Shown here: piece by piece, positions 1 through 42,345 of the stretch
Layout: the number at the start of each line of letters is the position of its first letter
Position numbering within the stretch: position 1 is the first letter of the stretch
IMG/VR virus record: IMGVR_UViG_2609460346_000006
Coordinates: 1 to 42,345 of that record
From: a virus
Taxonomy: Duplodnaviria; Heunggongvirae; Uroviricota; Caudoviricetes
DNA length: 42,345 bases
Direction: 5' to 3' (one strand)
Position numbers and translations under genes: made by a program
The notes under the pieces: model-generated
Databases searched by the model: none
What the model saw: only the letters and a program-made list of their open reading frames with translations
Told to the model about the DNA's origin: nothing

Positions 1-1143
1 CTATGCTGTTTTGATATCTACGATAATCCAGTCTTTACCACGATCATCATTGTATCGGTCGGTCATTTTTCTGGATTTATGACCTAACAACTTTTGCGTA
101 TCCAGACCCTGTTCCCGATATAACCGTTCTGACAGAGATCGCTGCTCATGAAATGTGGGCGCAGTTCCTGGCTCCCATTTTATGCCACATTTTTCCCTGG
201 CCTTTTTAAAAGCCGTTGTAAGAGTATTTGCAGAAACCTGGTCTCCTCTGTTTGCTTGAGAGGTAGTGTGACGGTAATGGACCAGATATTTACTAACAAC
301 AGCATCCCTGCACTGAGATATAACTTCACGAAGGGTAATATTCAGAGCATCGCATTTCAGGCTAAGCGGAATAGCAAGTTTTGAACCGGTTTTTTCCTGA
401 GTAATGTGCAACATGTCGTCCCATATATCAGAGAATTTCAAATTGCAGATATCGCCTAAACGTTGTCCAGTAACAAGAGCAAGTAGCATGCCGCATTTTA
501 AATAGGGCTGCCGTCTGCTTACGCTTTCAAATATTGCCTGCCATTCGGGCAGTGATAATCTTTGGCGGTTTACTCGATTTCGCGGTTGTTTTGTTGCCTG
601 CGCTGGGTTAAATCCTGGCGGAACATGTCCTGCGTGTTGTGCTTCTTTGAAGACGTCGATCAACACCATTCTCACGACTTGCGCCATCCTGTTATGACCT
701 TCAGCCTTTACAGCATCAATTATTTCGGCAATATCAAGTGCGGTAATATCCTTGAGGTGTTGCATTCCACAATGCTCACGGAAAAGACGAATGGGTTTAC
801 CTTTTTGCCGATAGGAGTTGGGTTTTAGTTCATTATGTTGCAGCCTGTCCTCCTGGATAGAAATATATTTATCAAGCCATTCTGTCACCGTAATGTCTGA
901 ACGCCTGCCTTTCATTCTTTCTAGACGCTCATTGACGCTTAATATTTGTCGGGTACGTTGTTCAGCAATAATGGTATTTGCTTCAGTAGCAACTTGTTTT
1001 GCTTCATTCTCATCAGTTCCTAAGCTATGAAAACGACCGGATAGTGGATGTTTGTATTGCCAATATACCTTTCCGGTTCGCTTATCTAATTTGCAATATA
1101 AATTGGGTATAGAGATTTTGTGAGATCGGGGTCTAGCAGCCAT
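1..1143 (-). CDS. int: Tyrosine integrase, lambda Int family; window begins at its stop codon
   Basis: 380-aa ORF; C-terminal region aligns with lambda Int from memory (…TGQRLGDIC…, …HEQRSLSERLY…, …LLGHKSRKMTDRYNDDRGKDW…); start overlaps upstream xis as in lambda; lambda-type att core found at the other prophage end. Confidence 0.9.
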   Translation of the reverse strand: MAARPRSHKISIPNLYCKLDKRTGKVYWQYKHPLSGRFHSLGTDENEAKQVATEANTIIAEQRTRQILSVNERLERMKGRRSDITVTEWLDKYISIQEDRLQHNELKPNSYRQKGKPIRLFREHCGMQHLKDITALDIAEIIDAVKAEGHNRMAQVVRMVLIDVFKEAQHAGHVPPGFNPAQATKQPRNRVNRQRLSLPEWQAIFESVSRRQPYLKCGMLLALVTGQRLGDICNLKFSDIWDDMLHITQEKTGSKLAIPLSLKCDALNITLREVISQCRDAVVSKYLVHYRHTTSQANRGDQVSANTLTTAFKKAREKCGIKWEPGTAPTFHEQRSLSERLYREQGLDTQKLLGHKSRKMTDRYNDDRGKDWIIVDIKTA

Positions 1144-1369
1144 CAGCGATTATCCGTTGGAGTTTTGGGTTTGCGTTTATTGGGAGTTGCGGTTCTGCAA
1201 GCGTTCCTACAAAACGGGAATTTCGGTCAATCATCCAGTAGCGACCAACTTTTATAGCGGGTGGGGCCATCATTTTCCCTTGCGCGTATTTTTTCAGAAC
1301 TCGCTCACTTGGTGCTAAGTCCCCAAATTCTTCTTTAGCCCAGTCCTGTAAAGTGATTAGTCGAGACAT
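1133..1369 (-). CDS. xis: Excisionase (Xis-like)
   Basis: 78 aa starting at internal ATG (1367-1369) preceded by GAGGAGG RBS; small basic protein overlapping the int start as in lambda; the 5' part of the listed ORF is treated as an extension. Confidence 0.7.
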   Translation of the reverse strand: MSRLITLQDWAKEEFGDLAPSERVLKKYAQGKMMAPPAIKVGRYWMIDRNSRFVGTLAEPQLPINANPKLQRIIADGC

Positions 1370-1507
1370 TTGTCCTCCTCTTACTGCTGAGGGAGTTTGT
1401 GACCGATATATCTGACATGATATTAAGCTCATGGCAGGTACATCTCTTGACTGGTCATAGAGATAAATTTAATGCTGAGAAATGCAGTATTGAATTTATC
1501 AATTTTT

Positions 1508-1747
1508 CTATTTCCTGCGTATGGCACGTAACTTCTTAATGTGTTCTGCTGTATCGATCTCTTCGGCTATCCGATCTGCATCAGCTTTATTCACAGGTTC
1601 AAAGTCATGATTAAAGCGGAACATGCTGGCGATACATGTTCTGCCTTTTTGGATGTAGTGAACTTTGTTGTGGGTAGAACGCAGGATTTTGCAGGGAGTG
1701 CCGTGGTGGTCGACGTACCAGGTGTTAGGAAAAATGATTCTGAACAT
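1508..1747 (-). CDS. Hypothetical small phage protein (ea region)
   Basis: 79-aa ORF with GAGGTG RBS 5 nt upstream of ATG; co-oriented with int-xis block; no family recognised. Confidence 0.5.
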   Translation of the reverse strand: MFRIIFPNTWYVDHHGTPCKILRSTHNKVHYIQKGRTCIASMFRFNHDFEPVNKADADRIAEEIDTAEHIKKLRAIRRK

Positions 1748-1794
1748 TTTTACACCTCAGTTGGACGATGTTGAAATTTGCTGCTTTGAGGCCA

Positions 1795-2013
1795 TTACAA
1801 TCCCCATTGTTTGTTCTTAAGTTCGATCTCCTCCTGGCAACTTGCACAAGTCCGACAACCCTGAACGGCCAGGCGTCTTCGCTCATCTATGGGATCGCCA
1901 CACTCACAACAATGAGTGGCAGATATAGCCTGGTGGTTCAGGCGGCGCATTTTTATTGCTGTGTTGCGCTGTAATTCTTCAATTTCTGATGCTGAATCAA
2001 TGATGTCTGCCAT
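1795..2013 (-). CDS. TraR/DksA-family C4 zinc-finger protein
   Basis: 72 aa with CxxC…17 aa…CxxC (…HCCECGDPID…CRTCASCQ…), typical of phage TraR/DksA-like proteins. Confidence 0.7.
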   Translation of the reverse strand: MADIIDSASEIEELQRNTAIKMRRLNHQAISATHCCECGDPIDERRRLAVQGCRTCASCQEEIELKNKQWGL

Positions 2014-2111
2014 CTTCCATTAATCCCTGAATTGTTGGTTAATACGCTTGAGGGTGAATGCGAATAATAGAAAAGGAGCCTGTAGCTCCCTGATGATTTT
2101 GCTTTTCATGT

Positions 2112-2327
2112 TCACCGTTCCTTAAAAACGCCGTTTAACATGCCGATCGCTAGGCTTAAATGAGTCGGTGTGAATCCCATCAGCGTTACCGTTTCGCGGT
2201 GCTTCTTCAGTACGCTACGGCAAATGTCATCGACGTTTTTATCCGGAAACTGCTGTCTGGCTTTTTTGATTTCACAATTAGCCTGACGGGCAATGCTGCG
2301 AAGGGCGTTATTATGTTCTATTGTCAT
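2112..2327 (-). CDS. Hypothetical small phage protein
   Basis: 71 aa from internal ATG (2325-2327) immediately downstream of the preceding gene stop; the N-terminal extension in the ORF track overlaps the upstream gene and is not used. Confidence 0.45.
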   Translation of the reverse strand: MTIEHNNALRSIARQANCEIKKARQQFPDKNVDDICRSVLKKHRETVTLMGFTPTHLSLAIGMLNGVFKER

Positions 2328-2334
2328 ATTGGCC

Positions 2335-3087
2335 TCACACTTCGAATGCCAACTGAGGGGTAAAGACGTCCCGTTCAGCGTTGTAATTAAGTGAACTGGC
2401 ACTGTTGAATGATTCAATGCGTTCCACAAGAACTTGCGTACGGGTTTCTTTACTTGCGGGAGCATATGGCGAACCTACCCAGGATTTGTCGATGCCTATA
2501 TTTCTTGCGACGTTCGTGCTGTCTGCAGACGAAAGCGGTACATGAGTAAAAATGTCTTTATTTAACATCCGTAACCCATGAATCTTGGTGATTGGGTAGC
2601 CGTACTGATCTACAACATGACGTATAAGATCGCGTAGTTTAGCCCGACACGCTCTCGGTCGTTTTGCATCGTATTCCCCCATCGAGCCGATGCAGACGCG
2701 GGGAAACTCATGGCACAGACGAATAAATCGCTCATCTGGTTCGTTCATGTGCCACACCGGAGCACCAATAAATTTACCGTGAGGCCATGCCGCAATCAGG
2801 GCGTCATTCTCTTCACTGGTTCCGCCGATAACATCCGGGATAACCGCGAATGAGAAACGAGGGTGATTACCCCAGCGTTCAACAAATCTGTAATATTCAT
2901 TCCAGTCTACGGCCTTGTTTTTTGTCCAGAATGTGAATGCACCATTATCAAGAGCAAATGATTGGGTGACTTCGGAAGCCAGATCAATCTGAGCTGGATT
3001 AGCAAAACTGATGAATGCGTGTCTGCCTTTCCAGGCTTTCAACGCACAGGTATCGGGAGTTATTGGACCACCGTGAAAATGAATCAT
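2335..3087 (-). CDS. Conserved 250-aa ea-region protein; possible tRNA-guanine transglycosylase (TGT/DpdA)-superfamily enzyme (hypothesis)
   Basis: ORF coupled by ATGA overlap to upstream small ORF; motifs …LDNGAF… and …ADSTNVARN… resemble TGT substrate-Asp (DSGG[FY]) and catalytic-Asp/…RNAR… regions by eye; no search run. Confidence 0.6.
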   Translation of the reverse strand: MIHFHGGPITPDTCALKAWKGRHAFISFANPAQIDLASEVTQSFALDNGAFTFWTKNKAVDWNEYYRFVERWGNHPRFSFAVIPDVIGGTSEENDALIAAWPHGKFIGAPVWHMNEPDERFIRLCHEFPRVCIGSMGEYDAKRPRACRAKLRDLIRHVVDQYGYPITKIHGLRMLNKDIFTHVPLSSADSTNVARNIGIDKSWVGSPYAPASKETRTQVLVERIESFNSASSLNYNAERDVFTPQLAFEV

Positions 3088-3242
3088 ACACTCTCCCGTT
3101 TATTATTTATCTCCTCAGCCAGTCGCTGGGCTTTCAGCGGATTTCGGATAACAGAAGGCCCGGGAAATACCCAGCCTCGCTTTGTAACGGAGTAGACGAA
3201 AGTGATCGCACCTACCCGGATATTATCGTGAGGATGCTTCAT
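3084..3242 (-). CDS. Small hypothetical protein translationally coupled between exo and the 250-aa gene
   Basis: 52-aa ORF ([11 protein letters not shown]…) whose ATG overlaps the exo stop (ATGA) and whose stop overlaps the next ATG (ATGA); below the ORF-track size cutoff. Confidence 0.4.
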
Positions 3243-3919
3243 CGCCATTGCTCCCCAAATACAAAACCAATTTCAGCCAGTGCCTCGTCCATTTTTTCGA
3301 TGAACTCCGGCACCATCTCGTCAAAACTCGCCATGTACTTTTCATCCCGCTCAACCACGACATAATGCAGTCCTTCACGCTTCATACGCGGGTCATAGTT
3401 GGCAAAGTACCAGGCATCTTTTCGCGTCACCCACATGCTGTACTGCACCTGGGCCATGTAAGCTGACTTTATGGCCTCGAAACCACCGAGCCGGAACTTC
3501 ATGAAATCCCGGGAGGTAAACGGGCATTTCAGTTCAAGGCCGTTGCCGTCACTGCATAAACCATCTGGAGAGCAGGCGGTACGCATACTTTCGTCGCGAT
3601 AGATGATCGGTGATTCAGTAACATTCACGCCGGAAGTGAACTCAAACAGGGCTCTGGCGTCGTTCTCGTACTGTTTTCCCCAGGCCAGCGCTTTAGCGTT
3701 AACTTCCGGAGCCACACCGGTGCAAACCTCAGCAAGCAGGGTGTGGAAGTAGGACATTTTCATGTCAGGCCACTTTTTTCCGGAGCGGGGTTTTGCTATT
3801 ACGTTATGAACTTCTGAAGCTGTGATGACGCCGAGCCGTAATTTGTGCCACGCATCATCCCCCTGTTCGACAGCTCTCACGTCGATCCCGGTACGCTGCA
3901 GGATAATGTCCGGTGTCAT
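3239..3919 (-). CDS. exo: Lambda exonuclease (Red alpha)
   Basis: 226-aa translation is near-identical to lambda Exo as recalled ([50 protein letters not shown]…GEQWR). Confidence 0.97.
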
Positions 3920-4701
3920 GCTGCCACCTTCTGCTCTGCGGCTTTCTGTTTCAGGAATCCAAGAGCTTTTACTGCTTCGGCCTGTGTCAGTTCTGACGAT
4001 GCGCGAATGTCGCGGCGAAATATCTGGGAACAGAGCGGCAATAAGTCGTCATCCCATGTTTTATCCAGGGCGATCAGCAGAGTGTTAATCTCCTGCATGC
4101 TTTCATCGTTAACCGGAGTGATGTCGCGTTCCGGCTGACGTTCTGCAGTGTATGCGGTATTTTCGACAATGCGCTCGGCTTCATCCTTGTCATAGATACC
4201 AGCAAATCCGAAGGCCAGACGGGCACACTGAATCATAGCTTTATGCCGTAACATTCGTTTGGGATGCGACTGCCACGGTCCCGTGATTTCTCTGCCTTCG
4301 CGGGTTTTGAATGGTTCGCGGCGGCATTCATCCATCCACTCGGTAACGCAGATCGGATGATTACGGTCCTTGCGGTAAATCCGGCATGTACATGATTCAT
4401 TGTCCTGCTCAAAGTCCATGCCATCAAACTGCTGGTTTTCATTAATGATGCGGGACCAGCCATCAACGCCCACCACAGGAACGATGCCGTTCTGCTTATC
4501 AGGGAAGGCGTAAATTTCTTTCGTCCACGGATTAAGGCCGTACTGGTTGGCGACGATCAGCAATGCGATGAACTGCGCATCGCTGGCATCACCTTTAAAT
4601 GCCGTCTGACGAAGAGTGGTGATCAGTTCCTGTGGGTCGACAGAATCCATGCCGACACGTTCAGCCAGCTTCCCGGCTAGCGTTGCGAGTGCTGTACTCA
4701 T
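3916..4701 (-). CDS. bet: Lambda Bet (Red beta) single-strand annealing protein
   Basis: 261-aa translation matches lambda Bet as recalled ([66 protein letters not shown]…). Confidence 0.97.
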
Positions 4702-4706
4702 CCGTT

Positions 4707-5003
4707 TTATACCTCTGAATCAATATCAACATGGTGGTGAGCAATGGTTTCAACCATGTACCGGATGTGTTCTGCCATGCGCTCCTGAAACTCAACATCG
4801 TCATCAAACGCACGGGTAATGGCTTTTTTGCTGGCCCCGCAGCGTTGCAAATGATCGATGCAGAGTGATTCAAACAGGTGCTGTGGAAGACCTTTTTCCA
4901 TGTCGTCTGCCAGTTCTGCCTCTTTCTCTTCACGGGCGATCTGCTGGTAGTGACGCGCCCAGCTTTGAGCCTCAAGACGATCCTGAATGTAATAAGCGTT
5001 CAT
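4707..5003 (-). CDS. gam: Lambda Gam (RecBCD inhibitor), short form
   Basis: 98-aa translation matches the GamS portion of lambda Gam ([21 protein letters not shown]…VDIDSEV). Confidence 0.95.
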
Positions 5004-5078
5004 GGCTGAACTCCTGAAAATGGCTGTGAAAATATCGCCCGCGAAATGCCGGGCTGATTAGGAAAACAGGAAAGGGGA

Positions 5079-5369
5079 TTAGTGATTCAGGCCGTTGCCG
5101 CGCCCGTCGAGAAAAACTTCCACGAGCAAATCACGGGTATAAGTGCGCTCGATGCCGCGATGCAGATAAAGCCGTCCGCGTAAATTAGCTGATGCAGTCC
5201 AGGTACCATCTTTGTGTTTGACCAGCATTCCTGGCATGACCGCACCTCGATTAACGGTCTGCGTTCCGTAATGTTGATGAACCATAAAAACTCCTGCCCG
5301 TAAGCTGGGCTGCTGAACATATAGAGACTTCTGCGCGTATTCAGGCGGTGGATGGCCGCCGGTTGTCAT
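5079..5369 (-). CDS. Hypothetical protein, first gene of the leftward early (pL) transcript; function unknown
   Basis: 96 aa from ATG at 5367-5369 (GAGG 10 nt upstream); the ORF track extends to a TTG at 5489 adding an Arg-rich 40-aa N-terminus (…VKRTRERR…); lies where lambdoid phages carry N/kil/cIII but resembles none of them. Confidence 0.4.
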
Positions 5370-5562
5370 AACTAAGCCGCCTCGTTGAAACGACTGAGGT
5401 ATGAAGTGTTGAGTTGATTTCAGCTGGTCACACCGACGTTCACGCGTCCGCTTCACCCCTCGCACTTCCCGAAGCCTGCTGAAATTCAAGCTGCGGACCT
5501 AAGCGGTCATCGCAACGGTGAATCAGGTGGTTGCCGTATCGTTGTGTTGTTGCGATGAATTT

Positions 5563-5660
5563 ATTTAAAACTATAGTTGTTTTGTTGTCAACAACAAAAG
5601 TTGTTTTATTGGTTGTTTTAGATGTAACTGGTTGTATTTAGGATGGGTTTATTTTGTGAC
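5563..5660 (-). promoter_or_regulatory. Putative oL/pL: leftward early promoter with repressor operators
   Basis: On minus strand TTGACA (5586-5591), 17-bp spacer, TTAAAT (5563-5568); inverted repeat TTGTTG-TCAA-CAACAA overlaps the -35; repeated GGTTGT half-sites (5610-5640) match the half-sites in OR. Confidence 0.55.
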
Positions 5661-5732
5661 TTGCATCGCATAGCGATAACTGAAGGGAGATTGTGGTGGT
5701 TTTTTGAACGGTATACGTGATGAGGGGAGGGG

Positions 5733-5762
5733 ATAAAAGAAAACCCGGCACGGTGGCCGGGT
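5733..5762 (-). terminator. Rho-independent terminator after the rex-position gene
   Basis: 7-bp GC stem ACCCGGC/GCCGGGT (5743-5762) followed on the minus strand by a T-run (5733-5742). Confidence 0.7.
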
Positions 5763-5766
5763 ATCT

Positions 5767-6720
5767 TTATTCGAATGGAAGATCTATTTGCCTTTGAGGA
5801 TTCAACTGTTTTTTTACATGCTCAATTTCGAATATGGTTTTTATGGCATCTCCGATCATATATTGAGTTACTTTTAAATCTACAAGTAACATATCACCTT
5901 TAGAAAAATTTAAGGTGTTGTTATCAATATCGCTGATGAATTTCTGGTCTTTTATTTCAGCCAAAAAGCTACTGGCACCATCAGAAAACCGCCACCGGCT
6001 TCCTTCATTGAAGGAAATATTTTTAATTTGAAGGGCTTTCTCTACTGTGTACTCTGAAATTATTGATTCTGCTGGTAGATTGACTTTGAAATAATGTGCT
6101 TCTTGCTTGTTGATCGTCATGAATGTCAAACCATCATCGACAGTAGAGGCAAAGCTGTCAATGCCTTCCTGCTCTAATGGCTTACTTATAACTTCTTGTA
6201 ATGAAGAGCGAAGTTTAATATTTTTATAAAGTTCAATAACGTTACTGTCGTAGATCTCGCTTTCGTCATCAACAAAGACTTCGATGTTGCTATCAGGCAA
6301 ATTGTGTAATTTTTTTATTTTCCTTGGACCTATCCATTTTATCAGTTGAATTAGGCCTTTGCATATTTTTTCTTTAGAACCAGGACAGAGTCCAATAAAA
6401 GCAATCAAATTCGCAGCGGCTGTTGCTGAATCGCCGGATAAAAAATCAACAGCCTGTTTGAACCAAGATGTAGATGAGGCAACCAGATCTATTCCAAATG
6501 AGCCAGCTTTAAATGATGCATTGACTTTTACAGAAACAACAGTCTTGTTTCCGTAGAGAGTTTTACCGGCTTCCTCTAATGCATCTGATAGTGATAGAAG
6601 GGCAGGAGCAAGGTCTCGCACGTTCATTTCATGCGTTTCCAGTGCCGGACCGTCGTATACTATCCTGAACTTCATATCATTGGTTTCCGAATTGTTGCCC
6701 GCATCCATTATGGCATTCAC
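5767..6720 (-). CDS. Unknown 317-aa protein in the rexAB slot; candidate lysogen-expressed accessory/defence gene
   Basis: Long AT-rich ORF directly downstream of and co-oriented with cI, own terminator, followed by oL/pL; no catalytic motif, TM segment or P-loop seen; start is GTG at 6720 or ATG at 6708 (AGGTGA 8 nt upstream). Confidence 0.7.
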   Translation of the reverse strand: MNAIMDAGNNSETNDMKFRIVYDGPALETHEMNVRDLAPALLSLSDALEEAGKTLYGNKTVVSVKVNASFKAGSFGIDLVASSTSWFKQAVDFLSGDSATAAANLIAFIGLCPGSKEKICKGLIQLIKWIGPRKIKKLHNLPDSNIEVFVDDESEIYDSNVIELYKNIKLRSSLQEVISKPLEQEGIDSFASTVDDGLTFMTINKQEAHYFKVNLPAESIISEYTVEKALQIKNISFNEGSRWRFSDGASSFLAEIKDQKFISDIDNNTLNFSKGDMLLVDLKVTQYMIGDAIKTIFEIEHVKKQLNPQRQIDLPFE

Positions 6721-6781
6721 CTGATCACATATACAGTTAATTTACGATATTGTCTTAAATCTTAAAACTTCTATTGTATGG

Positions 6782-7471
6782 CTACCCATGCTTCCTATAC
6801 GTCTGCGGCATGCTCCCAATAACCTTACCGAAGATGAACACCCGGTTCATCTCGTCTTTCTCGATCGGGTCCCAAGGTGAGTAGCTCTTGTTATCAGAGA
6901 TAACCAGCAGCTTATCCTTCATCATTTGCAGACGCTTTACATGGGCTGTGTCGTCGTACAGAAACGCATAGATACCATCACCGTCGAAAGATTTAACCGT
7001 GATATCAACGAACAGCAGATCACCTGGTTCGATCGTTCCTGACATGCTGTCACCGCGTACGTTAATGATACGGATATTTTCCGCCTTCCTGCCATCGAAC
7101 ATGTGACGAGCATCGTCAAACGAATACTCAACCGAACGTAGAACTTCTACAAACTCACGGTTGATGACTCCCGGCCCGGCACTCACTTCGATATCAAGAA
7201 CGTCAATCTTAAAGTATTTGGAATGGCTGACAGTTGTTTGTATTGGTTGCACTGTACTGTCTGACATATTTCCAACGCCAGAAGATAACCATTCTGCGCG
7301 CACACCCAAAGCGTTCGCGATCTCCACGATTTTAGTTGTTTGGTTAGCTTTCCCTGTTTCGATTTTCTGAATAGCTGCTTGGCTAACCCCGACCAAATCC
7401 CCAAGCGCCTTTTGTGTAAGGCCTCGCGCTAATCTGGCTTCTTTAAGTCTTTCTGAGAGTGTTGTTTTCAT
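6782..7471 (-). CDS. CI-like prophage repressor (N-terminal HTH, C-terminal S24/LexA-like peptidase)
   Basis: 229 aa from ATG 7469-7471; HTH (…LTQKALGDLVGVSQAAIQKIETGK…), Ala-Gly cleavage site (…VSAGPG…), Ser/Lys dyad (…GDSMSG…, …HVKRL…); divergent from cro across an operator region. Confidence 0.9.
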   Translation of the reverse strand: MKTTLSERLKEARLARGLTQKALGDLVGVSQAAIQKIETGKANQTTKIVEIANALGVRAEWLSSGVGNMSDSTVQPIQTTVSHSKYFKIDVLDIEVSAGPGVINREFVEVLRSVEYSFDDARHMFDGRKAENIRIINVRGDSMSGTIEPGDLLFVDITVKSFDGDGIYAFLYDDTAHVKRLQMMKDKLLVISDNKSYSPWDPIEKDEMNRVFIFGKVIGSMPQTYRKHG

Positions 7472-7575
7472 AGTCCAAATGTACAACCAAGGTTTTATTT
7501 CATCAAACGAAAATGGTTGTTGACTAAAAACAACCATGGTTTTAATCTTGATTCAAATTAACCACGGAGGTTGTT
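7472..7575. promoter_or_regulatory. OR region: divergent pRM/pR with three TGGTTGT-type operator sites
   Basis: Sites at ~7482-7492, 7514-7524, 7529-7540; candidate pR -35 TTGACT (7520-7525) with -10 near 7541-7548; GGAGG RBS before cro ATG. Confidence 0.6.
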
Positions 7576-7806
7576 ATGAACCCAGCCATCAAAACAGCGA
7601 TCAATATCGTTGGTTCACAAAAGAAACTAGGCGCTGCCTGCGAAGTTTCACAGCAGGCCGTCTATAAGTGGCTTCACAACAAAGCAAAGGTATCCCCTGA
7701 ACATGTCGGCAGCATTGTTACGGCTACTGGTGGAGTAGTGAAGGCATACCAGATTCGCCCGGATCTTCCGAAGTTGTTTCCACACACTGAAAAGAACGCA
7801 GCTTAA
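7576..7806 (+). CDS. Cro-like HTH regulator (YdaS-like)
   Basis: 76 aa, first rightward gene divergent from cI, strong RBS, HTH-like segment (…KKLGAACEVSQQAVYKWL…). Confidence 0.75.
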   Translation: MNPAIKTAINIVGSQKKLGAACEVSQQAVYKWLHNKAKVSPEHVGSIVTATGGVVKAYQIRPDLPKLFPHTEKNAA

Positions 7807-7875
7807 ATTTCCATTTCACGCTCTTTAACAATAAGCAATCAACTTAACAGTCAATTCAAACTAAAGGAGTCAATT

Positions 7876-8415
7876 ATGCAACCACTTACATACCAACAGA
7901 CTAGCGGATTTAGCCCGACTGCGGTGATAAATCGTTCTCAAACAAAACAAGCTCCAGGCCACGAAAAAATCCGTGATGCCGTCCGCGCCTGGTCGGCTGT
8001 AGATAATCAGGATGTCGTTGCCGCACTCATTGTGAATGAGTATCGGGAGCAGGGCGGCGGCACCATCGATTTCCCTGATGATGTCAGCCGTGCACGCCAG
8101 AAGCTGTTCCGCTTCCTCGATAACAAATTCGATTCTGAAAAATACCGAAATAACGTGCGTGAACTGACCCCGGCAATTCTGGCGGTACTACCGCTGGAAT
8201 ATCGCGGTTACCTAGTTGAGCAGGATAGCTTCATGGCTCGGCTGGCTGAAATGGAAAAGGAACTCAGTGAGGCAAAGCAGGCGGTCATTCTCAACGCACC
8301 ACGCCACCAGAAACTGAAGGAGATGAGTGAAGGCATTGTGTCGATGTTTCGAGTGGACCCGGATCTGGCTGGTCCACTGATGGCGATGGTCACCACCATG
8401 CTGGGGGCAATATGA
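7876..8415 (+). CDS. CII-position regulatory protein (YdaT-like), function uncertain
   Basis: 179 aa, AGGAG RBS, sits between cro-like and O; much larger than lambda CII. Confidence 0.5.
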   Translation: MQPLTYQQTSGFSPTAVINRSQTKQAPGHEKIRDAVRAWSAVDNQDVVAALIVNEYREQGGGTIDFPDDVSRARQKLFRFLDNKFDSEKYRNNVRELTPAILAVLPLEYRGYLVEQDSFMARLAEMEKELSEAKQAVILNAPRHQKLKEMSEGIVSMFRVDPDLAGPLMAMVTTMLGAI

Positions 8416-8501
8416 CAGGTTCAGAAATGGCGAAAGCCGGTCTGCTGGAACAGAACCGACTTTCAGGTGCAAATCGTAACACACTCATTGCGGGAGGAAT
8501 T

Positions 8502-9431
8502 ATGGCAAACACTGCTGAGATATTCAATTTTCCAGTGCCGGATGCGGCACAAAAGGAGCCGCGCGTGGCAGATCTCGATGATGGTTATACGCGCATTGCA
8601 AATGAGTTGCTGGAAGCTGTGATGCTGGCCGGATTAACACAGCACCAGCTTCTGGTCTTTCTGGCTGTCATGCGCAAAACATATGGCTTTAATAAAAAAC
8701 TGGATTGGGTTAGCAACGAGCAACTTTCCGAATTAACCGGGATATTGCCGCACAAGTGTTCTGCTGCAAAAAGTGTTCTGGTAAAGCGTGGGATTTTTAT
8801 TCAGAGCGGGCGGAATACCGGCATTAATAATGTGGTCAGTGAATGGTCTACATTACCCGAATCAGGTAAGAAAAATAAAGTTTACCTGAAAGAGGTAAAT
8901 TTACCTGAATCAGGTAAAAAAAGTTTACCCAAATCAGGTAAAGGCGTTTACCCGAATCAGGTAAACACAAAAGACAAACTAACAAAAGACAATATAAAAC
9001 CTTTTTCGTCCGAGAATTCTGGCGAATCCTCTGACCAACCAGAAAACGATCTTCCTGTGGTGAAACCGGATGCTGCAATTCAGAGCGGCAGCAAGTGGGG
9101 GACAGCAGAAGACCTGACCGCCGCAGAGTGGATGTTTGACATGGTGAAGACCATCGCGCCATCAGCCAGAAAACCGAATTTTGCAGGGTGGGCTAACGAT
9201 ATCCGCCTGATGCGTGAACGTGACGGACGTAACCACCGCGACATGTGCGTGCTGTTCCGCTGGGCATGCCAGGACAACTTCTGGTCCGGTAACGTGCTAA
9301 GTCCGGCCAAACTCCGCGACAAGTGGACCCAACTCGAAATCAACCGTAACAAGCAACAGGCAGGCGTGACAGCTAGCAAACCAAAACTCGACCTGACAAA
9401 CACAGACTGGATTTACGGGGTGGATCTATGA
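8502..9431 (+). CDS. O: Replication initiator O (lambda O family, lambda-type C-terminus)
   Basis: Start at internal ATG 8502 after GGGAGG; N-domain resembles lambda O (…VADLDDGY…LAVMRKTYG…SQLSE…); C-terminus ends …TDWIYGVDL like lambda O; contains iterons. Confidence 0.85.
   Translation: MANTAEIFNFPVPDAAQKEPRVADLDDGYTRIANELLEAVMLAGLTQHQLLVFLAVMRKTYGFNKKLDWVSNEQLSELTGILPHKCSAAKSVLVKRGIFIQSGRNTGINNVVSEWSTLPESGKKNKVYLKEVNLPESGKKSLPKSGKGVYPNQVNTKDKLTKDNIKPFSSENSGESSDQPENDLPVVKPDAAIQSGSKWGTAEDLTAAEWMFDMVKTIAPSARKPNFAGWANDIRLMRERDGRNHRDMCVLFRWACQDNFWSGNVLSPAKLRDKWTQLEINRNKQQAGVTASKPKLDLTNTDWIYGVDL
8852..8964. repeat. Replication origin iterons inside O (5 copies of ~TTTACCYRAATCAGGTAAA) followed by an AT-rich stretch
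   Basis: Directly visible repeats at ~8852-8869, 8881-8899, 8900-8918, 8924-8942, 8946-8964; AT-rich 8965-9000; matches lambda ori architecture with a different iteron sequence. Confidence 0.8.
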
Positions 9432-10129
9432 AAAACATCGCCGCACAGATGATTAACTTTGACCGTGAGCAGATGCGCCGGATCGCCAACAACATGCCGG
9501 AACAGTACGACGAAAAGCCGCAGGTACAGCAGGTAGCGCAGATAATCAACGGTGTATTCAGCCAGTTACTGGCAACTTTCCCGGCGAGCCTGGCTAATCG
9601 TGACCAGAACGAACTGAACGAAATCCGCCGCCAGTGGGTTCTGGCTTTCCGGGAAAACGGGATCACCACGATGGAACAGGTGAGCGCCGGAATGCGTGTT
9701 GCCCGTCGGCAGAATAGACCATTTCTGCCATCACCCGGGCAGTTTGTTGCATGGTGCCGGGAAGAAGCATCCGTTACCGCCGGGCTGCCAAACGTCAGCG
9801 AGCTGGTTGATATGGTTTACGAGTATTGCCGGAAGCGTGGTCTGTATCCGGATGCAGAGTCTTATCCGTGGAAATCAAACGCGCACTACTGGCTGGTTAC
9901 CAACCTGTATCAGAACATGCGGGCCAATGCGTTGACTGACGCGGAATTACGGCGCAAGGCTGCCGATGAACTGTCCTGTATGACCGCGCGAATTAACCGT
10001 GGTGAGGCGATACCTGAACCAGTAAAACAACTTCCTGTCATGGGCGGTAGACCTCTAAATCGTGCACAGGCTCTGGCGAAGATCGCAGAAATCAAAGCTA
10101 AGTTTGGGCTGAAAGGAGCAATTGTATGA
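9428..10129 (+). CDS. P: Replication protein P (DnaB helicase loader)
   Basis: 233-aa translation near-identical to lambda P as recalled (MKNIAAQMINFDREQMRRIANNMPEQYDEKPQVQQVAQIINGVFSQLL…). Confidence 0.95.
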   Translation: MKNIAAQMINFDREQMRRIANNMPEQYDEKPQVQQVAQIINGVFSQLLATFPASLANRDQNELNEIRRQWVLAFRENGITTMEQVSAGMRVARRQNRPFLPSPGQFVAWCREEASVTAGLPNVSELVDMVYEYCRKRGLYPDAESYPWKSNAHYWLVTNLYQNMRANALTDAELRRKAADELSCMTARINRGEAIPEPVKQLPVMGGRPLNRAQALAKIAEIKAKFGLKGAIV

Positions 10130-10428
10130 CGGGCAAAGAGGCAATTATTCATTACTTGGGGACTCATAAGAACTTCTGTGCGCAGGACGTTGCCGCGGTA
10201 ACAGGTGCAACCGTAACCAGCATAAATCAGGCTGCGGCTAAAATGGCGCGGGCAGGAATCCTGGTCGTTGATGGTAAGGTCTGGCGAACGGTGTATTATC
10301 GGTTCGCTACCAGAGAAGAATGGGAAGGAAAGGTGAGCACGAATTTGATTTTTAAGGAGTGTCGCCAGAGTGCCGCGATGAAACGGGTATTGAGGGTATA
10401 TAAAAGAACATCAATGGGTACACAATGA
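10126..10428 (+). CDS. ren: Ren protein
   Basis: 100 aa, close match to lambda Ren (MTGKEAIIHYLGTH…ATVTSINQAAAKMARAG…). Confidence 0.9.
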   Translation: MTGKEAIIHYLGTHKNFCAQDVAAVTGATVTSINQAAAKMARAGILVVDGKVWRTVYYRFATREEWEGKVSTNLIFKECRQSAAMKRVLRVYKRTSMGTQ

Positions 10429-10495
10429 TGAAACAGGTGAGTTGAGTTCAAACTGTAGTACAATTCTCTCCAGTTTGAACAGGAAAGAATATGCT

Positions 10496-10828
10496 ATGAA
10501 TCCTTATATTTATCTTGGTGGTGCAATACTTGCAGAGGTCATTGGTACAACCTTAATGAAGTTTTCAGAAGGTTTTACACGGTTATGGCCATCTGTTGGT
10601 ACAATTATTTGTTATTGTGCATCATTCTGGTTATTAGCTCAGACGCTGGCTTATATTCCTACAGGGATTGCTTATGCTATCTGGTCAGGAGTCGGTATTG
10701 TCCTGATTAGCTTACTATCATGGGGATTTTTCGGCCAACGGTTGGACCTGCCAGCCATTATAGGCATGATGTTGATTTGTGCCGGTGTGTTGGTTATTAA
10801 TTTATTGTCACGAAGCACACCACATTAA
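10496..10828 (+). CDS. emrE: EmrE small multidrug resistance (SMR) efflux transporter
   Basis: 110 aa from internal ATG; matches E. coli EmrE (MNPYIYLGGAILAEVIGTTLMKFSEGFTRLWPSVGTIICYCASFWLLAQTLAYIPTGIAYAIWSGVGIVLISLLSW…). Confidence 0.95.
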   Translation: MNPYIYLGGAILAEVIGTTLMKFSEGFTRLWPSVGTIICYCASFWLLAQTLAYIPTGIAYAIWSGVGIVLISLLSWGFFGQRLDLPAIIGMMLICAGVLVINLLSRSTPH

Positions 10829-11083
10829 AAATAATTTGTTTTTAAACGACTAAAATATGGAGGCTCGTATATTTATATGGGCCTCGTTTTATGCTTTTTG
10901 TTAATGTCTTTAGTTTTTATTCATTCTTTTGTGCTTTCAAGATTATGGTGTAAGAAAATTGCAATGCGATTATTGTTGTATATTCAAAATAATGTGACCT
11001 TAATTGTCTTTTTAAATAAAAATTAAACAAAAATCATATCTCACCACTAAGGTTTATAAAAGCATACTTTAGCAGGTGTCACC

Positions 11084-12610
11084 ATGAAAAAAGCCATAGC
11101 ATATATGCGATTTTCATCACCAGGTCAGATGTCTGGTGATTCATTAAACCGCCAGAGAAGGCTTATTACTGAATGGCTAAAGGTAAATAGTGATTATTAC
11201 CTTGATACCGTAACGTATGAAGATTTGGGGTTAAGCGCATTCAATGGAAAGCATGCACAATCAGGAGCTTTTTCGGAATTTTTAGATGCTATAGAACATG
11301 GTTATATATTGCCAGGGACTACATTGTTAGTTGAAAGTCTGGACAGACTTTCAAGAGAAAAAGTCGGTGAAGCGATTGAGCGTCTGAAATTGATTTTGAA
11401 TCACGGTATTGATGTTATAACTCTTTGCGATAATACAGTCTATAATATTGACTCATTGAATGAGCCATATTCATTAATAAAAGCCATACTTATAGCACAA
11501 AGGGCAAATGAAGAAAGCGAGATAAAGTCAAGTCGGGTTAAATTATCATGGAAGAAAAAACGGCAGGATGCACTGGAGTCAGGCACGATTATGACGGCTT
11601 CTTGTCCGAGATGGCTCTCATTGGATGACAAAAGAACGGCTTTTGTTCCAGACCCCGACAGGGTGAAAACTATTGAGCTAATTTTTAAACTCAGGATGGA
11701 AAGGCGCTCATTGAATGCAATAGCCAAGTATTTAAATGATCATGCTGTAAAGAATTTCTCAGGAAAAGAAAGTGCATGGGGACCTTCTGTAATTGAAAAA
11801 TTATTAGCGAATAAAGCTCTGATAGGTATATGCGTACCTTCATATCGTGCAAGAGGGAAAGGGATAAGTGAAATCGCTGGCTATTATCCCAGAGTCATAT
11901 CAGATGATTTGTTTTACGCTGTACAGGAAATTCGGTTGGCACCTTTTGGTATTAGCAATAGTAGCAAGAATCCTATGCTAATAAATCTACTTCGAACAGT
12001 TATGAAGTGTGAGGCTTGTGGTAATACCATGATTGTTCATGCGGTATCTGGAAGTTTGCATGGCTATTATGTTTGTCCGATGAGAAGATTACATCGATGT
12101 GACAGACCATCAATAAAAAGAGATTTGGTTGATTATAATATCATTAATGAATTGCTTTTTAATTGTAGCAAAATTCAACCAGTTGAAAACAAGAAAGATG
12201 CTAATGAAACTTTAGAGTTAAAAATTATTGAGCTTCAGATGAAAATTAATAATTTAATCGTTGCATTGTCTGTCGCGCCTGAAGTTACCGCTATAGCAGA
12301 GAAAATAAGACTATTAGATAAGGAATTACGAAGGGCTTCGGTATCATTAAAAACTTTGAAGAGTAAAGGGGTGAGTTCACTTGGTGATTTTCATGCTATT
12401 GATTTAACCAGTAAAAATGGGCGAGAGCTATGTCGTACACTTGCCTATAAAATATTCGAAAAAATTATAATTAATACAGATAATAAAACCTGTGATATCT
12501 ATTTTATGAATGGCATTGTTTTTAAACACTATCCTTTAATGAAAGTAATATCCGCCCAGCAGGCGATAAGTACTCTTAAATATATGGTTGATGGTGAGAT
12601 TTATTTTTGA
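11084..12610 (+). CDS. ybcK: Large serine recombinase (YbcK-like)
   Basis: 508 aa; N-terminal resolvase-type catalytic domain (…AIAYMRFSSPGQ… with catalytic Ser, …LLVESLDRLSR…), Cys-rich zinc-ribbon region and coiled-coil C-terminus; AT-rich. Confidence 0.8.
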   Translation: MKKAIAYMRFSSPGQMSGDSLNRQRRLITEWLKVNSDYYLDTVTYEDLGLSAFNGKHAQSGAFSEFLDAIEHGYILPGTTLLVESLDRLSREKVGEAIERLKLILNHGIDVITLCDNTVYNIDSLNEPYSLIKAILIAQRANEESEIKSSRVKLSWKKKRQDALESGTIMTASCPRWLSLDDKRTAFVPDPDRVKTIELIFKLRMERRSLNAIAKYLNDHAVKNFSGKESAWGPSVIEKLLANKALIGICVPSYRARGKGISEIAGYYPRVISDDLFYAVQEIRLAPFGISNSSKNPMLINLLRTVMKCEACGNTMIVHAVSGSLHGYYVCPMRRLHRCDRPSIKRDLVDYNIINELLFNCSKIQPVENKKDANETLELKIIELQMKINNLIVALSVAPEVTAIAEKIRLLDKELRRASVSLKTLKSKGVSSLGDFHAIDLTSKNGRELCRTLAYKIFEKIIINTDNKTCDIYFMNGIVFKHYPLMKVISAQQAISTLKYMVDGEIYF

Positions 12611-12934
12611 GTAATAATCACTTTTTCAACCGTGCTATGGTATGAAAGTAAAGTGACTAATATGATATTAACTATCTTGAACGAAGCGCCCTGAGCTATA
12701 GTTTTACTATAGGCACTGCCACTGGATGTTGGCATTCTTGCTCTAGTAGCTCAACAATACCCAATCACAAAACAATTCACTGATAACAAACTTTGTGCAC
12801 GTGCTTGGTTATGGCGAACAGGTGATGTTAACCTCTTGCCTGAATGCCACTCCACTTCATTAAGTATCTGAGCACCGAGAGGCTGGTCACGCCCCCATTA
12901 AAAATAATTTCTTTTGAATCGAGTGAAATAGGTT

Positions 12935-12961
12935 AGCCCGCATAAGTGCGGGCTGCTTTTT
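12935..12961 (+). terminator. Rho-independent terminator (possibly bidirectional) between ybcK-like and the esterase gene
   Basis: Hairpin AGCCCGCA-TAAG-TGCGGGCT followed by GCTTTTT; abuts the esterase stop codon. Confidence 0.6.
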
Positions 12962-14003
12962 ACAGGTCAGCGTTTGTTTTTTGTTGTTGGGTAGCGGTTT
13001 TTATGGGGGTTCCCAGGTTTTTAGTAAACCACTCAACAACTCTGTTTATAATAATTGGCTGATACCATGTATTATCGCCATGCTCAGCCCCTTCTACCAG
13101 AACGTACTCAGCGTTATCGCCGTTCTTCTTCAACATCCTGAATAGTTTGGCGCTTTGCTCAGGTGAAACCAGAGTGTCTTTGCTACCATGCATAATAAGA
13201 AATGGGGGTTTTACTCCTTTCATATGTCCGATTGGACTGGCGTTTAGCGCTTTTTCTTTTGACGCTGTTATGGGGGCTCCCGCAAAACTTCTGAATGCAG
13301 GGCCATTGATCATTAAGGCTTCGGTTACGGCAGGAGATCGATGAACCTCCTGCACTGATTCAGGGAACCCCTCGCCAATATTCAACAAGTCAGAAATCCC
13401 ATAAAGTGTGGCAACTGCCTGAACATCTGCTGATTGCTGAAGAAAGTCACCTTTATTAAAGGTTTTGTCACCATTTGTAGTTCCCATCATCTGGGCAAGC
13501 CATCCACCGGCAGAGTCACCCAGAACTCCGATTCTTTGAGGATCAATCCCATAATCGCTGGCATGTTCTCTCAAGTAACGTATTGCAGCTTTCCCATCCT
13601 CAACTGGTGCTGGAAATGTATCAGGAATTGTTCTGTATTCTACAGCGGCCACAACAAAACCAGCTTCAGCCAGAGCCATTCTCATTTCAATAAATTTGTC
13701 ATGTTCAGAAGACATGAATCCGCCGCCGGGATAATAAATAATGGCTGGTCTTAAATCATTTGTTCGCGGGACAAGAACTGACATGTGAAGCTGTCTGACA
13801 GAACGAGTTCCTTTTATCTGGGAATAAACAACATCACCAATGAGATCGACCTGGTTTCTGGTGGGTGAAACACTAATGATATCTGCACCCGGGGTGTAAC
13901 CAGGAAGATTAGTCTGGACAGGTGTTGCACAACTCCCGACCGACATGGCCATTGACATACCATACAATAGTGTTGCAGATGATAATATCTTGTTAATTTT
14001 CAT
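12960..14003 (-). CDS. Secreted alpha/beta-hydrolase esterase/lipase, probable lipoprotein
   Basis: 347 aa; signal peptide with lipobox-like …SVGSC…; HGGG-like …YYPGGGF… and nucleophile elbow …GDSAGG… of the alpha/beta hydrolase fold. Confidence 0.8.
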   Translation of the reverse strand: MKINKILSSATLLYGMSMAMSVGSCATPVQTNLPGYTPGADIISVSPTRNQVDLIGDVVYSQIKGTRSVRQLHMSVLVPRTNDLRPAIIYYPGGGFMSSEHDKFIEMRMALAEAGFVVAAVEYRTIPDTFPAPVEDGKAAIRYLREHASDYGIDPQRIGVLGDSAGGWLAQMMGTTNGDKTFNKGDFLQQSADVQAVATLYGISDLLNIGEGFPESVQEVHRSPAVTEALMINGPAFRSFAGAPITASKEKALNASPIGHMKGVKPPFLIMHGSKDTLVSPEQSAKLFRMLKKNGDNAEYVLVEGAEHGDNTWYQPIIINRVVEWFTKNLGTPIKTATQQQKTNADL

Positions 14004-14352
14004 GTTTTACATGCCTTGACTTATCGGATGAAATTCTCTTACTGAATTTAACGGCAGTTTAATAGCAGTACAACTCGTGGTAGCTAGGGAAATATCCCAG
14101 TCGTGGTTAAGGTTGTACTTGACGGCTATTATTTCAACAATGCTTAAAGTGAGAGCTTAAGGTTATGCGTATGTTTTACAGTCCGAGTAGATTCTGACCA
14201 ATAGCTTCTTTGTATAATTCTGTCAGAAATAAATCTTGGCTTGCATGAAGTTTGAGACCTTATCTTGTTTGATTATGAATAATCAATTCGCCATAATTGT
14301 ATCACCGGAGCCTGAACAACTCCTGTGACTTCTGCGCTAAACGGGGACGTTT

Positions 14353-14454
14353 ATGCGCACATACAATCCAACCTATCTTCTCCATTCACAGATGCAGAAA
14401 TGCACCTGCGATTTTTTGCATCCAGCGTTTGGCCTCTGCGGAGGTGAATCGTGA
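14353..14454 (+). CDS. Small ORF upstream of ybcN (YlcH-like, 33 aa)
   Basis: ATG 14353 with upstream GGGGA; stop TGA overlaps the ybcN GTG start; below ORF-track cutoff. Confidence 0.35.
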
Positions 14455-14906
14455 ACCTCCCACAAGATGGCATCAAATTGCATCGCGGCAACTTCACCGC
14501 TTTCGGCCAGCAGATCCAGCCTTATCTGGAGGACGGAAAATGCTTTCGCATGGTGCTTAAACCGTGGCGTGAGAAACGCAGTCTTTCCCAGAATGCACTC
14601 AGCCATATGTGGTACAGCGAAATCAGTGAATACCTCATCAGCAGGGGGAAATCGTTCGCTACCGCAGCATGGGTAAAAGATGCTCTCAAACACACATACC
14701 TCGGTTATGAAACCAAGGACCTGGTTGATGTCGTAACCGGCGAAATCACTACTATCCAGTCGTTACGCCATACCTCCGATCTTGATACCGGAGAGATGTA
14801 TGTCTTCCTGTGTAAGGTTGAAGCCTGGGCGATGAATATTGGCTGCCACCTGACTATTCCGCAGCGCTGCGAGTTCCAGCTGCTGCGCGACAAGCAGGAG
14901 GCGTAA
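14451..14906 (+). CDS. ybcN: YbcN / NinB-family protein
   Basis: 151 aa, GTG start after GGAGG; matches the DLP12 YbcN sequence as recalled (…[20 protein letters not shown]…). Confidence 0.8.
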
Positions 14907-15076
14907 TGGCTACACCGCTTATTCGTATCATGAACGGACACATCTACAAAGTACCAAATCGTCGTAAGCGTAAACCTGAGCTGAAGCCATCCGAAATACC
15001 AACACTGCTCGGGTATACCGCCAGCCTGGTTGATAAAAAATGGTTGCGACTGGCAGCAAGGAGGAATCATGGCTGA
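14906..15076 (+). CDS. ninE: NinE
   Basis: 56-aa ORF ([56 protein letters not shown]) found by manual translation; ATG overlaps ybcN stop. Confidence 0.7.
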   Translation: MATPLIRIMNGHIYKVPNRRKRKPELKPSEIPTLLGYTASLVDKKWLRLAARRNHG

Positions 15077-15359
15077 TTTGAGAAAAGCAGCGCGTGGTCG
15101 GGAATGCCAGGTAAGAATCCCTGGCGTATGTAATGGCAATCCTGAAACGTCAGTACTGGCACATATCCGGCTGGCTGGATTGTGCGGTACCGGTATCAAA
15201 CCGCCAGACCTGATTGCCACCATTGCATGTTCTGCCTGCCACGACGAAATCGACCGTCGCACGCATTTTGTTGACGCTGGATATGCAAAAGAATGCGCGC
15301 TGGAAGGTATGGCGAGAACACAGGTTATCTGGTTGAAAGAGGGGGTTATTGAGGCGTGA
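15069..15359 (+). CDS. ybcO: YbcO-like protein (DUF1364, putative nuclease)
   Basis: 96 aa from internal ATG 15069 after AGGAGG; Cys/His-rich (…[11 protein letters not shown]…CSACHDEID…); DLP12 gene order. Confidence 0.75.
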
Positions 15360-15718
15360 ATACCTACAGCATCACATTACCTTGGCCTCCGAGCAATAAT
15401 CGCTATTACCGCCATAATCGTGGGCGCACGCACGTCAGCGCAGAGGGGCAGGCATACTGCGATAACGTCGCCCGAATCATTAAAAACGCAATGCTGGATA
15501 TCGGCTTGGCTATGCCAGTGAAAATCCGTATTGAGTGCCACATGCCGGATCGCCGTCGCCGTGACCTGGATAATCTGCAAAAAGCCGCTTTTGACGCACT
15601 CACCAAAGCAGGTTTCTGGCTGGATGATATTCAGGTCGTTGATTACCGTGTTGTGAAGATGCCCGTTACCAAAGGTGGGAAGCTGGAGCTGACCATCACC
15701 GAACTGGGAGATGAATGA
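15356..15718 (+). CDS. rusA: RusA Holliday-junction resolvase
   Basis: 120 aa matching E. coli RusA ([34 protein letters not shown]…). Confidence 0.95.
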
Positions 15719-15855
15719 TGTTTGAGTCTTATATGGCAGAGCGTCTTCGCCGCCGCTGGGTGCGCCTGCGCTTATATCGTTTTCCTGGTTCTGTTTTGAC
15801 CGATTACCGAATACTGAAGAATTACGCCAAAACCCTGACAGGAGCAGGAGTATGA
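15715..15855 (+). CDS. ylcG: YlcG-like small protein
   Basis: 46-aa ORF ([46 protein letters not shown]) overlapping the rusA stop; found by manual translation. Confidence 0.6.
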
Positions 15856-15940
15856 AGTCAGAGATAACAATCAACTAATACTGTTTTGTTGATTTTTGCT
15901 TGTAATTGGCGTTCTGGTCTGATTTTTGTGGAGTAAGTTG

Positions 15941-16324
15941 ATGCGTGATATTCAGATGGTTCTTGAGCGTTGGGGAGCGTGGGCGGCTAATAATCATGAA
16001 GATGTGACCTGGTCGTCCGTTGCCGCCGGTTTTAAGGGATTAATTCCTTCAAAAGTAAAATCTCGCCCGCAATGTTGTGACGATGACGCGATGATCATTT
16101 GCGGGTGCATGGCCCGTCTGAAAAAGAACAACAGCGATTTACACGATTTATTAGTAGATTATTATGTATGTGGTATGACATTCATGTCACTGGCAAGTAA
16201 GCATTGCTGCTCGGATGGTTATATCGGGAAAAGGTTACAGAAGGCTGAGGGCATAATTGAAGGGATGTTAATGGCATTAGATATCCGGTTAGATATGGAT
16301 ATCGTTGCTAATAATTCTAATTGA
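15941..16324 (+). CDS. quuD: Late-gene antiterminator Q (QuuD / phage 82 Q type)
   Basis: 127 aa from ATG 15941 (GGAG upstream); Cys-rich zinc-binding region (…[16 protein letters not shown]…); position after rusA/ylcG. Confidence 0.85.
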
Positions 16325-16370
16325 TATGCAATTGTTTACTAAAAGTTATTAAAAATGGGGCGTGGAAACG
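16320..16370 (+). promoter_or_regulatory. Putative pR' late promoter / qut region
   Basis: TTGATA overlapping the Q stop with AT-rich downstream sequence; position immediately 3' of Q and ~170 bp before a + strand terminator; exact -10 not resolved. Confidence 0.35.
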
Positions 16371-16375
16371 CCCCC
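16358..16375 (-). terminator. Hairpin GGGGCGT-GGAAA-ACGCCCC; possible porin-gene terminator
   Basis: Perfect 7-bp GC stem followed on the minus strand by ATTTTTAA; could instead be part of the pR' leader. Confidence 0.35.
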
Positions 16376-16461
16376 AAAATAAAGGGTAATATATAACAGA
16401 AGGTTTATATAGTAAGAAGCAAGGTAGTGCTTCTAAAGGAAGTGGCTTGAGGGCTCCACTT

Positions 16462-16502
16462 ATATGTTGCGGAGGCAAAGCCTCCCGCAACATATCTTTT
16501 TC
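16462..16502 (+). terminator. tR'-like rho-independent terminator downstream of Q
   Basis: ~15-bp stem (ATATGTTGCGGAGGC/GCCTCCCGCAACATAT) followed by CTTTTT. Confidence 0.65.
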
Positions 16503-16512
16503 GTAAGTCAGA

Positions 16513-17595
16513 TTAGAACTGATAAACCAGACCTACAGCGACGATGTCGTCGGTATCAATACCAGCTGTTTTGGTAAACTTACTATCGTCAATTAAGTTG
16601 ATTTTGTAATCAACAAAAGTGGACATGTTTTTATTAAAGTAGTAAGTAGCACCGACATCGACATACTTGACTAAGTCTCGGTCACCATGAACACCAAGGT
16701 CTTTACCTTTTGACTGAAGGTAAGCAACAGATGGTCGCAGACCGAAGTCAAACTGATATTGTGCTACTGCTTCAAAGTTTTGTGCTTTGTTTGCAATATG
16801 GTTATTACCAAAAACGGTCATATTCTGAGTTTCAGAATATGTGGTAGCCAGATAGATATTGTTCGCATCATATTTCAGGCCTGCAGCCCATACTTCCGCA
16901 TTTTTGCCGGAGGCATTGAATTTGCTCTTACCATAGGCGACCTGACCGTCAGTGCGATCTGATTTAGCATAGGTTGCACCCACGCCGAATCCTTCATACT
17001 CATAAGTAGTGGAGAAACCGAAACCATCACCATTGGCTTCAGTTACGTCAGTGCGGTCATTTTTACCCTGATACTGAGCAGCAAAGTTCAGGCCATCGAC
17101 CAGACCAAAGAAGTCGTTGTTACGATAAGTTGCAACACCAGTAGTGCGACCAGTCATGAACACATCTGTTTGGGTCCAGGTATCACCACCGAATTCTGGC
17201 AGGACGTCAGTCCACGCACCGATGTCGTATGCTACACCGTAGTTACGGCCGTAATCGATTGAGCCGTAATCACCAAATTTCAGGCCTGCAAATGCAAGAC
17301 GGGTTTTGTCTTTGGAAGAACCTTGAGATTCAGCACGGTTGCCTTTGAATTCATATTCCCACTGACCGAAACCAGTCAGTTGATCGTTGATTTGGGTTTC
17401 ACCTTTGAAGCCAAGACGGGCATAAGTAGTATCACCATCATCTGCATCATTAGAGGAAAAGTAGTGCTTGGCATTAACTTTCCCGTATAGATCCAGCTTG
17501 TTACTGTCTTTATTATAAATTTCAGCTGCCTGAGCAGACATCGCCATCAGTACTGATGCAGCTACAGCAGAAATTGCCACTGTTAATTTTTTCAT
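16513..17595 (-). CDS. nmpC: OmpC/NmpC-family general porin (phage moron)
   Basis: 360 aa; signal peptide ending …SAQA; porin-like sequence ending in the C-terminal …VGLVYQF; antisense between Q and lysis genes as for DLP12 nmpC. Confidence 0.9.
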
Positions 17596-18023
17596 TGTAC
17601 GCCCTTTTTTTTGAACTATTATTAAAAAATGATGTCACTGCGCGATAAATATTCATCTAATCAATGCGATTATTTCAAGATGTAAGTTTTAGTTTCTCAT
17701 TTAATTTGTGAAGTAGATCTCTATTTTTATCTGAACCTTTTCTATCTAATCCTATTCATGGCTCTTGTTTGAACGAAAATAAATCTATTAGCTAATTTAT
17801 ATTAATGGCACTTATTTATAAGCGCTCTATAATTCTTTAGCTTAATTTAAACAAACTAAAAATAACATCGGAAATTATTCATTGGTTATTTGTTGAAGTT
17901 TTCTTATGTATTTGTGGTGGTGTTTTGAACACTCGGTGGCATTCTCACAAATATCATTTAGTAGTTTACGTACGTAAAAAATTGGTTATGCTGTTAAGAG
18001 TGGTTACTTCGTCACACAGCTTA

Positions 18024-18055
18024 AACCCGCCGTCGAGCGGGTTTTTCCATTTTTT
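18024..18055 (+). terminator. Rho-independent terminator upstream of the lysis cassette
   Basis: Stem AAACCCGC/GCGGGTTT followed by TTCCATTTTTT. Confidence 0.6.
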
Positions 18056-18184
18056 GAGTCTCGATATTAGCTGATAACCCAATACCTGAGTTATTCACTG
18101 ACTCCAAATCTGTTACGTTTCTGCCTTTATTGCGATACGTAGTATCCCCTTAATTTACACCCGCTTTGTCTGCGAGGTGGGGTT

Positions 18185-18400
18185 ATGAAATCCATGGATA
18201 AGTTAACAACGGGTGTCGCCTATGGCACCTCAGCAGGTAGTGCCGGTTACTGGTTTTTACAGCTGCTCGATAAAGTCACGCCCTCACAGTGGGCAGCAAT
18301 AGGTGTGCTGGGTAGCCTGGTATTTGGCCTGCTGACGTACCTGACAAACCTTTATTTCAAGATTAAAGAAGATAAGCGCAAGGCTGCGAGAGGTGAATAA
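18185..18400 (+). CDS. Class II holin / pinholin (S21 family)
   Basis: 71 aa, two TM segments, dual-start motif MKSM, charged C-terminus; matches phage 21 S / EssD-type sequence as recalled. Confidence 0.9.
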
Positions 18401-18897
18401 TGTCGCCATCATTACGCAAGGCTATTGCTGCTGCTATTGGTGGTGGGGCTGTTGCCATAGCGTCTGTGCTCATCACTGGTCCGAGTGGTGACGATGGCCT
18501 GGAAGGTGTCAGCTACATACCATACAAAGATATCGTTGGCGTATGGACTGTATGTCACGGACACACCGGAAAAGACATCATGCTCGGTAAAACGTATACC
18601 GAAGCAGAATGCAAAGCCCTCCTGAATAAAGACCTTGCCACTGTCGCCAGACAAATTAACCCGTACATCACAGTCGATATACCGGAAACAACGCGCGGCG
18701 CTCTTTACTCATTCGTTTACAACGTGGGCGCTGGCAATTTCAGAACATCGACGCTTCTTCGCAAAATAAACCAGGGCGATATCAAAGGCGCATGTGATCA
18801 GCTACGGCGCTGGACATACGCTGGCGGTAAGCAATGGAAAGGGCTGATGACTCGCCGTGAGATTGAGCGTGAAGTCTGTTTGTGGGGGCAACAATGA
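18400..18897 (+). CDS. SAR endolysin (lysozyme, R21 type)
   Basis: 165 aa; N-terminal Gly/Ala-rich signal-anchor-release segment then lysozyme catalytic region (…[19 protein letters not shown]…). Confidence 0.9.
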
Positions 18898-18985
18898 GCA
18901 TGATTTGCTTTTTCATGGCAGCGTTGCTCGCATTGAATGGCAACGATGCGTGGCCGTGGTTTCTGGCCGTTGGGGTGTTGATGTC

Positions 18986-19423
18986 ATGAGTCGGTTAACC
19001 GCGATTATCTCCGCTCTGATTATCTGCATCGTCGTCTGTCTGTCATGGGCGGTCAATCATTACCGTGATAACGCCATGACCTACAAAGAGCAGCGCGATA
19101 AGGCCGCATCCACAATCGCTGACATGCAGAAGCGTCAACGTGATGTAGCAGAACTTGACGCCAGATACACAAAGGAGCTTGCTGATGCTAATGCGACTAT
19201 CGAAAGTCTCCGTGCTGATGTTTCTGCTGGTCGTAAGCGCCTGCAAGTCGCCGCCACCTGTGCAAAGTCAACGACCGGAGCCAGCAGCATGGGCGATGGA
19301 GAAAGCCCAAGACTTACAGCAGATGCTGAACTCAATTATTACCGTCTCCGAAGTGGAATCGACAGGATAACCGCGCAGGTTAACTACCTGCAGGAATACA
19401 TCAGGACGCAATGCCTTCGATGA
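18986..19423 (+). CDS. Rz i-spanin
   Basis: 146 aa from internal ATG; N-terminal TM (…[18 protein letters not shown]…) and coiled-coil periplasmic domain; DLP12 RzpD-like. Confidence 0.85.
19185..19370 (+). CDS. Rz1 o-spanin lipoprotein embedded in Rz (+1 frame)
   Basis: 61 aa with lipobox …VVSAC… and Pro-rich mature region, entirely inside Rz; start could be 19185 or 19191. Confidence 0.75.
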
Positions 19424-19563
19424 TAGCGATAATTTTACTCATCATCCTTCACATCTGGCTCTGTAGACAGGGTGATGATCACTTCTGGAGTGAATCCAGA
19501 TTAAACATCTCATTGCTGATGCTTGATATTGAGCATCTGGCGCGCGGTAAGGGGCTGCGTTGA
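19420..19563 (+). CDS. Small hydrophobic ORF translationally coupled to Rz (47 aa)
   Basis: ATG overlaps the Rz stop (ATGA); N-terminal hydrophobic segment [14 protein letters not shown]; found by manual translation. Confidence 0.25.
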
Positions 19564-19597
19564 GATAAGAGCCAGTCATTACAAATACCAGGATTTA

Positions 19598-19622
19598 GCC
19601 TCGCATTTGCGGGGCTTTTTTA
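19598..19622 (+). terminator. Rho-independent terminator after the lysis cassette
   Basis: Stem GCCTCGCA/TGCGGGGC followed by TTTTTT. Confidence 0.6.
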
Positions 19623-19769
19623 CATCTGCAGTAAACCGCGCATCGCAGCGCGTAACAATCCCGAGTCTTTCAGAAAGCTGAGCCTGAGAATTGCCGTATA
19701 TGGTGGCGACCATCTCGGGGACGGCTTTTCTGTGCGAACAGGCTCATCTTTCTAAAAGGTAAAGACGCA

Positions 19770-20312
19770 ATGAACTACCCAACCGTTGTTAACGATATAG
19801 ATTTCAGAGACCTAATTTTTGTAGCAAACAACGATCCGGTTACAGATTCTTTTATGGTGGCAAAAGCATTTGGAAAGCTGCCGAAGAACGTGGTTCGTGA
19901 CATTGAACGAACCATAGAAGCTTGCCCTCCTGAGTTTGATACAAAGCTCAACTTTGAGCTTTGCTATAAAAACAATGAGTTACAGAATGGTAAGCCGCAA
20001 AAATTCTACCGTCTCCGCAAGGATGGGTTGATGCTTTTGGTTATGTCCTACACCAAAAAAGAAGCAATGCGTATCAAAATTGCTTACATCAACGCATTCA
20101 ACTGGATGTACGCCATGCTTCAGGTTGGTCATCGTCAATTTGAAGAAGAGAGAAATGCCGTAATGCTGGAGTACATGAAAGAGAAGGATGTTGCCAGCAT
20201 GTCAGGTCGCCTGCTAAATCGCTGGGGAAAAATTAAGAAGCCTCAGCTACTGGCGAGAATTGAACGCCTTGAACAGCACGGGCAAACCGTAATCCCCGGA
20301 CTCACTAATTAA
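19770..20312 (+). CDS. Rha-family phage regulatory protein
   Basis: 180 aa; N-terminal region with the …KNVVRDIERTIEA… pattern typical of the Phage_pRha domain. Confidence 0.65.
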   Translation: MNYPTVVNDIDFRDLIFVANNDPVTDSFMVAKAFGKLPKNVVRDIERTIEACPPEFDTKLNFELCYKNNELQNGKPQKFYRLRKDGLMLLVMSYTKKEAMRIKIAYINAFNWMYAMLQVGHRQFEEERNAVMLEYMKEKDVASMSGRLLNRWGKIKKPQLLARIERLEQHGQTVIPGLTN

Positions 20313-20539
20313 CGGCAGTACAGCGAAACAACCCAAGCCAGAAAGTGGGGAAATAACACTGGCAGCCACTGAAAGATGAACCTCCAGCCTTATGGCAAAA
20401 AAGATTCTTTGTGGTGGCGGACTGATGGAAAGACATCGGTTATTGCAGAGACCATTCAATGAGTGGTCTCGACAATGGCTTATACCCTACACGGGATAAC
20501 TTAACTGATATCCCTTTTAACGGATAAACGGAGCCAACA

Positions 20540-20782
20540 ATGGCAGAGATTATTCCCATGACTGAAGAACAGAAATTCCAGTTAGAGATTTACAAGCTGG
20601 TCATGAACCAGAACGCAGCTGCAGAGGAAGCATTTCAGTTCATTGGCACTGACGAGCTGAAGCTTGAGCTATTCAAAATTCACTTCCAGTCAGGTGGCGC
20701 TAATTCAGATATCACGACCCGAACTATCGAAGCGGTGCGTAAATCGAAGGAAGCGTTAGACCTGTTCACTACCGGAGCATAA
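20540..20782 (+). CDS. Hypothetical protein upstream of terminase
   Basis: 80-aa ORF with RBS, acidic/helical; immediately precedes TerS. Confidence 0.45.
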   Translation: MAEIIPMTEEQKFQLEIYKLVMNQNAAAEEAFQFIGTDELKLELFKIHFQSGGANSDITTRTIEAVRKSKEALDLFTTGA

Positions 20783-20784
20783 AC

Positions 20785-21225
20785 ATGGCGCGCCCAACAA
20801 AGTATCAAGAGGCGTATGCCGAACAGGCACGCAAACTGTGCTTGCTGGGCTACACCGATGCAGAACTTGCTGATTTCTTTGAAGTCAGTGAGTCAACTAT
20901 TAACAAGTGGAAGCTTGATTATCCTAAGTTTTCGGAGTCCATAAAAAAGGGTAAGGCCGTCGCTGATGCAGAAGTTAGTGACCGTCTTTATCAACGCGCT
21001 ATGGGCTTCGTGGCTCCAGACATCGATATTCGTGTTATTGAAAACAGAATTGTCGAAACTCCGCTTGAGAAGTATTACCCGCCTGATACAACCGCCGCCA
21101 TCTTCTGGCTTAAGAACCGACAGAAGGATAAATGGCGCGACAAGGTTGATCACGAATTAACAGGCAAAGACGGCGGCGCAATCCAGATTGAAACATCACC
21201 GATGAGCACTCTATTCGGAAAATGA
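20785..21225 (+). CDS. Terminase small subunit
   Basis: 146 aa with N-terminal HTH-like segment (…LGYTDAELADFFEVSESTINKWK…); overlaps TerL start. Confidence 0.7.
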   Translation: MARPTKYQEAYAEQARKLCLLGYTDAELADFFEVSESTINKWKLDYPKFSESIKKGKAVADAEVSDRLYQRAMGFVAPDIDIRVIENRIVETPLEKYYPPDTTAAIFWLKNRQKDKWRDKVDHELTGKDGGAIQIETSPMSTLFGK

Positions 21226-22634
21226 CCTCGATTAATCCTATCTTTGAACCGTTTATTGAGGCGCATCGCTACAAAGTCGCCAAAGGCGGTCGAGGTAGCG
21301 GTAAGTCATGGGCAATTGCGAGACTGCTTGTTGAAGCGGCGCGTCGGCAGCCAGTGCGTATTCTCTGCGCTCGTGAACTGCAAAACAGTATCAGCGATTC
21401 GGTAATCCGGTTGCTTGAAGATACCATCGAGCGTGAAGGGTATTCGGCTGAGTTTGAAATTCAGCGTTCAATGATTCGTCATCTCGGAACGAATGCTGAA
21501 TTCATGTTCTACGGCATCAAAAACAACCCGACGAAGATTAAATCGCTCGAAGGTATTGATATCTGCTGGGTGGAAGAAGCGGAAGCGGTAACGAAGGAAT
21601 CATGGGATATCCTGATTCCAACCATCCGTAAGCCGTTCTCTGAAATATGGGTGAGCTTCAACCCTAAGAACATCCTCGACGATACCTATCAGCGATTCGT
21701 CGTAAATCCTCCCGATGATATTTGTCTGCTGACGGTGAACTACACCGACAACCCGCATTTTCCTGAAGTTCTCCGTCTGGAGATGGAAGAGTGTAGACGC
21801 AGAAATCCGACACTGTATCGTCACATCTGGCTTGGTGAGCCGGTAAGCGCAAGTGATATGGCAATCATCAAACGTGAATGGCTTGAAGCCGCAACCGATG
21901 CGCACAAGAAACTCGGATGGAAAGCGAAAGGCGCTGTTGTCTCTGCGCATGATCCATCAGATACAGGGCCGGATGCTAAAGGTTATGCATCGCGTCACGG
22001 TTCGGTAGTTAAGCGCATTGCCGAAGGTCTGCTGATGGACATCAACGAGGGTGCTGACTGGGCTACTTCGCTGGCTATTGAAGACGGCGCTGACCATTAC
22101 CTGTGGGATGGTGATGGTGTTGGTGCAGGTCTACGCAGACAGACAACGGAAGCGTTCTCCGGTAAGAAAATCACCGCCACGATGTTCAAGGGCAGCGAAT
22201 CGCCATTCGATGAAGATGCTCCGTATCAGGCCGGAGCATGGGCTGATGAAGTCGTACAGGGCGACAACGTTCGCACTATTGGCGATGTATTCCGCAATAA
22301 GCGAGCGCAATTCTATTACGCGCTGGCTGACAGGCTGTATCTGACATATCGGGCGGTTGTTCACGGTGAGTATGCAGACCCCGACGACATGCTGAGTTTC
22401 GACAAAGAAGCGATAGGCGAGAAGATGCTGGAGAAGCTGTTTGCAGAACTTACGCAGATTCAGCGCAAATTCAATAACAACGGGAAGCTGGAGCTTATGA
22501 CTAAGGTCGAAATGAAGCAGAAGCTCGGTATTCCATCTCCTAACCTGGCTGATGCGCTGATGATGTGTATGCATTGCCCGGCATTGGTCCGCGAAGAAAC
22601 AGAAATATACGTTCCCTCATCCTCCGGTTGGTAA
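21222..22634 (+). CDS. Terminase large subunit
   Basis: 470 aa; Walker A (…KGGRGSGKS…), nuclease C-domain; ATGA coupling with TerS. Confidence 0.9.
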   Translation: MTSINPIFEPFIEAHRYKVAKGGRGSGKSWAIARLLVEAARRQPVRILCARELQNSISDSVIRLLEDTIEREGYSAEFEIQRSMIRHLGTNAEFMFYGIKNNPTKIKSLEGIDICWVEEAEAVTKESWDILIPTIRKPFSEIWVSFNPKNILDDTYQRFVVNPPDDICLLTVNYTDNPHFPEVLRLEMEECRRRNPTLYRHIWLGEPVSASDMAIIKREWLEAATDAHKKLGWKAKGAVVSAHDPSDTGPDAKGYASRHGSVVKRIAEGLLMDINEGADWATSLAIEDGADHYLWDGDGVGAGLRRQTTEAFSGKKITATMFKGSESPFDEDAPYQAGAWADEVVQGDNVRTIGDVFRNKRAQFYYALADRLYLTYRAVVHGEYADPDDMLSFDKEAIGEKMLEKLFAELTQIQRKFNNNGKLELMTKVEMKQKLGIPSPNLADALMMCMHCPALVREETEIYVPSSSGW

Positions 22635-22636
22635 AC

Positions 22637-24763
22637 ATGGCAGAGACATTAGAGAAAAAACATGAGCGGATCATGCTCAGGTTTGACCGCGCCTATTCTC
22701 CACAGCAGGAAGTGCGCGAAAAGTGCATTGAAGCTACGAGGTTTGCTCGTGTCCCCGGAGGTCAATGGGAAGGAGCAACGGCGGCTGGAACTAAGCTTGA
22801 TGAGCAGTTCGAGAAGTATCCTAAGTTTGAAATCAATAAGGTAGCAACTGAACTTAACCGCATCATTGCAGAATACCGCAATAACAGAATCACCGTTAAG
22901 TTTCGTCCTGGTGACAGAGAGGCAAGCGAAGAGTTAGCCAATAAATTAAATGGTCTGTTCCGTGCTGACTACGAAGAAACTGATGGTGGTGAGGCTTGCG
23001 ATAATGCATTTGACGACGCTGCTACTGGTGGTTTCGGTTGCTTCCGTTTGACGTCTATGCTGGTCAATGAATACGACCCCATGGACGATCGTCAGCGCAT
23101 TGCTATTGAACCAATATACGACCCGTCGCGCTCTGTGTGGTTTGACCCTGACGCTAAGAAGTACGACAAATCTGACGCGTTGTGGGCGTTCTGCATGTAT
23201 TCGTTGTCACCTGAAAAATATGAGGCTGAATACGGAAAGAAACCTCCTGCTTCTCTGGACGTAACGTCTATGACCAGTTGGGAATATGACTGGTTTGATG
23301 CAGATGTTATTTACATAGCGAAGTATTACGAAGTTCGTAAAGAGTCTGTTGATGTTATCAGTTATCGACATCCAATCACTGGAGAGATTGCAACATATGA
23401 CAGTGATCAGGTCGAAGATATTGAAGATGAACTGGCAATAGCTGGATTTCAGGAAGTTGCAAGGCGCTCAGTGAAGCGCCGTCGTGTGTATGTATCAGTA
23501 GTGGATGGTGATGGTTTCCTTGAGAAACCTAGACGTATCCCTGGTGAGCATATCCCCCTCATCCCGGTTTATGGAAAACGCTGGTTCATTGATGACATTG
23601 AGCGTGTCGAAGGGCACATTGCAAAAGCAATGGATCCACAGCGTTTGTACAACCTTCAGGTTTCAATGCTGGCTGATACTGCAGCGCAAGACCCCGGTCA
23701 GATACCTATAGTTGGCATGGAGCAAATTCGTGGACTTGAGAAGCACTGGGAGGCTCGCAACAAGAAACGCCCAGCGTTCTTGCCGTTGCGCGAAGTGAGA
23801 GATAAATCTGGCAACATTATCGCTGGAGCTACCCCGGCAGGATATACACAGCCTGCGGTTATGAATCAGGCATTGGCTGCATTACTACAGCAAACCAGTG
23901 CAGATATTCAGGAGGTTACAGGCGGCAGTCAGGCCATGCAGCAGATGCCAAGTAATATTGCTCAGGAAACGGTTAACAACTTGATGAACAGAGCAGATAT
24001 GGCTTCGTTTATCTATCTGGACAATATGGCGAAAAGTCTTAAACGCGCTGGTGAAGTATGGCTGTCAATGGCGCGTGAAGTGTACGGTTCAGAACGTGAA
24101 GTGCGCATCGTTAACGAAGATGGAAGTGATGATATCGCTGTCATGAGCGCACAGGTTGTTGACAGGCAAACAGGGGCTGTTGTTGCGTTAAATGACCTTT
24201 CTGTCGGTCGATACGATGTGACGGTTGATGTTGGACCAAGCTACACAGCACGACGTGATGCAACGGTTTCTGTACTGACAAATGTCCTTAGCTCTATGCT
24301 TCCAACAGACCCAATGCGCCCGGCAATTCAGGGTATTATTCTGGACAATATCGATGGCGAAGGCCTTGATGACTTCAAAGAGTACAACCGAAACCAACTG
24401 CTGATATCTGGTATTGTAAAACCACGCAATGAGAAAGAGCAGCAGATTGTTCAACAGGCGCAAATGGCAGCACAAAGCCAGCCAAATCCTGAAATGGTTC
24501 TCGCTCAGGCGCAAATGGTAGCAGCGCAGGCAGAAGCGCAAAAAGCAACTAACGAAACTGCTCAAACTCAAATCAAAGCATTTACTGCCCAGCAGGATGC
24601 GATGGAGAGTCAGGCAAACACTGTCTATAAACTGGCTCAAGCCAGAAACATCGATGACAAAGCAGTGATGGAGGCAATACGCCTTCTGAAAGATGTCGCT
24701 GAGTCACAACAACAGCAATTCCAGTCACCACCACAGTCACCGGCAGACTTAATGCCGAGTTAA
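22637..24763 (+). CDS. Portal protein (P22 gp1-like)
   Basis: 708 aa from internal ATG 22637; conserved core resembling P22 portal (…RRRVYVSVVDGDG…GEHIPLIPVYG…) and Gln/Ala-rich C-terminal barrel region. Confidence 0.9.
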   Translation: MAETLEKKHERIMLRFDRAYSPQQEVREKCIEATRFARVPGGQWEGATAAGTKLDEQFEKYPKFEINKVATELNRIIAEYRNNRITVKFRPGDREASEELANKLNGLFRADYEETDGGEACDNAFDDAATGGFGCFRLTSMLVNEYDPMDDRQRIAIEPIYDPSRSVWFDPDAKKYDKSDALWAFCMYSLSPEKYEAEYGKKPPASLDVTSMTSWEYDWFDADVIYIAKYYEVRKESVDVISYRHPITGEIATYDSDQVEDIEDELAIAGFQEVARRSVKRRRVYVSVVDGDGFLEKPRRIPGEHIPLIPVYGKRWFIDDIERVEGHIAKAMDPQRLYNLQVSMLADTAAQDPGQIPIVGMEQIRGLEKHWEARNKKRPAFLPLREVRDKSGNIIAGATPAGYTQPAVMNQALAALLQQTSADIQEVTGGSQAMQQMPSNIAQETVNNLMNRADMASFIYLDNMAKSLKRAGEVWLSMAREVYGSEREVRIVNEDGSDDIAVMSAQVVDRQTGAVVALNDLSVGRYDVTVDVGPSYTARRDATVSVLTNVLSSMLPTDPMRPAIQGIILDNIDGEGLDDFKEYNRNQLLISGIVKPRNEKEQQIVQQAQMAAQSQPNPEMVLAQAQMVAAQAEAQKATNETAQTQIKAFTAQQDAMESQANTVYKLAQARNIDDKAVMEAIRLLKDVAESQQQQFQSPPQSPADLMPS

Positions 24764-24776
24764 CCAGGAGTAATCA

Positions 24777-25661
24777 ATGGAAAACGAACTGATCATCGAC
24801 GGTCAGGTTATTGACCTGTCTGAAACACAGGAAAATGCAGAAGAAACCATCATCCAAACAGAGTCACAGCCTGAGAATGAAAGCCAGGATGACAACGGAA
24901 AAGAGATGGCAACTGATCCTGAAAAAACCGAAGAGACACCAGAAGATTACGCCTTGCGTATTGGTGATGAAGAAATTCAGCTTAACGCTGACGATGATGA
25001 TCACATTGACGGGCAACCTGCACCGCAATGGGTGAAAGATCTTCGCAAAGGCTTCAAAGAAACACAGAAAGAAAACCGTGAGTTGCGCCGCCAGCTTGAG
25101 GAAGCGTTAGCCAAGCCTGCGGAACATCAGCAACCACAACCAGACGCTATTCCACCAAAACCGACTCTTGAGTCGTGTGATTATGACGAACAGGCGTTTG
25201 AACAGGCATTGACTGATTGGCATGAGAAAAAAGGCCGTGTCGAACAGCAGCAGCAACAAAAAATACGTCAGCAACAGGAATACCAACAGCGTTTCCAGCA
25301 AAGGGTAGAAGCGCATAAACAACGGGCAGCCAAACTTCCTGTGAAAGATTATCAGGAAATGGAGGCCATTGTTCTTAGTGAGCTACCACCAATTCAGCAG
25401 GAAATCATCATTCACTGTGCAGACGAAGGCTCTGAACTACTCGCCTATGGATTAGGTAAGAGCCAGCAATTACGCCAGCGTGTAGCCGCTGAGACAGATC
25501 CAATTCGCGCAGCATTCCTCTTGGGGCAGATTAGCAAACAGGTAAGCCTTGCCCCAAAACCAAAGAAAGCCATCAAGCCAGAGCCGGAAGTACGCGGTGG
25601 CGGTGCTGATGCGAAACAAGACGAATTCAACAAATTATGCCCCGGCGCAAAAATCGAATAA
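24777..25661 (+). CDS. Scaffolding protein
   Basis: 294 aa, highly acidic, Gln-rich coiled coil; between portal and coat as in P22/Sf6. Confidence 0.8.
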   Translation: MENELIIDGQVIDLSETQENAEETIIQTESQPENESQDDNGKEMATDPEKTEETPEDYALRIGDEEIQLNADDDDHIDGQPAPQWVKDLRKGFKETQKENRELRRQLEEALAKPAEHQQPQPDAIPPKPTLESCDYDEQAFEQALTDWHEKKGRVEQQQQQKIRQQQEYQQRFQQRVEAHKQRAAKLPVKDYQEMEAIVLSELPPIQQEIIIHCADEGSELLAYGLGKSQQLRQRVAAETDPIRAAFLLGQISKQVSLAPKPKKAIKPEPEVRGGGADAKQDEFNKLCPGAKIE

Positions 25662-25672
25662 GGAAAAGATAA

Positions 25673-26944
25673 ATGCCTAACAATCTCGACAGTAACGTCA
25701 GTCAAATCGTTCTGAAAAAATTCCTCCCGGGTTTTATGTCAGATTTAGTTCTGGCGAAAACCGTAGACCGTCAGTTGCTGGCAGGTGAAATCAACTCCAG
25801 CACTGGCGATAGCGTTAGCTTTAAACGTCCGCATCAATTCTCATCCCTCCGTACTCCCACTGGTGATATTTCAGGGCAAAATAAAAACAACCTGATCTCA
25901 GGTAAAGCTACGGGGCGTGTAGGTAACTACATCACTGTTGCTGTTGAATATCAGCAACTGGAGGAAGCGATCAAGCTTAACCAACTGGAAGAAATTCTCG
26001 CGCCGGTTCGCCAGCGAATCGTTACCGACCTTGAAACAGAGCTTGCTCACTTCATGATGAATAACGGTGCGTTGTCACTTGGTAGCCCCAATACTCCAAT
26101 CACCAAATGGTCTGATGTTGCGCAGACGGCATCTTTCCTGAAAGACCTCGGCGTTAATGAAGGTGAAAACTATGCTGTAATGGATCCATGGTCTGCACAG
26201 CGACTTGCTGATGCGCAGACTGGTTTGCGCGCTTCAGATCAATTGGTTCGTACTGCATGGGAGAATGCACAGATCCCAACCAATTTTGGCGGCATTCGCG
26301 CACTGATGTCTAATGGGCTTGCCTCTCGTACGCAGGGGGCATTTGGCGGAACACTGACAGTCAAAACACAGCCAACTGTTACCTATAACGCAGTTAAAGA
26401 CTCATACCAGTTCACTGTAACATTGACCGGAGCGACAGCCAGCGTTACAGGTTTTCTGAAAGCTGGTGATCAGGTTAAATTCACCAATACCTACTGGCTG
26501 CAACAGCAGACCAAACAGGCGTTGTATAACGGAGCCACACCAATTAGCTTCACTGCAACGGTTACTGCTGATGCTAATTCAGACAGCAGTGGCAATGTGA
26601 CGGTTACGCTTTCTGGTGTTCCGATTTATGACACTACAAACCCGCAGTACAACTCTGTAAGTCGTCAGGTAGCGGCAAACGATGCCGTATCTGTAGTAGG
26701 CACTGCTAGCCAGACAATGAAGCCAAACCTGTTCTATAACAAGTTCTTCTGTGGACTTGGCTCTATCCCACTGCCGAAACTGCACAGTATTGATTCTGCT
26801 GTTGCAACATATGAAGGTTTCTCCATCCGCGTACATAAATACGCAGATGGCGATGCCAACGTGCAAAAAATGCGCTTTGACTTACTGCCTGCATATGTGT
26901 GCTTTAACCCTCACATGGGCGGTCAGTTCTTCGGTAATCCGTAA
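25673..26944 (+). CDS. Major coat protein (Sf6/P22-like)
   Basis: 423 aa, strong RBS, position after scaffold, followed by a strong terminator; N-terminus matches Sf6 coat as recalled. Confidence 0.85.
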   Translation: MPNNLDSNVSQIVLKKFLPGFMSDLVLAKTVDRQLLAGEINSSTGDSVSFKRPHQFSSLRTPTGDISGQNKNNLISGKATGRVGNYITVAVEYQQLEEAIKLNQLEEILAPVRQRIVTDLETELAHFMMNNGALSLGSPNTPITKWSDVAQTASFLKDLGVNEGENYAVMDPWSAQRLADAQTGLRASDQLVRTAWENAQIPTNFGGIRALMSNGLASRTQGAFGGTLTVKTQPTVTYNAVKDSYQFTVTLTGATASVTGFLKAGDQVKFTNTYWLQQQTKQALYNGATPISFTATVTADANSDSSGNVTVTLSGVPIYDTTNPQYNSVSRQVAANDAVSVVGTASQTMKPNLFYNKFFCGLGSIPLPKLHSIDSAVATYEGFSIRVHKYADGDANVQKMRFDLLPAYVCFNPHMGGQFFGNP

Positions 26945-26948
26945 TAAC

Positions 26949-26975
26949 AAGGGGCTTCCGCCCCTTTTATGTTTT
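26949..26975 (+). terminator. Rho-independent terminator after coat gene
   Basis: AAGGGGC-TTCC-GCCCCTT followed by TTATGTTTT. Confidence 0.8.
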
Positions 26976-26986
26976 AAGGAAACAAT

Positions 26987-27172
26987 ATGGATCGCATGAG
27001 TGTATTCCTTGCCGCAGATAACGAATCCGGACATGTACAGGCCGTTATCGCAGAAAAAGACTTCCAGTTTTTCGAAAAGTTGGGCTTTGTTGCCTCAGTT
27101 GATGAATTGAAACCGACCAGTAAGCGAGGTCGTAAGGCGGCAGACAATGGCAACAGTACTGACAAAGGGTGA
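26987..27172 (+). CDS. Small hypothetical protein between coat and gp4-like genes
   Basis: 61-aa ORF with AAGGAAA RBS; overlaps the next gene start by 26 nt. Confidence 0.4.
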   Translation: MDRMSVFLAADNESGHVQAVIAEKDFQFFEKLGFVASVDELKPTSKRGRKAADNGNSTDKG

Positions 27173-27629
27173 GATCGTCCTTTTTGCGCTTCGTAAGTTT
27201 GCTATTGCTTCTAACGCATCGCTGACTGATGTTGAGCCGCAATCAATTGAAGATGGTGTAAATGATCTGGAAGATATGATGTCCGAGTGGATGATTAACC
27301 CCGGCGACATTGGTTACGCTTTCGCAACTGGAGATGATCAGCCATTACCAGATGATGAGTCAGGCCTTCCAAGAAAATACAAACACGCAGTAGGCTATCA
27401 GTTATTGCTGAGAATGCTATCTGATTACAGTCTTGAGCCAACTCCACAAGTTCTCAGTAACGCCCAACGCTCATATGATGCCTTGATGACCGACACTCTG
27501 GTTGTTCCTTCAATGCGACGACGTGGAGATTTTCCTGTAGGACAGGGTAATAAATATGACGTGTTCACATCTGACCGATATTATCCAGGCGATCTCCCTC
27601 TGATTGATGGCGATATCCCAAACGCATAG
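27147..27629 (+). CDS. Head-tail adaptor / tail accessory factor (P22 gp4-like)
   Basis: 160 aa; N-terminus parallels P22 gp4 (…TKGEIVLFALRKFAIASNASLTDVEPQS…). Confidence 0.85.
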   Translation: MATVLTKGEIVLFALRKFAIASNASLTDVEPQSIEDGVNDLEDMMSEWMINPGDIGYAFATGDDQPLPDDESGLPRKYKHAVGYQLLLRMLSDYSLEPTPQVLSNAQRSYDALMTDTLVVPSMRRRGDFPVGQGNKYDVFTSDRYYPGDLPLIDGDIPNA

Positions 27630-27637
27630 GTGAATAA

Positions 27638-29056
27638 ATGCCGATTCAGCAACTTCCGCTCATGAAAGGTGTCGGCAAAGACTTCCGAAATGCCGACTAT
27701 ATCGACTATCTGCCAGTGAATATGTTGGCTACAGCCAAAGAAATACTCAACAGCAGAGGATATCTTCGCTCATTCCCGGGTATTGCCAAACGTTCCGACG
27801 TGAACGGCGTATCGCGGGGCGTCGAGTACAACATGGCGCAGAATGCTGTTTATCGCGTATGTGGTGGCAAGCTGTATAAGGGCGAAAGTGAAGTCGGTGA
27901 TGTTGCCGGAAGTGGTCGTGTATCAATGGCGCATGGTCGGACATCACAGGCGGTAGGCGTTAATGGTCAACTGGTCGAGTATCGCTATGATGGCACGGTT
28001 AAAACCGTCTCAAACTGGCCTACAGACAGCGGATTCACGCAGTATGAGTTAGGCTCAGTCCGCGATATTACGCGCTTACGTGGGCGTTATGCGTGGTCAA
28101 AAGACGGCACTGATTCATGGTTTATCACTGACCTTGAAGACGAATCACATCCTGACCGATACAGCGCACAATATCGCGCAGAATCGCAGCCTGACGGCAT
28201 CATCGGCATCGGAACATGGCGAGACTTCATCGTCTGCTTTGGTTCATCGACGATTGAATATTTTTCCCTGACTGGTGCAACCACCGTTGGTGCCGCTTTG
28301 TATGTCGCCCAGCCATCACTGATGGTGCAGAAAGGCATTGCCGGAACCTACTGCAAAACGCCGTTTGCTGACTCGTATGCGTTCATCAGCAATCCGGCAA
28401 CAGGCGCGCCGTCTGTGTACATCATCGGCTCCGGTCAGGTATCACCAATCGCCAGCGCGAGCATTGAGAAAATCCTCCGCTCCTACACTGCTGATGAACT
28501 GGCTGATGGCGTGATGGAGTCTCTGCGATTTGATGCGCATGAGCTGCTGATTATCCACCTTCCTCGCCATGTTCTCGTGTACGACGCATCTTCAAGCGCC
28601 AATGGTCCGCAATGGTGTGTGTTGAAAACGGGCCTGTATAACGATGTGTACCGCGCTATCGACTTCATTTACGAAGGCAATCAGATAACGTGCGGCGATA
28701 AGCTGGAGTCCGTGACCGGGAAATTGCAGTTCGATATCAGCAGCCAGTATGGGCTACAGCAAGAACACCTGCTGTTTACTCCACTCTTCAAAGCAGATAA
28801 CGCCAGATGCTTTGATCTGGAGGTGGAATCATCGACGGGTGTTGCTCAGTACGCTGATCGCCTTTTTCTCTCTGCAACCACTGACGGCATAAATTACGGT
28901 CGTGAGCAGATGATTGAGCAGAATGAACCGTTCGTTTACGACAAACGCGTTTTGTGGAAGCGAGTCGGGCGCATCAGGAAAAATGTCGGCTTCAAATTGC
29001 GCGTTATCACGAAGTCACCTGTCACTCTGTCAGGCTGCCAGATAAGGATTGAGTAA
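27638..29056 (+). CDS. Tail accessory factor (P22 gp10-like)
   Basis: 472 aa, same length and position as P22 gp10. Confidence 0.8.
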
Positions 29057-29757
29057 TGGTTGATTCATCACTGAATGATCCTGTCGTGGTTCAGGCTACG
29101 CGCCTTGATGCTTCAATTTTGCCACGCAATATATTCAGCCAGTCTTACCTGCTGTATGTCATAAATCAGGGGGCTGATGTCGGCGCAATTGCCGGGAAGG
29201 CAAATCAGGCTGGTCAGGGCGCTTACGATGCCCAGGTAAAAAACGATGAACAGGACGTCGAACTGGCAGATCACGATTCAAGAATCACCGCAAACACAAA
29301 AGCGATAAATCTACTTGAGGTCAGGTTAACAACTGCCGAAGGGAAGATAGTCGTACTGCGTAGCGATGTTGATTACTTGCTGGATGAGGTTATCGATATT
29401 CAGGCGCATCTGGTCACTGTTGACAAAAGACTGGATGGCGTAGAAAGCGATGTATCTGACATTAAGAGTGATTACGTATCGAAAACCGTAACCGAATTGC
29501 AGTCTCTTGAGTCACCGCTGGATGTAAAAACATCATATTCAGTTGATGGAATTCAGGTTGTTGGAGCAAGAAATACCGGATGGACTGCAGCCACGGGTAC
29601 GCCACTTCTTGGCTCATTCAACGCTAACCAGTCATACGCTGTCGGCAATACGTACACACAATCCGAAGTCGCAGCACTCGCTACAGGTTTGCAGCAGGCG
29701 CGGCAGCGTATTCTGGCGCTTGAAACGGCACTTAGATTACATGGGCTGATTGACTGA
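29056..29757 (+). CDS. Tail needle (P22 gp26-like)
   Basis: 233 aa; N-terminus matches P22 gp26 (…[32 protein letters not shown]…), C-terminus …LRLHGLID. Confidence 0.9.
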
Positions 29758-30212
29758 TGATTACATTCAAACCAACGCGAAACATCGACCTGATAGAAGC
29801 TGTCGGAAATCACCCTGACATTATTGCCGGGAGCAACAACGGTGATGGATACGACTACAAGCCTGAATGCCGTTACTTTGAGGTTAACGTGCACGGTCAG
29901 TTCGGCGGCATTGTTTACTATCAGGAGATTCAGCCGCTGACATTCGATTGCCACGCCATGTACCTGCCAGAGATTCGGGGATTCAGCAAGGAAATCGGGC
30001 TGGCGTTCTGGCGATACATTCTGACTAACACCACCGTTCAGTGCGTCACATCGTTCGCTGCACGCAAATTCCGCCACGGGCAGATGTACTGCGCAATTAT
30101 TGGCCTTAAGCGTGTAGGAACCATCAAGAAATACTTCAAAGGCGTGGATGACGTGACTTTTTACAGCGCCACACGCGAAGAACTAATCGACTTCCTGAAT
30201 CACGGGAGATAG
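29757..30212 (+). CDS. Virion assembly protein (P22 gp14-like position)
   Basis: 151 aa, translationally coupled between needle and ejection-protein genes; assignment by synteny. Confidence 0.55.
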   Translation: MITFKPTRNIDLIEAVGNHPDIIAGSNNGDGYDYKPECRYFEVNVHGQFGGIVYYQEIQPLTFDCHAMYLPEIRGFSKEIGLAFWRYILTNTTVQCVTSFAARKFRHGQMYCAIIGLKRVGTIKKYFKGVDDVTFYSATREELIDFLNHGR

Positions 30213-30214
30213 CC

Positions 30215-30907
30215 ATGTTATATGCATTTAAGCTGGGCAGAAAACTGCGCGGCGAGGAACCGTATTGCCCTGAAAAAGGCGGGAAAGGTGGCAGTTCTGA
30301 TAAAAGTGCAAAGTATGCCGCAGAAGCTCAGAAGTATGCCGCAGACCTGCAAAATCAGCAGTTCAACACCATCATGAACAACCTGAAGCCGTTTACTCCT
30401 CTGGCTGGGAAGTATGTCGGCAGCCTTGAGAACTTATCGTCTCTGGAAGGGCAAGGTCAGGCACTTAACCAGTATTACAACTCTCAGCAGTATAAAGACC
30501 TTGCAGGTCAGGCTCGCTATCAGAGTCTGGCGGCAGCGGAAGCAACAGGTGGATTGGGTTCCACCGCAACCAGTAATCAGTTAGCAACAATCGCACCAAC
30601 GCTTGGTCAGCAATGGCTGTCTGGACAAATGAACAATTACAACAACCTGGCAAATATCGGTCTTGGCGCTCTTCAGGGGCAGGCAAACGCCGGGCAGACA
30701 TATGCCAACAACATGAGCCAGATTTCACAGCAAAGCGCGGCTCTTGCAGCGGCAAACGCCAACCGACCGTCAGCATTGCGGCAGGGTGTTAGTGGTGCTG
30801 CATCCGGTGCGCTTTTGGGTGGTGGCATAGCCAGTGCTCTCGAGCTATCAACTCCGTGGGGTGCTGGTATCGGTGCTGGTCTTGGTCTGCTTGGCTCGTT
30901 GTTTTAA
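30215..30907 (+). CDS. Ejection protein (P22 gp7-like)
   Basis: 230 aa; N-terminus MLYAFKLGRKLRGEEP… matches P22 gp7; Gly-rich C-terminus. Confidence 0.85.
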   Translation: MLYAFKLGRKLRGEEPYCPEKGGKGGSSDKSAKYAAEAQKYAADLQNQQFNTIMNNLKPFTPLAGKYVGSLENLSSLEGQGQALNQYYNSQQYKDLAGQARYQSLAAAEATGGLGSTATSNQLATIAPTLGQQWLSGQMNNYNNLANIGLGALQGQANAGQTYANNMSQISQQSAALAAANANRPSALRQGVSGAASGALLGGGIASALELSTPWGAGIGAGLGLLGSLF

Positions 30908-30917
30908 GGGGTAATCA

Positions 30918-32267
30918 ATGGCTACGTGGCAACAGGGTATTAATTCTGGTGGTTTTCTGGCTGGAATTGGTGCGCAAAATGAGAATGCGCCAAAGGCAAG
31001 CGACATTAACGCAACGCTTGGTCTGATCCGCGAAAACAATGAACTGGCTCGATCAGGTGCAAATAACGTTGGTCTGACCGCGTTACGTGGTCTGGCTGGA
31101 GTTGCTGATATTTATAAGCAGGAACAGCAACAGAAAGCGATTAATGCGTTCAATAAGGTTCATGCTGATGCATGGGCTTCTGGTGATCCATCGGGACTAT
31201 TTAAGTTTGCCCAGGAAAATCCAGCGTTTGTTGCACAGGCACAACAGGCGTTTTCCGGTCTTAATGAGCAGCAACGCAACGATATGGGCGATTTAGCCAT
31301 GAGGGCTAACGTCGCTCTTTCCCAGGGACCGGAAGCCTACAGTAAATTCATTACTGACAACAAGGACAGGTTAAATCGCGTTGGTGCTAATGCTGACTGG
31401 ATGATTCAGACAGGTATCCAGAATCCAGAGCAGCTATCACACATGCTGACTACTATGTCTCTCGGTGCACTTGGGCCAGAAAAGGCGTTTGCTGTTCAGG
31501 ATAAGATGGTTGGTCGCCAGCAGGAGCAGCAAAGAATTAACGAAACCATTCGCAATAATGACATGACGAATGCGAGGGCTATTAGGGGGCAGGATCTTTC
31601 CTATAAGGCTCAAATGGCAAGACTGAATCACGACAAGTATGTGTTTAAGCAGTCACAGGCGGCCCTTGAAAGAGCAGGACAACTTCAGGATATGGATGTT
31701 TTGTCTCTTAACTCACAGATAGCAGCGACGGGAATTGATCCGCTAACCGGTAAAGCTGCAACGTCAGCCAGAATGTCTCAGGCTAAGAGATGGCTTGATG
31801 GCAACAATAATTACAACAATGCGTTGATTACTGGTGAGCGAGGGATAGAGAAAATAGATTCTTTGCTTGGTAAGAAGGAGCTTGAAGGTATCGGTCGCTT
31901 CGAAGGAAGAAATATAGATGGCTTCACAAGTGCTGAAGGGCTTGCAAACCGTAATGCGATAGAAGAATTAAAGTCGGGTGCGTTTGTCCAGAACGTGCAG
32001 ACTATGCGAGGTATGGGTAGCCTCTCCAATGCTGAAGGACAAAAACTGGAAAACCTTATCGCGAAACTCGATATAACACAGCCTGAAGAGGTCGTCAGAA
32101 AACAGTTATCTGAAATCCGATCGCAATATTCTGTATTTCAAAAGGTTGCAGCAAGGGAGGCTGAATCAATGGGATATAGTTCATCAGGTTATGACACATA
32201 TGTTAGTGAGCGAAAATCAGGAAGCGACAGCAATAAGTCCGGTTTCTCGTCTTTATGGGGTGATTAA
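30918..32267 (+). CDS. Ejection protein (P22 gp20-like)
   Basis: 449 aa, synteny and composition consistent with gp20. Confidence 0.7.
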
Positions 32268-34435
32268 TGGCTAAAGCATGGAAAGATGTTATCGCTTCTC
32301 CACAGTATCAGGCGTTAACTGAAGAACAGAAAGCACAGGCTCAAGCGCAATATTTTGATGAGGTTGTTGCCCCTAAGGCTGGTGACAAATGGGCTGAAGC
32401 AAGAGATCAGTTTTATGCAGCATACCCTCCACCTCAGCAGCAGAAAGAAGAACCATCATTGATGCAACAAGCTGGTGATTGGCTCACAGGTGGTCAAAGT
32501 GCAGGGCAAATTGCAGAACAGGCTGGTCGTGGTCTGGTAAACATACCATTTGACGTATTGCAGGGTGGCGCAAGTCTGATTAATGCAATCAGCCAGGGGC
32601 TTGGTGGCCCAAAGGTTTTGGATGATGTCTATCGTCCAGTCGATCGACCGACAGACCCTTATGCGCAAGCCGGTGAAACAATTGGTGGGTATCTCCTGCC
32701 AATTGGCACAGCGGCAAAAGCTGCTGGAGCGCCAGCAAAGCTCGCTGGAGATATCGGTTCCGCAGGAAACATGATTGCAGGTTCTCTTGCTGATGCTGCA
32801 AATCAGGAGGGCGACTTTGCACAAAATGCTGCCATTAACGGTGGTATCAATATTGGTGCTCAGGGGATACTTTCTGGGGCTGGAAGGATCTTAACCTCTA
32901 AATCACCTCAAGTTCTTGGTGGCGGGGCAATAAATTCCGCTGCTGATGTTTCGAAAATGGCAAAGTCTGGTACAGGAAGAGAGATTATTGCCAGACAGTC
33001 AGCTAATGTGTCAGACGAAATAGCAAAAGCAGCAGATACTGCTGGAATAGATATCAACGCATTAACTCCTGGCATGAGATCAGGTAGTCGTGGTCTTGCT
33101 CAGGCGGAGGGGATTCTGGCGTCAAAGCCCGGAATTACACAGGATGCACACACCAAAGCATTCAGTGAAATAGAGTCGAAATTTAACTCAGCATTGGATG
33201 AGTTTGGGGCTGAAGCAGGAACTGCATCAGAAAAAAGTGCAGCCATAAAACAAAGGGTTTTGGCAAGTATTGATAAAATGAAAAATTCAGAAAAGGCTGC
33301 ATGGGATAGCGTCCGCTCCACGATGCCTGACGCAAAGGCCAGAATGTCAAACCTGAATGCTACAATTCAGGGTGATATTTTGGCTGGCATGCCGCTAACT
33401 CCTGAGATGAAACAATTCGCATCTGCTTATGCTAAAACTGGTAAAAAAGGAATCACGTTTGATGCCATGAAGGCATGGCGAAGTAAACTTGCTGACGCAG
33501 AGCAGAAGTATATAAGGTCTGGTGAGGCAAATACGGCAAGGCGCATGGCGGAGCTTCGTGATGCAGCAACGGAAGATATGCGCATAATGGCTCAAAATGG
33601 CGGTTTTCTTGATGACTGGCAAAAAGCTAATGATCTGTCAAAGGCAAGATTTACAGCACAAGAACAGGCTGAAGCAGCGTTTGGTAGAGACCTTGCAACT
33701 GATCAGTTGGTAACTAATGGATCTAAGGCGTTACAGGGTTCAGCAAAAAGTGGAACAGGTCAGTTCCATAAAATAATAAGCGCCCTACCTGAGTCGGAAC
33801 GCGCGCCAGCAATTGCATCAATATTACAAGATGCAATGTCGCAAGGGGTACGCGGAGGTAAGTCTGAAGAGGCTGGAATTAAGCATATCGCGACTATTCT
33901 TACCCCACAAAACGTGAAGGCAATTAGTCGATATTCTCCAGAACTTGGCAGGATTACAAGTTCATACGGAGAACTTGCACGAGCAGCAACAAAGCCACTT
34001 CGATATATTGAACAGACAGGGCGATCTATGCCAGCCATTAGCACTCTTGAGAATGGCCTTCATCCAGTTTTAGAGAGCGCATTGTCTGGCGCTTTTAGAA
34101 CTACTGGCACTATCGCAGGGTTCTCTGGAGGAGGCGTTATTGGAGCAATAGCGGGTGGCGCTGCAGGTGGGGCAATTGATGCAATGGCAAAAGGAGCGAT
34201 AGCGAAATTATCCGCAACTAGAAGCGGTCGTTACGCTATTGAAAAGGCTGTTCAAGAGGCAACAAAGGCAGTTAAGGTTGGGGCAAGTGATGGTGCATTA
34301 GCGGCGGCGGAACGCAGATTTATGGCAAATAAGGCCGCCGTAAAAGCAATACGCGAGGCACTAGGAAACGAAGAGTTCCAGCGTTTAGCAAGAGCTGGAA
34401 TTGTGGCATCGCTAAGCGGAATGGCACAGGAGTAA
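32267..34435 (+). CDS. Ejection protein (P22 gp16-like), extended
   Basis: 722 aa, last gene of the ejection cassette, Ala/Gly-rich; assignment by synteny. Confidence 0.65.
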
Positions 34436-34765
34436 TTAGTCATCCATGGATGGATTGAGCTTATCTCGTGTTGATGTGGCAATTTTCCCAACATTTTTCA
34501 ACCAAGATTTTAAGAAGGATATGTCGTCCTTAATATCATGAATATCCTCATTCTTTATACGATCAACCTTATCCTCTAAGCTCTCTATAGAACGCTCAAT
34601 GCTAGACAGAGAGATTTTTAAGTCCCCTTGCTCACGTTCCAGTGAGGATTTGAGAGCACAATATTCGTTTTCTAGAATTCCTATTTTTTTTGTTAGAGAG
34701 TGCATTCGATACTCATACACCAAACCAGAAACGACTAATGCAGCCAACAGAAACCATTCAAGCAC
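34436..34765 (-). CDS. Small membrane-anchored coiled-coil protein, unknown function
   Basis: 109 aa, GTG start preceded by AGGAGG (5-nt spacer); N-terminal TM (LEWFLLAALVVSGLVY) then coiled coil; opposite strand to the virion genes, AT-rich. Confidence 0.6.
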   Translation of the reverse strand: MLEWFLLAALVVSGLVYEYRMHSLTKKIGILENEYCALKSSLEREQGDLKISLSSIERSIESLEDKVDRIKNEDIHDIKDDISFLKSWLKNVGKIATSTRDKLNPSMDD

Positions 34766-35133
34766 ACCAACCTCCTTAGTTTTGCTCAGGATACCAGATG
34801 ATACTTTATTGGTGGAGTGGTGTGTGAAAACGTGTCAACGACAAACCATCCACAACTTGGACGAATGATTTAGCAAAAAGTGCTATTTTTGGTGTTTGGT
34901 GTCATAGAAAAGTGAATAGCTCACTTTTCAACATTGCATGAAACTTGCAGGAAATGTGACATTACCTTATAGGTAACTTCGGCGAAAATGCAGTAAATGT
35001 GAAACGTAATGGTTTAAACATGTCGCTAAAGTGGTTGTAAGTTAGCCTCCGAAGGATTGCTGATAGCTTTGTTATAGTATTAAATGACATTTGACATAGT
35101 TGGATACTTAGCTGTGGCTATCAAGATGGAGGT

Positions 35134-35583
35134 GTGTTCATGCTTACTTGTTTTGATGTCGCCGACTACTTCCTGTCGCGGTGTGACGAGGATAGCGGTG
35201 ACGCAATCTCTAATTTAAAATTACAAAAGCTTGTTTACTATGCTCAGGGTTTTTCATTGGCGTTGCTTGGCGAGCCTCTTTTTCAGAATAAGATGGAAGC
35301 TTGGATGCATGGCCCTGTTGTCCCTGAGCTTTATCACCGTTATAAACAATATGGTAATGGTGCTATCCCTTCTCCAGAGTCTTTTGATGCTGAAAAATTC
35401 AGCGAAGAACAGTTAGAGCTATTAGAAGAAGTCTGGGATGTTTTTGGGCAATTTTCTGCCTGGAAACTGAGGAACATGACACACGAAGAGTCACCATGGA
35501 GATCAAACTATATTGAGGGTGTTGGTGGTTCTGAAATTAGTTCTAAGGAGATGGCAGAGTACTTTGCAACTCGGATTAACTAA
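35134..35583 (+). CDS. Panacea-domain (DUF4065) protein, GepA/SocA-like; candidate antitoxin
   Basis: 149 aa; motif …LKLQKLVYYAQGFSLALLGEPLF…AWMHGPVVPELY… matches the DUF4065 core as recalled; GGAGG RBS. Confidence 0.75.
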   Translation: MFMLTCFDVADYFLSRCDEDSGDAISNLKLQKLVYYAQGFSLALLGEPLFQNKMEAWMHGPVVPELYHRYKQYGNGAIPSPESFDAEKFSEEQLELLEEVWDVFGQFSAWKLRNMTHEESPWRSNYIEGVGGSEISSKEMAEYFATRIN

Positions 35584-35587
35584 CGAG

Positions 35588-36007
35588 ATGGCAAGAAAAT
35601 CTAAAAGGATTATCCCCCCTGCTGAATCTACAGGTAAGTTAAAGTTAGGGCCGCAGTCAGGGGGGAATTCAGATCAAAAGAAACCGAAATTTTCATTCTG
35701 TTACATCCAAAGCTCTCACTGCATAACGAAATGCCAAAAAGATGAGAAAGCTGGCTTAGCTGATAAATTATACAGATTAAGTCAACTAACATGGGCAGAT
35801 ATTAAGCAGCAAGGTAGGCATAAGCTTGGATTTGAGAAGATTGCAAGGGGTGCAATTAAAGCAGGTATCCCCAGTCATATAACGGAAGACGTAGATCATT
35901 TCTTGGCTTTTAGATTTGATGATTTGAAAGCCATGGTTGGTTATCGTCTTGGATCGACATTTTTTGTTATATGGCTTGATAGAGAGTTCAACCTATACAA
36001 GCACTAA
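35588..36007 (+). CDS. Unknown 139-aa protein immediately downstream of the Panacea gene; candidate toxin/effector partner
   Basis: Internal ATG 35588, 4 nt after the Panacea stop; basic N-terminus, Cys-containing, C-terminal …FFVIWLDREFNLYKH; no family recognised. Confidence 0.5.
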   Translation: MARKSKRIIPPAESTGKLKLGPQSGGNSDQKKPKFSFCYIQSSHCITKCQKDEKAGLADKLYRLSQLTWADIKQQGRHKLGFEKIARGAIKAGIPSHITEDVDHFLAFRFDDLKAMVGYRLGSTFFVIWLDREFNLYKH

Positions 36008-36008
36008 T

Positions 36009-36034
36009 AAAACCCCCCGTCAGGTGGGTTTTTT
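36009..36034. terminator. Bidirectional terminator between the Panacea operon and mnt
   Basis: Hairpin flanked by an A-run upstream and a T-run downstream (AAAACCCCCCGTCAGGTGGGTTTTTTG). Confidence 0.6.
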
Positions 36035-36271
36035 GTACAAATCCTTCAGCGTATCAAACACCATCTTCCTAACAAGTTCGGACTGCTCATCAGCGATGCG
36101 TTCTGCATCGTCTCGATAGCCTGCAATTGGTGATGGTTTTGATAGCGCATCCTGAACGATTTGTAATAACTCTGAGTTCATTGACCTTCCGTTAGCCTCT
36201 GCTCTTAATTTCAATTTTTCTCTTACTTCCAAAGGCATACGGAAGTTAAAGTGCGGATCGTCTCTAGCCAT
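36020..36271 (-). CDS. mnt: Mnt repressor (ribbon-helix-helix)
   Basis: 83 aa, near-identical to P22 Mnt as recalled (MARDDPHFNFRMP…EVREKLK…RAEANGRSMNSELLQIVQDALSKPSP…). Confidence 0.9.
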   Translation of the reverse strand: MARDDPHFNFRMPLEVREKLKLRAEANGRSMNSELLQIVQDALSKPSPIAGYRDDAERIADEQSELVRKMVFDTLKDLYKKPT

Positions 36272-36294
36272 GCCATCACTCCAAGTTAGTATCT

Positions 36295-36552
36295 CTAACT
36301 TTCGTCTTTATTGTTGCTATACATGCATTTCAACTTCTCAACATCATGTTCAAGATCTATCAATCGTGATGCTATAGTTGCAAGGTCTAGTGCTTGAATG
36401 TGTTTATTTTTTTCGGTCCATGCTTCAAGTGCCGCGACCATCTCAGCATTTAATGAACGAGAATTAGCCTCAGCCAGTTCAATAAGACGTTCCTTTATCT
36501 CTACAGGAAGCCTCAGATTCACTTGAGGGTTTTTGTACTTACGATCAGACAT
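36295..36552 (-). CDS. Second Mnt/Arc-like RHH DNA-binding protein
   Basis: 85 aa from ATG 36552 (track ORF begins at GTG 36558); RHH signature …NLRLPVEIKERLIELAEANSRSLNAEMVAAL…. Confidence 0.7.
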   Translation of the reverse strand: MSDRKYKNPQVNLRLPVEIKERLIELAEANSRSLNAEMVAALEAWTEKNKHIQALDLATIASRLIDLEHDVEKLKCMYSNNKDES

Positions 36553-36558
36553 CGGCAC

Positions 36559-36657
36559 ATCCTGAATAATTTTTTACCACAGGATATGTAGGTATCTATT
36601 GACTATCAATGCGTACCTAAATACTATGTATGCGTACCACATACAACGGAGGATGCA
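36559..36657. promoter_or_regulatory. immI control region: divergent promoters with palindromic operator-like sites
   Basis: Inverted repeats AGGTA…TACCT and ATTGA…TCAAT and a duplicated TGCGTACC motif between divergent RHH genes. Confidence 0.45.
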
Positions 36658-36798
36658 ATGAAGGTAAAAACACTGCGTATGCCAGAGAAGTTAGAAAAAA
36701 TCCTTGAAGAGAAAGCAAAGGAAGAGTGTCGCTCATTTAGTGCAGAAGTAATTAAACGGGTGATGGACAGCCTGAAGAGAGAGGGGATAACGGTATGA
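36658..36798 (+). CDS. Arc-like RHH repressor (46 aa)
   Basis: Manual translation MKVKTLRMPEKLEKILEEKAKEECRSFSAEVIKRVMDSLKREGITV; GGAGG RBS; parallels P22 Arc …NGRSVNSEIYQRVMESFKKEG…. Confidence 0.6.
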   Translation: MKVKTLRMPEKLEKILEEKAKEECRSFSAEVIKRVMDSLKREGITV

Positions 36799-36998
36799 GT
36801 AAAGAATGTTGTTTCTGCGGCATTAGCGAATCAGACGCTGATCAAACATACATTTACTCTAAAGAAACAGGTCGGATGCTGTGTAGTGACTGCGTGTTGG
36901 ACATCATAAGATACAAGCATCTTGGATGTTCTGCCAGCATTAGCAATATAGGTGAAGTATATGAAGGGAAAGATATAACTGATAGAGCAGAAAGTTGA
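36795..36998 (+). CDS. Small zinc-ribbon protein between arc-like and ant
   Basis: 67 aa, ATG overlapping the arc-like stop; CxxC…CxxC (…CCFCG…CSDCV…). Confidence 0.5.
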   Translation: MSKECCFCGISESDADQTYIYSKETGRMLCSDCVLDIIRYKHLGCSASISNIGEVYEGKDITDRAES

Positions 36999-37061
36999 AG
37001 CCCCAACTGCGGTAACAGTCAGGGCTTCGGTATCGTAAAACCACGCATAGGAATTAACGAC

Positions 37062-37985
37062 ATGAAAAGTATAGCAACAGCAGTATCTACTATCAATGTA
37101 CCATTCCACGGCGCAGAGCTTTATGTTGTCAATCACAACGGTGAGCCGTACACCCCAATGAAACCTATCGTTGAGGGAATGGGTATGGATTGGGCTTCAC
37201 AGTTTACAAAGTTAAAACAAAGATTTGCTAAAGGTATTGTGGAAATCGCAATACCTTCAGTTGGCGGTGTGCAGAACATGATTTGCCTTGCTTTACGTAA
37301 ACTTAATGGCTGGTTGCAAACCATCAGTCCTAACAAAGTCCGCCCTGAAATCCGCGACAATGTAATCCAGTATCAAGAAGAGTGTGACGATGTGCTATAC
37401 GAGTACTGGACTAAAGGCCATGTAGTTAACCCACGCAAAGCTAAAAAGGCGTTGCCGGGTAAAATCACCACTGAGCAGCAGGAAGCCATTAAACAACTCG
37501 TCATGAGTCGCGGTCAGTCTCTGCCAAAAGAAAAACAGGCTAAGGCGATGATCACCATGTGGTCGTCACTGAAATCCCATTTTGGATGTTCGTACAAAGA
37601 AATCAGTGAGGAGCAGTTTACCGAAGCACTATCGCTTGCAGCTCGAGTTCCACTTGAAGGTGAGTTCATTGGCAAACAAGAGAAGAAAACCAACGAGCTT
37701 TCTGCAAAAGAAGCAAACAGCCTTGTATGGCTATGGGATTATGCCAACCGCTCACAGGCATTATTCCGCGAATTGTATCCGGCGCTAAAACAAATTCAAT
37801 CGAACTATTCAGGCAGATGCTACGACTACGGTCATGAGTTCTCGTATGTTATCGGAATGGCGAGAGATGTTTTAATTAATCACACACGAGATGTTGATAT
37901 CAATGAGCCAGACGGACCAACGAATCTTTCTGCATGGATAAGACTTAAGAACAAAGAATTACCTCCTTCAGTACATAACTACTGA
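37062..37985 (+). CDS. ant: Antirepressor Ant (P22_AR_N-type N-terminal domain)
   Basis: 307 aa downstream of arc-like in an immI arrangement; followed by a strong terminator. Confidence 0.7.
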   Translation: MKSIATAVSTINVPFHGAELYVVNHNGEPYTPMKPIVEGMGMDWASQFTKLKQRFAKGIVEIAIPSVGGVQNMICLALRKLNGWLQTISPNKVRPEIRDNVIQYQEECDDVLYEYWTKGHVVNPRKAKKALPGKITTEQQEAIKQLVMSRGQSLPKEKQAKAMITMWSSLKSHFGCSYKEISEEQFTEALSLAARVPLEGEFIGKQEKKTNELSAKEANSLVWLWDYANRSQALFRELYPALKQIQSNYSGRCYDYGHEFSYVIGMARDVLINHTRDVDINEPDGPTNLSAWIRLKNKELPPSVHNY

Positions 37986-38002
37986 CAGATAAACAACGCA
38001 AC

Positions 38003-38028
38003 GACCCAGCTTCGGCTGGGTTTTTTTA
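38003..38028 (+). terminator. Rho-independent terminator after ant
   Basis: CCCAGC-TTCG-GCTGGG followed by TTTTTTT. Confidence 0.8.
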
Positions 38029-38085
38029 TGCCCAAAATTCACCGTAGCCCCGCTGCGGAGATTCCTTGTATCTGGAGCAAATTAA

Positions 38086-40158
38086 ATGACAGACATTACA
38101 GCCAATGTTGTAGTGAGTATGCCTTCGCAACTCTTCACTATGGCGCGTTCTTTTAAAGCCGTAGCCAATGGCAAAATTTATATCGGTAAAATTGACACTG
38201 ACCCGGTAAATCCTGAAAACCAGATTCAGGTTTATGTGGAGAACGAAGATGGTTCTCACGTTCCTGTTGCACAGCCAATCATCATTAACGCTGCTGGTTA
38301 CCCGGTATATAACGGACAGATTGCCAAGTTCGTAACTGTGCAAGGCCATTCTATGGCTGTTTATGATGCATACGGTGTGCAGCAGTTCTATTTTCCTAAT
38401 GTGCTGAAGTATGACCCGGATCAGTTGCGACAGCAATTATTAAACCCTGACACTGGCCTAGGAGATGCGCTTGTTATTGTTAAACAGCCATATGCTGGTT
38501 CTGTACCTATTACTCAACATCAGCACAACACCTATCTCCTTACCCCTTACCACTTCGCAGCAAAGGGAGATGGTATTACAGATGACACTCTTGCCCTAAA
38601 CCGCTGGTCCAATTGCGGAGCTAAGGTACTCTATTGGCCAGCAGGAAAATATCTGGTGAGCCCTACAAATGGTGTTTCTCTGGATATGGATAACTACCAT
38701 ACAGGGGATTCCGCACTAACGGCGTGCGTAACCGTTCCCTATGGCGTGAAAATTTATACGGCTGGGACAGAAACCCAGTTATGCGTGAAGGATGCTGACT
38801 CAGCATCGACCGTAGGTCTGGCCGTTAGCTACCCGGAGTCAAGTTATTCCCAGGGAGAAACCGACATCGGAAAATTCATGATTCGCCTGGAAAACGGAAA
38901 TGGTCGGTACGGTATTCTTACTCCACTCAGGGGGGAAATGTTCACTGCGCACCGGGCGAAGTTCAAATTAGGAGCGCATTTCGGTCCTCAACAGGGGCGT
39001 GATGACCTGACGGTGCTACAGTATTCGTGGGTAAATGGCATGCTGATTGGCGACGCTTTTAGCGGCTCAGTGCATGTCACTGGATACGGCAGCTATAACG
39101 TACAGCAGGTTGAAGGTACGCAATTCCAGTGCGTGGCCGTTAAGATGAAGTCCGTTCGAGGTAACGTAGGTGTAGACATCAGATTCAACACAAACAACTG
39201 GTGGAAGTTTGTCGAACTGAGTGACGGCGTTGAAGGGTTTGTTGTCAAGGACAGCGAAGGGCTTGGGGCATTTGTTGGAATCGACCTAACCAACCCAGCC
39301 AGCGAGCCAGGTGGATTTATCGATAACGTACACGTCAACGTTAAGCAAAACGGAGTACGAGCCAGAAACAGGCCATCCCTGCAAATCGGAAACATTGAAG
39401 TCTATAAAAGTGATGGATTTGCCACTGACCTTGTTTACGATGCGGTGCTTCTGGTTGACTGCCAGGAAGTGACTATCAACTCTATTCACGCAATCGTCGG
39501 CAACTCAATCACAAATGCTCAGTCAGTAGTTAACTCGACAAACAGCACATTCCGCCTGAACTCATACTTTGCGCAAAACATCAGGTTCGTCGATTTTGTG
39601 GTTAATAGCCCTGACTGCTATGTCGGAGAGGGGACAATTAACCAGGTCGAGGCAGTTCACTCACTTTCTGGATCACAAAGCAACGACTTCCACGGTAGTG
39701 ATGTTCTGGTTAGATCCTACAGAAACAACGTTCGCCCACTTTACGCAGTGATGGATTCCGCTTTCAACAGGGCAAGGGCGAGGTTTCCACAAAATACAAG
39801 CCTCCAGGTGAGAACCTTTCTCGACTACACTGTGGCAGCAGCTGGGACTTTAACAATAGAACCAAGGCTTGACCCATCCAGGTACTACATCATCATGAGT
39901 GCTGGTACAGGTGCCTTCACCTATTCAATTGAGCTGGATAAAGTGTCTGCCGTAGTTGGTGATATTGTTTACATAAAGATAGCCGGGTCATCATCTGCTA
40001 ACCCAACAGTTTTGGTTAAAAATGGTATTGGTGGGACAACGCTCAGCACATTCAATAATATCGGTCCGATTCGTTTGAATTGTGCTTACAGATTTAATGA
40101 GTCAGGTAACTGGGTGGCCTACTACATTACCCAAAGCGTTGAAACCACTTATGGCTAA
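38086..40158 (+). CDS. Tailspike protein: P22 gp9-type head-binding domain with a different receptor-binding domain
   Basis: 690 aa; first ~110 aa closely match the P22 tailspike N-terminus ([13 protein letters not shown]…[26 protein letters not shown]…VLKYDPDQ); remainder does not match P22. Confidence 0.9.
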
Positions 40159-40335
40159 TAGTCATTATCAATATCCTGCAGATGTGACCTAACGACAAGC
40201 GTCGCCACGATGACAACCACGGAAAGGATGCCGATAACCCACCACATAACTTACCCGCGCAAAATGAATGGACAAAAATCATCCGCAGATTAACCCTAAG
40301 CTTTGCATATTTTTTGAAGATGTGACTGTTGTGTG

Positions 40336-40378
40336 GCAAAAAATTAGCGCAAGAGGACAAAAAATCACCTTGCGCTAA
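40336..40378 (-). terminator. tI/sib-like terminator hairpin in the P arm
   Basis: 10-bp stem TTAGCGCAAG/CTTGCGCTAA followed on the minus strand by TTTTTTGCC. Confidence 0.55.
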
Positions 40379-40379
40379 T

Positions 40380-40560
40380 GCTCTGTTACAGGTCACTAAT
40401 ACCATCTAAGTGGTTGATTCATAGTGACTGGATATGTTGTGTTTTGTAGCATTATGTAGTCTATTTTTTAGACTACAGATGCTGTAACACATTGATATTA
40501 ATGGTTTTTAATGTTTCACGTTCAGCTTTTTTATACTAACTTGAGCGAAACGGGAAGGTA
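40380..40560. other. attR (P arm – core – B'): lambda-type core GCTTTTTTATACTAA at 40525-40539; right prophage boundary
   Basis: Left of core closely resembles the lambda attP P arm (CTGTTACAGGTCACTAATACCATCTAAGT…CGTTCAGCTTTTTTATACTAA); right of core is the host B' arm (CTTGAGCGAAACGGGAAGG). Confidence 0.85.
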
Positions 40561-40629
40561 AAAAGACAAAAAGTTGTTTTTAATACCTTTAAGTGATACC
40601 AGATGGCATTGCGCCATCTGGCAGAGTGA

Positions 40630-41106
40630 TTAACTAAACATCGCAGTAATCGAGGCACTCGCCAGAGAGTGAAAATGAACGTTAAACCCGACCATCGCGC
40701 CGCTGGCACCTTCATCGACATCAATACGTTCTACATCCAGCGCGTGAACGGTAAAAATGTAGCGATGGGTTTCGCCTTTCGGCGGCGCTGCGCCATCGTA
40801 CCCGGTTTTACCAAAGTCGGTACGCGTCTGCAAAACGCCGTCTGGCATAGCTACCAGACCAGAGCCAAACCCTTGCGGTAATACGCGGGTATCAGCGGGT
40901 AAATTAACAACTACCCAGTGCCACCAGCCGGAGCCGGTTGGCGCATCCGGGTCATAGCAGGTGACAACAAAACTTTTCGTTCCCACAGGAACATCATCCC
41001 ACGCCAGATGCGGTGAAATATTATCGCCATCGTAACCCATGCCGTTAAAGACATGACGATGCGGCAGCTTATCGCCATCGCGCAGATCGTTACTGATGAG
41101 TTTCAT
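40630..41106 (-). CDS. ybhB: Host YbhB (PEBP/RKIP-family protein)
   Basis: 158 aa matching E. coli YbhB as recalled; adjacent to attB-lambda as in E. coli. Confidence 0.85.
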   Translation of the reverse strand: MKLISNDLRDGDKLPHRHVFNGMGYDGDNISPHLAWDDVPVGTKSFVVTCYDPDAPTGSGWWHWVVVNLPADTRVLPQGFGSGLVAMPDGVLQTRTDFGKTGYDGAAPPKGETHRYIFTVHALDVERIDVDEGASGAMVGFNVHFHSLASASITAMFS

Positions 41107-42345
41107 TAGAATGCCTCCGGGAAACCTCGGCCTTCAGACCGGGGAGGAAAGGAGGCGGTTTTCCGACTAACTGTACTTTGCATAATCACATTTTCCTCTT
41201 TAGTATGTGAACACATGAAACGCGCATATAAATACCGGTTTTACCCGACAACTGAGCAGGCTGAGCTTTTAGCTCAGACGTTTGGCTGTGTGCGCTTCGT
41301 CTACAATTCCATCCTTCGTTGGCGTACCGATGCGTACTACGAGCGAAAAGAAAAGATCGGTTATCTACAGGCCAACGCTCGCCTTACGGCGCTCAAAAAA
41401 GAGCCTGAATACATATGGCTGAATGATGTTTCCTGCGTTCCCCTCCAGCAGTCGTTGCGCCACCAACAAGCCGCCTTTGCTAACTTCTTTGCCGGACGAG
41501 CTGCATATCCGGCTTTCAAAAGCAAACGGCACAAACAGGTGGCTGAGTTCACTGCCAGCGCGTTTAAACACCGTGACGGCGAGTTGTATATAGCAAAGAG
41601 CAAGTCGCCGCTGGATGTTCGCTGGAGTCGAGAATTACCATCTGCGCCGTCAACCGTTACCATTTCCAGAGATAGCGCTGGCAGGTACTTTGTTTCCTGC
41701 CTGTGTGAGTTTGAACCTGTATCAATGCCTGTTACCGCTAAAACGGTCGGCATTGATGTGGGCTTAAAAGATTTATTCGTCACCGATACCGGATTCAAAA
41801 CCGACAATCCCCGCCACACCGCTAAATATGCGAAGCGATTAACGCTGCTACAGCGACGTTTAAGCAGGAAGCAAAAAGGCTCAAGAAACCGTATTAAAGC
41901 CCGCTTAAAGGTCGCCCGACTCCACGCGAAAATCGCCGATTGCCGGATGGACAATCTGCACAAGTTGTCCCGCAAACTGATTAACGAAAACCAAGTTGTT
42001 TGCGTCGAATCCCTCAAGGTGAAAAACATGATCCGCAACCCGAAGCTGTCTAAAGCAATAGCTGACGCAGGCTGGAGCGAACTTGTTCGCCAGCTCCAGT
42101 ACAAAGGCAAATGGGCCGGGCGGTCAGTGGTCGCCATTGACCAGTATTTACCGTCCTCAAAATGCTGTAGTTGCTGCGGTTTCACCATGCAAAAAATGCC
42201 TCTTAATGTTCGTAAATGGCACTGCCCTGAATGCGGCGCAGACCATGATCGCGACATTAACGCGGCACGTAATATTAAAGCTGCCGGGCTGGCAGTGTTA
42301 GCCCACGGAGAGCCTGTAAACCCTGAATCGCAGCACGCGGCTTAG
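41107..42345 (+). mobile_element. Partial IS200/IS605-family element carrying only tnpB (right end beyond window)
   Basis: tnpB with ~108 bp of structured upstream sequence and no Y1 tnpA seen on the left flank. Confidence 0.5.
41215..42345 (+). CDS. tnpB: IS200/IS605-family TnpB (OrfB)
   Basis: 376 aa; RuvC-like motifs and zinc finger (…CCSCCGF…HCPECGADHDRDINAARNI…); stop codon is the last triplet of the window. Confidence 0.9.
   Translation: MKRAYKYRFYPTTEQAELLAQTFGCVRFVYNSILRWRTDAYYERKEKIGYLQANARLTALKKEPEYIWLNDVSCVPLQQSLRHQQAAFANFFAGRAAYPAFKSKRHKQVAEFTASAFKHRDGELYIAKSKSPLDVRWSRELPSAPSTVTISRDSAGRYFVSCLCEFEPVSMPVTAKTVGIDVGLKDLFVTDTGFKTDNPRHTAKYAKRLTLLQRRLSRKQKGSRNRIKARLKVARLHAKIADCRMDNLHKLSRKLINENQVVCVESLKVKNMIRNPKLSKAIADAGWSELVRQLQYKGKWAGRSVVAIDQYLPSSKCCSCCGFTMQKMPLNVRKWHCPECGADHDRDINAARNIKAAGLAVLAHGEPVNPESQHAA

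Follow-up and report, generated by a model that had tools for sequence, protein, structure and literature searches.

A stand-alone DpdA homologue encoded by a lambdoid prophage is identical to a catalogued protein of Shigella phage SfI

The window analysed here, a 42,345-nucleotide stretch of viral DNA, is a lambdoid prophage whose early-left accessory region carries an open reading frame for a 250-amino-acid homologue of the stand-alone phage DNA-guanine transglycosylases (DpdA). This gene is real and conserved, its product is homologous to an experimentally validated phage DpdA and has the barrel of tRNA-guanine transglycosylases (TGTs), and a complete catalytic set has been kept as judged from alignments. 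We consider it probable that the protein functions as a stand-alone (‘singleton’) phage DpdA, a minimal enzyme of the TGT fold that exchanges a base in DNA.

The finding is correct but was already known, since an identical protein has been catalogued as a stand-alone DpdA since 2019 and its clade was discussed again in 2021. The 250 residues are matched at 100% identity by gp34 from Shigella phage SfI (YP_009147480) and at 99.6% by a protein from Escherichia phage PhiR5_1. The SfI entry YP_009147480 appears in Supplementary Data 1 of Hutinet et al. (2019) as a DpdA without accompanying synthesis genes, along with the DpdA-only phages HK106, BTP1, SPN3UB, SEN1, SE131, PEAT2 and 7-11, all of which are tblastn matches of the window protein at 36-68% identity. 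Those authors proposed that DpdA-only phages ‘could rely on preQ0 synthesized by the host’, and observed that the gammaproteobacterial stand-alone DpdAs cluster separately and may have diverged. The same group was later described as cluster DpdA/TGT_1, together with proteobacterial homologues (Simoliuniene et al., 2021; PMC8306585). For DpdA in lambdoid, P22-like and other temperate phages, our search of the literature yielded nothing beyond the 2019 table and the paper on phage MED16, and the homologue in BTP1 goes unmentioned in the transcriptome paper on that phage.

The allele is carried at 99% identity or more by 100 of 5,426 complete E. coli genomes (~2%), and its divergent forms extend through Enterobacterales, Vibrio and Aeromonas. 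In E. coli genomes the PGAP name of the product is ‘hypothetical protein’. The RefSeq label for SfI gp34 is ‘queuine tRNA-ribosyltransferase’, which wrongly implies a tRNA substrate.

Genomic setting of the dpdA-like gene

The features of the locus are listed below from right to left. Leftward past dpdA, the order is a small phrog_303 gene, a TraR/DksA zinc-finger gene, a DUF4222 gene, xis and int.

6782..7537, minus strand: cI-like repressor gene, followed leftward by a 317-aa gene, kil, gam, bet and exo
3916..4701, minus strand: bet
3239..3919, minus strand: exo
3084..3248, minus strand: DUF1317 open reading frame, 54 aa from the first ATG (Pfam PF07026, E = 1.5e-32)
3084..3097, minus strand: translational coupling signal, read directly from the sequence
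2335..3087, minus strand: dpdA-like gene, a 250-aa ATG open reading frame encoding the stand-alone phage DNA-guanine transglycosylase homologue
2112..2327, minus strand: downstream phrog_303 gene, 71 aa, function unknown (PHROG match, phage 4A7 annotation)
1795..2013: TraR/DksA-like zinc-finger gene (PF01258, E = 1.2e-8)

An earlier note, made by eye from the sequence, had described a 250-aa protein coupled to a 52-aa open reading frame, with a TraR-like zinc finger nearby and no preQ0 synthesis genes in the window, and all of these observations hold. The small partner is the DUF1317 gene, whose product has 52 residues when counted from the start at 3242. Its TGA and the dpdA ATG overlap as ATGA (3084..3087), and a GGGAG Shine-Dalgarno sequence (3093..3097) lies inside the DUF1317 open reading frame, 5 nucleotides 5′ of the dpdA ATG. 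When FolE, QueD, QueE, QueC and YhhQ/VUT proteins from phages CAjan, Rinkes and Pam5 were used as tblastn queries, none was found in the window (best E = 0.19). The same type of search revealed no preQ0 or YhhQ genes within 10 kb of dpdA in 80 related IMG/VR loci, defined as those encoding relatives at 64% identity or more.

Although the translational coupling is real, the upstream neighbour of dpdA is highly variable, and therefore the coupling does not indicate a two-protein system. DUF1317 occupies the upstream position in 24 of the 80 related loci, and at least 25 other protein families are found there otherwise; a 4-nucleotide overlap with the upstream gene, whichever family it belongs to, is common across these loci. 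The gene upstream of dpdA is Ead/Ea22-like in BTP1 and a tiny hypothetical gene in HK106. In phage 4A7 dpdA is absent, yet DUF1317 adjoins exo. We considered DUF1317 as a functional partner and rejected it, since it is the neighbour in 24 of 80 loci only and stays by exo in phages that lack dpdA. DUF1317 is a piece of conserved backbone beside exo rather than a dedicated partner of dpdA.

On the other side of dpdA, a 117-aa open reading frame (2112..2465, minus strand) overlaps the final 131 nucleotides of the gene, and phage SfI is annotated likewise. This frame probably represents a 71-aa gene that starts at 2327, because its PHROG match spans residues 45-117 only and phage 4A7 annotates the short, 216-nucleotide version.

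In most lambdoid phages that share the backbone of this prophage, the slot taken here by dpdA is filled by a small DUF1382 gene, and dpdA is therefore a mobile cassette. An identical dpdA gene is present in this prophage, which has a P22-type tailspike, and in the myovirus SfI. The cassette therefore moves between lambdoid backbones and sits on unrelated virion modules.

Homology to a validated phage DpdA

The 250-aa protein matches PHROG 887, ‘queuine tRNA-ribosyltransferase’, with E = 4e-99. Approximately 6,200 homologues were found in a collection of 5.8 billion proteins, most of them 250 residues long and from Enterobacterales, Aeromonas and Vibrio, and 894 additional representatives of clusters at 50% identity reached E ≤ 0.001. 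An alignment of 123 members, with identities down to 32%, was compared by hhalign with the DpdA protein of phage CAjan (98.5%, E = 1.6e-15) and with an alignment of the CAjan family (98.7%, E = 3e-16, 154 columns). CAjan DpdA is a validated enzyme, as evident by the loss of dPreQ0 from CAjan DNA when its dpdA gene is deleted (PMC6884629). For MED16 DpdA, an HHpred match to the TGT of T. maritima at 99.2% is reported (PMC8306585).

The near-invariant positions of the 123-member alignment are H5, G6, D47, G49, A50, P84, D85, H113, E116, G134, H170, L172, R173, D189 and S190, and of these, D47, D85, H113, E116, G134, H170, D189 and S190 line up with positions at which the CAjan family is invariant. 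The earlier note had called the protein a TGT/DpdA-like enzyme because its LDNGAF and ADSTNVARN segments resemble the aspartate regions of TGTs. Both the call and the resemblance are borne out: D47 and D189 are conserved in 120 and 118 of the 123 members, and the alignment with the CAjan family lies far beyond chance.

The protein thus combines homology to an experimentally validated phage DpdA (hhalign, PHROG 887) with the TGT-like (β/α)8 barrel expected of such enzymes, and it appears from the alignments to retain the three invariant active-site aspartates and the conserved DpdA histidine. Linkage to genes for 7-deazaguanine synthesis or salvage was found neither in the window nor in the 80 loci. 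This absence is a defining trait of the published DpdA-only group and does not exclude the protein from it.

Several searches gave no match. Pfam and NCBIfam scans of the protein returned nothing at E ≤ 1, including for TGT (PF01702) and the tgt models, and the same scans found no TGT match among the 123 family members. E. coli Tgt, compared as a single sequence with the 123-member alignment, gave no hhalign signal (probability 0.4%). Searches with phmmer and hmmsearch between PDB sequences and the protein or either alignment revealed nothing relevant, and Foldseek comparison of the structure model with the PDB returned only generic TIM barrels at E ≥ 6e-3, a level at which other barrels are not separated. 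No PADLOC model matched the protein. The CXCX2CX22H zinc site is absent, as the only cysteines are at positions 14, 125, 132 and 147 and form no CXCXXC motif. Both the zinc motif and a Pfam match are missing from CAjan DpdA as well, and therefore these features mark the cellular enzymes, not phage DpdA.

Predicted active site

The segments and codons that are expected to form the active site are listed below.

2935..2952, minus strand: LDNGAF, residues 46-51, end of strand β3; pairs with the invariant LDSGAF of the CAjan family
2947..2949, minus strand: codon of D47, kept in 120 of 123 members; aligns with CAjan-family D63
2833..2835, minus strand: codon of D85, kept in 121 of 123; aligns with the invariant D105 of the CAjan family
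2749..2751, minus strand: codon of H113 in PVWH, end of strand β5, kept in 120 of 123; aligns with the invariant CAjan-family H132
2683..2688, minus strand: codons of G134-S135 in the IGSxGEY loop after strand β6; aligns with the CAjan-family G153-G154 loop
2578..2580, minus strand: codon of H170 in KIHGLRML, strand β7, kept in 121 of 123; aligns with the invariant CAjan-family H187
2500..2526, minus strand: ADSTNVARN, residues 188-196, strand β8 and after; pairs with the invariant CDSSSW of the CAjan family
2521..2523, minus strand: codon of D189; D189 and S190, each kept in 118 of 123, align with CAjan-family D206-S207

Residues D47, D85, H113, G134, H170 and D189 (each kept in 118 to 121 of 123 members) are all located at the C-terminal end of a barrel strand. 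The roles proposed for them are predictions drawn from strand position and spacing relative to published active sites. D189 would be the nucleophile that forms a covalent enzyme-deoxyribose intermediate, by correspondence with Asp256 of Salmonella DpdA, replacement of which by Ala inactivates the enzyme (PMC10164549), and with D248 of Cap10. H170 is a likely hydrogen-bond partner that positions this nucleophile; it precedes D189 by 19 residues, and the corresponding spacing in Cap10, from H226 to D248, is 22.

D47 is predicted to act as a general acid/base and to contact the base, as judged from Asp95 of Salmonella DpdA (PMC10164549); its counterpart in Cap10 is D73-S74. The earlier note had named the aspartate of LDNGAF as the substrate Asp. 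This assignment is partly supported in that the counterpart of D47 contacts the base, but the role expected for D47 is that of general acid/base, and the dedicated base-recognition aspartate is predicted to be D85, which had been overlooked. The prediction for D85 follows from Asp130 of Salmonella DpdA and D122 of Cap10. F51, which is Phe or Tyr in 116 of the 123 members, may stack on the base in the manner of Phe99 of Salmonella DpdA (PMC10164549). H113 is the putative conserved DpdA histidine and a candidate base contact, which, judging from its strand and spacing, would correspond to His181 of Salmonella DpdA. Finally, G134 and S135 (kept in 119 and 108 of 123 members) may shape the pocket for the 7-substituent of the incoming base, as suggested by the Gly-rich β6 loop of TGT and DpdA enzymes.

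Relation to described DpdA systems

The window protein belongs with the stand-alone phage DpdAs, which are the ‘third group’ of Hutinet et al. (2019) and the cluster DpdA/TGT_1, and which include SfI gp34, HK106 gp29, BTP1 gp23, SPN3UB, SEN1, MED16 gp38 and 7-11 gp032. It has the same sequence as SfI gp34 and 36-68% identity to the remaining members, which share its size class (230-266 aa), its conserved residues and the lack of phage preQ0 genes. As here, the temperate members have dpdA among the early accessory genes that separate the recombination genes from xis/int. Nothing of substance distinguishes the present case from this group, the difference being the P22-type tailspike here versus the myovirus virion of SfI.

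DpdA1 of CAjan and 9g (Queuovirinae), the validated preQ0 insertase, has a homologous barrel core from β3 to β8, in which the D, D, H, E, G, H and D-S positions align. However, CAjan DpdA is only ~20% identical to the window protein, and 39 N-terminal and 50 C-terminal residues are left unaligned. The CAjan enzyme has 306 residues, is encoded in a folE-queD-queC-queE-yhhQ cluster, and acts in a phage in which ~32% of G is modified. The β6 loop reads G-S-x-G-E in the window protein versus G-G-M-V-G in CAjan.

Bacterial DpdA of the Dpd system (Salmonella Montevideo, PDB 7UI4) has ~400 residues with four insertions, a zinc site and a 70-residue helical bundle, requires the DpdB ATPase, and is encoded in a dpdA-K cluster, whereas none of these features is seen here. 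Insertions Ins1, Ins2, Ins3 and Ins8 are lacking from the window protein, whose 250 residues, against ~400, leave no room for Ins8, and its gene is surrounded by lambdoid early genes rather than by dpdB-K. Cap10 of type IV CBASS (PDB 9NTN) shows 10% identity and, encoded within a CBASS operon, cooperates with QueC-like Cap9 to act on a CD-NTase at its N-terminus. A Cap9-CD-NTase operon was not found: two QueC queries gave no tblastn match in the window, and the neighbours of dpdA are variable small phage genes.

A proposed role in sparse DNA modification

Two relatives from the same cluster have been measured, 7-11 and MED16 (proteins 36% and 39% identical to the window protein), and they provide indirect evidence for the window gene. 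DNA of Salmonella phage 7-11 contains 50 dADG per 10^6 nucleotides, or ~0.02% of G, and no dPreQ0 (LC-MS/MS; PMC6884629). DNA of Pantoea phage MED16 contains 354 dADG (~0.13% of G) and 3 dPreQ0 per 10^6 nucleotides (LC-MS/MS; PMC8306585). The base of the tested relatives is dADG, not dPreQ0, and no nitrile hydratase is evident. When expressed alone in E. coli, 9g DpdA inserts dPreQ0 made from host precursor into plasmid DNA at 0.03-0.3% of G (Hutinet et al., 2019). Mycobacteriophage Orion retains a stand-alone DpdA even though preQ0 is made by neither the phage nor its host, and Orion DNA carries no modification (PMC6884629); some stand-alone DpdAs may therefore do something else.

The mechanism that we favor begins with transcription of the early-left genes. 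The dpdA gene shares its strand with the upstream genes kil, gam, bet and exo and with xis and int on its downstream side, and from this orientation and position we infer that the protein is made early in lytic growth or after induction. By homology, guanine would be flipped from double-stranded DNA into the barrel pocket, where D189, positioned by H170, would displace the base to form a covalent enzyme-deoxyribose intermediate. D47 would serve as general acid/base in this exchange, D85 and H113 would read the base, and a free 7-deazaguanine base would resolve the intermediate. Given that the prophage has no synthesis genes, this base would have to come from the queuosine pathway of the host, as preQ0 or as ADG, its immediate relative. 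A dependence on host preQ0, which the earlier note had also suggested, is the same hypothesis as that published for DpdA-only phages (PMC6884629), and it fits with the absent synthesis genes. Extrapolating from the two measured relatives, the outcome should be sparse modification, below 1% of G and mainly dADG, with no bulk replacement of G.

Such a low level bears on the anti-restriction purpose that had been proposed for the modification, which finds no support among the relatives. In MED16 DNA, all enzymes tested on G-containing sites cut, and only Dam-sensitive enzymes were blocked (PMC8306585). A protective value against restriction is unproven, probably weak, and doubtful on the MED16 data. 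We thus consider it quite improbable that the enzyme performs efficient anti-restriction hypermodification of a large fraction of G at a target motif, as is known from CAjan (~32% of G) and iggy (~16%). The protein is a homologue of CAjan DpdA that keeps every aligned invariant residue, and deazaguanine does shield the DNA of CAjan, 9g and iggy from restriction enzymes. However, the high levels reported so far are from phages that encode their own preQ0 pathway or most of it, and the window holds neither a synthesis nor a transporter gene. On host preQ0 alone, the 9g enzyme remains at 0.03-0.3% of G, and the stand-alone relatives reach 0.02-0.13%. Still harder to sustain is the idea of a phage-borne tRNA-guanine transglycosylase that alters host tRNA (queuosine/preQ1, position 34) to tune lytic translation. 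This idea derives from the database label and from the fold in common with TGT, but the label stems from remote homology rather than from a test, and E. coli already has Tgt. Neither Pfam and NCBIfam models nor Tgt itself place the protein in the Tgt/ArcTGT family, the zinc subdomain is absent, and with 250 residues, against 375 in E. coli Tgt, there is little room for the large insertions with which TGT holds its anticodon stem-loop.

An unlikely, though less remote, alternative is that the stand-alone clade has diverged and uses its TGT-type pocket on another target or base, e.g. for a protein-linked deazaguanine as in Cap10, as a DNA glycosylase, or to interfere with a deazaguanine-dependent defence of the host. 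Cap10 is an example of this fold turned to a protein substrate, and the separate clustering and possible divergence of stand-alone DpdAs (Hutinet et al., 2019), the Orion gene that is kept without a preQ0 source, and modification in 7-11 and MED16 that is scarce enough for a side activity to account for it all speak for such a change. Nevertheless, the window contains no QueC-like Cap9 or CD-NTase and the neighbours are highly variable, the profile similarity is to a DNA-modifying DpdA, deazaguanine is present in the DNA of two relatives, and the genes associated with this family are DNA methylases, QueD and YhhQ-type genes.

We also entertain the speculative notion that the stand-alone clade, instead of being a weaker version of the CAjan-type enzyme, is specialised to put ADG in place of preQ0, or a small number of marks at specific sites, into the DNA of temperate phages when they are induced. 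Such marks would have a purpose other than blocking classical restriction, perhaps marking for packaging or expression, or evading another type of defence. We leave room for this less probable scenario because both relatives carry dADG and not dPreQ0, because of the G-S-x-G-E loop, and because these genes are kept without host preQ0. If the enzyme is active, a temperate coliphage could mark its own DNA with rare 7-deazaguanine obtained from host metabolites only. The identification itself adds nothing new, and the remaining interest concerns the purpose of sparse dADG marks and the route to ADG, both of which are already published questions. An inducible lambdoid prophage in the genetically tractable E. 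coli would be a convenient system for the question of the sparse marks.

Distant relatives near other DNA and deazaguanine genes

Distant members of the family provide independent links to deazaguanine and DNA metabolism. Phage Pam5, whose protein is 42% identical, encodes a Vut_1/YhhQ-type transporter two genes downstream of DpdA, and DpdA of the mycobacteriophage Rinkes, a weak direct tblastn match (E = 5e-4), is located inside a full preQ0 cluster. DNA methyltransferase genes are near DpdA in Epa33 and MED16. In one metagenomic contig (L090; JGI 3300041077 Ga0452210_009018), a continuous 335-aa open reading frame (2840..3847) combines an entire QueD/PTPS domain with a DpdA-like domain that is almost full length and shares 41% identity with the window protein; such a QueD-DpdA architecture is not mentioned in the passages of the DpdA literature at hand.

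In a P2/186-like prophage (L091; Logan SRR27214370_135), a truncated Dam domain is in frame with a DpdA-like domain that lacks the first two strands (6001..7266), and the gene is immediately upstream of the gpA replication gene. Recombination may have created this frame as a chimera, or it may encode a true DNA modifier with two domains. The Dam-DpdA ‘fusion’ P0231 was rejected as evidence for a DNA substrate, since each of its two parts is incomplete (the Dam model is covered over positions 1-201 of 253, and the DpdA portion begins at residue 39) and it is probably a chimera. It shows only the adjacency of Dam and DpdA genes in a P2-like prophage. A further ‘fusion’ from Phage_GPD (P0267) was set aside as a likely miscall.

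Other genes of the prophage

Directly left of the cI-like repressor gene, the 317-aa gene (5767..6720, minus strand) matches the candidate defence family PDC-S42 of PADLOC (E = 3.4e-86) and phrog_3243, a family of unknown function, and has no Pfam domain. This location is that of rexAB in lambda, and the gene is probably a defence gene expressed in lysogeny. It is followed by a strong terminator-like hairpin at 5743..5762. Between the kil region and this gene (5490..5766), no open reading frame for an N-like antiterminator is evident.

The prophage has a tyrosine integrase and xis at 1..1432, and also a 508-aa large serine recombinase with Resolvase, Recombinase and zinc-ribbon domains (11084..12610, plus strand), which is located downstream of the O/P replication genes and might serve as an additional module for integration/excision or inversion, or belong to an inserted element. 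A 347-aa esterase (12960..14003, minus strand; BD-FAE / alpha-beta hydrolase, phrog_3341) is encoded on the strand opposite to its neighbours and looks like a moron-type accessory gene. Further along, a 360-aa Gram-negative porin (16513..17595, minus strand; PF00267, E = 1.9e-151, phrog_410) resembles the OmpC/Lc-type porins of some lambdoid phages. The P22-type tailspike is encoded at 38086..40158 on the plus strand (Head_binding domain, E = 8.8e-67), and is followed by a PEBP-family gene at 40630..41106 on the minus strand.

Follow-up and report, generated by a model that had tools for sequence, protein, structure and literature searches.

A lambda-like Escherichia coli prophage without N has a predicted KilR/phi80-type kil gene behind a conserved, probably untranslated leftward early leader

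The leftward early operons of phages lambda and phi80, the put-containing left operons of HK022 and HK639, and the kil loci of phi80 and the Rac prophage are the closest described counterparts of the locus presented here. In lambda and phi80, operators overlap the sigma-70 promoter pL, the first gene comes after a long 5′ leader, and the region carries nutL (boxA/boxB), N and the terminator tL1. HK022 and HK639 are lambdoid phages without N, whose left operon instead carries put, a structured RNA from approximately +1 of the pL transcript. The locus described here shares with lambda and phi80 the overlapping operators, the long 5′ leader, and the gam, bet and exo genes, which are near-identical to those of lambda and come with the same hairpins, and it shares with phi80 and HK225 a homologous kil leader module. 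It differs from the lambda and phi80 operons in having no nutL boxA/boxB, no N and no tL1, and in carrying ∼150 nt of unrelated non-coding leader in their place. It resembles HK022 and HK639 in being a lambdoid phage without N and in having a structured RNA at or close to +1 of its left-operon transcript, and differs from them in that a put covariance model finds no match to its leader in sequence or structure and that antiterminator activity of this leader is hypothetical.

The window, by which we mean the whole 42,345-nt stretch of DNA that was analysed (IMG/VR record IMGVR_UViG_2609460346_000006), is a complete lambdoid prophage, and its leader region is 100% identical to that of E. coli KC-Dl-1. 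The minus strand carries int, xis, a DksA-like gene, a Tgt-like gene, an orf60a homologue, exo, bet and gam, followed by the open reading frame (ORF) under study. To the right of this ORF, also on the minus strand, are a terminator, a 317-aa cargo gene and a CI-type repressor gene with HTH and S24 peptidase domains (6782..7537; the PGAP start is later and gives 690 nt). Beyond the repressor, the plus strand carries a YdaS-type cro, a YdaT-type cII, O, P, ren, a DLP12-like nin region and Q. The region thus contains the promoter and operators for leftward early transcription in a lambda-like E. coli prophage, and the first gene behind this promoter is kil.

The promoter itself is an ordinary pL/oL. 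On the minus strand, pL (5556..5591) consists of a −35 hexamer TTGACA (5591-5586), a 17-nt spacer and a −10 hexamer TTAAAT (5568-5563), with the inferred start at an A at 5556; this site is missing from the output of the consensus scan, whose rule of an A at position 2 excludes TTAAAT. The overlapping oL (5563..5641) contains three minus-strand operator copies of the AAAACAAC type (5576-5583, 5600-5607 and 5612-5619), a TTGTTG-TCAA-CAACAA repeat (5582-5597) and GGTTGT half-sites (5611-5616 and 5630-5635). These elements recur at pR, where the operator TTAAAACTATAGTTGTTTT (5565-5583) has a twin, AAAACAACCATGGTTTTAA (7527-7545), in the equivalent place, and a stretch of ∼30 bp that includes the operator, GTTGTTGAC(A/T)A.AAAACAAC.AT.GTTTTAA, is common to both promoters. 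The AAAACAAC motif occurs 11 times against 2.8 expected, and five of the 11 copies lie within oL or oR. A sigma-70 promoter, overlapping operators that are repeated at pR and a nearby CI-type repressor gene are therefore all present, and the reading of this site as pL/oL in the earlier note, with its overlapping inverted repeat and half-sites, is sound.

The transcription start can be placed from an IMG/VR scan and a comparison of 58 distinct leader sequences, among which at least five unrelated promoter-operator modules (immunity types) are attached to the leader. In immunity types A, B, D and E, homology starts exactly at ATCGCAAC / ATCACAAC, 7 nt past the −10 hexamer; the start of homology is A-TCGCAAC in these four immunity types, reading ATCACAAC in one of them. 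The fifth type, C, joins the shared leader at approximately +45 (TTCACCGTTGCGATGACC). These module boundaries place +1 at ∼5556. From this nucleotide the transcript is predicted to fold into a 5′-terminal stem-loop, SL-I (5509..5556, minus strand), in which the +1 sequence AUCGCAAC (5556-5549) pairs with GUUGCGAU (5516-5509). Each of the five immunity types supplies its own 5′ end to pair with the shared GUUGCGAU, with differing loop sequences. The 10-bp inverted repeat TCATCGCAAC/GTTGCGATGA that had been noted in this leader is present, with its arms at 5558-5549 and 5516-5507 and eight base pairs inside the transcript, and since all five immunity types can form the pairing, it represents a conserved 5′-terminal stem.

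The first gene downstream was described in the earlier note as a 96-aa protein, or one of 136 aa if initiated at a TTG, and the region was said to have no kil. Several comparisons indicate a shorter product that is a Kil. Only residues 60-136 of the long ORF have a match in PHROGs, to the Kil family phrog_294 (E = 2.5e-38). Rac KilR aligns with 36% identity (E = 1e-11), its Met1 falling on Met69 of the long ORF, and phi80 Kil with 41% identity (E = 5e-16). The NCBIfam profile NF008465 (“FtsZ inhibitor protein”) covers residues 69-136, and PGAP/RefSeq assigns a 207-nt gene to WP_000233576.1, “phage encoded cell division inhibitor protein”. Alignment with KilR, the NCBIfam profile and the PGAP call agree on Met69 as the start, which gives 68 aa in place of 96 or 136. 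We accordingly place kil at 5079..5285 on the minus strand (68 aa plus stop), with its ATG at 5285 and a strong Shine-Dalgarno sequence, AGGAG (5295-5291), 5 nt upstream. An alignment of five Kil members has 16 invariant columns. The full-length identity of 36-41% to Rac KilR and phi80 Kil, the size range of 68-73 aa and a place upstream of the recombination genes (gam, bet and exo here) in the pL operon are common to all three loci. Two differences from Rac KilR and phi80 Kil are that the score here (63.1 bits) stays under the curated NF008465 cut-off of 92 bits for the KilR subfamily, so that by this measure the protein is a relative and not a member of that narrow subfamily, and that a mini-ORF runs in frame into kil. 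Lambda Kil (47 aa) is unrelated to the Kil described here, giving no BLASTP alignment with the ORF at E up to 100 and a tblastn E of 2.1. By homology, then, the ORF is predicted to encode a Kil of the KilR/phi80 family, a putative FtsZ inhibitor whose function would be unrelated to antitermination.

The statement that N and cIII are missing has fared better than the one on kil, and extends to the whole window. Searches of the entire window by tblastn with lambda N, phi80 N, HK022 Nun, lambda CIII and lambda Kil found none of these, every match having E > 0.5, and profile searches (Pfam and PHROGs) of the early ORFs found no N, Nun, cIII or lambda-type Kil. A scan of all ORFs for Arg-rich segments picked out, in the early regions, just the leader frame and a 46-aa ORF immediately upstream of Q. 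The profile search of the ORF thus identifies a known early protein, and no canonical N was found elsewhere in the window. In terms of what defines an N-type antitermination system, we found neither a translated Arg-rich protein nor a boxA plus boxB hairpin on both early transcripts.

What occupies the N slot becomes apparent when the kil leader is compared with its relatives. Segment 5405-5344 has homologous counterparts in phi80 and HK225, and further homologues are found at 18 kil loci from Citrobacter, Enterobacter, Lelliottia, Leclercia, Siccibacter and other genera. In 18 of 20 relatives an intrinsic terminator directly precedes the homologous segment; in phi80 this is tL1A, after N, and in other relatives the terminator follows various cargo genes. 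In the family represented by the window, homology begins exactly at the end of the relatives' T-run, and the upstream gene (N in phi80) and its terminator are replaced by the ∼150 nt of non-coding leader. A consensus scan of the minus strand from 5556 to 5286 detected no terminator-like site. This leader does not appear to be a decayed lambda, phi80 or HK639 N leader, a possibility that we rejected after local alignments to these proved not significant (p = 0.17, 0.95 and 0.07, respectively); the best lambda match by nhmmer, just 3′ of nutL, had an E of 1.7, and k-mers common to the leader and the lambda, phi80 and HK639 leaders were at chance level. The absence of N is real and common, and is explained most simply by loss of the terminator upstream of the homologous kil leader, without which kil-gam-bet-exo would need no antiterminator.

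The distal part of the leader, which includes the segment shared with phi80, contains two hairpins and a mini-ORF. Hairpin H1 (5398-5372, minus strand) has a covarying lower stem and a conserved top, UUC-AAC-GAG, that buries the GAGG Shine-Dalgarno sequence of the mini-ORF by pairing its GAG. In an alignment of 21 sequences from many genera, 94.6% of the H1 cells are paired, and both sides have changed in seven of 11 pairs. The covariation score of 0.404 compares with 0.148 in shuffles, none of 500 of which reached it, and with ≤0.09 when the partners are slid. Immediately downstream (5344..5369, minus strand) lie the mini-ORF start, an AUG at 5369-5367 that opens MTTGGHPPP..., and H2 (5360-5344), a GC hairpin of the form GGCGG-CCAUCCA-CCGCC. 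The AUG and the nucleotides of H2 are near-invariant across the 21 sequences; the AUG opens the MTTGGHPPP... frame in most, and indels of 2 and 5 nt shift the frame in six. The frame thus changes in these six sequences while the H2 nucleotides stay, which suggests that H2 acts at least partly at the RNA level. In phi80 the mini-ORF has 21 codons and stops before the next gene, and by inspection HK225 has the same frame and stop. In the lineage of the window the mini-ORF is continuous and in frame with kil, and this accounts for the 96-aa reading. Copies of the H1/H2 module are widely distributed among enterobacterial prophages. R2, a model of this module, also matches HK639, part of whose copy bears a terminator annotation, and detects short forms ahead of cIII, each with a U-tract, in lambda (16.6 bits) and HK022 (19.7 bits). 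The lambda and HK022 hairpins share the CAUAC(C) flank, the top UUCAC.CGAG and the GUUAUG that follows; they differ in having the U-tract and no H2, whereas the form here has H2 and the mini-ORF and no U-tract. The lambda copy may belong to the tL2 terminator cluster, of which tL2a lies between ral and ea10 (bioRxiv 10.1101/2024.10.31.621285).

Upstream of this module lies the non-coding leader core (5406..5520, minus strand), which includes a second stem-loop, SL-II (5497-5468), two short elements that recur on the pR side, Box 1 (CGCAGCTTGAATTTC, 5495-5481) and Box 2 (AATCAACTCAACA, 5419-5407), both on the minus strand, and an Arg-rich pseudo-reading frame. The leader as a whole is ∼270 nt long and probably untranslated. 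The core is present at ≥90% identity in 2210 of 5426 complete E. coli genomes (41%), is joined to at least five immunity types and is never annotated; together with the 16 deposited phage genomes that carry the leader, this establishes the arrangement as common. Its nucleotide diversity (π = 0.028) is about half that of kil third codon positions (0.059), so that the core is probably functional, and this constraint and the 41% occurrence point to some role beyond the explanation that we favour below. Folding energy of the leader is unexceptional (z = −0.6 and −0.1), and in the consensus structure of the core all changes are one-sided, sequence diversity being too low for covariation. At 35 kil loci in other genera, no copy of the core was found upstream of kil.

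Downstream of kil the sequence is almost identical to lambda from the stop codon onward, with one difference just after the stop and before a kil-gam hairpin (5037..5054, minus strand). In lambda this hairpin falls inside what we take to be the well-expressed Red fragment of pKD46 (lambda 31088-33241), and it is therefore presumably not a strong terminator. We rejected the hairpin as a candidate for tL3 on the same ground, and because tL3 lies after exo. Just after exo is a tL3-like hairpin with a U-rich tail (3150..3177, minus strand) in a region near-identical to lambda, with two substitutions in the hairpin; we infer that the lambda copy is tL3. Further on, ahead of the DksA-like gene, xis and int, is an intrinsic-terminator-like site (2064..2091, minus strand) with an 8-pair stem followed by a U-rich run.

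On the leader comparison, it is most likely that kil-gam-bet-exo are read directly from pL without N. Overall we favour, with somewhat better than even confidence, an N-independent pL early operon with kil as its first gene and an untranslated leader in the N slot. Once CI is inactivated, RNA polymerase would read from pL straight into kil-gam-bet-exo, making these genes immediate-early and N-independent. The 5′-terminal stem SL-I would stabilize the message, while H1, in which the Shine-Dalgarno sequence of the mini-ORF is buried, and H2 would jointly govern entry into the kil block, either translationally or much as an attenuator does. Expression of xis and int, past the tL3-like and 2091 sites, would depend on leak-through, on other promoters or on help from the conserved leader. 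The early-antitermination puzzle raised in the earlier note may thus be smaller than stated, concerning only those genes past the tL3-like site and the 2091 terminator.

Several observations go against the N-independent operon as a complete explanation. A constrained, common leader core takes the position of nutL and N in phi80 and of put in HK022 and HK639, and the operon has kept its lambda-near-identical hairpins (the one after kil and the tL3-like one) along with the strong 2091 terminator; lambda passes sites of this kind with the help of N. Moreover, in the immunity type of the window the cro-cII spacer repeats the two leader boxes, in order, on either side of a perfect boxA, as is the signature of nut sites. 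With terminators retained and the boxes recurring, a cis-acting RNA or a nut-like mechanism is possible for the distal genes. We consider it unlikely that the leader from approximately +1 to +150 (SL-I, SL-II and core) is a new cis-acting processive antiterminator RNA that modifies RNA polymerase, as a functional analogue of HK022/HK639 put without sequence kinship to it. The leader occupies the put/N slot of a phage without N and starts at +1 as putL does, it is conserved above the level of synonymous sites, very common and linked to five immunity types, and HK639 provides a precedent in which the antiterminator RNA is annotated in the left operon only; near-lambda hairpins and a strong terminator lie downstream of it. 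A covariance model for put, R1, was built from HK022 putL, HK022 putR and the annotated HK639 putL, with HK022 putL located from residue numbering in PMC9378689. This model gives its own members 72-95 bits, whereas the transcribed leader (5556-5286) has no match at E up to 10, whether or not filters are applied. The nearest match (4.2 bits, E = 2.6) lies over the promoter (5558-5596), and a 13-bit match inside gene O (8533-8602) was set aside, as it lacks the put motifs. The leader lacks the put blocks GAACGGC, GUCGG and GGCG..CAGGA.GA..CAAU, which are conserved, and Rfam, which has no put family, gave no match in the region at gathering or E-value thresholds. We therefore rejected the identification of the leader as put itself; the ordinary folding energy, the diversity too low to reveal covariation and the want of a homologue in other genera also count against a new RNA of this class. 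We give a still lower probability to the reading of Box 1, Box 2 and boxA as nut-like sites on both early transcripts, recognized by the host Nus complex with or without a phage protein. The pR-side copy, in the cro-cII spacer (7797..7849, plus strand), has Box 1 at 7797-7811, CGCTCTTTAACAA at 7819-7831 and Box 2 at 7837-7849, and CGCTCTTTAACAA matches the boxA consensus of Nus-factor sites in rrn operons and lambda nut. The 15-mer and 13-mer matches between the pL leader and the cro-cII spacer are collinear and far above chance: in 2000 shuffles, allowing no more than one mismatch, a 15-mer match appeared once and a 13-mer match 14 times. However, the pR copy is confined to the immunity type of the window, and Perceval-type phages with the same leader have no similar copy in 4.4 kb of their pR operon. 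The boxA is absent from the pL leader and from sister immunity types, and no hairpin is common to the two box copies, those on the pR side being predicted to be unstructured. The gene for an N-like protein need not lie beside pL, as mEp021 illustrates (PMC11893012); here, the sole Arg-rich candidates are the leader frame and the 46-aa ORF upstream of Q.

Two further readings concern the products of the leader. The pL leader could be ended or processed at H1 to give a stable trans-acting sRNA of ∼180 nt, after the manner of lambda PreS, which ends at tL2a. Lambda early-left terminators do yield Hfq-bound sRNA (bioRxiv 10.1101/2024.10.31.621285), Rac has an sRNA, KilS, upstream of kilR, and the short form of H1 in lambda and HK022 is terminator-like. 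We hold this to be very improbable, given that H1 here is followed by UAGUUAUG in place of a U-tract, is unlisted by the terminator scan and has no Rfam match. Translation of the leader into an N-like protein has next to no probability. The frame is open over 136 codons from the TTG (or a nearby GTG), its peptide GVKRTRERRCDQ resembles the Arg-rich motifs of N proteins, and ORFs of 128-139 aa are annotated here in some phage records, so that an Arg-rich motif fused to a downstream domain could be envisaged, as could the Arg-rich N-terminal extension of the earlier note. Among the 58 variants, however, codons 1-40 of this frame contain a TAG at codon 32 in 21, a 5-nt insertion in three and a 1-nt insertion in one. 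Its changes are 21 non-synonymous against six synonymous, distributed 13/6/9 over the codon positions, unlike those of kil, where synonymous third-position changes are far commoner. Neither the TTG nor the GTG has a usable Shine-Dalgarno sequence upstream, and tblastn with the Arg-rich peptide (E up to 10) retrieves the same leader and no N gene. The C-terminal domain is that of Kil, and both PGAP and the profiles begin at Met69. An N-like protein fused to Kil is thus refuted by the comparative data, as far as sequence evidence goes, and the Arg-rich extension is best regarded as untranslated leader RNA.

Two elements are new here: a conserved, unannotated leader core that occupies the N slot, and the H1/H2 module with its covariation. 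An immediate consequence is the correction of an annotation trap, as the 128-139-aa “Kil” of several deposited phage genomes would take in untranslated leader. More broadly, an N-less, non-put early-left operon is among the commonest lambdoid arrangements in E. coli, and the textbook picture of N-dependent timing is therefore inapplicable to these phages. If the leader were an antiterminator RNA after all, it would explain how pL terminators are read through in very common N-less E. coli lambdoid prophages. The leader core and H1/H2 are candidate elements for the control of elongation, message stability or kil translation. Since Kil is toxic, control exerted through this leader would bear on prophage induction and on filamentation of the host.

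Within the untranslated pL leader of the prophage, the two-hairpin RNA module is encoded on the minus strand (5344-5398), with hairpin H1 preceding the AUG of the mini-ORF and hairpin H2 following it, and H1 shows strong covariation in our alignment of the element (A8). Beyond the window, prophages of many enterobacterial genera carry the module in their early-left operons, 3′ of intrinsic terminators (loci L138, L141, L143, L146, L147, L152-L164, L004, L005 and L128), and in lambda and HK022 short forms of it precede cIII. No Rfam family matched the module. The Rac prophage of K-12 (L003) carries an annotated sRNA, KilS (7406-7503), whose terminator lies ∼175 nt upstream of kilR and marks its end. 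KilS has no evident similarity to the pL leader of the window.

On the pR side, the cro-cII spacer contains a perfect boxA, CGCTCTTTAACAA, on the plus strand within 7797-7849. This boxA is flanked by one box on each side; both boxes also occur in the pL leader, in the same order. The arrangement of boxA with boxes in the spacer was seen only in the immunity type of the window. A weak covariance-model match (13.3 bits) to put, the antiterminator RNA of HK022 and HK639, within gene O (8533-8602, plus strand) lacks the conserved put blocks and was judged to be a chance match. The only Arg-rich candidate in the early regions besides the pL leader frame is a 46-amino acid ORF between rusA and Q (15715-15855, plus strand). 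It lies in a DLP12-like nin region (10442-10885 and 11084-16324), in which a terminator-like hairpin of 11 pairs (10860-10885) comes after a QacE/EmrE-like gene. The region also has a large serine recombinase and, on the opposite strand, an esterase, after which come NinB, HNH, RusA and Q (15926-16324).

Further along the pL operon, a hairpin with a U-rich tail directly 3′ of exo (3150-3177, minus strand) is taken as the homologue of lambda tL3, from which it differs by two substitutions, with the effect of an extra bulge and a shorter U-run. The operon also includes a gene for a 250-amino acid protein resembling queuine tRNA-ribosyltransferase (phrog_887; 2335-3087, minus strand), and a separate strong terminator-like site (2064-2091, minus strand) lies upstream of the DksA-like gene, xis and int. 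Elsewhere, a sar RNA (36993-37060, minus strand; Rfam RF00262, 85.7 bits) was detected. In P22, sar is the antisense RNA encoded in immI/ant; on this basis, the prophage would have a P22-type immI alongside its lambda/Rac-like immC region.

Between cI and oL, in the position of rex, lies a gene for a 317-amino acid protein (5767-6720, minus strand) with matches to PDC-S42, a candidate defence protein in PADLOC (E = 3e-86), and to NCBIfam LAPAL_fam. In PhiR47_2 this position is taken by GevT/GevA, and in sister phages by other cargo. In early-left operons of other genera (L138, L141, L147, L153, L154, L157, L160 and L164), differing cargo genes, upstream of terminators, have a common conserved pre-start sequence, which translates as ...RVTTEGKAM. 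This shared sequence suggests that the cargo genes of these genera are terminator-bounded cassettes with a common ribosome-binding leader.

Follow-up and report, generated by a model that had tools for sequence, protein, structure and literature searches.

A LAPAL/PDC-S42 family gene in the rexAB slot of an icd-integrated lambdoid prophage, a candidate SOS-gated exclusion cassette

In phage lambda, rexA and rexB lie downstream of cI and before oL/pL, with no terminator in between, and are optional for the phage. BstA of prophage BTP1 is reportedly an abortive-infection protein that is also encoded next to a repressor. A moron, as Hendrix and colleagues use the term, is an autonomous phage accessory cassette. 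According to the PADLOC source paper, PDC-S42, a single-gene phage-defense candidate, is one of 145 computational candidates nominated through ‘guilt-by-embedding’, because such genes were encountered inside BREX, DISARM, type I R-M or Hma systems. In the TERi locus of the Listeria comK-prophage, a conserved regulatory backbone carries alternating, unrelated defense cargoes (Azulay et al., bioRxiv 10.1101/2025.02.27.640495).

The window analyzed here is a 42,345-nt stretch of Caudoviricetes DNA (IMG/VR record IMGVR_UViG_2609460346_000006), in which the host element is a lambdoid prophage integrated at icd. The gene of interest lies between cI and oL/pL, directly downstream of cI and in the same orientation, opposite to the lytic operons (Table 1). 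The cI product is an HTH_3 + Peptidase_S24 repressor, and the GGTTGTT/AACAACC half-sites of the leftward operator region match those of oR, with inverted-repeat pairs I1, I2, I7, I9 and I20 joining 5565-5641 with 7502-7545; a candidate pL -35 element (TTGACA) is found at 5591..5586 on the minus strand. Since the gene sits between a co-oriented cI and an oR-like leftward operator/promoter region, the sequence-only reading of this DNA was correct in labeling the position a ‘rexAB slot’. The cI-to-gene spacer is unstructured and no terminator separates the two genes, and transcripts from the cI promoters would thus be expected to continue into the gene.

Comparison of the cI-oL interval across related prophages, a check that the same reading had proposed, was informative. 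Relative to PhiR47_2, PhiR34_1, PhiR26_1 and PhiR30_1, blastn breakpoints fall at 5761-5764 and 6782-6783, and the alignments show that cargo is swapped in the slot between two borders, the cI stop codon on one side and the backbone terminator on the other. In sister phages the slot holds PDC-M11A/B (GevT/GevA), PDC-M63A/B, a BamE-like lipoprotein (PhiR26_1) or nothing (PhiR34_1); of the four cargoes known from occupied slots, three are defense candidates. The positional logic behind the proposed exclusion function is strengthened by these cargoes and by the homologs that follow unrelated repressors (see below). The terminator, which had been attributed to the gene itself, was reassigned to the backbone immunity operon, because homology to all four sister phages, even to PhiR34_1 with its empty slot, extends across the hairpin and ends at 5761-5764. 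With respect to moron traits, the gene deviates in base composition (~35% vs. ~50% GC), while its terminator is the backbone’s; in the L005-type homolog leader, a perfect TATAAT follows the LexA-type box described below at a distance of 3 nt. The prophage also carries host-type morons, e.g., emrE.

Table 1. Coordinates of features at the cI-oL interval (positions in the window).
Feature	Position	Strand	Basis or remark
oL / pL region	5563..5641	-	Repeated GTTGTT/AACAAC half-sites matching oR
Intrinsic terminator of the cI operon	5743..5762	-	Hairpin followed by UUUUCUUUU; dG -17.3 kcal/mol, z -4.9
Exchangeable cassette (gene and its leader with LexA-type box)	5765..6781	-	blastn breakpoints against 4 sister phages
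LAPAL / PDC-S42 family gene	5767..6720	-	ORF and family matches; probable start ATG 6708
C-terminal OB-fold barrel, residues 216-317	5770..6075	-	Predicted, b1-b2-b3-alpha-b4-b5
N-terminal and middle part, residues 16-215	6076..6675	-	Predicted beta-alpha-beta-beta unit with LAPAL motif, linker, alpha/beta part
Shine-Dalgarno AGGTGA	6717..6722	-	Sequence reading; 8 nt before ATG 6708
LexA (SOS) box-like site AACTGTATATGTGATCAGGT (CTG-N10-CAG)	6719..6738	-	Overlap with the Shine-Dalgarno of ATG 6708
cI-type repressor (HTH_3 + Peptidase_S24)	6782..7471	-	RefSeq 229 aa; longest ORF to 7537
oR / pRM / pR region	7472..7575	.	Operator palindrome ATGGTTGTTGACTAAAAACAACCAT at 7513-7537

The ORF is unbroken and encodes 317 aa when counted from a GTG at 6720. 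This length, given in the sequence-only reading, holds for the longest ORF and not for the likely product: the ATG at 6708 is the likely start, yielding 313 aa, because it is preceded by a Shine-Dalgarno sequence 8 nt upstream, close homologs start at the equivalent Met, and the RefSeq protein has 313 aa. A further ATG at 6675 (Met16), which would give a 302-aa product, marks the point where family conservation sets in. The gene is AT-rich, as previously noted, with a GC content of ~35-37% vs. ~50% in the flanks, and an allele that is at least 99% identical is present in 34 complete genomes (E. coli lysogens). A chance ORF can be dismissed in view of the 370 homologs recovered for the protein in one search, the 16 invariant columns in an alignment of 58 diverse homologs, and the 5,246 clusters of the family; from these comparisons we conclude that the ORF is a real gene.

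The encoded protein had been portrayed as unknown and without a recognizable motif. It matches the PADLOC PDC-S42 HMM over its full length (3.4e-86, 287 bits), with residues 15-316 aligned to positions 3-300 of the 302 in the profile, as well as PHROG 3243 (1.3e-116) and the equivalog-level NCBIfam model NF053583 (LAPAL_fam; 270.4 bits against a curated cut-off of 60; 2e-80), named ‘LAPAL motif-containing putative phage structural protein’. These matches refute the absence of a motif and show that the protein has relatives, and ‘undescribed’ was an overstatement for a family already in PADLOC (as the candidate PDC-S42), PHROG and NCBIfam. The picture is empty in Pfam only, where the best match of the 313-317-aa protein, DUF2004, is sub-threshold (E 0.11) and was taken as noise; a profile search of PDB sequences gave no match even at E <= 10, and PADLOC gave none other than PDC-S42. 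Residues 37-41 make up the LAPAL motif (D36-L37-A38-P39-A40-L41), in which L37 and P39 are invariant. An exhaustive search of the LAPAL/PDC-S42 family yielded the 5,246 clusters (at 50% identity), of ~300 aa and one architecture throughout, with no domain fusions among the best 150. Members are almost always phage-borne (PHROG 3243). Literature searches found no phenotype test for any family member and no mention of PDC-S42, the LAPAL motif, phrog_3243, NF053583, GevT/GevA or the PhiR phage names.

Homologs are found directly after repressors of unrelated types (RacR, HTH-only and S24); the prophages in question are Rac-like E. coli, Salmonella, Pseudomonas-like and Burkholderia ones. Gram-positive homologs lie within lysogeny modules. 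Among the two ORFs upstream of the gene at 79 homolog loci, HTH_3 was detected in 10, S24 in 6 and YdaS in 3, counts that are lower bounds given the crude ORF caller and the GC3 filter applied to high-GC loci. GC content of the gene is at least 3 points under that of its locus in 63 of the 79 loci, which indicates that the family is horizontally mobile. Taken as a whole, the sequence comparisons identify the gene as mobile cargo, a one-gene cassette belonging to the LAPAL/PDC-S42/PHROG-3243 family. Defense genes neighbor the homologs at a minority of loci (~6 of ~86): SoFic and a type IIG enzyme (L079), a type III mod/res pair (L048), a ZorD/DpdE-like helicase (L098), and PDC-M63 in a tandem arrangement (L044, L047). 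A BstA_C protein is encoded nearby at L008-L010, two genes from an Acinetobacter homolog. As for the trait on which PDC nomination is based, a position within or next to a known defense system, a minority of homologs abut such genes, and the gene studied here resides in a prophage immunity region instead.

The NF053583 name suggests that the family might instead encode a lytic-cycle accessory or virion-associated protein, or a counter-defense factor benefiting the phage itself, and its nearly exclusive association with phages would fit such roles. Homologs are present in Mu-like early regions, and at 5 of the 79 loci the gene immediately upstream is of the Mu G virion-morphogenesis type, with Mu I, Mu T and portal genes in the vicinity. 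Some homologs are positioned between the Mu G and I head genes; the intergenic gaps there are ~180-190 nt, which suggests inserted morons rather than members of the head operon. Here and in most resolved contexts, however, the gene belongs to an immunity/lysogeny module well away from the structural genes; its transcription goes with that of cI and against the direction of the lytic operons, and its presence is optional among near-identical phages. We therefore consider a lytic or structural role very unlikely, and the ‘structural’ label probably stems from the minority of copies in Mu-like head-gene clusters.

In the Burkholderia cepacia complex, a homolog occupies a conserved chromosomal site beside a MerR-P-loop gene and metabolic genes. 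Such a copy would suit a lysogen-fitness moron operating outside phage conflict, for example in DNA-damage stress tolerance or as a modulator of host physiology, as would the BamE-like lipoprotein in the PhiR26_1 slot, emrE among the prophage’s own morons, and the putative LexA control, which ties the gene to the DNA-damage response. Defense candidates nevertheless predominate among the non-empty cargoes of the slot, family members have R-M, SoFic and ZorD-like neighbors, and the family was nominated from members embedded in defense systems. A fitness function unrelated to phage conflict thus appears quite improbable.

The leader sequence suggests an additional level of control. A site overlapping the Shine-Dalgarno sequence (Table 1) resembles the LexA consensus TACTGTATATATATACAGTA at 13 of 20 positions. 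Copies upstream of homologs score 13-14/20 and lie at a fixed distance; by the same scoring, the known operators of recA and uvrA/ssb reach 16/20 and 15/20, respectively. One copy of the box shares 17 of its 20 positions with the uvrA/ssb operator. The box is retained at its fixed distance in at least 6 enterobacterial genera despite unrelated upstream flanks, with variation among copies confined to the central positions, and boxes of this kind occur in the background at 0.34% per 130-nt window. The conservation of a LexA-type box across the ribosome-binding site, restricted to the enterobacterial clade, is a new observation and suggests SOS-gated expression; the simple notion of a gene ‘lysogen-expressed with cI’ is probably incomplete. 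A family-wide LexA box was considered and rejected, since non-enterobacterial loci and the Salmonella homolog lack it, so SOS gating would not extend to the whole family. No Cheo box was found upstream of the Lactobacillus A2 and Listeria homologs. A sigma-70 promoter within the leader was likewise rejected (no candidate with at least 9 of 12 matches), and weak candidates only are seen by eye (AAGACA-17-TATATG and TGTATA-17-CATAAT).

Structure prediction points to a ferredoxin-like N-terminal part followed by a C-terminal OB fold. Residues 16-215 as a whole gave only a generic ferredoxin-like sandwich match, and residues 86-130 are modeled as a moderately hydrophobic, low-confidence linker. 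The predicted OB part, with conserved residues F237, W243, G248, F261 and D276, has a fold like that of SSB, PriB and RPA; Foldseek against the PDB returned OB-domain matches only, none at E <= 0.001. The whole protein has no TM segment and a pI of 5.0, the OB region is acidic (pI 4.97; family median 5.08), and the invariant residues of the family are mostly hydrophobic or glycine. These features predict a soluble, acidic protein without conserved catalytic residues. The acidic pI of 4.97 does not suggest a basic nucleic-acid-binding surface, and Pfam and PDB sequence searches gave no match to an SSB sequence family. A membrane or pore role for the hydrophobic linker (residues ~90-112) was rejected: the 19-residue hydropathy maximum is 1.31 (family median 1.51), both below the TM threshold.

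The combination of a LexA-type box on the ribosome-binding site with a predicted SSB-like fold could also describe an induction-phase helper of the resident prophage, repressed by LexA and switched on together with cI cleavage, that does not exclude incoming phages. It might act on the DNA metabolism of host or phage, for instance by modulating RecA filaments or ssDNA, protecting replication intermediates, or working like an antirepressor on co-resident prophages. The chromosomal ssb gene has a very similar LexA operator, several homologs (L005, L015 and L022) follow repressors without an S24 cleavage domain, where a LexA-controlled induction factor would fit, and the homologs in Mu-like early regions are compatible with such a function. 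In this prophage, however, an antirepressor would be superfluous, as cI itself carries an S24 autocleavage domain, and the gene product has no Pfam similarity to the antirepressors Ant, Tum or Bro-N/KilA. The gene is moreover dispensable, the slot in sister phages being empty or otherwise filled, and the box is absent from most of the family. We consider an induction helper unlikely.

Based mainly on genomic context, we tentatively favor, at somewhat less than even confidence, a lysogen-made, SOS-gated exclusion or anti-phage cassette. The lysogen would supply the protein at a basal level through read-through of cI transcripts (pRM/pRE), and LexA cleavage, caused by DNA damage or by an SOS-triggering infecting phage, would raise its expression. 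The protein would act as a stoichiometric binder and not as an enzyme, with its OB and ferredoxin-like modules binding a replication, recombination or packaging intermediate and thereby blocking phage development; that intermediate could be single-stranded nucleic acid or a phage protein (the target is a guess). Membership in PDC-S42, PHROG 3243 and NF053583, a slot that alternates with PDC-M11A/B and PDC-M63A/B, the repeated placement of homologs just after unrelated repressors, and the R-M, SoFic, ZorD-like, PDC-M63 and BstA_C neighbors in other genomes all argue for this cassette, as does the mobility suggested by low gene GC (63/79 loci). The unstructured spacer, the terminator after the gene and the conserved LexA-type box are consistent with the proposed expression, and the lack of a TM segment, the pI and the hydrophobic or glycine nature of most invariant residues with a soluble binder. 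Several observations weigh against an exclusion function: no tested phenotype of the family was found in the literature, defense neighbors are limited to ~6 of ~86 loci, and lysogen expression would be unexpected for the homologs in Mu-like early regions and head-gene clusters unless they have their own promoter. The acidic OB region (family median pI ~5) is atypical for an ssDNA binder, the leader has no convincing sigma-70 promoter, and the LexA-type box is limited to the enterobacterial clade and missing in the Salmonella homolog. LexA control is equally compatible with a role in prophage induction. A broader proposal, which we judge rather unlikely, is that LAPAL/PDC-S42 as a whole is an uncharacterized, non-enzymatic single-protein immune module recognizing a phage replication/packaging intermediate or an SSB-like phage protein, and that in enterobacterial prophages it is silenced by LexA and released by DNA damage or infection via SOS.

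If the exclusion reading is right, the gene would offer an inexpensive way into a very large, uncharacterized family. The locus is convenient, with a single gene and near-isogenic sister phages whose empty slot or other cargo are natural controls, and the predicted LexA operator provides a specific regulatory hypothesis. SOS-gated immunity, if true, would be a damage-gated exclusion expressed at the moment of greatest vulnerability for the resident prophage and its host; if the defense reading is wrong, LexA control and an OB fold would indicate an unrecognized SOS or induction-phase function of prophages. The cI-to-terminator interval is a precise cargo-exchange site that holds several independent ‘guilt-by-embedding’ candidates, and it thereby supports both the hotspot idea and the predictions made by that approach.

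Among known systems, PDC-S42 is the same family by full-length HMM match, although the gene here lies in a prophage immunity region and not inside a BREX, DISARM, type I R-M or Hma locus. The OB-fold ssDNA-binding proteins SSB, PriB and RPA share the predicted OB topology, but sequence identity is low (5-15%), Pfam gives no SSB match, SSBs do not have the 215-residue N-terminal part, and the OB domain here is acidic, as it is family-wide. BstA is, as here, a single ~300-aa protein beside a prophage repressor; it has KilA-N and BstA_C domains, neither of which was detected here by Pfam or PADLOC, whereas the fold predicted here is ferredoxin-like plus OB. The TERi locus, in a different position and with small, unrelated proteins of known terminase-targeting mechanism, resembles the cI-oL slot by analogy only, through its design of a backbone with swapped cargo. 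Lambda rexA-rexB encodes two components, including the membrane channel RexB, in contrast to the single gene without TM helix found here; RexA and RexB have no sequence similarity to its product, for which PDC-S42 is the sole PADLOC match, and to our knowledge rexAB lacks the LexA-type box that lies upstream of the gene in this prophage. What the two loci have in common is the slot itself, the orientation, the absence of an intervening terminator and dispensability for the phage.

The LAPAL / PDC-S42 ORF, singled out by the sequence-only reading as an unknown 317-aa gene, is evidently a real gene, since a stop-free run this long in AT-rich DNA is very improbable by chance and there are hundreds to thousands of homologs, with 16 invariant columns in their alignment; that observation was essentially right. 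GC content is ~35–37% in the gene region vs. ~50% in the flanking recombination and repressor genes. Translation probably begins at an ATG giving 313 aa, as an AGGTGA Shine-Dalgarno sequence lies 8 nt upstream of it, the closest homologs begin at the equivalent Met, and the RefSeq entry for identical E. coli prophages is 313 aa long. Conservation across the family begins at Met16 (MKFRIVYDGPAL). The window allele occurs at ≥99% identity in 34 of 5,426 complete E. coli genomes. A Pfam search was empty, but the protein matches PADLOC PDC-S42 over its full length (3.4e-86), PHROGs phrog_3243 (unknown function; 1.3e-116) and NCBIfam NF053583, ‘LAPAL motif-containing putative phage structural protein’ (270 bits, cut-off 60), so the earlier statement that it has no recognisable motif was mistaken. 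LAPAL / PDC-S42 is a catalogued candidate-defence family, and ‘undescribed’ was thus too strong. The 145 PDC systems are candidates nominated because members sit inside loci for BREX, DISARM, type I R-M or Hma (Payne et al., bioRxiv 10.1101/2024.01.29.577857). An exhaustive profile search (E ≤ 1e-3) recovered 5,246 clusters (50% identity level). Each of the 150 top-scoring ones is ~300 aa long and matches once over its full length, and no domain fusions were seen among them. Relatives occur in Enterobacterales, Methylococcales, Burkholderiales, Halomonas, Stenotrophomonas, Acinetobacter, Desulfobacterota and CPR bacteria, and at 27–33% identity in phages of Lactobacillus, Listeria and Bifidobacterium.

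The prophage is lambdoid and integrated adjacent to icd, with the gene order int, xis, exo, bet, gam, kil, LAPAL gene, cI, cro-like (YdaS), cII-like (YdaT), O, P. The longest cI ORF (251 aa; HTH_3 and Peptidase_S24 domains) extends into the operator region, and the RefSeq start (229 aa, MKTTLSERL...) leaves space for oR/pRM/pR. Operator half-sites (GGTTGTT/AACAACC) at oR are repeated to the left of the LAPAL gene, placing it between cI and oL/pL in the ‘rexAB slot’, and the positional reasoning made from sequence was sound in this respect. The 76-nt spacer between cI and the gene is unstructured (z = +1.2) and holds no terminator-like structure; a strong hairpin followed by a U-tract begins 5 nt past the LAPAL stop codon (dG -17.3 kcal/mol, z = -4.9). 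This hairpin had been assigned to the gene as its own terminator, wrongly, as the homology of sister phages to the window breaks only at the outer edge of the stem. Four sister coliphages, with flanks ~95–97% identical to the window, resume homology at the cI stop codon, and by these alignments the interval from cI stop to terminator is a precise exchange site. PhiR34_1 has 121 nt of filler without a gene, PhiR47_2 the annotated toxin-antitoxin pair GevT/GevA (GevA with an ASCH domain), PhiR26_1 a BamE-like lipoprotein of 126 aa, and PhiR30_1, 4A7 and Lambda_4C10 a 141-aa DUF6932 gene with a 310-aa gene. In PADLOC, GevT/GevA match PDC-M11A/B and the DUF6932 pair matches PDC-M63A/B; with PDC-S42 in the window, three of the four non-empty slot cargoes are therefore independent defence candidates.

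Coordinates of features in the window and in compared loci (L-numbers: sister-phage slots and loci carrying LAPAL homologs)
Feature	Locus	Position	Strand	Detail
LAPAL / PDC-S42 ORF	window	5767-6720	-	954 nt, 317 aa from GTG
Probable ATG start	window	6708	-	
LexA-type box	window	6719-6738	-	AACTGTATATGTGATCAGGT; overlaps Shine-Dalgarno
End of sister-phage homology	window	5761-5764		outer edge of terminator stem
Restart of sister-phage homology	window	6782/6783		cI stop codon
Longest cI ORF	window	6782-7537		
RefSeq cI start	window	7471		
oR/pRM/pR space	window	7472-7575		
Half-sites at oR	window	7502-7545		
Half-sites left of LAPAL gene	window	5565-5641		
Candidate pL	window	5591..5586		TTGACA
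pL-kil interval	window	~5480-5600		
10-bp stem	window	5507-5516 / 5549-5558		
Low-GC island	window	~10400-12800		nin region, 30-39% GC
sar RNA	window	36993-37060	-	Rfam RF00262
PDC-M11A/B cargo	L001	2777-4205		
BamE-like lipoprotein cargo	L003	2776-3156		
PDC-M63A/B cargo	L004	2780-4134		
LexA-type box in PDC-M63 cargo	L004	4046-4065		TACTGTAATTTTATACAGCT
DUF6932 gene and ~300-318-aa gene	L044	4572-5911		Tepidimonas
DUF6932 gene and ~300-318-aa gene	L047	2119-3458		Tepidimonas

Between the candidate pL and kil there is no ORF for an N-like antiterminator; just downstream of this promoter, the leftward transcript contains a perfect 10-bp stem, for which Rfam gave no match and which could by analogy be an RNA-based antitermination element like HK022 put. 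The prophage also encodes a sar RNA (85.7 bits, gathering score 43), known as the antisense RNA of P22-type immI (ant) regions, and so has, at a distance from immC, a second immunity region of the antirepressor type. A second low-GC island holds further morons: its genes in identical E. coli prophages carry the annotations emrE (SMR efflux), serine recombinase of the ybcK type and alpha/beta hydrolase.

Homologs of the LAPAL gene recur beside repressors. In Rac-like prophages of E. coli, a homolog with 60% identity is downstream of and co-oriented with a RacR-type repressor and is followed by kilR; co-oriented homologs also follow an HTH-only repressor in Salmonella and an S24 repressor in two different phages (Pseudomonas-type homolog). 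In Burkholderia the homolog, likewise co-oriented, comes after a 162-aa gene that diverges from the early genes, and that of Listeria sits in a repressor-side operon adjoining int. Across 79 species-level loci, the two upstream ORFs included HTH_3 in 10, Peptidase_S24 in 6 and YdaS in 3. Elsewhere the homolog lies between endolysin and integrase (Lactobacillus A2), between gemA and mor (Mu-like early region), or between G and I of Mu-like head clusters (5 of the 79 loci). The head-cluster copies are the probable source of NCBI’s ‘structural’ label, and the Mu G-I interval is a second recurrent site for morons. There, in Mu-like prophages from Halomonas among other hosts (L060, L064, L078, L050 and similar), the flanking genes are a Mu G-type virion-morphogenesis gene and a Mu I protease/scaffold gene, with gaps of ~180–190 nt around the homolog. 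A lytic, virion-associated or counter-defence role is the least probable alternative that we consider.

The gene is ≥3 GC points below its locus in 63 of the 79 loci, which fits a horizontally mobile accessory gene. That it is a host-fitness moron seems improbable, if slightly less so than a lytic role. Defence neighbours are present in a minority of loci. SoFic with a type IIG enzyme (L079), type III mod/res (L048) and a ZorD/DpdE-like helicase (L098) adjoin homologs, PDC-M63 probably stands in tandem with them (L044, L047), and a BstA_C protein is nearby in L008-L010. In the Burkholderia cepacia complex, a MerR-P-loop gene precedes the homolog at a conserved chromosomal site. In several Burkholderia loci (L049, L056, L073, L086, others) a ~340–380-aa gene combining a MerR HTH with a P-loop (GSGKT) is directly upstream on the same strand, and the two may form a two-gene unit; MerR matches were found in 8 large neighbours. 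Two Tepidimonas genomes have both a DUF6932 gene and a ~300–318-aa gene directly before the homolog, in its orientation. A batch scan of large neighbours gave two PDC-M63B matches at unspecified loci, which we assigned by inference to these ~300–318-aa genes; if this is right, two candidate systems found as alternatives in the E. coli slot stand in tandem in Tepidimonas.

Leaders were aligned for enterobacterial homologs on different backbones (window, Pseudocitrobacter, Trabulsiella, Serratia, Lonsdalea, Yersinia, E. coli Rac-like prophage). Similarity starts abruptly ~45 nt upstream of the start codon with GTAAATTTACTGTATATGnGATCAGGTGAATGCCATAATG, in which TACTGTATAT-N5-CAGGT forms a CTG-N10-CAG LexA-type box. 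The copies score 13–14/20 to the consensus, lie at a fixed distance and vary at central positions only; boxes of ≥12/20 occur in 0.34% of background 130-nt windows from the same loci, and the same scoring of MG1655 sequences gives 16/20 for the recA operator and 15/20 for the uvrA/ssb operator, to which the L022/L023 box is identical at 17/20 positions. The box is absent from non-enterobacterial homologs and the Salmonella homolog, and a Cheo box from Gram-positive homologs. In the Rac-type leader, a perfect TATAAT stands 3 nt past the box; no good promoter is evident in that of the window. The window leader carries a conserved candidate LexA operator, and we found no description of this SOS-type control element. 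The PDC-M63 cargo of PhiR30_1 has a box too (15/20, perfect CTGT-N8-ACAG), which lies ~70–90 nt into its first gene, PDC-M63A, as annotated; LexA control may recur among the cargoes here, or the start may be misannotated. The LAPAL gene would be transcribed via read-through from the cI promoters and, additionally or mainly, derepressed during SOS. Such timing would also suit an induction-phase helper for the prophage, an unlikely reading, though the likeliest of the alternatives.

An AlphaFold2 model (58-sequence alignment; mean pLDDT 81, pTM 0.63; N-terminal 215 residues modelled separately, pTM 0.80) predicts a ferredoxin-like plus OB fold, and a PDB sequence-profile search found nothing. 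The invariant residues are mostly Gly, Pro, Leu, Phe and Trp, with Asp, Arg and Lys at a few positions. Nuclease, protease and NTPase motifs are absent, and there is no transmembrane segment. We infer a soluble binder or sensor rather than an enzyme. The protein is acidic (pI 5.0), as is the OB region family-wide, which calls for caution on ssDNA binding. The protein would serve exclusion or defence by binding a phage component, with no catalysis. Taken jointly, cI read-through, SOS derepression and such non-catalytic exclusion or defence make up the reading that we tentatively prefer, at somewhat short of even chances.

The LAPAL gene is a good candidate for experiments, with an uncharacterised protein architecture and an SOS-type control element. 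It is a conserved, mobile single-gene cassette, and the immunity operon has a defined slot in which it is swapped. Its kind is familiar, that of prophage accessory or exclusion cassettes next to a repressor, and it is not a categorical novelty.

Follow-up and report, generated by a model that had tools for sequence, protein, structure and literature searches.

A probable accessory-gene slot with emrE, the serine recombinase gene ybcK and an esterase gene in an E. coli lambdoid prophage

The window, i.e. the whole stretch of 42,345 nt that was analysed, carries a block (10429-14352) made up of emrE, ylcJ, ybcK, a remnant of a P22AR-C antirepressor-like gene and a convergent esterase gene, which is flanked by ren on one side and by ylcH-ybcN on the other (Table 1). 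A sequence-only reading had recognised emrE, a 508-aa serine recombinase and a lipoprotein esterase as cargo in the nin region; the positions and identities of the three genes are confirmed by NCBIfam, Pfam and a PROSITE pattern, the esterase indeed runs against emrE and ybcK, and the placement as nin-region cargo is supported. For emrE the ORF had been chosen correctly, but with its start at 10440, a TTG that lies further upstream in this ORF. With 38.8% GC, the block is the second lowest among 769 windows of the same length (mean 46.0%, sd 2.5%), in agreement with the AT-richness noticed earlier. Within it, GC content is 40.5% for emrE, 27.1% for the spacer, 35.9% for ybcK and 44.4% for the esterase gene, compared with 53.6% for P, 48.5% for ren and 51.5% for ybcN. 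The spacers of 255, 349 and 349 nt have the predicted lengths (about 250-350 bp), but are not the empty non-coding stretches they were taken for: the first contains the emrE terminator and the 49-aa ORF ylcJ, the second contains the frameshifted, truncated P22AR-C remnant and a terminator, and the third consists of the esterase upstream region and the start of the ylcH-ybcN module.

Table 1. Features of the block and its flanks (window coordinates)
Feature	Position	Strand	Description and evidence
ren	10126..10428	+	Left flank; PHROG Ren-like exclusion protein, 1.3e-41
emrE	10496-10828	+	110-aa SMR multidrug/quaternary-cation efflux transporter, accessory "moron" gene; NCBIfam, Pfam
Direct repeat, copy 1	10820..10871	+	emrE 3' end and native flank; identical core CATTAAAAATAATTT at 10823-10837
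Terminator-like hairpin	10860..10893	+	Intrinsic type with T-run, 3' of emrE; terminator scan: 11-bp stem, then GTTTTATGCT
ylcJ	10877..11026	+	Small hydrophobic 49-aa ORF; intact translation
ybcK	11084-12610	+	508-aa large serine recombinase, intact; Pfam, PHROG, fold
ybcK 3' flank	12611..12649	+	39 nt 3' of the stop, common to all ybcK-bearing variants; alignment, variation starts beyond
P22AR-C remnant	12718..12890	+	C-terminal-domain (antirepressor-like) pseudogene; frameshifted, lacking the start codon and cut short at either end
Direct repeat, copy 2	12893..12944	+	Vestigial emrE 3' end (CCC CAT TAA) and diverged emrE 3'-flank allele; core at 12896-12910
GC-rich hairpin	12934..12955	.	Between repeat copy 2 and esterase stop; 9-bp stem, 6 GC pairs, then CTTTTT; T-run on + strand
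Esterase gene	12960-14003	-	347-aa putatively exported alpha/beta-hydrolase esterase (BD-FAE/hormone-sensitive-lipase-like), predicted lipoprotein-type signal; Pfam, PHROG
Esterase upstream region	14004..14267	-	Presumed promoter region; always travels with the esterase gene
ylcH	14353-14454	+	Conserved right flank (14353..14906)
ybcN/NinB-like	14451-14906	+	Conserved right flank (14353..14906)

EmrE scores 240.6 bits against NCBIfam SMR_efflux_EmrE (cut-off 226), matches Pfam Multi_Drug_Res at 2e-35 and retains Glu14. EmrE pumps toxic cationic compounds out of the cell in a proton-coupled manner, so that emrE would be a lysogenic-conversion gene. The counterpart of ylcJ in K-12 is annotated as YlcJ, that in MS1494 as hypothetical, and a family search that included NCBIfam and PHROG returned no match for it.

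All three domains of YbcK (Resolvase, Recombinase and Zn_ribbon_recom) exceed the Pfam cut-offs, and the protein matches the PHROG 95 integrase family at 3e-120. R9, S11, Q15, D87, R88, R91, R140, E143/E144 and the four cysteines of the zinc ribbon are invariant among 20 homologues, dN/dS is 0.06-0.07, and a structure search with the AlphaFold2 model (pLDDT 81) retrieves serine integrases over their full length, PhiC31 and Bxb1 among them, with E down to 1e-18. Judged from these residues, the modelled integrase fold and the dN/dS of about 0.06, YbcK looks fully functional. Like the integrases of PhiC31, Bxb1, TP901-1 and the Listeria A118 type, it has an N-terminal catalytic domain with Y-x-R-x-S-S-x-x-Q, a recombinase domain, a 4-Cys zinc ribbon and a long helical hairpin (residues 368-427), and its model aligns over the full length with solved integrase-att complexes; sequence identity to these integrases, however, is just 14-19%, and there is no PDB match by sequence. 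Unlike them, YbcK has no known attP/attB pair or recombination directionality factor, and its host phage already has a tyrosine integrase and an excisionase. In K-12, ybcK is silenced by an upstream Rho-dependent terminator (PMC4150792).

The esterase matches Pfam BD-FAE (151 bits, 3e-44) and the PHROG esterase family (7e-129), has a dN/dS of about 0.2, and its N-terminus fits the PROSITE lipoprotein pattern, with a lipobox at Cys25. The closest solved structures are 6nkf (Lip_vut4, 1e-36), 6mly (GH43-CE) and 6xyc (acetyl xylan esterase), with which it shares the alpha/beta-hydrolase type, the PGGG oxyanion motif (at 92) and the GDSAG nucleophile elbow (at residue 162), but unlike these BD-FAE/hormone-sensitive-lipase-type enzymes it is encoded by a phage and carries a predicted signal peptide of the lipoprotein type. 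By its position, the hairpin that follows repeat copy 2 may also end the convergent esterase transcript. In the AZ159, Rb-50 and window types alike, the esterase gene is accompanied by its upstream region, in which the best promoter-like match is only 8/12; no convincing sigma-70 promoter was found for ybcK or the esterase gene, the best matches (8-9/12) being at the level of shuffled sequence.

The boundaries of the slot are mosaic joints. On the left, the joint lies in the 3' end of ren (about 10402-10419), where homology with ren-only phages such as Nissle stops at 10392-10401 and a free-standing emrE cassette begins at 10419; this cassette, located without ybcK at the fliE-yedF locus, is 92% identical to window positions 10419-10836. 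On the right, the joint lies at 14267/14268, and K-12, E04 and O157 all rejoin the window exactly at 14268. Behind ybcK, homology breaks off at 12649 (K-12), 12676 (O157) or 12886 (E04). The sequence-only reading had set its mobile island against a conserved nin region with identical boundaries, no recombination sites and an inactive recombinase; the joints are indeed shared and recombination sites were not found in the block, whereas the recombinase appears intact.

Among 5,426 complete E. coli genomes, the arrangement of the window is present in 172-174, while emrE-ylcJ-ybcK forms a constant module found in about 1,399. The esterase gene without ybcK, adjoining a 3.5-kb inverse autotransporter, occurs in several hundred further genomes and is commoner than the window setting. 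O157 prophages have emrE-ylcJ-ybcK without a third gene, in the Nissle prophage ren is directly followed by ninB, and a further variant without ybcK (L102 type) contains an intact P22AR gene and a HEPN gene. Across 80 IMG/VR loci, constant flanks enclose a gap between ybcK and ylcH that takes at least 10 lengths (320-2593 nt); its fillers include ybcL-ybcM, a P22AR-C ORF, several unknown ORFs, IS3 and BstA (3.6e-121). In other loci the P22AR-C version is intact (107 aa; Pfam P22_AR_C at 1e-15). By tblastn, the window's remnant corresponds to aa 99-154 of the intact 202-aa L102 protein, in two frames. The block is a patchwork of independently swapped, already catalogued accessory genes and not one unit; the single island proposed earlier does not survive this independent assortment.

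The same slot and gene order, renD-emrE-ylcJ-ybcK-ybcL-ybcM-ylcH-ybcN (b0542-b0547), is present in DLP12 of E. coli K-12. In the comparison with DLP12 that the sequence-only reading had proposed, the two are 97% identical over window positions 10215-12649 (ren-emrE-ylcJ-ybcK) and 94% identical from 14268 onward, while DLP12 has ybcL-ybcM in place of the P22AR-C stub and the convergent esterase gene. DLP12 is defective, has a ren split by IS3 and is located at argU, whereas the prophage of the window occupies icd and its late region is P22-like. An identical order, ren-emrE-ybcK-esterase(-)-ninB/ybcN-ninE-ybcO-rusA, is shown by Perceval (OV696612, Bievrevirus) and PhiR47_2 (PV340567), both described as plaque-forming phages, and also by Lambda_4C10, 4A7, D2, 1W and 3W. 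YbcK of this group is 99.4% identical, and 12 deposited E. coli phages have YbcK at ≥98% identity. The annotation of Perceval already reads "Multidrug transporter EmrE", "Large serine recombinase" and "alpha/beta hydrolase", but none of the records of this group gives YbcK a function. They are deposited as free phage genomes, whose late and immunity regions may differ from those of the window. Two phages, bv_4C10 and 4A7, can be induced and form plaques (10.64898/2026.05.26.727859).

The slot resembles morons and temperate-phage hot spots in its presence or absence between conserved neighbours, deviant composition, own predicted terminators and alternative cargo at one position, including the defence gene BstA. 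Morons were reportedly described in lambda/HK97 by Juhala and colleagues in 2000, accessory and defence hot spots are said to have been found in P2/P4 by Rousset and colleagues in 2022, and BstA is reportedly a known defence gene from the work of Owen and colleagues in 2021. Unlike a simple moron or hot spot, the slot is compound, with a constant module and a variable sub-slot. The AT-rich block is probably a variable accessory-gene slot of DLP12-type/Bievrevirus-type E. coli lambdoid phages, with the replication genes P/ren on one side and the conserved ylcH-ybcN (NinB-like) module on the other.

The version in the window consists of at least three separately inherited pieces: the constant left module emrE-terminator-ylcJ-ybcK; the decayed stub of a P22AR-C antirepressor-like gene, presumably a former occupant of the slot; and a self-contained, oppositely oriented esterase cassette of upstream region, lipoprotein-signal gene and terminator, which would be active in the prophage and whose product would be exported to the envelope. 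The search for repeats and recombinase sites proposed earlier returned one direct-repeat pair (52 nt at 77% identity, spacing 2073 bp), with a 15-bp identical core that is found exactly twice in the whole window, and neither flanking inverted repeats nor recognisable YbcK substrate sites in or around the block. The left neighbour of copy 2 is P22AR codon 154, and the P22AR gene continues in E04; the emrE flank of the O157 type is an allele that stands between the two copies; and the Rb-50 emrE-esterase junction joins the left side of copy 1 to the right side of copy 2. Since both copies are alleles of the emrE flank, they remain similar for about 34 nt beyond the right edge of the core. The repeat represents a duplication of the emrE 3' flank, for which recombination between two emrE-bearing phages is the best explanation. 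The arrangement in the window most likely goes back to one illegitimate crossover between two co-resident relatives, an E04-like phage with emrE-ylcJ-ybcK-P22AR' and an Rb-50-like phage in which emrE is followed by the convergent esterase gene, and this crossover would have left the vestigial second emrE 3' end as a direct repeat of 15-52 nt. The rare Rb-50-like arrangement (2 of the 5,426 genomes) could alternatively be a deletion derivative of the window type rather than a parent.

The same repeat would be expected if ylcJ-ybcK-P22AR' (about 10838-12910, 2,073 bp) were a small element mobilised by the large serine recombinase at the emrE 3' end, with the crossover in CATTAAAAATAATTT. Such an element would be flanked by the core, Rb-50 and a second genome would show its natural "empty site", repeat copy 1 contains a near-palindrome (TTAAAAATAA-T-TTGTTTTTAA), and the recombinase is intact and constrained; moreover, emrE-esterase (Rb-50) and emrE-ybcL (fliE locus, compared with K-12) are independent ybcK-less arrangements with nearly the same left junction just past the emrE stop, as a site-specific process would also predict. 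However, the right "end" is located in the broken middle of the P22AR-C ORF and is therefore not a conserved terminus, and the K-12 right junction is at other, unrelated sequence. The dyad does not exceed what shuffled sequence gives (z = -0.8), ybcK was always accompanied by emrE in the E. coli genomes sampled and in the IMG/VR loci, empty sites are very rare, and the copies grade into each other as flank alleles. A nested element is thus improbable, and the earlier suggestion that the recombinase belongs to one or excises the cargo loses its footing with a sole direct repeat that is emrE flank abutting the middle of a pseudogene.

It is unlikely that YbcK provides an alternative integration route, with attP near ybcK and attB in the chromosome, beside the icd-proximal tyrosine integrase. 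Homologues with 50-59% identity are located, like integrases, at prophage ends adjoining ssrA, lepA or other host genes, and the fold, the strong purifying selection and the position of ybcK within the early rightward operon fit such a role. By contrast, each of the 78 informative IMG/VR loci has ybcK in an internal position (P-ren-emrE to the left, ylcH-ybcN to the right), as do all sampled E. coli genomes, about 60 records among thousands, a sample in which rare ybcK contexts could be missed, and a prophage permuted at ybcK was not found among them; tyrosine integrases are used by the window's prophage (icd) and by DLP12 (argU), and no att-like conserved non-coding site was identified. If YbcK captured or exchanged variable cargo directly 3' of its own gene, in an integron-like manner, this would explain why the hypervariable part starts beside ybcK, with only 39 nt past its stop held in common, at least 10 fillers before ylcH, a right joint fixed at 14268 and a constrained recombinase. 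This is nevertheless very improbable: most variation lies downstream of the P22AR-C ORF and not at ybcK, the slot is equally variable in phages without ybcK (AZ159 type, L102 P22AR-HEPN type, Nissle), no repeated site was found at the cassette borders, the core motif occurring only twice, and breakpoints differ between variants as in ordinary lambdoid mosaicism. Scarcely credible is a switch in which YbcK flips the esterase segment or another part of the block to control expression, as the earlier reading had also considered. The esterase gene does oppose its neighbours, and the serine recombinases PinQ and PinR of other E. coli cryptic prophages invert DNA (PMC12529663), but YbcK is a large integrase-type recombinase and not a small invertase, the esterase orientation relative to ybcN is the same in 4 of 4 arrangements examined, and no inverted repeats flank anything in the block, the best candidates being 24 nt long at 75% and a 16-nt pair that has one arm inside ybcK and is not conserved in K-12.

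The sequence does not show YbcK to move or flip the block. Within the reading as a variable accessory-gene slot, a purely "passenger" YbcK leaves the strong purifying selection beside the most variable part of the slot without an account, which speaks against that reading; our committed guess is that YbcK still recombines sites elsewhere, for instance on another phage or element or at an alternative attachment site, and does not rearrange the cargo here. YbcK would have been captured from another prophage lineage, in which its homologues are found at the prophage-chromosome junction. Other YbcK homologues occupy the same early-right slot in lambdoid prophages of Pantoea and Atlantibacter.

The interval between ren and ylcH-ybcN is filled by the genes compiled in the table below. 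Its GC content is 38.8% (10429-14352), the second-lowest value among 769 windows of the same length (mean 46.0%), as against 46-54%, and third-position GC (GC3) is 0.29-0.37 in the block versus 0.51-0.63 in P, ren and ybcN. Together with the family scores of the encoded proteins, these values bear out the sequence-only reading of an AT-rich block carrying emrE, a recombinase and an esterase. The spacers do have the lengths of roughly 250-350 bp attributed to them, but they are not empty, since they hold ylcJ, two terminator-like hairpins and the remnant of a P22AR-C antirepressor-like gene. The 52-aa P22AR stub of the window gave no match in Pfam, so that its identity was taken from intact homologues. 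The terminator scan found eight sites where 3.2 were expected, promoter scans gave promoter-like matches no better than chance, and no known RNA family was detected in 9500-15500 at E values up to 1. An anti-phage defence role for the genes of the slot and its flanks was considered and rejected, as PADLOC returned no match for emrE, ylcJ, YbcK, the esterase, ren, ylcH or YbcN.

Features in and beside the AT-rich slot (window coordinates)
Feature	Position	Strand	Source	Remark
ren	10126-10428		ORF list	left flank
emrE	10496-10828	+	ORF list	
terminator-like hairpin	10860-10885		terminator scan	
ylcJ (as in K-12)	10877-11026	+	ORF list	49 aa
ybcK, recombinase	11084-12610	+	ORF list	508 aa
P22AR C-terminal-domain gene remnant	~12718-12890			frameshifted, start-less, truncated at both ends
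terminator-like hairpin	12934-12955		terminator scan	
hydrolase (esterase)	12960-14003	-	ORF list	347 aa
ylcH	14353-14454		ORF list	right flank
ybcN	14451-14906		ORF list	right flank

The window belongs to an E. coli lambdoid prophage integrated beside icd, with a tyrosine integrase and an excisionase at the left end. Positions 1-19098 are 99.9% identical to strain MS1494, and the late region (19000-42345) is P22-like, with a portal, gp10, a P22-type capsid and DNA-transfer proteins. None of the complete E. coli genomes in the collection has the right-hand 23 kb contiguously (best coverage 72%); the window is a mosaic that is not represented whole there. When compared with the K-12 prophage DLP12, as had been suggested from the sequence, ren-emrE-ylcJ-ybcK is 97% identical and ylcH-ybcN onward 94% identical, while DLP12 has ybcL-ybcM where the window has the P22AR stub and the esterase. 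The exact order of the window, ren-emrE-ybcK-esterase(-)-ninB/ybcN, is present in Escherichia phage Perceval, where the products are annotated as EmrE, “Large serine recombinase, DLP12 YbcK homolog” and alpha/beta hydrolase, and phage PhiR47_2 has the same gene order. YbcK is encoded at 98% identity or more in 12 deposited E. coli phages, two of which, bv_4C10 and 4A7, are described as inducible and plaque-forming (10.64898/2026.05.26.727859). The genes of the slot, their order and their annotations had all been made public before, and the slot itself is routine, being a textbook DLP12-type accessory region with its exact order in GenBank phage records. In practice it serves as a map, showing that emrE (biocide/cation efflux) and a probably exported esterase are carried on inducible, plaque-forming E. 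coli phages. Another antisense accessory gene of the window (16513-17595, minus strand), with the Q antiterminator on one side and the lysis genes on the other, encodes an intact 360-aa OmpC/NmpC-type porin, whereas the homologue nmpC of DLP12 is broken by IS5.

That the block is a single island, as the sequence-only reading had it, was not borne out when 5,426 complete E. coli genomes were compared and, separately, 80 IMG/VR loci with near-identical ybcK were surveyed; the modules assort independently. The arrangement of the window occurs in 172-174 of the 5,426 genomes, while emrE-ylcJ-ybcK occurs in ~1,399, with ybcK linked to emrE on its left in all of the matches listed. In O157 prophages emrE-ylcJ-ybcK is followed by only ~400 nt before ylcH; E04 carries a 169-aa ORF besides a P22AR-C pseudogene that is longer; in Nissle ninB comes directly after ren; and one O157 strain has, without ybcK, an intact 202-aa P22AR gene and a HEPN gene in the slot. 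Throughout the 80 IMG/VR loci, P-ren-emrE-ylcJ-ybcK on the left and ylcH-ybcN on the right are constant, and the ybcK-ylcH interval has at least ten lengths (320 to 2,593 nt). Among its fillers are ybcL-ybcM, a P22AR-C ORF (105-109 aa) that matches Pfam at 1e-15, ORFs without family (83, 118, 169 and 260 aa), an inserted IS3 and, with a PADLOC match at 3.6e-121, the abortive-infection protein BstA. On the right, K-12, E04 and O157 all return to window homology at exactly 14268; on the left the joint is at 10402-10419 or, in variants that lack ren, where P ends. Slot genes are present in some phages and absent from close relatives with the same conserved neighbours on both sides. The slot, from P/ren to ylcH, behaves as a hot spot for accessory (moron/defence) genes within a lambdoid mosaic, at which genes for efflux, adhesins, esterases and anti-phage functions (BstA, HEPN) interchange. 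Very probably it is a known mosaic accessory slot, with nothing that points to an action of the recombinase on its neighbours.

Individual variants of the slot were seen in several relatives. The 309-aa BstA of IMG/VR UViG_2534681673_000008 (locus L135, 12161-13090) is at the position equivalent to the esterase slot (window 12960-14267). Another variant (locus L102, 3626-4422) contains a HEPN-domain gene pair, for which PDC-M28A gave a weak match. The IS3-family element of one IMG/VR relative (locus L163, 11256-12484) is located between ybcK and the P22AR-C ORF, in an otherwise conserved post-ybcK stretch.

EmrE matches NCBIfam NF042984 over residues 1-110 of 110 with 240.6 bits (cut-off 226), and its translation, MNPYIYLGGAILAEVIG, has Glu at position 14. 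The membrane-embedded Glu14 is required for proton/substrate coupling in EmrE. The gene, with a putative terminator of its own, would provide an efflux pump in lysogenic conversion. It is also found as a 418-bp cassette, corresponding to window 10419-10836 at 92% identity, which in ~2,300 complete E. coli genomes runs straight into ybcL-ybcM at the fliE-yedF locus of the chromosome. This second emrE (E. coli AR_0015, locus L092, 7001-8937) is without ylcJ or ybcK and is next to fliE, with IS200 and prophage debris alongside; the unit has the look of a relic of this slot in another prophage.

The second cargo gene encodes a predicted BD-FAE or hormone-sensitive-lipase-type esterase, with 151.4 bits against Pfam PF20434 (BD-FAE; cut-off 26.8), an oxyanion-hole PGGG at residue 92 and a nucleophile elbow GDSAG (G-x-S-x-G) at residue 162. 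Its N-terminus, MKINKILSSATLLYGMSMAMSVGS-C25, fits the PROSITE PS51257-type lipoprotein pattern, a predicted lipidation. The product is probably exported, likely as a lipoprotein, and its ester substrate would be in the envelope or beyond it, and a dN/dS of ~0.2 indicates that the gene is in use. It may constitute a self-contained, antisense-oriented cassette. In several hundred further genomes the esterase is found without ren, emrE or ybcK, adjoining a 3.5-kb inverse-autotransporter gene, and in this type the window homology begins at 12956. This commoner partner (L003, 2417-7048; also loci L005 and L006) is a 1,183-aa intimin/invasin-like inverse autotransporter that replaces ren-emrE-ybcK. 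In some strains ISEc23 is located at the 3′ end of the esterase gene or splits it.

YbcK has the domain order of large serine recombinases (LSRs), with a resolvase catalytic domain (PF00239, residues 4-161, 68.6 bits, cut-off 23.3) followed by a recombinase domain (PF07508, residues 191-284, 53.9 bits, cut-off 21.1) and a zinc-ribbon (PF13408, residues 302-357, 32.9 bits, cut-off 25.3). Among 20 homologues, down to 30% identity, the catalytic positions Y7-x-R9-x-S11-S-x-x-Q15, D87-R88-x-x-R91 and R140/E143/E144 are invariant, as are the zinc-ribbon cysteines C309, C312, C331 and C339. Because a sequence search of the PDB gave no match for YbcK, the fold was predicted and then searched. The AlphaFold2 model (pLDDT 81) has a predicted long helical hairpin formed by helices 368-397 and 401-427, and Foldseek aligned it over its full length with the serine integrase-att complexes 9dxd/9dxh (E 1e-18), as well as with PhiC31 and Bxb1. 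All five E. coli alleles compared are intact, with a dN/dS of 0.06-0.07 at dS up to 0.18. YbcK thus does not look like an inactive recombinase, a case considered in the sequence-only reading. It can be regarded as an intact integrase-type recombinase kept by selection, with no recognizable substrate sites in this island, and its most likely role, at modest confidence, would be continued site-specific recombination on sites elsewhere. The literature found on its function comprises only a study of a Rho-dependent terminator upstream of ybcK (PMC4150792) and one in which its overexpression improved tolerance to the terpene sabinene (PMC7181518). The residual interest of the region lies in this LSR, which roughly one in four complete E. 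coli genomes encodes under strong constraint and next to a hypervariable slot.

Whether YbcK acts within the slot depends on the repeats and junctions. A search for inverted and direct repeats over 10300-14600 gave one notable pair, a 52-nt direct repeat (D1; 10820-10871 and 12893-12944, 77% identity), the copies of which are 2,073 bp apart and share an identical 15-nt core, CATTAAAAATAATTT, at 10823 and 12896. The core is absent from the rest of the window at up to two mismatches, and the search for recombination sites found no other conserved non-coding site beyond this pair. In Rb-50 and one other genome, emrE is joined straight to the esterase (ren-emrE-esterase(-)-ylcH), and this junction consists of exactly the left side of copy 1 and the right side of copy 2, so that what sets the window apart from it is a segment of 2,073 bp, ylcJ-ybcK-P22AR′, with the repeat at its borders. 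A nested element mobilized by the LSR would look like this, and the two genomes provide its unoccupied site, although an insertion and a deletion would leave the same trace. A site-specific origin would also account for the two ybcK-less junctions having nearly the same left boundary, just past the emrE stop. The ends, however, do not behave as element termini. Copy 1 consists of the last emrE codons and the native terminator region, while copy 2 comprises CCC CAT TAA and a diverged version of that region, and the emrE-flank allele of the O157 type is intermediate between the two. Copy 2 is thus likely a vestige of a second emrE 3′ end, which accounts for the similarity continuing for ~34 nt past the core. 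The sequence to the left of copy 2 is codon 154 of a P22AR-C ORF that runs for 48 more codons in E04, so that the “right end” is a break within a gene rather than a conserved terminus; the right breakpoints vary (12649, 12676, 12886 and 12892). K-12 has yet another junction, and its ybcK-bearing insert, judged against the fliE-locus emrE-ybcL junction, ends at a different, unrelated sequence. Furthermore, dyad symmetry or hairpin formation of the core is no better than in shuffled sequence, and E. coli ybcK is always located between P-ren-emrE and ylcH-ybcN among the matches listed and in the IMG/VR loci. With ends that differ between variants and no unrelated target contexts, the assignment of the recombinase to a nested element, as proposed earlier, was not supported and is very unlikely. 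The core pair is better explained, on its sequence, as a duplicated emrE flank than as att-type sites. That copy 2 might be the tail of a second SMR pseudogene was also considered and rejected, because the translation upstream of 12893 has no similarity to EmrE and contains the P22AR-C remnant instead.

An inversion of the cargo by the recombinase, in the manner of a Hin/Gin/Pin-type switch, is extremely improbable, as 10300-14600 contains no meaningful inverted repeats flanking the segment and a single orientation was seen in all arrangements. A 16-nt inverted pair (11185-11200/12611-12626, 15/16 complementary), with one arm inside the ybcK coding region and the other directly after its stop, was dismissed, being near chance expectation and not conserved in K-12. 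The simplest history of the window would be one illegitimate crossover between E04-like and Rb-50-like prophages. Prophages of this kind are commonly found together in the same cell, as the median number of places per genome that match the region is two. The Rb-50-type genomes are rare enough that they may be deletion derivatives. It is unlikely that YbcK is active and is kept by lambdoid phages, under strong purifying selection, for catalysing site-specific gain, loss or exchange of cargo in the slot, or that it provides a second route of integration. If it did, the 2,073-bp segment, present or absent at the CATTAAAAATAATTT core, would exemplify such a change of cargo, and either role would be new for a serine integrase in a phage that already has a tyrosine integrase.

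Relatives of YbcK at 50-59% identity occupy the last position of prophages in Atlantibacter, Ewingella and Erwinia, 3′ of a tail-fibre assembly gene and abutting ssrA, lepA or other host genes, a position which suggests that they act as integrases there. Others, in Pantoea dispersa and Atlantibacter RC6, are located in the same early-right slot of lambdoid prophages with their own tyrosine integrase. In Atlantibacter the terminal protein shares 83% identity with the internal one, indicating a recent change of gene position. In the Atlantibacter pair (L096, 10001-13484; L009, 5732-14887), a 59%-identical LSR ends a Mu/P2-tailed prophage ~540 nt from the 3′ end of ssrA (tmRNA), and the 83%-identical copy of the second strain, within a lambdoid prophage, has a C5-methylase on one side and DinI/NinG/Q on the other. 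In Yersinia enterocolitica (locus L087, 6464-12232), a 55%-identical homologue has a lambdoid tail-fibre/autotransporter block on one side and, on the other, a P2-like prophage with its ogr end, occupying the usual position of P2 int. Several homologues (L089, 9212-9845; L096, 9092-9684; L097, 12207-12772) are accompanied by a conserved pair of small genes of ~80 aa and 107-130 aa, with weak Peptidase_S24 similarity, which are upstream of the YbcK homologue in two genera and downstream in a third, and could encode a partner (a directionality factor or regulator) or be merely linked cargo.

Follow-up and report, generated by a model that had tools for sequence, protein, structure and literature searches.

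The sequence examined, called the window here, is a stretch of viral DNA of 42,345 nucleotides (IMGVR_UViG_2609460346_000006:1-42345), and positions are counted from its first letter. The features around the locus of interest are collected in Table 1. A preliminary description had reported a minus-strand ORF of 109 aa with a GTG start and a strong ribosome-binding site, and the ORF list and the sequence agree with it in all these points; AAGGAGG stands 5 nt ahead of the GTG. The ORF is the hkcB gene of coliphage HK620 (HK620p55, NP_112088), the copies being 98-99% identical; in a megablast search against phage genomes HK620 hkcB gave 97.8% at the DNA level, and the closest match was vB_EcoP-611R6. 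The gene is labelled 'hypothetical' in the HK620 record. It was also said to oppose the late operon directly after the last ejection gene, which proved right: hkcB runs towards gene 16, and their stop codons lie directly against each other (34435/34436). The gp16 of the window is 95% identical to that of HK620.

On the other side of hkcB a pair of genes is transcribed divergently. The first encodes an antitoxin of the Panacea/SocA-like type (PF13274, E 8e-25), and the second, placed 4 nt downstream, encodes a partner of 139 aa which matches phrog_8366 (E 1e-65 over residues 26-164) and, weakly, NsnC. They are a candidate toxin-antitoxin or defence pair, and the same pair is found in Salmonella phage Emek as orf149 and orf161. 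Further on, positions 36020-37985 of the window make up a complete immI-type region.

Table 1. Position of hkcB, its segments and signals, and the neighbouring genes of the window.
Feature	Position	Strand	Basis or remark
Gene 16, DNA-transfer/ejection protein, HK620/CUS-3 long type	32267..34435	(+)	phrog_770 'DNA transfer protein', E 8e-220
hkcB CDS	34436..34765	(-)	109 aa + stop; GTG start 34765-34763
HkcB codons 66-109, most conserved C-terminal module, DRIKNEDIHDI..W..NVGkIATSTRDKLN	34439..34570	(-)	Alignments
HkcB codons 21-70, heptad-repeat (coiled-coil) segment	34556..34705	(-)	Heptad register count
HkcB codons 2-17, single N-terminal hydrophobic (TM) helix	34715..34762	(-)	Hydropathy
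Leader shared by hkcB, P22 sieA and other cassette ORFs, CATCTGGTATCCTGAGCAAAACTAAGGAGGTTGGT-GTG	34763..34800	(-)	Alignment
hkcB Shine-Dalgarno AAGGAGG	34771..34777	(-)	Spacer of 5 nt to GTG
Candidate extended -10 element TGgTATCCT	34788..34796	(-)	Conservation; inferred transcription start near 34781
Intergenic region, context-specific, of the Panacea module and not of the hkcB cassette	34801..35133	.	Identity with Emek
Divergent Panacea/SocA-like antitoxin (35134-35583) and phrog_8366 partner (probable start 35588)	35134..36007	(+)	
Two mnt/Arc-family repressor genes (36020-36271 and 36295-36558)	36020..36558	(-)	PF03869 + PF11423; hkcB strand
Arc-like gene, 46 aa	36658-36798		immI-type region
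Cys-rich ORF, 67 aa	36795-36998		phrog_7150
sar antisense RNA of immI	36993..37060	(-)	Rfam RF00262, 85.7 bits, E 8.5e-18
ant	37062-37985		immI-type region

The ORF is under purifying selection, with pN/pS of 0.34 among 14 alleles of the HK620 type and 0.49 among 14 alleles of the CUS-3 type. The TM helix, the heptads and the C-terminal motif are retained in homologues as low as 26% identity. On account of both observations hkcB is taken as a real gene and not a chance ORF. The conserved Shine-Dalgarno and GTG in about 60 loci favour the GTG start over the internal Met21, which is missing from the homologues of the CUS-3 type. Longer versions of the protein in the databases (134-179 aa: P0005, P0027, P0028) were rejected as miscalls of an upstream start. 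It is hardly credible that hkcB is non-functional filler lying between a recombination 'boundary sequence' and gene 16. The 25 years in which no function has been annotated for it, the very narrow family and the behaviour of the flanking leader as a recombination linker would fit such a view, but the selection just mentioned speaks against it, together with the strong Shine-Dalgarno at optimal spacing and the maintenance of ORF, TM helix, heptads and C-terminal motif to 26-35% identity in Serratia and metagenomic relatives.

In PHROGs the protein matches phrog_5962 (E 1.9e-61, residues 2-109), a family which carries no functional annotation. Variants of 107 aa with 50% identity to the HkcB of the window are encoded by CUS-3 hkcB, epsilon34 gene 14 (gp14) and SEN22_15. 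In the epsilon34 genome paper (PMC2629481) gene 14 is placed in the 'ant moron' and given as a homologue of hkcB, its function unknown; this was the sole substantive mention met in our literature search, which returned no functional study of hkcB. Scans with Pfam, NCBIfam and PADLOC yielded sub-threshold coiled-coil noise only. Among the candidates rejected in this way were the XhlA family PF10779 (14.3 bits, E 0.047, against a gathering cut-off of 34.7 bits), the o-spanin model NF038368 for P2 Rz1/LysC (13.7 bits against a cut-off of 27) and the PADLOC DpdH model, whose match (E 0.002) covers the coiled-coil stretch and is noise. Mimicry of gp7, gp20, gp16 or other tail proteins was likewise discarded as compositional similarity only, and so was a likeness to YajC.

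The members found all come from P22-like prophages of Enterobacterales. When 1.8 billion representative proteins were searched with a profile, about 7 true clusters came out, all of the HkcB family, and the remainder were long coiled-coil proteins. Two scans of species-representative genome contigs found no relative, presumably due to the absence of such prophages from these genomes. Among complete E. coli genomes hkcB is present in 117 of 5,426 (~2%), always on the chromosome.

The protein had been described as having one N-terminal TM helix followed by a coiled coil, and both parts were recovered. Residues 2-17 are the sole strongly hydrophobic stretch (Kyte-Doolittle 2.16 for the 15-mer and 1.94 for the 17-mer), and the 3-4 hydrophobic spacing extends over residues 21-70 and again over 75-96. 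AlphaFold2, run with a 9-sequence alignment, predicts one continuous helix from residue 2 to 103 with a mean pLDDT of 83, rising to ~90 across the heptad segment. A sequence-profile search of the PDB returned generic, designed or GCN4-type coiled coils only and a Foldseek search of the PDB with the model returned no matches; the modelled fold is without functional information.

Conservation is concentrated at the C-terminal end. W88, N91, V92 and G93 are invariant in the alignments of the homologues even at 26% identity, the between-type dN is 0.18 in the C-terminal module and 0.64 in the N-terminal part, and the DNA of the module is 82% conserved with CUS-3 and epsilon34. A similar conservation (~82% with CUS-3, epsilon34 and SEN22) runs through positions 34223-34557, that is, the last ~70 codons of gene 16 and the last ~40 codons of hkcB; outside this block hkcB has diverged from these three phages beyond megablast detection. 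It may mark a joint left by recombination, or the two gene ends may be constrained together. Two sequences from metagenomic contigs of 1.3-1.7 kb, P0022 and P0023, join an unrelated, non-hydrophobic N-terminal part of 60 aa to the last 45 aa of HkcB. They are natural recombinants, which would show the C-terminal module to be separable, or else chimeras from assembly.

Lysine and arginine are absent ahead of the TM helix in 8/8 diverse members of the family, and 2-4 of them occur within the following 15 residues (3 in the window copy, again with none ahead). By the positive-inside rule only, the protein is predicted to be N-out/C-in, with the coiled coil and the conserved tail on the cytoplasmic side. 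On topology, then, the single helix of the preliminary description was upheld, and the coiled coil is predicted to be cytoplasmic rather than periplasmic. The i-spanin Rz and the division proteins FtsB and FtsL share with HkcB the plan of one N-terminal TM helix followed by a coiled coil of ~100 aa. These three proteins are N-in/C-out and have positive charges ahead of the TM helix. HkcB differs from an i-spanin in the missing K/R residues and in having no o-spanin partner, and its gene lies in the immI/ant moron and not in the lysis cassette.

The arrangement of hkcB and gene 16 is constant. In 63/63 IMG/VR loci hkcB is convergent with gene 16, with the stops back to back, and that gene 16 is of the long type known from HK620, CUS-3 and epsilon34. 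Wherever the type of gp16 could be established, it was this one that stood beside HkcB. The copies of HK620 and CUS-3 are of the same family, position and orientation as that of the window; they differ in the upstream neighbour, which is hkcC in HK620 and the YafO operon in CUS-3, as against the Panacea pair in the window. In a prophage of Serratia marcescens a gene for a 104-aa HkcB homologue, convergent with gp16, lies 36 nt behind mnt, the same layout occurs in Klebsiella aerogenes and Salmonella prophages, and the convergent neighbour of a metagenomic 96-aa homologue is 65% identical to the C terminus of CUS-3 gp16. Upstream of hkcB, by comparison, ~17 different contexts were counted (62 loci and the window).

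In phages Bas106 and Dewey the C terminus of gp16 is related, and the tailspike gene follows directly, without a moron. They are viable without hkcB, which is therefore an accessory gene and not a part of the virion machinery; judged from gene content, it is shown to be dispensable for virion function. As regards the traits expected of a moron, its presence varies among otherwise syntenic phages and a candidate promoter, the extended -10-like motif, is conserved upstream, but no intrinsic terminator was found downstream. It is very improbable that HkcB is a lytic-cycle accessory, whether of ejection and the virion (e.g. a gp16 chaperone) or of lysis. The gene does always adjoin gene 16 with the stops abutting, its product is superficially i-spanin-like in TM helix and coiled coil, and weak sub-threshold matches to XhlA and Rz1 exist. 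Nevertheless its strand is opposite to that of the late operon, at least 12 unrelated ORFs can take its place in phages having the same virion genes, and it is missing from viable phages with related gp16; moreover, the window carries its own lysis genes elsewhere, the N terminus is without the positive charges of N-in spanins, and all family matches are far below the gathering cut-offs. A homologue of HkcB among structural or lysis proteins, which the preliminary description had named as a refuting outcome, was not found.

A strict covariation between the subtypes of HkcB and of the gp16 C terminus was considered and rejected, as HkcB of the HK620 type pairs with gp16 C-termini of both the HK620 type and the CUS-3 type. 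The gp16 proteins of HK620 and CUS-3 were found to be 77% identical over the full length (L001:2068-4236 against L004:1551-3710), whereas the text of an earlier study gives 26% identity for the two and uses it to explain their differing SieA sensitivity (PMC10883804). At 77% identity the determinant of SieA sensitivity would lie in a much smaller set of differences.

The leader of hkcB connects it with a characterised gene. The 38 nt upstream of hkcB are identical to the sequence before P22 sieA, through the GTG start (CATcTGGTATCCTGnnCAAAACTAAGGAGGTTGGT-GTG), and the last ~38 nt before the GTG are conserved in nearly all upstream contexts as CAT(C)TGGTATCCTGnnCAAAACTAAGGAGGTTGGT-GTG. The leader is present in 48/62 hkcB loci. 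HK620 hkcB and P22 sieA have at least 100 nt of identical upstream DNA (on the hkcC side), and positions 34763-35200 of the window are 100% identical to Emek, where the ORF behind the leader is orf129 and not hkcB. [quoted passage not shown] No SieA-A or SieA-B homologue was present in the 68 hkcB loci or in the window, and BLASTP of HkcB against P22 and HS1 SieA gave only noise (E 0.38 or worse). From the shared leader and GTG it follows that HkcB is a non-homologous ORF swapped into the sieA expression slot; given the same leader and position, the lack of homology and the lack of co-occurrence, hkcB and sieA are alternative cassettes of one slot.

The slot is used by many more genes. An exact-pattern scan of IMG/VR for the leader located at least 119 loci, and 116 complete cases were examined; among the matches listed, the slot ORF begins at a GTG 5 nt after the Shine-Dalgarno in 112 of these 116. 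The leader GGTATCCTGnnCAAAACTAAGGAGG, then 5 nt and GTG, precedes at least 12 unrelated families of small ORFs in P22-like prophages (loci L080-L197). Their products are SieA-A, HkcB and at least 10 further unrelated families of 62-149 aa, among them the orf129/Sf6 gp38-like proteins, a protein called X109 here, and proteins of 62, 75, 116, 99, 140, 149, 106 and 68 aa. In 12 of the 13 slot groups counted the protein has at least one TM helix or an N terminus resembling a signal peptide, and the 140-aa family has no membrane signal at all. Pfam assigned none of the slot families except one YobH-like protein, and SieA is the only characterised occupant among the matches listed. As regards gp16, HkcB occurs only with the HK620/CUS-3 type, and the P22 type accompanies SieA-A, X109, orf129 and the proteins of 62 and 116 aa. 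Such tracking may reflect target specificity or simply physical linkage. In the literature searched, no publication was found on hkcB or other ORFs sharing the sieA leader, or on HkcB as an exclusion protein. While the HkcB family itself was already known, the placement of hkcB in the sieA slot behind the sieA leader, as read from the alignments, is new here.

For expression, the preliminary description had pointed to 34766-35133 as the promoter region. A candidate motif does lie there, the extended -10 element TGgTATCCT, and the remainder (34801-35133) belongs to the Panacea module. The motif is kept through ~11 different upstream contexts and is present in 48/62 hkcB loci. In 13 of the 14 loci without it a co-oriented ORF ends 20-67 nt upstream, and hkcB is there the last gene of a leftward operon starting with mnt; such mnt-...-hkcB operons were seen in CUS-3, Klebsiella and IMG/VR loci. 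The Serratia homologue has a diverged copy of the motif, TGcTATGCT, and the functional sieA of HS1 has a degenerate one, CGGTGTTCT. A generic sigma-70 scan, whose rules exclude the extended -10 type, detected no -35/-10 promoter on the minus strand in 34766-35133, and the P22 record puts PsieA just upstream of the conserved block, in DNA absent from the window. After hkcB no intrinsic terminator was found (fold z-score -0.97).

In P22 both Mnt and SieA are expressed by the prophage, and 85 bp upstream of sieA are enough for exclusion (PMC10883804). It is likely that hkcB too is expressed in the lysogen, as the preliminary description had held probable, because of the leader in common with sieA, the mnt operons, the pattern of the motif and this prophage expression in P22. 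We propose that HkcB would be synthesized at a low level in the lysogen from TGgTATCCT acting as a portable extended -10 promoter and that, where this element is absent, the gene would be served by transcription running on from the mnt operon. On the minus strand at 34846-34864, ~50 nt upstream of the promoter-like motif, lies a weak hairpin resembling a terminator (7 bp and a T-rich tail), which might insulate the slot from leftward read-through. In the operonic loci the product of the gene just upstream of hkcB is often a membrane protein which is rich in Gly, has a coiled coil, is anchored by its C-terminal tail and resembles XhlA below the threshold (L043:5329-5664, L061:5308-5661, L064:5478-5924); it is a possible membrane partner of HkcB.

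Compared with P22 SieA, HkcB has the same slot, leader, Shine-Dalgarno and GTG, the two are mutually exclusive, and both are small proteins with N-terminal hydrophobic helices. The differences lie in the proteins themselves. SieA has 3-4 TM helices in 164-212 aa, whereas HkcB has one TM helix and a coiled coil in 109 aa; hydrophobic 17-mers counted by the same criterion numbered 1 in HkcB and 3 in P22 SieA. The SieA motif FxRYPxEAxxFNK is absent from HkcB, which contains a single Pro and no RYP. SieA travels with gp16 of the P22 type and HkcB with that of the HK620/CUS-3 type. By sequence, motif and number of TM helices HkcB is not a member of the SieA family, and locus and expression signals are what the two have in common; the homology comparison covered SieA types A and B. 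The function of SieA is demonstrated, whereas we infer the role of HkcB.

Among the other slot-mates X109 (109 aa, MLEIIVFVLGIACC...) is the nearest in appearance, as it has the same slot, leader and length as HkcB, an MLE start, an N-terminal TM helix with no positive charge before it, a KKK flank and a coiled coil. BLASTP between the two is borderline (E 3e-6, 36% over 67 aa, in the half with TM helix and coiled coil), and homology was unsupported by hhalign, where the profile comparison gave 7% probability. The C-terminal domain of X109 is unrelated to that of HkcB, and X109 is found with gp16 of the P22 type.

Small, membrane-anchored proteins of prophages or of early infection which block genome entry are well known, such as T4 Imm, HK97 gp15 and lactococcal Sie2009, and they are often encoded by morons within structural operons or next to them. 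In general the functional domains of these proteins lie in the periplasm or outside the cell. That of HkcB is predicted to be cytoplasmic, and scans with Pfam, PHROGs and PADLOC revealed no homology of HkcB to known small exclusion proteins.

With these comparisons in hand, we tentatively regard HkcB as an analogue of SieA in function, though not its homologue, which would serve in superinfection exclusion of P22-like phages or in defence against them; this assignment by analogy is quite possible, though still short of probable. hkcB would be an accessory (moron) gene that has replaced sieA in the slot after, and convergent with, gene 16. The protein would be inserted in the inner membrane by its N-terminal helix with the N terminus out, leaving on the cytoplasmic face an oligomeric coiled coil of ~90 residues and the W..NVG.IATSTRDK tail. 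From there it may act at the inner membrane on the completion or use of the DNA-delivery channel of gp16 and gp20, or on a host factor which the channel needs.

What is published on SieA and gp16 bears on this proposal in several ways. SieA blocks DNA injection at the inner membrane, and escape mutations map to the C-terminal regions of gp16 and gp20; its conserved motif is likewise predicted to be cytoplasmic (PMC10883804). gp16 forms the part of the conduit lying across the cytoplasmic membrane, with a need for host YajC (bioRxiv 10.64898/2026.09.03.749273), and YajC, a single-pass inner-membrane protein of 110 aa, is required for P22 DNA entry (PMC10883804; bioRxiv 10.64898/2026.09.03.749273). 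CUS-3 carries hkcB, but its ejection proteins are fully SieA-sensitive, and those of HK620 are partly resistant (PMC10883804); exclusion proteins and gp16 types are therefore not simply matched one to one. It also weighs against exclusion as the role of HkcB that the predicted cytoplasmic orientation would be unusual for a blocker of a periplasmic conduit, and that the association of HkcB with a gp16 type can be explained by physical linkage alone.

The main rival to the reading of HkcB as a SieA analogue is a prophage defence or abortive-infection factor which does not block DNA entry, for example a membrane-tethered cytoplasmic sensor or effector acting after injection, possibly against unrelated phages. 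We consider this role somewhat unlikely. It would agree with the predicted C-in topology, which puts the conserved domain in the cytoplasm, and with the richness of the moron in cargo of defence type (the Panacea pair in the window, the YafO toxin in CUS-3 and HicA/YcfA-like genes in SEN22); the slot occupant of 140 aa, free of any membrane signal, and the position of hkcB after genes for XhlA-like tail-anchored coiled-coil proteins in some operons, a hint at membrane complexes, point the same way. Yet SieA, the only characterised occupant of the slot, is an injection blocker specific for P22-like phages (PMC10883804), no credible match of HkcB to PADLOC models was obtained, and a gene so strictly linked to gene 16 points rather to a target related to ejection.

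An effect on the host itself, with HkcB as a lysogenic-conversion factor acting on division, Sec/YajC function or envelope stress, is improbable. The short N-terminal TM helix and coiled coil do resemble small bacterial membrane regulators, the look-alike X109 has weak sub-threshold matches to ZapB-type coiled coils, and P22 DNA entry depends on the single-pass YajC (PMC10883804; bioRxiv 10.64898/2026.09.03.749273). Against these stand the lack of similarity of HkcB to YajC, FtsB, ZapB or other host proteins beyond coiled-coil composition, and the confinement of the family to P22-like prophages, where it occurs only adjoining gene 16.

Returning to exclusion, a wider form of it can be drawn for the whole slot. 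The position after gene 16 would be a swappable exclusion-cassette locus in which one fixed leader, with promoter, Shine-Dalgarno and GTG, serves a dozen or more unrelated small envelope proteins. HkcB would be a member with a new mechanism, a coiled coil tethered to the membrane and facing the cytoplasm, whose tail would engage the exit of the gp16 channel or a host cofactor such as YajC, thereby excluding phages with gp16 of the HK620/CUS-3 type, those largely escaping SieA included. In this full form the proposal is unlikely, and we put it forward as speculation.

Of the inhibitors of the P22 ejection-protein conduit only SieA is understood, and its mode of action is still debated. If HkcB and its slot-mates are exclusion proteins, they would offer several probes of the gp16/gp20 channel which are natural and not homologous to each other, including one for HK620, a phage that for the most part escapes SieA. 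Genes 16 and 20 belong to the most variable genes of the virion, and such exclusion would then help to account for this as the outcome of an arms race against the prophages in residence. Since hkcB is present in ~2% of the complete genomes of E. coli, it could also affect the host range of phages of the P22 kind used for therapy or transduction. The shared leader provides one PCR or search pattern by which the whole repertoire of cassettes can be catalogued.

Follow-up and report, generated by a model that had tools for sequence, protein, structure and literature searches.

The window, by which we mean the whole 42,345-nucleotide stretch of DNA analysed here, is a P22-like E. coli prophage. 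Two plus-strand genes, panA (35140-35583) and a partner gene (35588-36007), lie in it between the ejection genes and mnt, which is where the original prediction had placed them. The first encodes a 147-aa acidic stand-alone Panacea (DUF4065) protein (pI 4.56) and the second a 139-aa basic protein (pI 9.74) that corresponds to the 'PanT' of cluster T1 of Kurata and colleagues. The ATG of the partner gene (35588) is found 4 nt past the panA stop codon (TAA, 35581-35583), and both this spacing and the basic 139-aa second product are as predicted. The left-hand structural neighbour of the pair is the gene-16 (DNA transfer/ejection) homologue (32267-34435, plus strand), followed by an hkcB-like gene on the minus strand (34436-34765; 109 aa with an N-terminal hydrophobic segment and a coiled coil, phrog_5962) and by a non-coding leader of 374 nt (34766-35139) that travels with the cassette. 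The right-hand neighbour is mnt (36020-36271, minus strand; Arc and Repressor_Mnt domains), beyond which come a second Arc-family gene, arc, ant and the tailspike gene.

The terminator attributed to the pair is present, in the form of a G+C hairpin enclosed between an A-run and a T-run (36009-36034, the hairpin and T-run being found from 36016-36028 onward). It is immediately adjacent to the mnt stop codon on the opposite strand and is apparently bidirectional, serving both the cassette and mnt. The record of phage Emek has a terminator annotated at the same site. When 34400-36700 was searched against Rfam, STnc420 was returned over this terminator below threshold, and this match was rejected. 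As anticipated the pair is AT-rich: the G+C content of the cassette is 0.40, that of the whole window 0.46 and that of the structural genes 0.48. The neighbouring immI genes likewise have a low value (0.425).

The order of genes in P22 is 16, sieA, orf59a and mnt, the last three being on the minus strand. Comparison with this order therefore puts the cassette at the position of orf59a/hkcC, and the hkcB-like gene at the position of sieA proper. This latter gene, which is on the opposite strand relative to the cassette and has the sieA 5'UTR (GGTATCCTGnnCAAAACTAAGGAGGTTGGTGTG), is outside the mobile cassette. The assignment of the pair to the P22 sieA/immI slot thus holds for the variable region as a whole, but not for the exact position within it.

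The leftmost ~45 nt of the leader constitute the 5'UTR and Shine-Dalgarno sequence of the divergent minus-strand gene. Between two alleles of the cassette whose genes have strongly diverged, the part of the leader at 34790-35060 is 97-100% identical, and it includes, at ~34905-34927, a perfect hairpin of 9 bp (GAAAAGTGA-ATAGC-TCACTTTTC). A promoter scan of 34770-35139 found no sigma-70-like promoter on the plus strand, where only partial hexamers could be seen by eye. Folded as RNA, the leader is unremarkable (z = -2.4).

Start codons, families and folds of the two proteins

We prefer ATG 35140 (147 aa) as the start of panA over GTG 35134, from which the gene had been predicted to begin, because a Shine-Dalgarno sequence (GGAGG, 35128-35132, plus strand) is located 7 nt 5' of this ATG, because the resulting N-terminus, MLTCFDVA, is the one common to 30 PanA homologues in the family alignment, and because a product of 147 aa (WP_032219532.1) is also what PGAP annotates in RefSeq for identical E. 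coli prophages. The ribosome-binding site claimed for the pair exists for panA. It does not extend in the same way to the partner gene, whose own Shine-Dalgarno sequence (AACGAG) is weak, so that translation of the partner is more likely to be coupled to that of panA than to start from an independent site.

The Panacea assignment was upheld by profile search: PanA scores 88.5 bits (cutoff 25.7; E=7.6e-25) against Pfam PF13274 (SocA_Panacea), covering positions 1-112 of the 113 in the profile, and the GPV motif (residues G58-P59-V60) is invariant in 31 aligned homologues. This motif is reported to be critical for neutralisation (Kurata et al. 2022, PMC8832971, Discussion). Homologues of PanA with a length of ~147 aa number more than 3,000, and the best 120 of those listed show 58-85% identity. 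Its AF2 model is compact (pLDDT 94.7) and ends in a conserved C-terminal helix (residues 135-143); neither the Pfam search nor the model revealed an extra DNA-binding domain. No PADLOC model matched PanA, and the best match in a fold search of the PDB was weak (E=0.35), the chain matched being DarG of DarTG.

PanA has its Panacea domain in common with SocA, the founding Panacea-domain antitoxin, which belongs to the type VI toxin-antitoxin (TA) system SocAB of Caulobacter. It nevertheless falls outside the SocA family as defined by the NCBIfam SocA_antitoxin equivalog, scoring 70.5 bits where the cutoff is 190, and its partner is a T1 protein and not SocB, which forms Kurata cluster T10. SocA, moreover, is a ClpXP adaptor and not a sequestering antitoxin (Kurata et al. 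2022, PMC8832971).

The partner (WP_032219545.1 in RefSeq, where PGAP now gives 139 aa) had been described as having no recognisable family, which is not the case. It matches phrog_8366 along its full length, and its family comprises 1,560 clusters of 50% identity at E<=1e-3. Every one of the best 150 of these clusters is free-standing (94-154 aa). In the family alignment, the Met encoded by ATG 35588 is invariant and members are ~122-145 aa long. Residues 31-135 also align to positions 178-279 (of 284) of the PADLOC model for NsnC, a component of the Menshen system (E=4e-6), and this C-terminal region of the model (~178-279) is matched by 56/56 partner family members, with a best E of 1.7e-10. 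This part of NsnC has been described as an RNase of the YafQ-like BECR fold that possesses an H-R-H triad (PMC12065111).

Structure prediction points in the same direction. The AF2 model of the partner, built from 56 homologues (pLDDT 87.6), comprises a lysine/arginine-rich N-terminus predicted to be disordered (residues 1-30, pLDDT 50-67) and a predicted RelE/YafQ-like BECR fold (residues 31-139), the core of which has the order beta, alpha, alpha, four beta strands and thus the alpha/beta arrangement of RelE-type proteins. Foldseek ranked RelE-type families first with this model, but weakly (E ~0.3). Two residues (E83 and R109) are invariant in the family alignment and five (H78, K84, R120, Y137 and H139) nearly so, all of them being situated on the predicted strands beta2, beta3 and beta4 or in the C-terminal tail, which ends in LYxH as does the active-site tail of YoeB/YafQ-type proteins. 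Matched by strand order, without residue-level superposition, these conserved residues would resemble the E46/R65/H83/Y84 set of YoeB.

Sequence comparisons with curated families gave little. A search of Pfam (including RelE, YoeB, YafQ and HigB) with the 56 partner homologues yielded nothing meaningful, which leaves the partner outside these families; the sole match of a profile search of PDB sequences with the partner family was a chance one (E=3); and hhalign of the family with the sequence of E. coli YoeB produced no alignment. The NCBIfam entry 'MAG6450' was considered as the partner's family and discarded, its E of 0.05 being too weak. The lack of a Pfam match to RelE-type families, the weak Foldseek ranking and the matching of the catalytic residues by strand order count, along with the missing promoter upstream of the cassette and the missing PADLOC match for PanA, against the explanation of the cassette that we favour below. 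Considering all of the above, we nonetheless hold it highly probable that the partner is an RNase-fold protein of the RelE/YafQ-like kind and that the family identity of the pair has been correctly established.

The partner resembles the toxins of RelBE, YefM-YoeB, DinJ-YafQ and HigBA in being a basic protein with an acidic upstream partner and, if the matching by strand order is right, in the Glu, Arg, His and Tyr residues that are conserved on its sheet and tail. It differs from toxins of the RelE/ParE superfamily in that it has no sequence-level match to their members in Pfam or the PDB, in its additional ~30-residue basic disordered N-terminus, in a longer beta2-beta3 loop, in being accompanied by a Panacea protein instead of an RHH or Phd/YefM antitoxin and, according to published tests, in not being toxic when induced in E. 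coli. The likeness to Menshen is one of homology to the C-terminal effector region of NsnC (PB-BECR1), the H-R-H triad of which may have its counterparts in the conserved H78, R109/R120 and H139 of the partner. The partner (139 aa), however, has no N-terminal inactive-PIN (inPIN) domain, and the neighbours of its gene are panA and mnt, not NsnA (ParB-DUF262) or NsnB (ABC ATPase). For lack of the inPIN domain and of NsnA and NsnB, we rejected the idea that the cassette is itself a Menshen system. If the partner is regulated at all, it would be by a Panacea protein, and Panacea is not mentioned in the paper on Menshen (PMC12065111).

Published tests of the pair

The pair is already known. Using a DUF4065 model over 20,209 genomes, Kurata et al. 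(2022, PNAS, PMC8832971) predicted 1,268 PanAT loci with 88 toxin clusters, and their Dataset S1 lists the proteins of phage Emek (YP_006560565.1 as PanA, 'noNTD', and YP_006560566.1 as its partner) in cluster T1, in the order A|T and with a 'Phage' flag. This near-identical pair, encoded by essentially the same DNA and with the same gene order, the same stand-alone PanA and the same partner, disposes of the novelty implied by the original prediction. The pair was not only catalogued but also tested in 2022, and the RNase-like nature of the partner had been suggested by HHpred, the toxin class given in SI Table S1 being 'mRNase' (PMC8832971). With 217 rows of Dataset S1, T1 is the joint largest cluster, together with the MqsR-like T2.

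The tests of three T1 members have been published. [quoted passage not shown] Since the sole toxic member was not neutralised by its own PanA, no member of T1 is validated as a TA system among those tested. The 'not toxic' outcome in E. coli and the failure of the C. cadaveris PanA both run counter to the explanation preferred here, as does the fact that the literature reports no defence phenotype for a T1 pair. We found no later literature on T1 or on Panacea in phage defence beyond two papers of the Atkinson and Hauryliuk laboratories. The pair is absent from the supplements of one of these (Ernits 2023), a paper according to which stand-alone Panacea proteins neutralise directly and in which a sensor role is proposed for the domain.

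The proteins that were induced were not identical to the one described here. The overlaps of -62 and -20 nt given in Dataset S1 map exactly to TTG 35522 and TTG 35564 of the window, from which it follows that a 161-aa form (Emek) and a 147-aa form (MOD1) were tested, both mis-annotated and carrying 22 and 8 extra N-terminal residues, respectively; the Emek record accordingly has a 161-aa ORF starting at an upstream TTG, as opposed to the 139 aa consistent with the family. The original prediction had named a non-toxic downstream protein as an outcome that would speak against it, and such an outcome is in part already in print, but for N-terminally extended constructs in both cases. These extensions are probably harmless, because the native N-terminus of the partner is itself predicted to be disordered.

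Pairing and spread of the cassette

The co-occurrence of the two genes elsewhere, which was suggested as a test of the original prediction, is extensive. A panA ORF is situated -4 to +30 nt 5' of the partner gene and on the same strand in 54/59 viral loci. The exceptions are two truncated remnants (L048 and L050), a fragment (L067), a locus where panA is adjacent but divergent and followed by a second pair (L063), and locus L025, in which the partner is intact and nothing remains of panA except its last ~25 codons, which are joined in frame to the ORF of a tail gene. The retention of an intact partner at L025 after almost complete deletion of panA is a further observation that is at odds with our preferred explanation. 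Among distant relatives, a Panacea gene was found directly 5' of the partner gene in 3/3 loci looked up from the partner, and the partner was found downstream in 5/5 loci looked up from PanA, some of these partner genes having been missed by gene callers. Acidobacteria, Cyanobacteria, Desulfoluna, Magnetococcales, Pseudomonas and Aeromonas are among the taxa in which the pair is present, and its flanking genes differ at every locus compared. Kurata and colleagues defined PanAT-like loci in silico as having genes <=100 nt apart, an architecture found in >=2 species, no membership of a longer operon that is conserved, and an association that holds in both directions. The pair described here, with its 4-nt gap, its occurrence in 8/8 looked-up loci across phyla and its reciprocal association, conforms to that definition.

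The cassette is mobile. The segment 34763-36034 recurs with 99.9% identity in Salmonella phage vB_SemP_Emek and with 99.2% identity in Escherichia phage phiv205-1, the P22-like genomes of which are otherwise different from the window. In phages EC.P3 and E212, the corresponding slot holds a diverged allele, with 70% (PanA) and 57% (partner) amino acid identity. Among 5,426 complete genomes of E. coli, 82 carry one or the other allele (48 with the allele of the window and 34 with the other one). Most P22-like phages are without the cassette. We therefore regard it as a 'moron', inserted here into a slot that varies between prophages, and the notion of a conserved two-gene module at such a place is borne out. 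Between alleles, pS is 0.73-0.90 (synonymous sites being saturated) and pN is 0.19-0.34; on account of this difference, panA and its partner are both under strong purifying selection. In three clonal E. coli isolates panA is retained, the cassette has an insertion of 1 nt, and the annotation contains no CDS for the partner.

Outside of phages, the pair is found in an acidobacterial chromosome between genes for a polyprenyl synthetase and a nucleotidyl-transferase, and in a cyanobacterial chromosome beside the gene for the R subunit of a type I restriction system (hsdR). In unrelated types of phages it occurs at varied sites, namely among tail genes, in the terminase region and in the immunity region.

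Possible function

The explanation to which we give somewhat better than even chances is that the cassette is a PanAT-type module composed of PanA and a latent RelE/YafQ-like RNase, probably devoted to phage defence or exclusion. Taken by itself, a function of the cassette in defence or exclusion would have to be put slightly below even. PanA would bind the RNase partner directly, as suggested by the literature on Panacea proteins of the stand-alone kind and by the charge complementarity of the pair (pI 4.56 for PanA versus 9.74 for its partner). In the lysogen, the RNase would be held inactive or would be intrinsically latent; upon a cue such as superinfection it would cleave RNA and translation would stop, a shutdown that might protect the lysogen population from other phages.

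The main competitor, which we find improbable, is a classical type II TA system for addiction, in which a constitutively active mRNA interferase would be sequestered by a labile PanA and the prophage kept by post-segregational killing. The antitoxin-then-toxin order with its 4-nt gap, the acidic/basic pairing of the products and the RelE-superfamily fold of the partner would all suit such a system. Nine other PanAT pairs do act in this way (PMC8832971), and the three clonal isolates that keep panA with no annotated partner CDS display the order of decay expected of a TA locus. PanA, however, lacks a DNA-binding domain for autoregulation, two constructs of the partner were not toxic in E. coli, and at L025 the partner remains intact with panA all but deleted. 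The absence of toxicity and the state of L025 are easier to reconcile with a latent effector than with a protein that is constitutively toxic. The absence of toxicity could be discounted if the native 139-aa protein were toxic and the junk N-terminal extensions had spoiled the folding, stability or activity of the 161-aa and 147-aa forms, an artefact that we judge less probable still. It would be in keeping with the coincidence of the Dataset S1 overlaps with TTG 35522 and TTG 35564, with the invariant Met at ATG 35588 in a family whose members are ~122-145 aa long and with the current 139-aa PGAP call, but the native ATG is still contained in both constructs, and an extension of 8 residues is unlikely to abolish activity in a protein the first ~30 residues of which are predicted to be disordered.

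A phage-intrinsic role, for instance as an accessory of the virion or of ejection, or in the regulation of immI, and not as a toxin or defence module directed at the host, is very improbable. Such a role might be suspected from the location of the cassette, which closes the late operon with the ejection genes on one side and immI on the other and would be read through by late transcription, as expected from antitermination by P22 gp23. Most P22-like phages nevertheless do without the cassette, its position varies among unrelated phage types, and the pair also resides in the non-phage chromosomes of Acidobacteria and, next to hsdR, of a cyanobacterium. Its presence in such chromosomal contexts led us to reject a virion or ejection role.

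To return to the module with a latent RNase, a more specific version of it can be formulated, tentative and rather unlikely in our estimation, whereby the Panacea protein would hold the latent RNase and then license it on a phage cue. The partner would in that case be equivalent to a free-standing NsnC effector domain and not to a toxin that is merely neutralised. If this were true, a family that is among the two largest associated with Panacea would constitute a two-component system for phage defence or exclusion instead of a classical TA system, and the lack of toxicity of the lone protein in the published tests would be explained.

What remains of interest in this pair is that T1, with 217 of the ~1,268 predicted PanAT loci, is without a validated member. 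To the published record we add the mis-annotated starts in both enterobacterial constructs, the homology of the partner with the effector domain of Menshen and the location of the pair in slots of the exclusion or defence type. These three points motivate the defence reading, and a role in defence, if real, would help to reveal that of the Panacea domain.

The slots themselves deserve mention. The cassette shares the variable region of P22 SieA and of other exclusion morons between gene 16 and mnt, which makes a role in protecting the lysogen plausible, but its proteins differ from these in being predicted to be soluble and cytoplasmic and in having unrelated folds. The cyanobacterial locus next to hsdR is likewise a setting of the defence type. 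In an Aeromonas P2-like prophage, the pair is located between genes for Phage_tail_S and Phage_base_V domain proteins, an interval that we take to be the site of Z/fun in P2. In Desulfoluna, a gene for an nSTAND3 NTPase lies ~1.1 kb from the pair.

The leader upstream of panA

The non-coding leader lying 5' of panA (34790-35060) is 97-100% identical between the cassette of the window and the diverged cassette carried in the same slot by phages EC.P3 and E212. The genes of these same two alleles differ at 30-43% of their residues, and their synonymous sites are saturated. This leader was found in five phage records, each of which has one of the two cassettes, and also in 85 genomes of E. coli. 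These genomes include at least two that retain just the first 205 nt of it; P15-25, where such a 205-nt remnant was checked, is without panA. The identity of the leader across alleles could reflect a recent recombination event at a linker common to both, or else the presence of a functional element, a divergent promoter region for example. It contains a perfect 9-bp hairpin (around 34905-34927), and neither an Rfam match nor a consensus promoter was found in it.

Unusual loci and annotated starts of the partner gene

Two viral contigs are among the exceptions to the placement of panA directly upstream of the partner gene on the same strand. At L025 (3688-4423 of one isolate-derived viral contig), panA has been lost but for its last ~25 codons (…EGVGYQVISHNELKDYFLTRIN), this remnant being fused in frame with an upstream ORF that sits among tail-region genes, and the partner gene is intact (143 aa). 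This arrangement implies either that the partner alone is harmless or that the C-terminal helix of PanA is enough to hold it. At L063 (3462-5386 of a metagenomic viral contig), panA lies in inverted orientation, diverging from the partner gene. Directly next to it come another panA and a partner-like gene of very distant similarity (E=9.5e-5); the arrangement is a tandem double module.

The start of the partner gene is annotated inconsistently. Public records (YP_006560566.1 from Salmonella phage Emek, WP_077635758.1 from E. coli, and P0001/P0002) give it three different upstream starts, at TTG or GTG codons, yielding proteins of 161, 160 and 147 aa, whereas the length consistent with the family is 139 aa. 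The published toxicity tests used the partner in its 161-aa and 147-aa forms.

Genes flanking the cassette and the right end of the window

Exactly at the position of P22 sieA, the window carries an hkcB-like gene (34436-34765, minus strand; phrog_5962) coding for 109 aa with an N-terminal hydrophobic segment and a coiled coil. It has the 5'UTR/SD sequence in common with sieA, and other minus-strand genes begin at the same boundary in Emek and EC.P3. This gene is a candidate alternative superinfection-exclusion gene.

To the right of the cassette, the minus strand carries a tandem of two ribbon-helix-helix genes of the Arc family: mnt (36020-36271) and a second Arc-like gene (36295-36558, 87 aa; Pfam Arc E=3.4e-10), whereas P22 has only mnt at this place. 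Between arc and ant, where the sar antisense RNA region is found in P22, the window has a 67-aa cysteine-rich ORF (CCFCG…CSDC; 36795-36998, plus strand) with a 4-nt overlap with the arc stop; ORFs are annotated at the equivalent position in Emek and EC.P3.

Finally, GC content rises after ~40650 in the last stretch of the window (40630-42345). Because ybhB and bioA come after the tailspike region in the identical prophage of E. coli STEC346, this comparison suggests that the right end is host chromosome adjoining the bio locus.

Follow-up and report, generated by a model that had tools for sequence, protein, structure and literature searches.

A CUS-3-type mosaic form of the P22-family immI region, with an apparent replacement of the control segment between mnt and sar/ant

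Introduction

The window analyzed here, which is the whole 42,345-nucleotide stretch of viral record IMGVR_UViG_2609460346_000006, contains an immI ("second immunity") region of the mnt/arc/sar/ant type together with two genes that are absent in P22. The region was confirmed to lie with the ejection-protein genes on one side and the tailspike gene on the other. An initial annotation correctly identified the region as immI and proposed that its additional genes provide extra control over antirepressor expression.

Architecture of the immI region

Five ORFs had been described from the sequence, and all five were confirmed: mnt, a second RHH gene on the same strand (RHH2), a 46-amino-acid Arc-like ORF (arcL), a 67-amino-acid Cys-rich ORF with a CxxC...CxxC pattern (Zn67), and ant. 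A family check of Mnt, RHH2, and ArcL indicated that all three proteins match Pfam Arc. The earlier description of mnt followed by a second RHH gene was right in placing both on the minus strand, but the order of transcription is reversed, with RHH2 first and mnt 23 bp downstream. The features of the region are listed below.

36016..36028, no strand assigned: putative bidirectional terminator, a GC-rich hairpin with T-runs on both sides (terminator scan)
36020-36271, minus strand: mnt, P22-type, 83 amino acids (Pfam Arc, 1e-27; Repressor_Mnt, 1.6e-17)
36295..36552, minus strand: RHH2, second RHH gene, ATG at 36552, 85 amino acids (Pfam Arc, 3.4e-10; Arc family protein in PGAP)
36559..36657, no strand assigned: divergent control region, no similarity to P22 operators
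36581..36609, minus strand: leftward promoter candidate for RHH2-mnt, TTGATA-17-TATCCT (9/12 consensus match)
36599..36627, plus strand: rightward promoter candidate (Pant analogue) for arcL-Zn67-ant, TTGACT-17-TACTAT (9/12 consensus match)
36602-36617 and 36623-36638, no strand assigned: 16-nucleotide direct repeats, ACTAT(C/G)(A/T)ATGCGTACC, candidate operator (14/16 identical, 21-bp period)
36628..36644, no strand assigned: 17-bp imperfect palindrome GTATGCGTACCACATAC, candidate RHH2 site by position only (direct reading; scored as a hairpin)
36658..36798, plus strand: arcL, Arc family, 46 amino acids, leads the ant operon (Pfam Arc, 2.9e-9; annotated by PGAP)
36795..36998, plus strand: Zn67, C4 zinc-finger ORF, 67 amino acids (phrog_7150 over full length, 3e-50)
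36993..37060, minus strand: sar antisense RNA (Rfam RF00262, 85.7 bits, gathering score 43, E = 7e-18)
37062..37985, plus strand: ant, antirepressor, 307 amino acids (P22_AR_N, 3e-44; P22_AR_C, 6e-30)
37068..37096, minus strand: Psar candidate within the 5′ end of ant, TTGATA-17-TATACT with an extended −10 TG (10/12 match)
38003..38022, plus strand: intrinsic terminator after ant (terminator scan), homologous to the annotated P22 ant terminator

The tailspike gene (38086-40158) lies downstream of the ant terminator. At the other boundary, the hairpin at 36016..36028 likely stops transcription from both sides, that of the RHH2-mnt operon running leftward and that of the Panacea operon running rightward. 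The corresponding epsilon34 site carries a rho-independent terminator annotation.

Replacement of the P22 control segment

Nucleotide comparison with P22 indicated homology over 36011-36290 that breaks off and is picked up again at 36991, such that the 700 bp in between (36291-36990) have no P22 homology. The 700-bp cassette contains RHH2, divergent promoters with an operator region of another specificity, the 46-amino-acid Arc-family gene, and the 67-amino-acid zinc-finger ORF, and the P22 segment that it displaces is 231 bp long and contains Pant, Oarc, Omnt, and arc. The left junction directly follows the mnt translation-initiation region, a short way upstream of the ribosome-binding site of that gene, and the right junction is located at the sar terminator, beyond which sar and ant are of P22 type. 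The "expansion" of immI is a replacement by a foreign control cassette inserted between P22-type mnt and sar/ant.

The region shares with P22 immI its location between a gene-16 homologue and the tailspike gene, a divergent Mnt-family gene, an Arc-family gene at the head of the ant operon, a sar antisense RNA with Psar inside ant, and an Ant protein with P22_AR_N and P22_AR_C domains. Moreover, mnt, sar, and the 3′ end of ant are 83-90% identical to P22 at the nucleotide level. It differs in that P22 has its own 231-bp control segment and arc where the unrelated 700-bp cassette is found here, and in that the overlapping promoters of P22 are face-to-face whereas those here are apparently back-to-back and overlap in their −35 hexamers. 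Unlike P22, this region also has two RHH genes that run leftward and an additional ORF between arc and ant, and both P22 operators, Oarc and Omnt, are missing. By contrast, phage CUS-3 (CP000711) shares the gene order and the junctions, is 94.8% identical over nucleotides 36045-38100, and has two genes annotated "mnt." The left-flanking genes differ, being a Panacea-domain pair here. The coliphage CUS-3 "ant moron" is reportedly treated in King et al. 2007. We conclude that the locus is a real but ordinary mosaic form of an already known system and that the region as a whole is probably a mosaic of the CUS-3 type within the P22 family of immI regions, or "ant morons."

The divergent control region and its putative repressors

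RHH2 matched phrog_795, a family common to Mnt, over its full length and was 32% identical to P22 Mnt over 76 amino acids, but it had no match to PF11423 and is thus a Mnt-family member at the PHROG level only. An alternative start codon for RHH2 is GTG at 36558 (ORF 36295-36558); the ATG at 36552 is likelier, as it has an AGGA Shine-Dalgarno sequence and is the choice of PGAP. The beta-strand of RHH2, PQVNLRLP, resembles that of Arc, PQFNLRWP, a point against RHH2 in the Mnt role. The arcL product was 39% identical to P22 Arc, and the gene has a Shine-Dalgarno sequence, GGAGGA, at 36648-36653. With the Mnt role assigned to RHH2 and the Arc role to arcL by position and family only, RHH2 is likely a Mnt-family repressor of different specificity that serves as the maintenance repressor.

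The initial annotation described the intergenic region as rich in palindromic operators, which did not hold, as 145 of 500 dinucleotide shuffles gave an inverted repeat at least as good as the best one within 36559-36657. Instead, the sole significant feature of the region was the pair of 16-nucleotide direct repeats, the score of which was reached in only 3 of 500 such shuffles. The repeats (36602..36638) cover the spacer, the −10 hexamer, and the start site of the rightward promoter candidate. The 17-bp palindrome at 36628..36644 directly follows the −10 hexamer, about where Omnt lies in P22. The promoter candidates of the locus are consensus matches only, four having been found against 4.6 expected in shuffles. 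The −35 hexamer of the leftward candidate overlaps that of the rightward candidate, and because the hexamer is shared, RNA polymerase would be unable to occupy both promoters simultaneously. Natural variants were considered as a means of telling an RHH2 site from an ArcL site and were uninformative, as the control region was invariant in seven type-A loci, even when RHH2 was only 67% identical.

The P22-type mnt gene

Among the products of the region, only that of 36020-36271 combined an Arc-type RHH domain with the PF11423 C-terminal tetramerization domain. The protein had been called near-identical to P22 Mnt, which overstates an identity of 90% (74/82 amino acids). The gene is intact and has kept its ribosome-binding site but has lost its own promoter and operator, and we refer to it as an orphan mnt. 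Neither Omnt, AGGTCCACGGTGGACCT, nor Oarc, ATGATAGAAGCACTCTACTAT, was matched anywhere in the 42-kb window at up to 3 to 4 mismatches, and neither operator occurred in any tandem-type locus or anywhere in the full CUS-3 genome. The presence of both operators was verified for epsilon34, P22, and E. coli 23AR1217, the positive controls being epsilon34, L007, and P22. Because the P22 operators are absent, P22-type Mnt has no cognate site through which to regulate the resident ant and is predicted to be unable to contribute control over it. A pair of Omnt half-sites at 8353-8377, in a ydaT-like gene, was rejected as a conserved Mnt target, as the half-sites are inverted, in the wrong order and spacing, and missing in CUS-3. 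Also rejected was an RNA hairpin around the mnt translation-initiation region (36239-36251 with 36293-36305) as a coupling device, its z of −1.43 being not significant.

Seven intact, full-length alleles of orphan mnt, 74-100% identical, were found in tandem loci. The DNA-reading N-terminus was invariant among them, the DNA-contact residues were identical, and pN/pS was 0.18 (pN 0.078, pS 0.43), or 0.09 within the RHH domain. The diversity of the alleles may have been imported by recombination from contexts in which Mnt has its cognate operator, as exemplified by the L033 allele, which differs from that of L007 by two synonymous changes across the first 78 codons. The low pN/pS is therefore no proof of selection in the orphan state.

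sar, ant, and the proposed circuit

The sar RNA is 83% identical to P22 sar at the nucleotide level, forms two stem-loops (fold z = −5.1), and covers the ribosome-binding site of ant as well as the stop codon of Zn67. The Psar candidate is at the position of the annotated P22 Psar. Neither the sar RNA nor the promoter inside ant appeared in the initial annotation. Ant was 57% identical to P22 Ant in amino acid sequence, and the 3′ end of the gene was 90% identical in nucleotide sequence.

By homology and position with P22, RHH2 would be made in the lysogen from the leftward promoter and would repress the back-to-back rightward promoter, and mnt would be co-transcribed behind RHH2 in the same operon. 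Infection or derepression would lead to transcription of arcL-Zn67-ant from the rightward promoter, such that Zn67 would be expressed alongside Ant, and ArcL would next turn the promoter off. As in P22, sar RNA made from Psar inside ant would block ant translation, and Ant would inactivate an S24/HTH prophage repressor, for example, that encoded at 6782-7537. The logic of immI as known is unaltered by the questions that surround mnt and Zn67.

The zinc-finger ORF Zn67

The start of Zn67 overlaps the arcL stop (ATGA), and both this coupling and a GAGG Shine-Dalgarno sequence in front of Zn67 are kept across three arc types. The N-terminus has four Cys (C5/C8 and C30/C33) that fit the CxxC-(18-21)-CxxC arrangement of the ClpX C4-type zinc finger, and these Cys are invariant in homologues at 25-36% identity. 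Salmonella homologues, 35-36% identical, occupy the identical slot with all four Cys kept, and one of them is named "ClpX-type ZB domain-containing" in UniRef. Zn67 itself had no Pfam or NCBIfam match, and PF06689, the ClpX N-terminal C4 zinc-binding domain (ZBD), was not reached even at E values of up to 10. The homologue P0014 came to E = 0.086 against PF06689, a PDB profile search with Zn67 gave ClpX (6vfs) at E = 2.2, and hhalign gave 83% probability to a 60-amino-acid phage ORF that passes PF06689. In fold searches, generic treble-clef fingers ranked before the ClpX ZBD, and Foldseek of the Zn67 model against the PDB gave no significant match. AlphaFold models from a single sequence and from a four-sequence alignment were of low confidence (pLDDT about 56 each), and the predicted N-terminal beta-beta-beta-alpha fits a zinc-finger fold. 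With the ClpX domain (PDB 2DS5), Zn67 shares the CxxCG...(I/L)CxxC(V/I) spacing and may share the predicted fold. It differs in one further Cys (C6), in a C-terminal tail of 27 residues modeled at low confidence, and in having no AAA+ module.

An exhaustive search of protein representatives with Zn67 returned mostly long Cys-rich repeat proteins, which were spurious, and one true homologue of 68 amino acids; a scan of genome contigs with a three-sequence alignment confirmed nothing. Across related phages, the Zn67 slot is filled by one or another of at least four unrelated small ORFs or is empty, and E. coli AR_0118 has a zf-C4_ClpX ORF there (Pfam, 7.6e-11). Such variability points to an accessory gene no less than to a regulator. 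Within the explanation preferred above, Zn67 is probably a genuine small zinc-finger protein that is translationally coupled and has the N-terminal zinc-binding domain of ClpX as a relative. Most likely it does not regulate by binding DNA but serves as an accessory or host-directed factor, possibly one that acts on ClpX-dependent recognition.

The literature searched gave no function for stand-alone ClpX-ZBD-like phage proteins and nothing relevant that connects antirepressor operons with a ClpX-type zinc finger or with ClpXP. A functional pairing of the ZBD-like ORF with the ClpP-like gene found downstream of the leftward RHH gene was rejected, as the association is not strict. Salmonella, E. 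coli group-B loci, and L072 have both, but in phiv205-1, EC.P3, and PhiR12 the ClpP-like gene is accompanied by a different slot ORF or by an empty slot, and the window has no ClpP-like gene. A small ORF translationally coupled upstream of an antirepressor gene under antisense-RNA control is also found in the P1/P7 immI (c4 antisense RNA-icd-ant1/2). The sequences are unrelated to those here, Icd is a cell-division inhibitor without a zinc finger, and the regulators are RNA rather than RHH proteins.

Alternative explanations

If the initial proposal of extra control were correct, both leftward RHH repressors and the zinc-finger protein would act in layers on the resident ant operon. The grouping of all genes around one control region and the intact, conserved Mnt are consistent with such layering, as are outer 5-bp arms, TAGGT...ACCTA (36589-36593 and 36615-36619), that look like the ends of Omnt, albeit set 12 bp farther apart. 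We nonetheless consider it quite unlikely, as Omnt was missing at up to 4 mismatches from the entire window and CUS-3, the inverted repeats of the control region were at chance level, RHH2-only modules without mnt are common, and the Zn67 slot is variable or empty in related phages with the same ant and sar. In another alternative, Zn67 would be no gene at all but an ORF that arose by chance in linker DNA, the linker being conserved because recombination or sar/ant function requires it. PGAP and the CUS-3 record leave the ORF uncalled, the near absence of DNA variation (six variants, with a pN/pS of 0.27 on a handful of changes) is weak coding evidence, and the ORF is frameshifted in O157:H7 copies without obvious consequence. 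Against this, the Salmonella homologues keep MxxECCFCG...C..C as well as the slot and the coupling to the arc stop, the ORF has a PHROG family and a predicted zinc-finger fold at its N-terminus, and an independent zf-C4_ClpX ORF occupies the same slot, all of which make a non-gene very unlikely indeed.

For mnt, the choice would be between a trans-acting immunity factor and a passenger yet to decay. That mnt is a functionless relic, intact through its shortness and a recent event or refreshed by recombination, is a serious possibility though we lean against it. Operator and promoter are both lost, a truncated ClpP-like fragment just past mnt in the L009 tandem locus indicates local decay, and phages L and ST64T offer a precedent in a mnt-like gene without ant, possibly a remnant according to the authors (PMC8022706). 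Conversely, the seven different alleles are all full length with identical DNA-contact residues despite a pS of 0.43, CUS-3 and the 45 genomes all have the same fixed junction, and the gene, which keeps its ribosome-binding site, lies 23 bp behind a presumably expressed gene. In a trans-immunity role, Mnt would repress the ant of superinfecting phages with a P22-type immI. A more ambitious reading holds that two immI specificities are kept purposely: RHH2 would silence the phage's own ant, Mnt would guard in trans against P22-type immI superinfection and protect the lysogen from antirepressor-mediated induction, and Zn67, as a ClpX N-domain mimic co-expressed with Ant, would change how Ant, Arc, or the prophage repressor is turned over through ClpXP. 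Taken jointly, these proposals are unlikely. Were operator-less Mnt to give cross-immunity against foreign antirepressors, it would be a form of inter-prophage defense. Under the preferred mosaic explanation, the region chiefly illustrates modular exchange at set junctions, namely, the mnt translation-initiation region, the arc-stop/ATGA, and the sar terminator.

Occurrence in E. coli and CUS-3

The architecture of the window was found in 45 of 5,426 complete E. coli genomes (about 1%), and P22-type Pant/Omnt control regions were found in 167 of the 5,426 (3%). RHH2-only versions without mnt were found in O104:H4 and in eight IMG/VR loci; such loci show that RHH2, the operator, and arcL form a self-sufficient module to which mnt is an add-on. 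The literature on the CUS-3 "ant moron" describes arc as apparently absent (Villafane et al. 2008, PMC2629481). Contrary to that inference, the 46-amino-acid Arc-family ORF is present in CUS-3, where arcL has no annotation and lies with the zinc-finger ORF in unannotated "boundary sequence." For annotation, CUS-3-type phages have an arc gene plus an uncalled 67-amino-acid zinc-finger gene, and the latter recurs in P22-like prophages of E. coli and Salmonella.

Genes of the immI region

The window represents a complete P22-like prophage with an integrase gene (1-1143), an S24/HTH repressor gene (6782-7537), a tailspike gene (38086-40158), and virion genes. The initial annotation placed five genes in its immI region, the second immunity region known from P22, and all five were confirmed at their coordinates by ORF list and sequence; the sar antisense RNA was absent from that account.

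Features of the immI region
36020-36271, - strand, mnt, P22-type (Pfam Arc 1e-27, Repressor_Mnt 1.6e-17)
36295-36552/36558, - strand, RHH2, second ribbon-helix-helix gene (Pfam Arc 3.4e-10)
36658-36798, + strand, arcL, 46-aa Arc-family ORF (Pfam Arc 2.9e-9)
36795-36998, + strand, Zn67, 67-aa Cys-rich ORF (phrog_7150 end to end, 3e-50; no Pfam match)
36993-37060, - strand, sar antisense RNA (Rfam RF00262, 85.7 bits; gathering score 43)
37062-37985, + strand, ant, antirepressor (P22_AR_N and P22_AR_C)

Mnt had been called near-identical to P22 Mnt, but the actual identity was 90% (74/82 aa). The sar RNA fold consisted of two stem-loops (z = -5.1), and a promoter-like TTGATA-17-TATACT was found within the ant start, Psar being annotated at the corresponding place in P22. 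We conclude that the feature exists and was placed correctly. As a mosaic form of a well-known system, the region already occurs in a published phage genome and in approximately 1% of E. coli genomes. The remaining interest lies in a Mnt that is operator-less yet conserved and in an unannotated, probably ClpX zinc-binding domain (ZBD)-like ORF.

Mnt without its operator

BLASTN comparison with the annotated P22 immI region indicated three stretches of homology: 36011-36290, containing mnt and its ribosome-binding site (87.9% nucleotide identity); 36991-37077, containing sar (83%); and 37653-38054, containing the 3′ end of ant with its terminator (90%). No counterpart of 36291-36990 was found in the P22 immI region by BLASTN, and this 700-bp cassette, which holds RHH2, the control region, arcL, and Zn67, stands where P22 has a 231-bp Pant/Pmnt/Oarc/Omnt/arc segment. 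Comparison with epsilon34 located the left break directly after catgccatcactccaagttagt, approximately 20 nt before the start codon of mnt, and thus the ribosome-binding site stayed with the gene while the promoter and operator were lost. The gene now lies 23 bp behind RHH2. Moreover, the slot between arc and sar/ant is empty in P22, whereas in the window it contains Zn67.

Queries for Oarc and Omnt, both annotated protein-binding sites in P22, were first validated in phages with the true P22 arrangement: in epsilon34 and E. coli 23AR1217, Oarc (ATGATAGAAGCACTCTACTAT) matched exactly and Omnt (AGGTCCACGGTGGACCT) matched with a single mismatch. Searches of the 42-kb window allowing up to 3 and up to 4 mismatches recovered neither operator, and both were likewise missing from every tandem-type locus (a leftward RHH2 and mnt pair) and from the complete CUS-3 genome. 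As its N-terminal DNA-reading residues are the same as those of P22 Mnt, the window Mnt should recognize Omnt, with no such site in cis. The suggestion of extra control over ant was therefore not supported as regards Mnt. A perfect 8-bp inverted repeat with the Omnt half-site sequence in reversed order, AGTGGACC-N11-GGTCCACT, was observed at 8352-8378, within a ydaT-like gene of the early-right operon, and was not present in CUS-3.

The orphan mnt, lacking its own operator and promoter, could be kept for trans-immunity or be a passenger. Seven distinct mnt alleles were found in the tandem context, 74-100% identical and all full length, with residues 1-47 nearly invariant; pairwise, pS was 0.43 and pN was 0.078, and the ratio in the RHH domain was 0.09. 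Such values argue against simple decay. However, recombination could have imported already-selected mnt sequence, because some tandem alleles are near-identical to cognate alleles from P22-type contexts (e.g., L033 and L007). A trans-acting Mnt would have targets in circulation, as P22-type Pant/Oarc/Omnt regions were found in 167/5426 E. coli genomes. We consider trans-immunity and passenger status roughly comparable, and the phage L paper offers the same two options for its own orphan mnt-like gene (PMC8022706). At locus L009, only a 71-aa ClpP-family fragment lay downstream of the orphan mnt.

A candidate switch in the control region

The 99-bp intergenic region had been described as palindrome-rich, but its best inverted repeat was equalled or exceeded in 145/500 dinucleotide shuffles. 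The sole intergenic feature above chance was a 16-nt direct repeat, ACTATCAATGCGTACC / ACTATGTATGCGTACC, at 36602-36617 and 36623-36638 (period, 21 bp), with a score reached in only 3/500 shuffles. A consensus scan gave two promoter candidates.

36599-36627, + strand, rightward promoter candidate, TTGACT-17-TACTAT
36609-36581, - strand, leftward promoter candidate, TTGATA-17-TATCCT

Because their -35 hexamers overlap within the palindrome TTGACTATCAA, RNA polymerase probably could not occupy both at once. The principle is similar to Pant/Pmnt competition in P22, but the window pair appears back-to-back whereas the P22 pair is face-to-face. By extension from P22, RHH2 would be the strongest candidate for maintenance repressor: its gene lies directly next to the control region, and the protein is similar to the Mnt PHROG over its full length and shows 32% identity with P22 Mnt across 76 aa, with the caveat that its beta-strand, PQVNLRLP, is closer to Arc PQFNLRWP than to the Mnt strand. 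ArcL, 39% identical to P22 Arc and encoded first in the ant operon, would be the candidate repressor for early shut-off. Binding could take place at the two 16-nt repeats, which span the promoter spacer, -10 hexamer, and start site, and at a 17-bp imperfect palindrome at 36628-36644. Within the RHH2 coding sequence, in antisense orientation, there is a terminator-like hairpin with a T-run (36511-36528, +), which might influence read-through of late-operon transcription in the direction of the tailspike gene.

A modular switch and a variable slot

Across 39 IMG/VR loci and reference loci, RHH2, the control region, and arcL traveled as a unit, with or without mnt, and the control region was invariant across 7 type-A loci. 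RHH2-only versions, such as that of the O104:H4 prophage, show that RHH2/operator/arcL is a self-sufficient switch to which mnt is an add-on. The Zn67 protein was essentially invariant across the survey, was located behind at least 3 different arc types (59-100% amino acid identity), and preceded ant alleles of 47-100% identity. All Zn67 loci shared the conserved arc-stop/start junction GAGGGG-N8-ATGA, which was also conserved ahead of unrelated slot ORFs.

Contents of the slot
Zn67
60-aa ORF, Pfam zf-C4_ClpX 7.6e-11 (E. coli AR_0118)
73-aa ORF of phrog_11805
57-aa ORF of phrog_17642
89-aa ORF
Nothing (P22, epsilon34, PhiR12)

Many immI loci with a ClpX-ZBD-like slot ORF, of three different sequence types, had a 178-aa ClpP-family gene (PF00574) directly after the leftward Mnt-like gene (L076-L080 in Salmonella; L010/L013/L018/L021/L024/L026/L031/L032/L034 and L072 in E. 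coli). The ClpP-family gene was absent from the window, and a strict link was rejected, as in phiv205-1, EC.P3, and PhiR12 the ClpP-like gene accompanies a different slot ORF or an empty slot.

Zn67 is supported as a gene by a GAGG Shine-Dalgarno sequence 8 nt upstream, an ATG overlapping the arcL stop, its PHROG family, and, most tellingly, Salmonella homologues (68 aa, 35-36% identity) in the identical slot of true P22-type immI regions, which retain M-x-x-E-C-C-F-C-G ... C-x-x-C. In favour of a link to the N-terminal zinc-binding domain of ClpX, one homologue is named "ClpX-type ZB domain-containing" in UniRef, and hhalign matched Zn67 to the AR_0118 ORF (83% probability, E 9e-6). A PDB profile search gave ClpX among three matches, at its zinc-binding domain, with a nonsignificant E of 2.2. 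Because Zn67 itself failed both Pfam and NCBIfam models, we classify it as a C4 zinc finger of the treble-clef type that is probably ClpX-ZBD-like. In the literature searched, no paper on ClpX-ZBD-like zinc-finger proteins in ant operons was found. Protein P0001 (112 aa; 2.5-kb Logan contig) is an in-frame ArcL-Zn67 fusion (...LKRGGDGMSKECC...) that results from a single-nucleotide difference at the ATGA junction and could be either natural or an assembly error.

Distribution

The arrangement is not new as sequence. CUS-3 (CP000711) has the same gene order and junctions at 94.8% nucleotide identity, with two genes annotated "mnt" and the arcL/Zn67 segment labeled just "boundary sequence." E. 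coli STEC346 matched the region at 100%, its PGAP pipeline annotation calling three Arc-family proteins and leaving Zn67 uncalled. The mnt/RHH2 junction was found in 45/5426 complete E. coli genomes and the cassette, at ≥80% coverage, in 56. The region was named the "ant moron" by Villafane et al. 2008 (PMC2629481), where CUS-3 was inferred apparently to lack arc. The presence there of a 46-aa Arc-family ORF shows this to have been an annotation gap.

Approximately 590 E. coli genomes matched part of the cassette, most being O157:H7 copies, in which lambdoid tail genes L and K flank an immI-like module (RHH / arc / Zn67 / sar / ant) (L003 2280-2810 in FRIK2455; L036-L046). That module is decaying, with a +1 T frameshift in Zn67 and a truncated arc. 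Salmonella phage SEN22 (L075, 1624-2758) carries an RHH2 homologue (84% amino acid identity) with no mnt downstream, an Arc-like gene, and a transposon-broken ant; thus, circulation of the RHH2-type switch extends to Salmonella.

Other genes of the prophage

Directly upstream of the immI region are a Panacea/SocA-domain protein gene (35134-35583, +; Pfam 8e-25) and, 4 nt after it, a 139-aa protein gene (35588-36007, +; phrog_8366; weak PADLOC NsnC match, 4e-6). The two look like a PanA-type antitoxin and toxin or a defence pair, and pairs 57-70% identical occur in IMG/VR loci L016 and L029. A 317-aa ORF adjoining the prophage repressor (5767-6720, -) matched PADLOC candidate defence family PDC-S42 (E 3e-86) and occupies the usual site of rexAB-type prophage-expressed genes. 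Cargo genes encode a large serine recombinase (11084-12610, +), a BD-FAE/alpha-beta-hydrolase esterase (12960-14003, -), and a full-length general porin (16513-17595, -; Porin_1 2e-151). Past the tailspike gene are a PEBP-family gene (40630-41106, -) and an IS605-type OrfB/TnpB gene with a Cas12f-like TNB domain (41215-42345, +), which extends beyond the window end.
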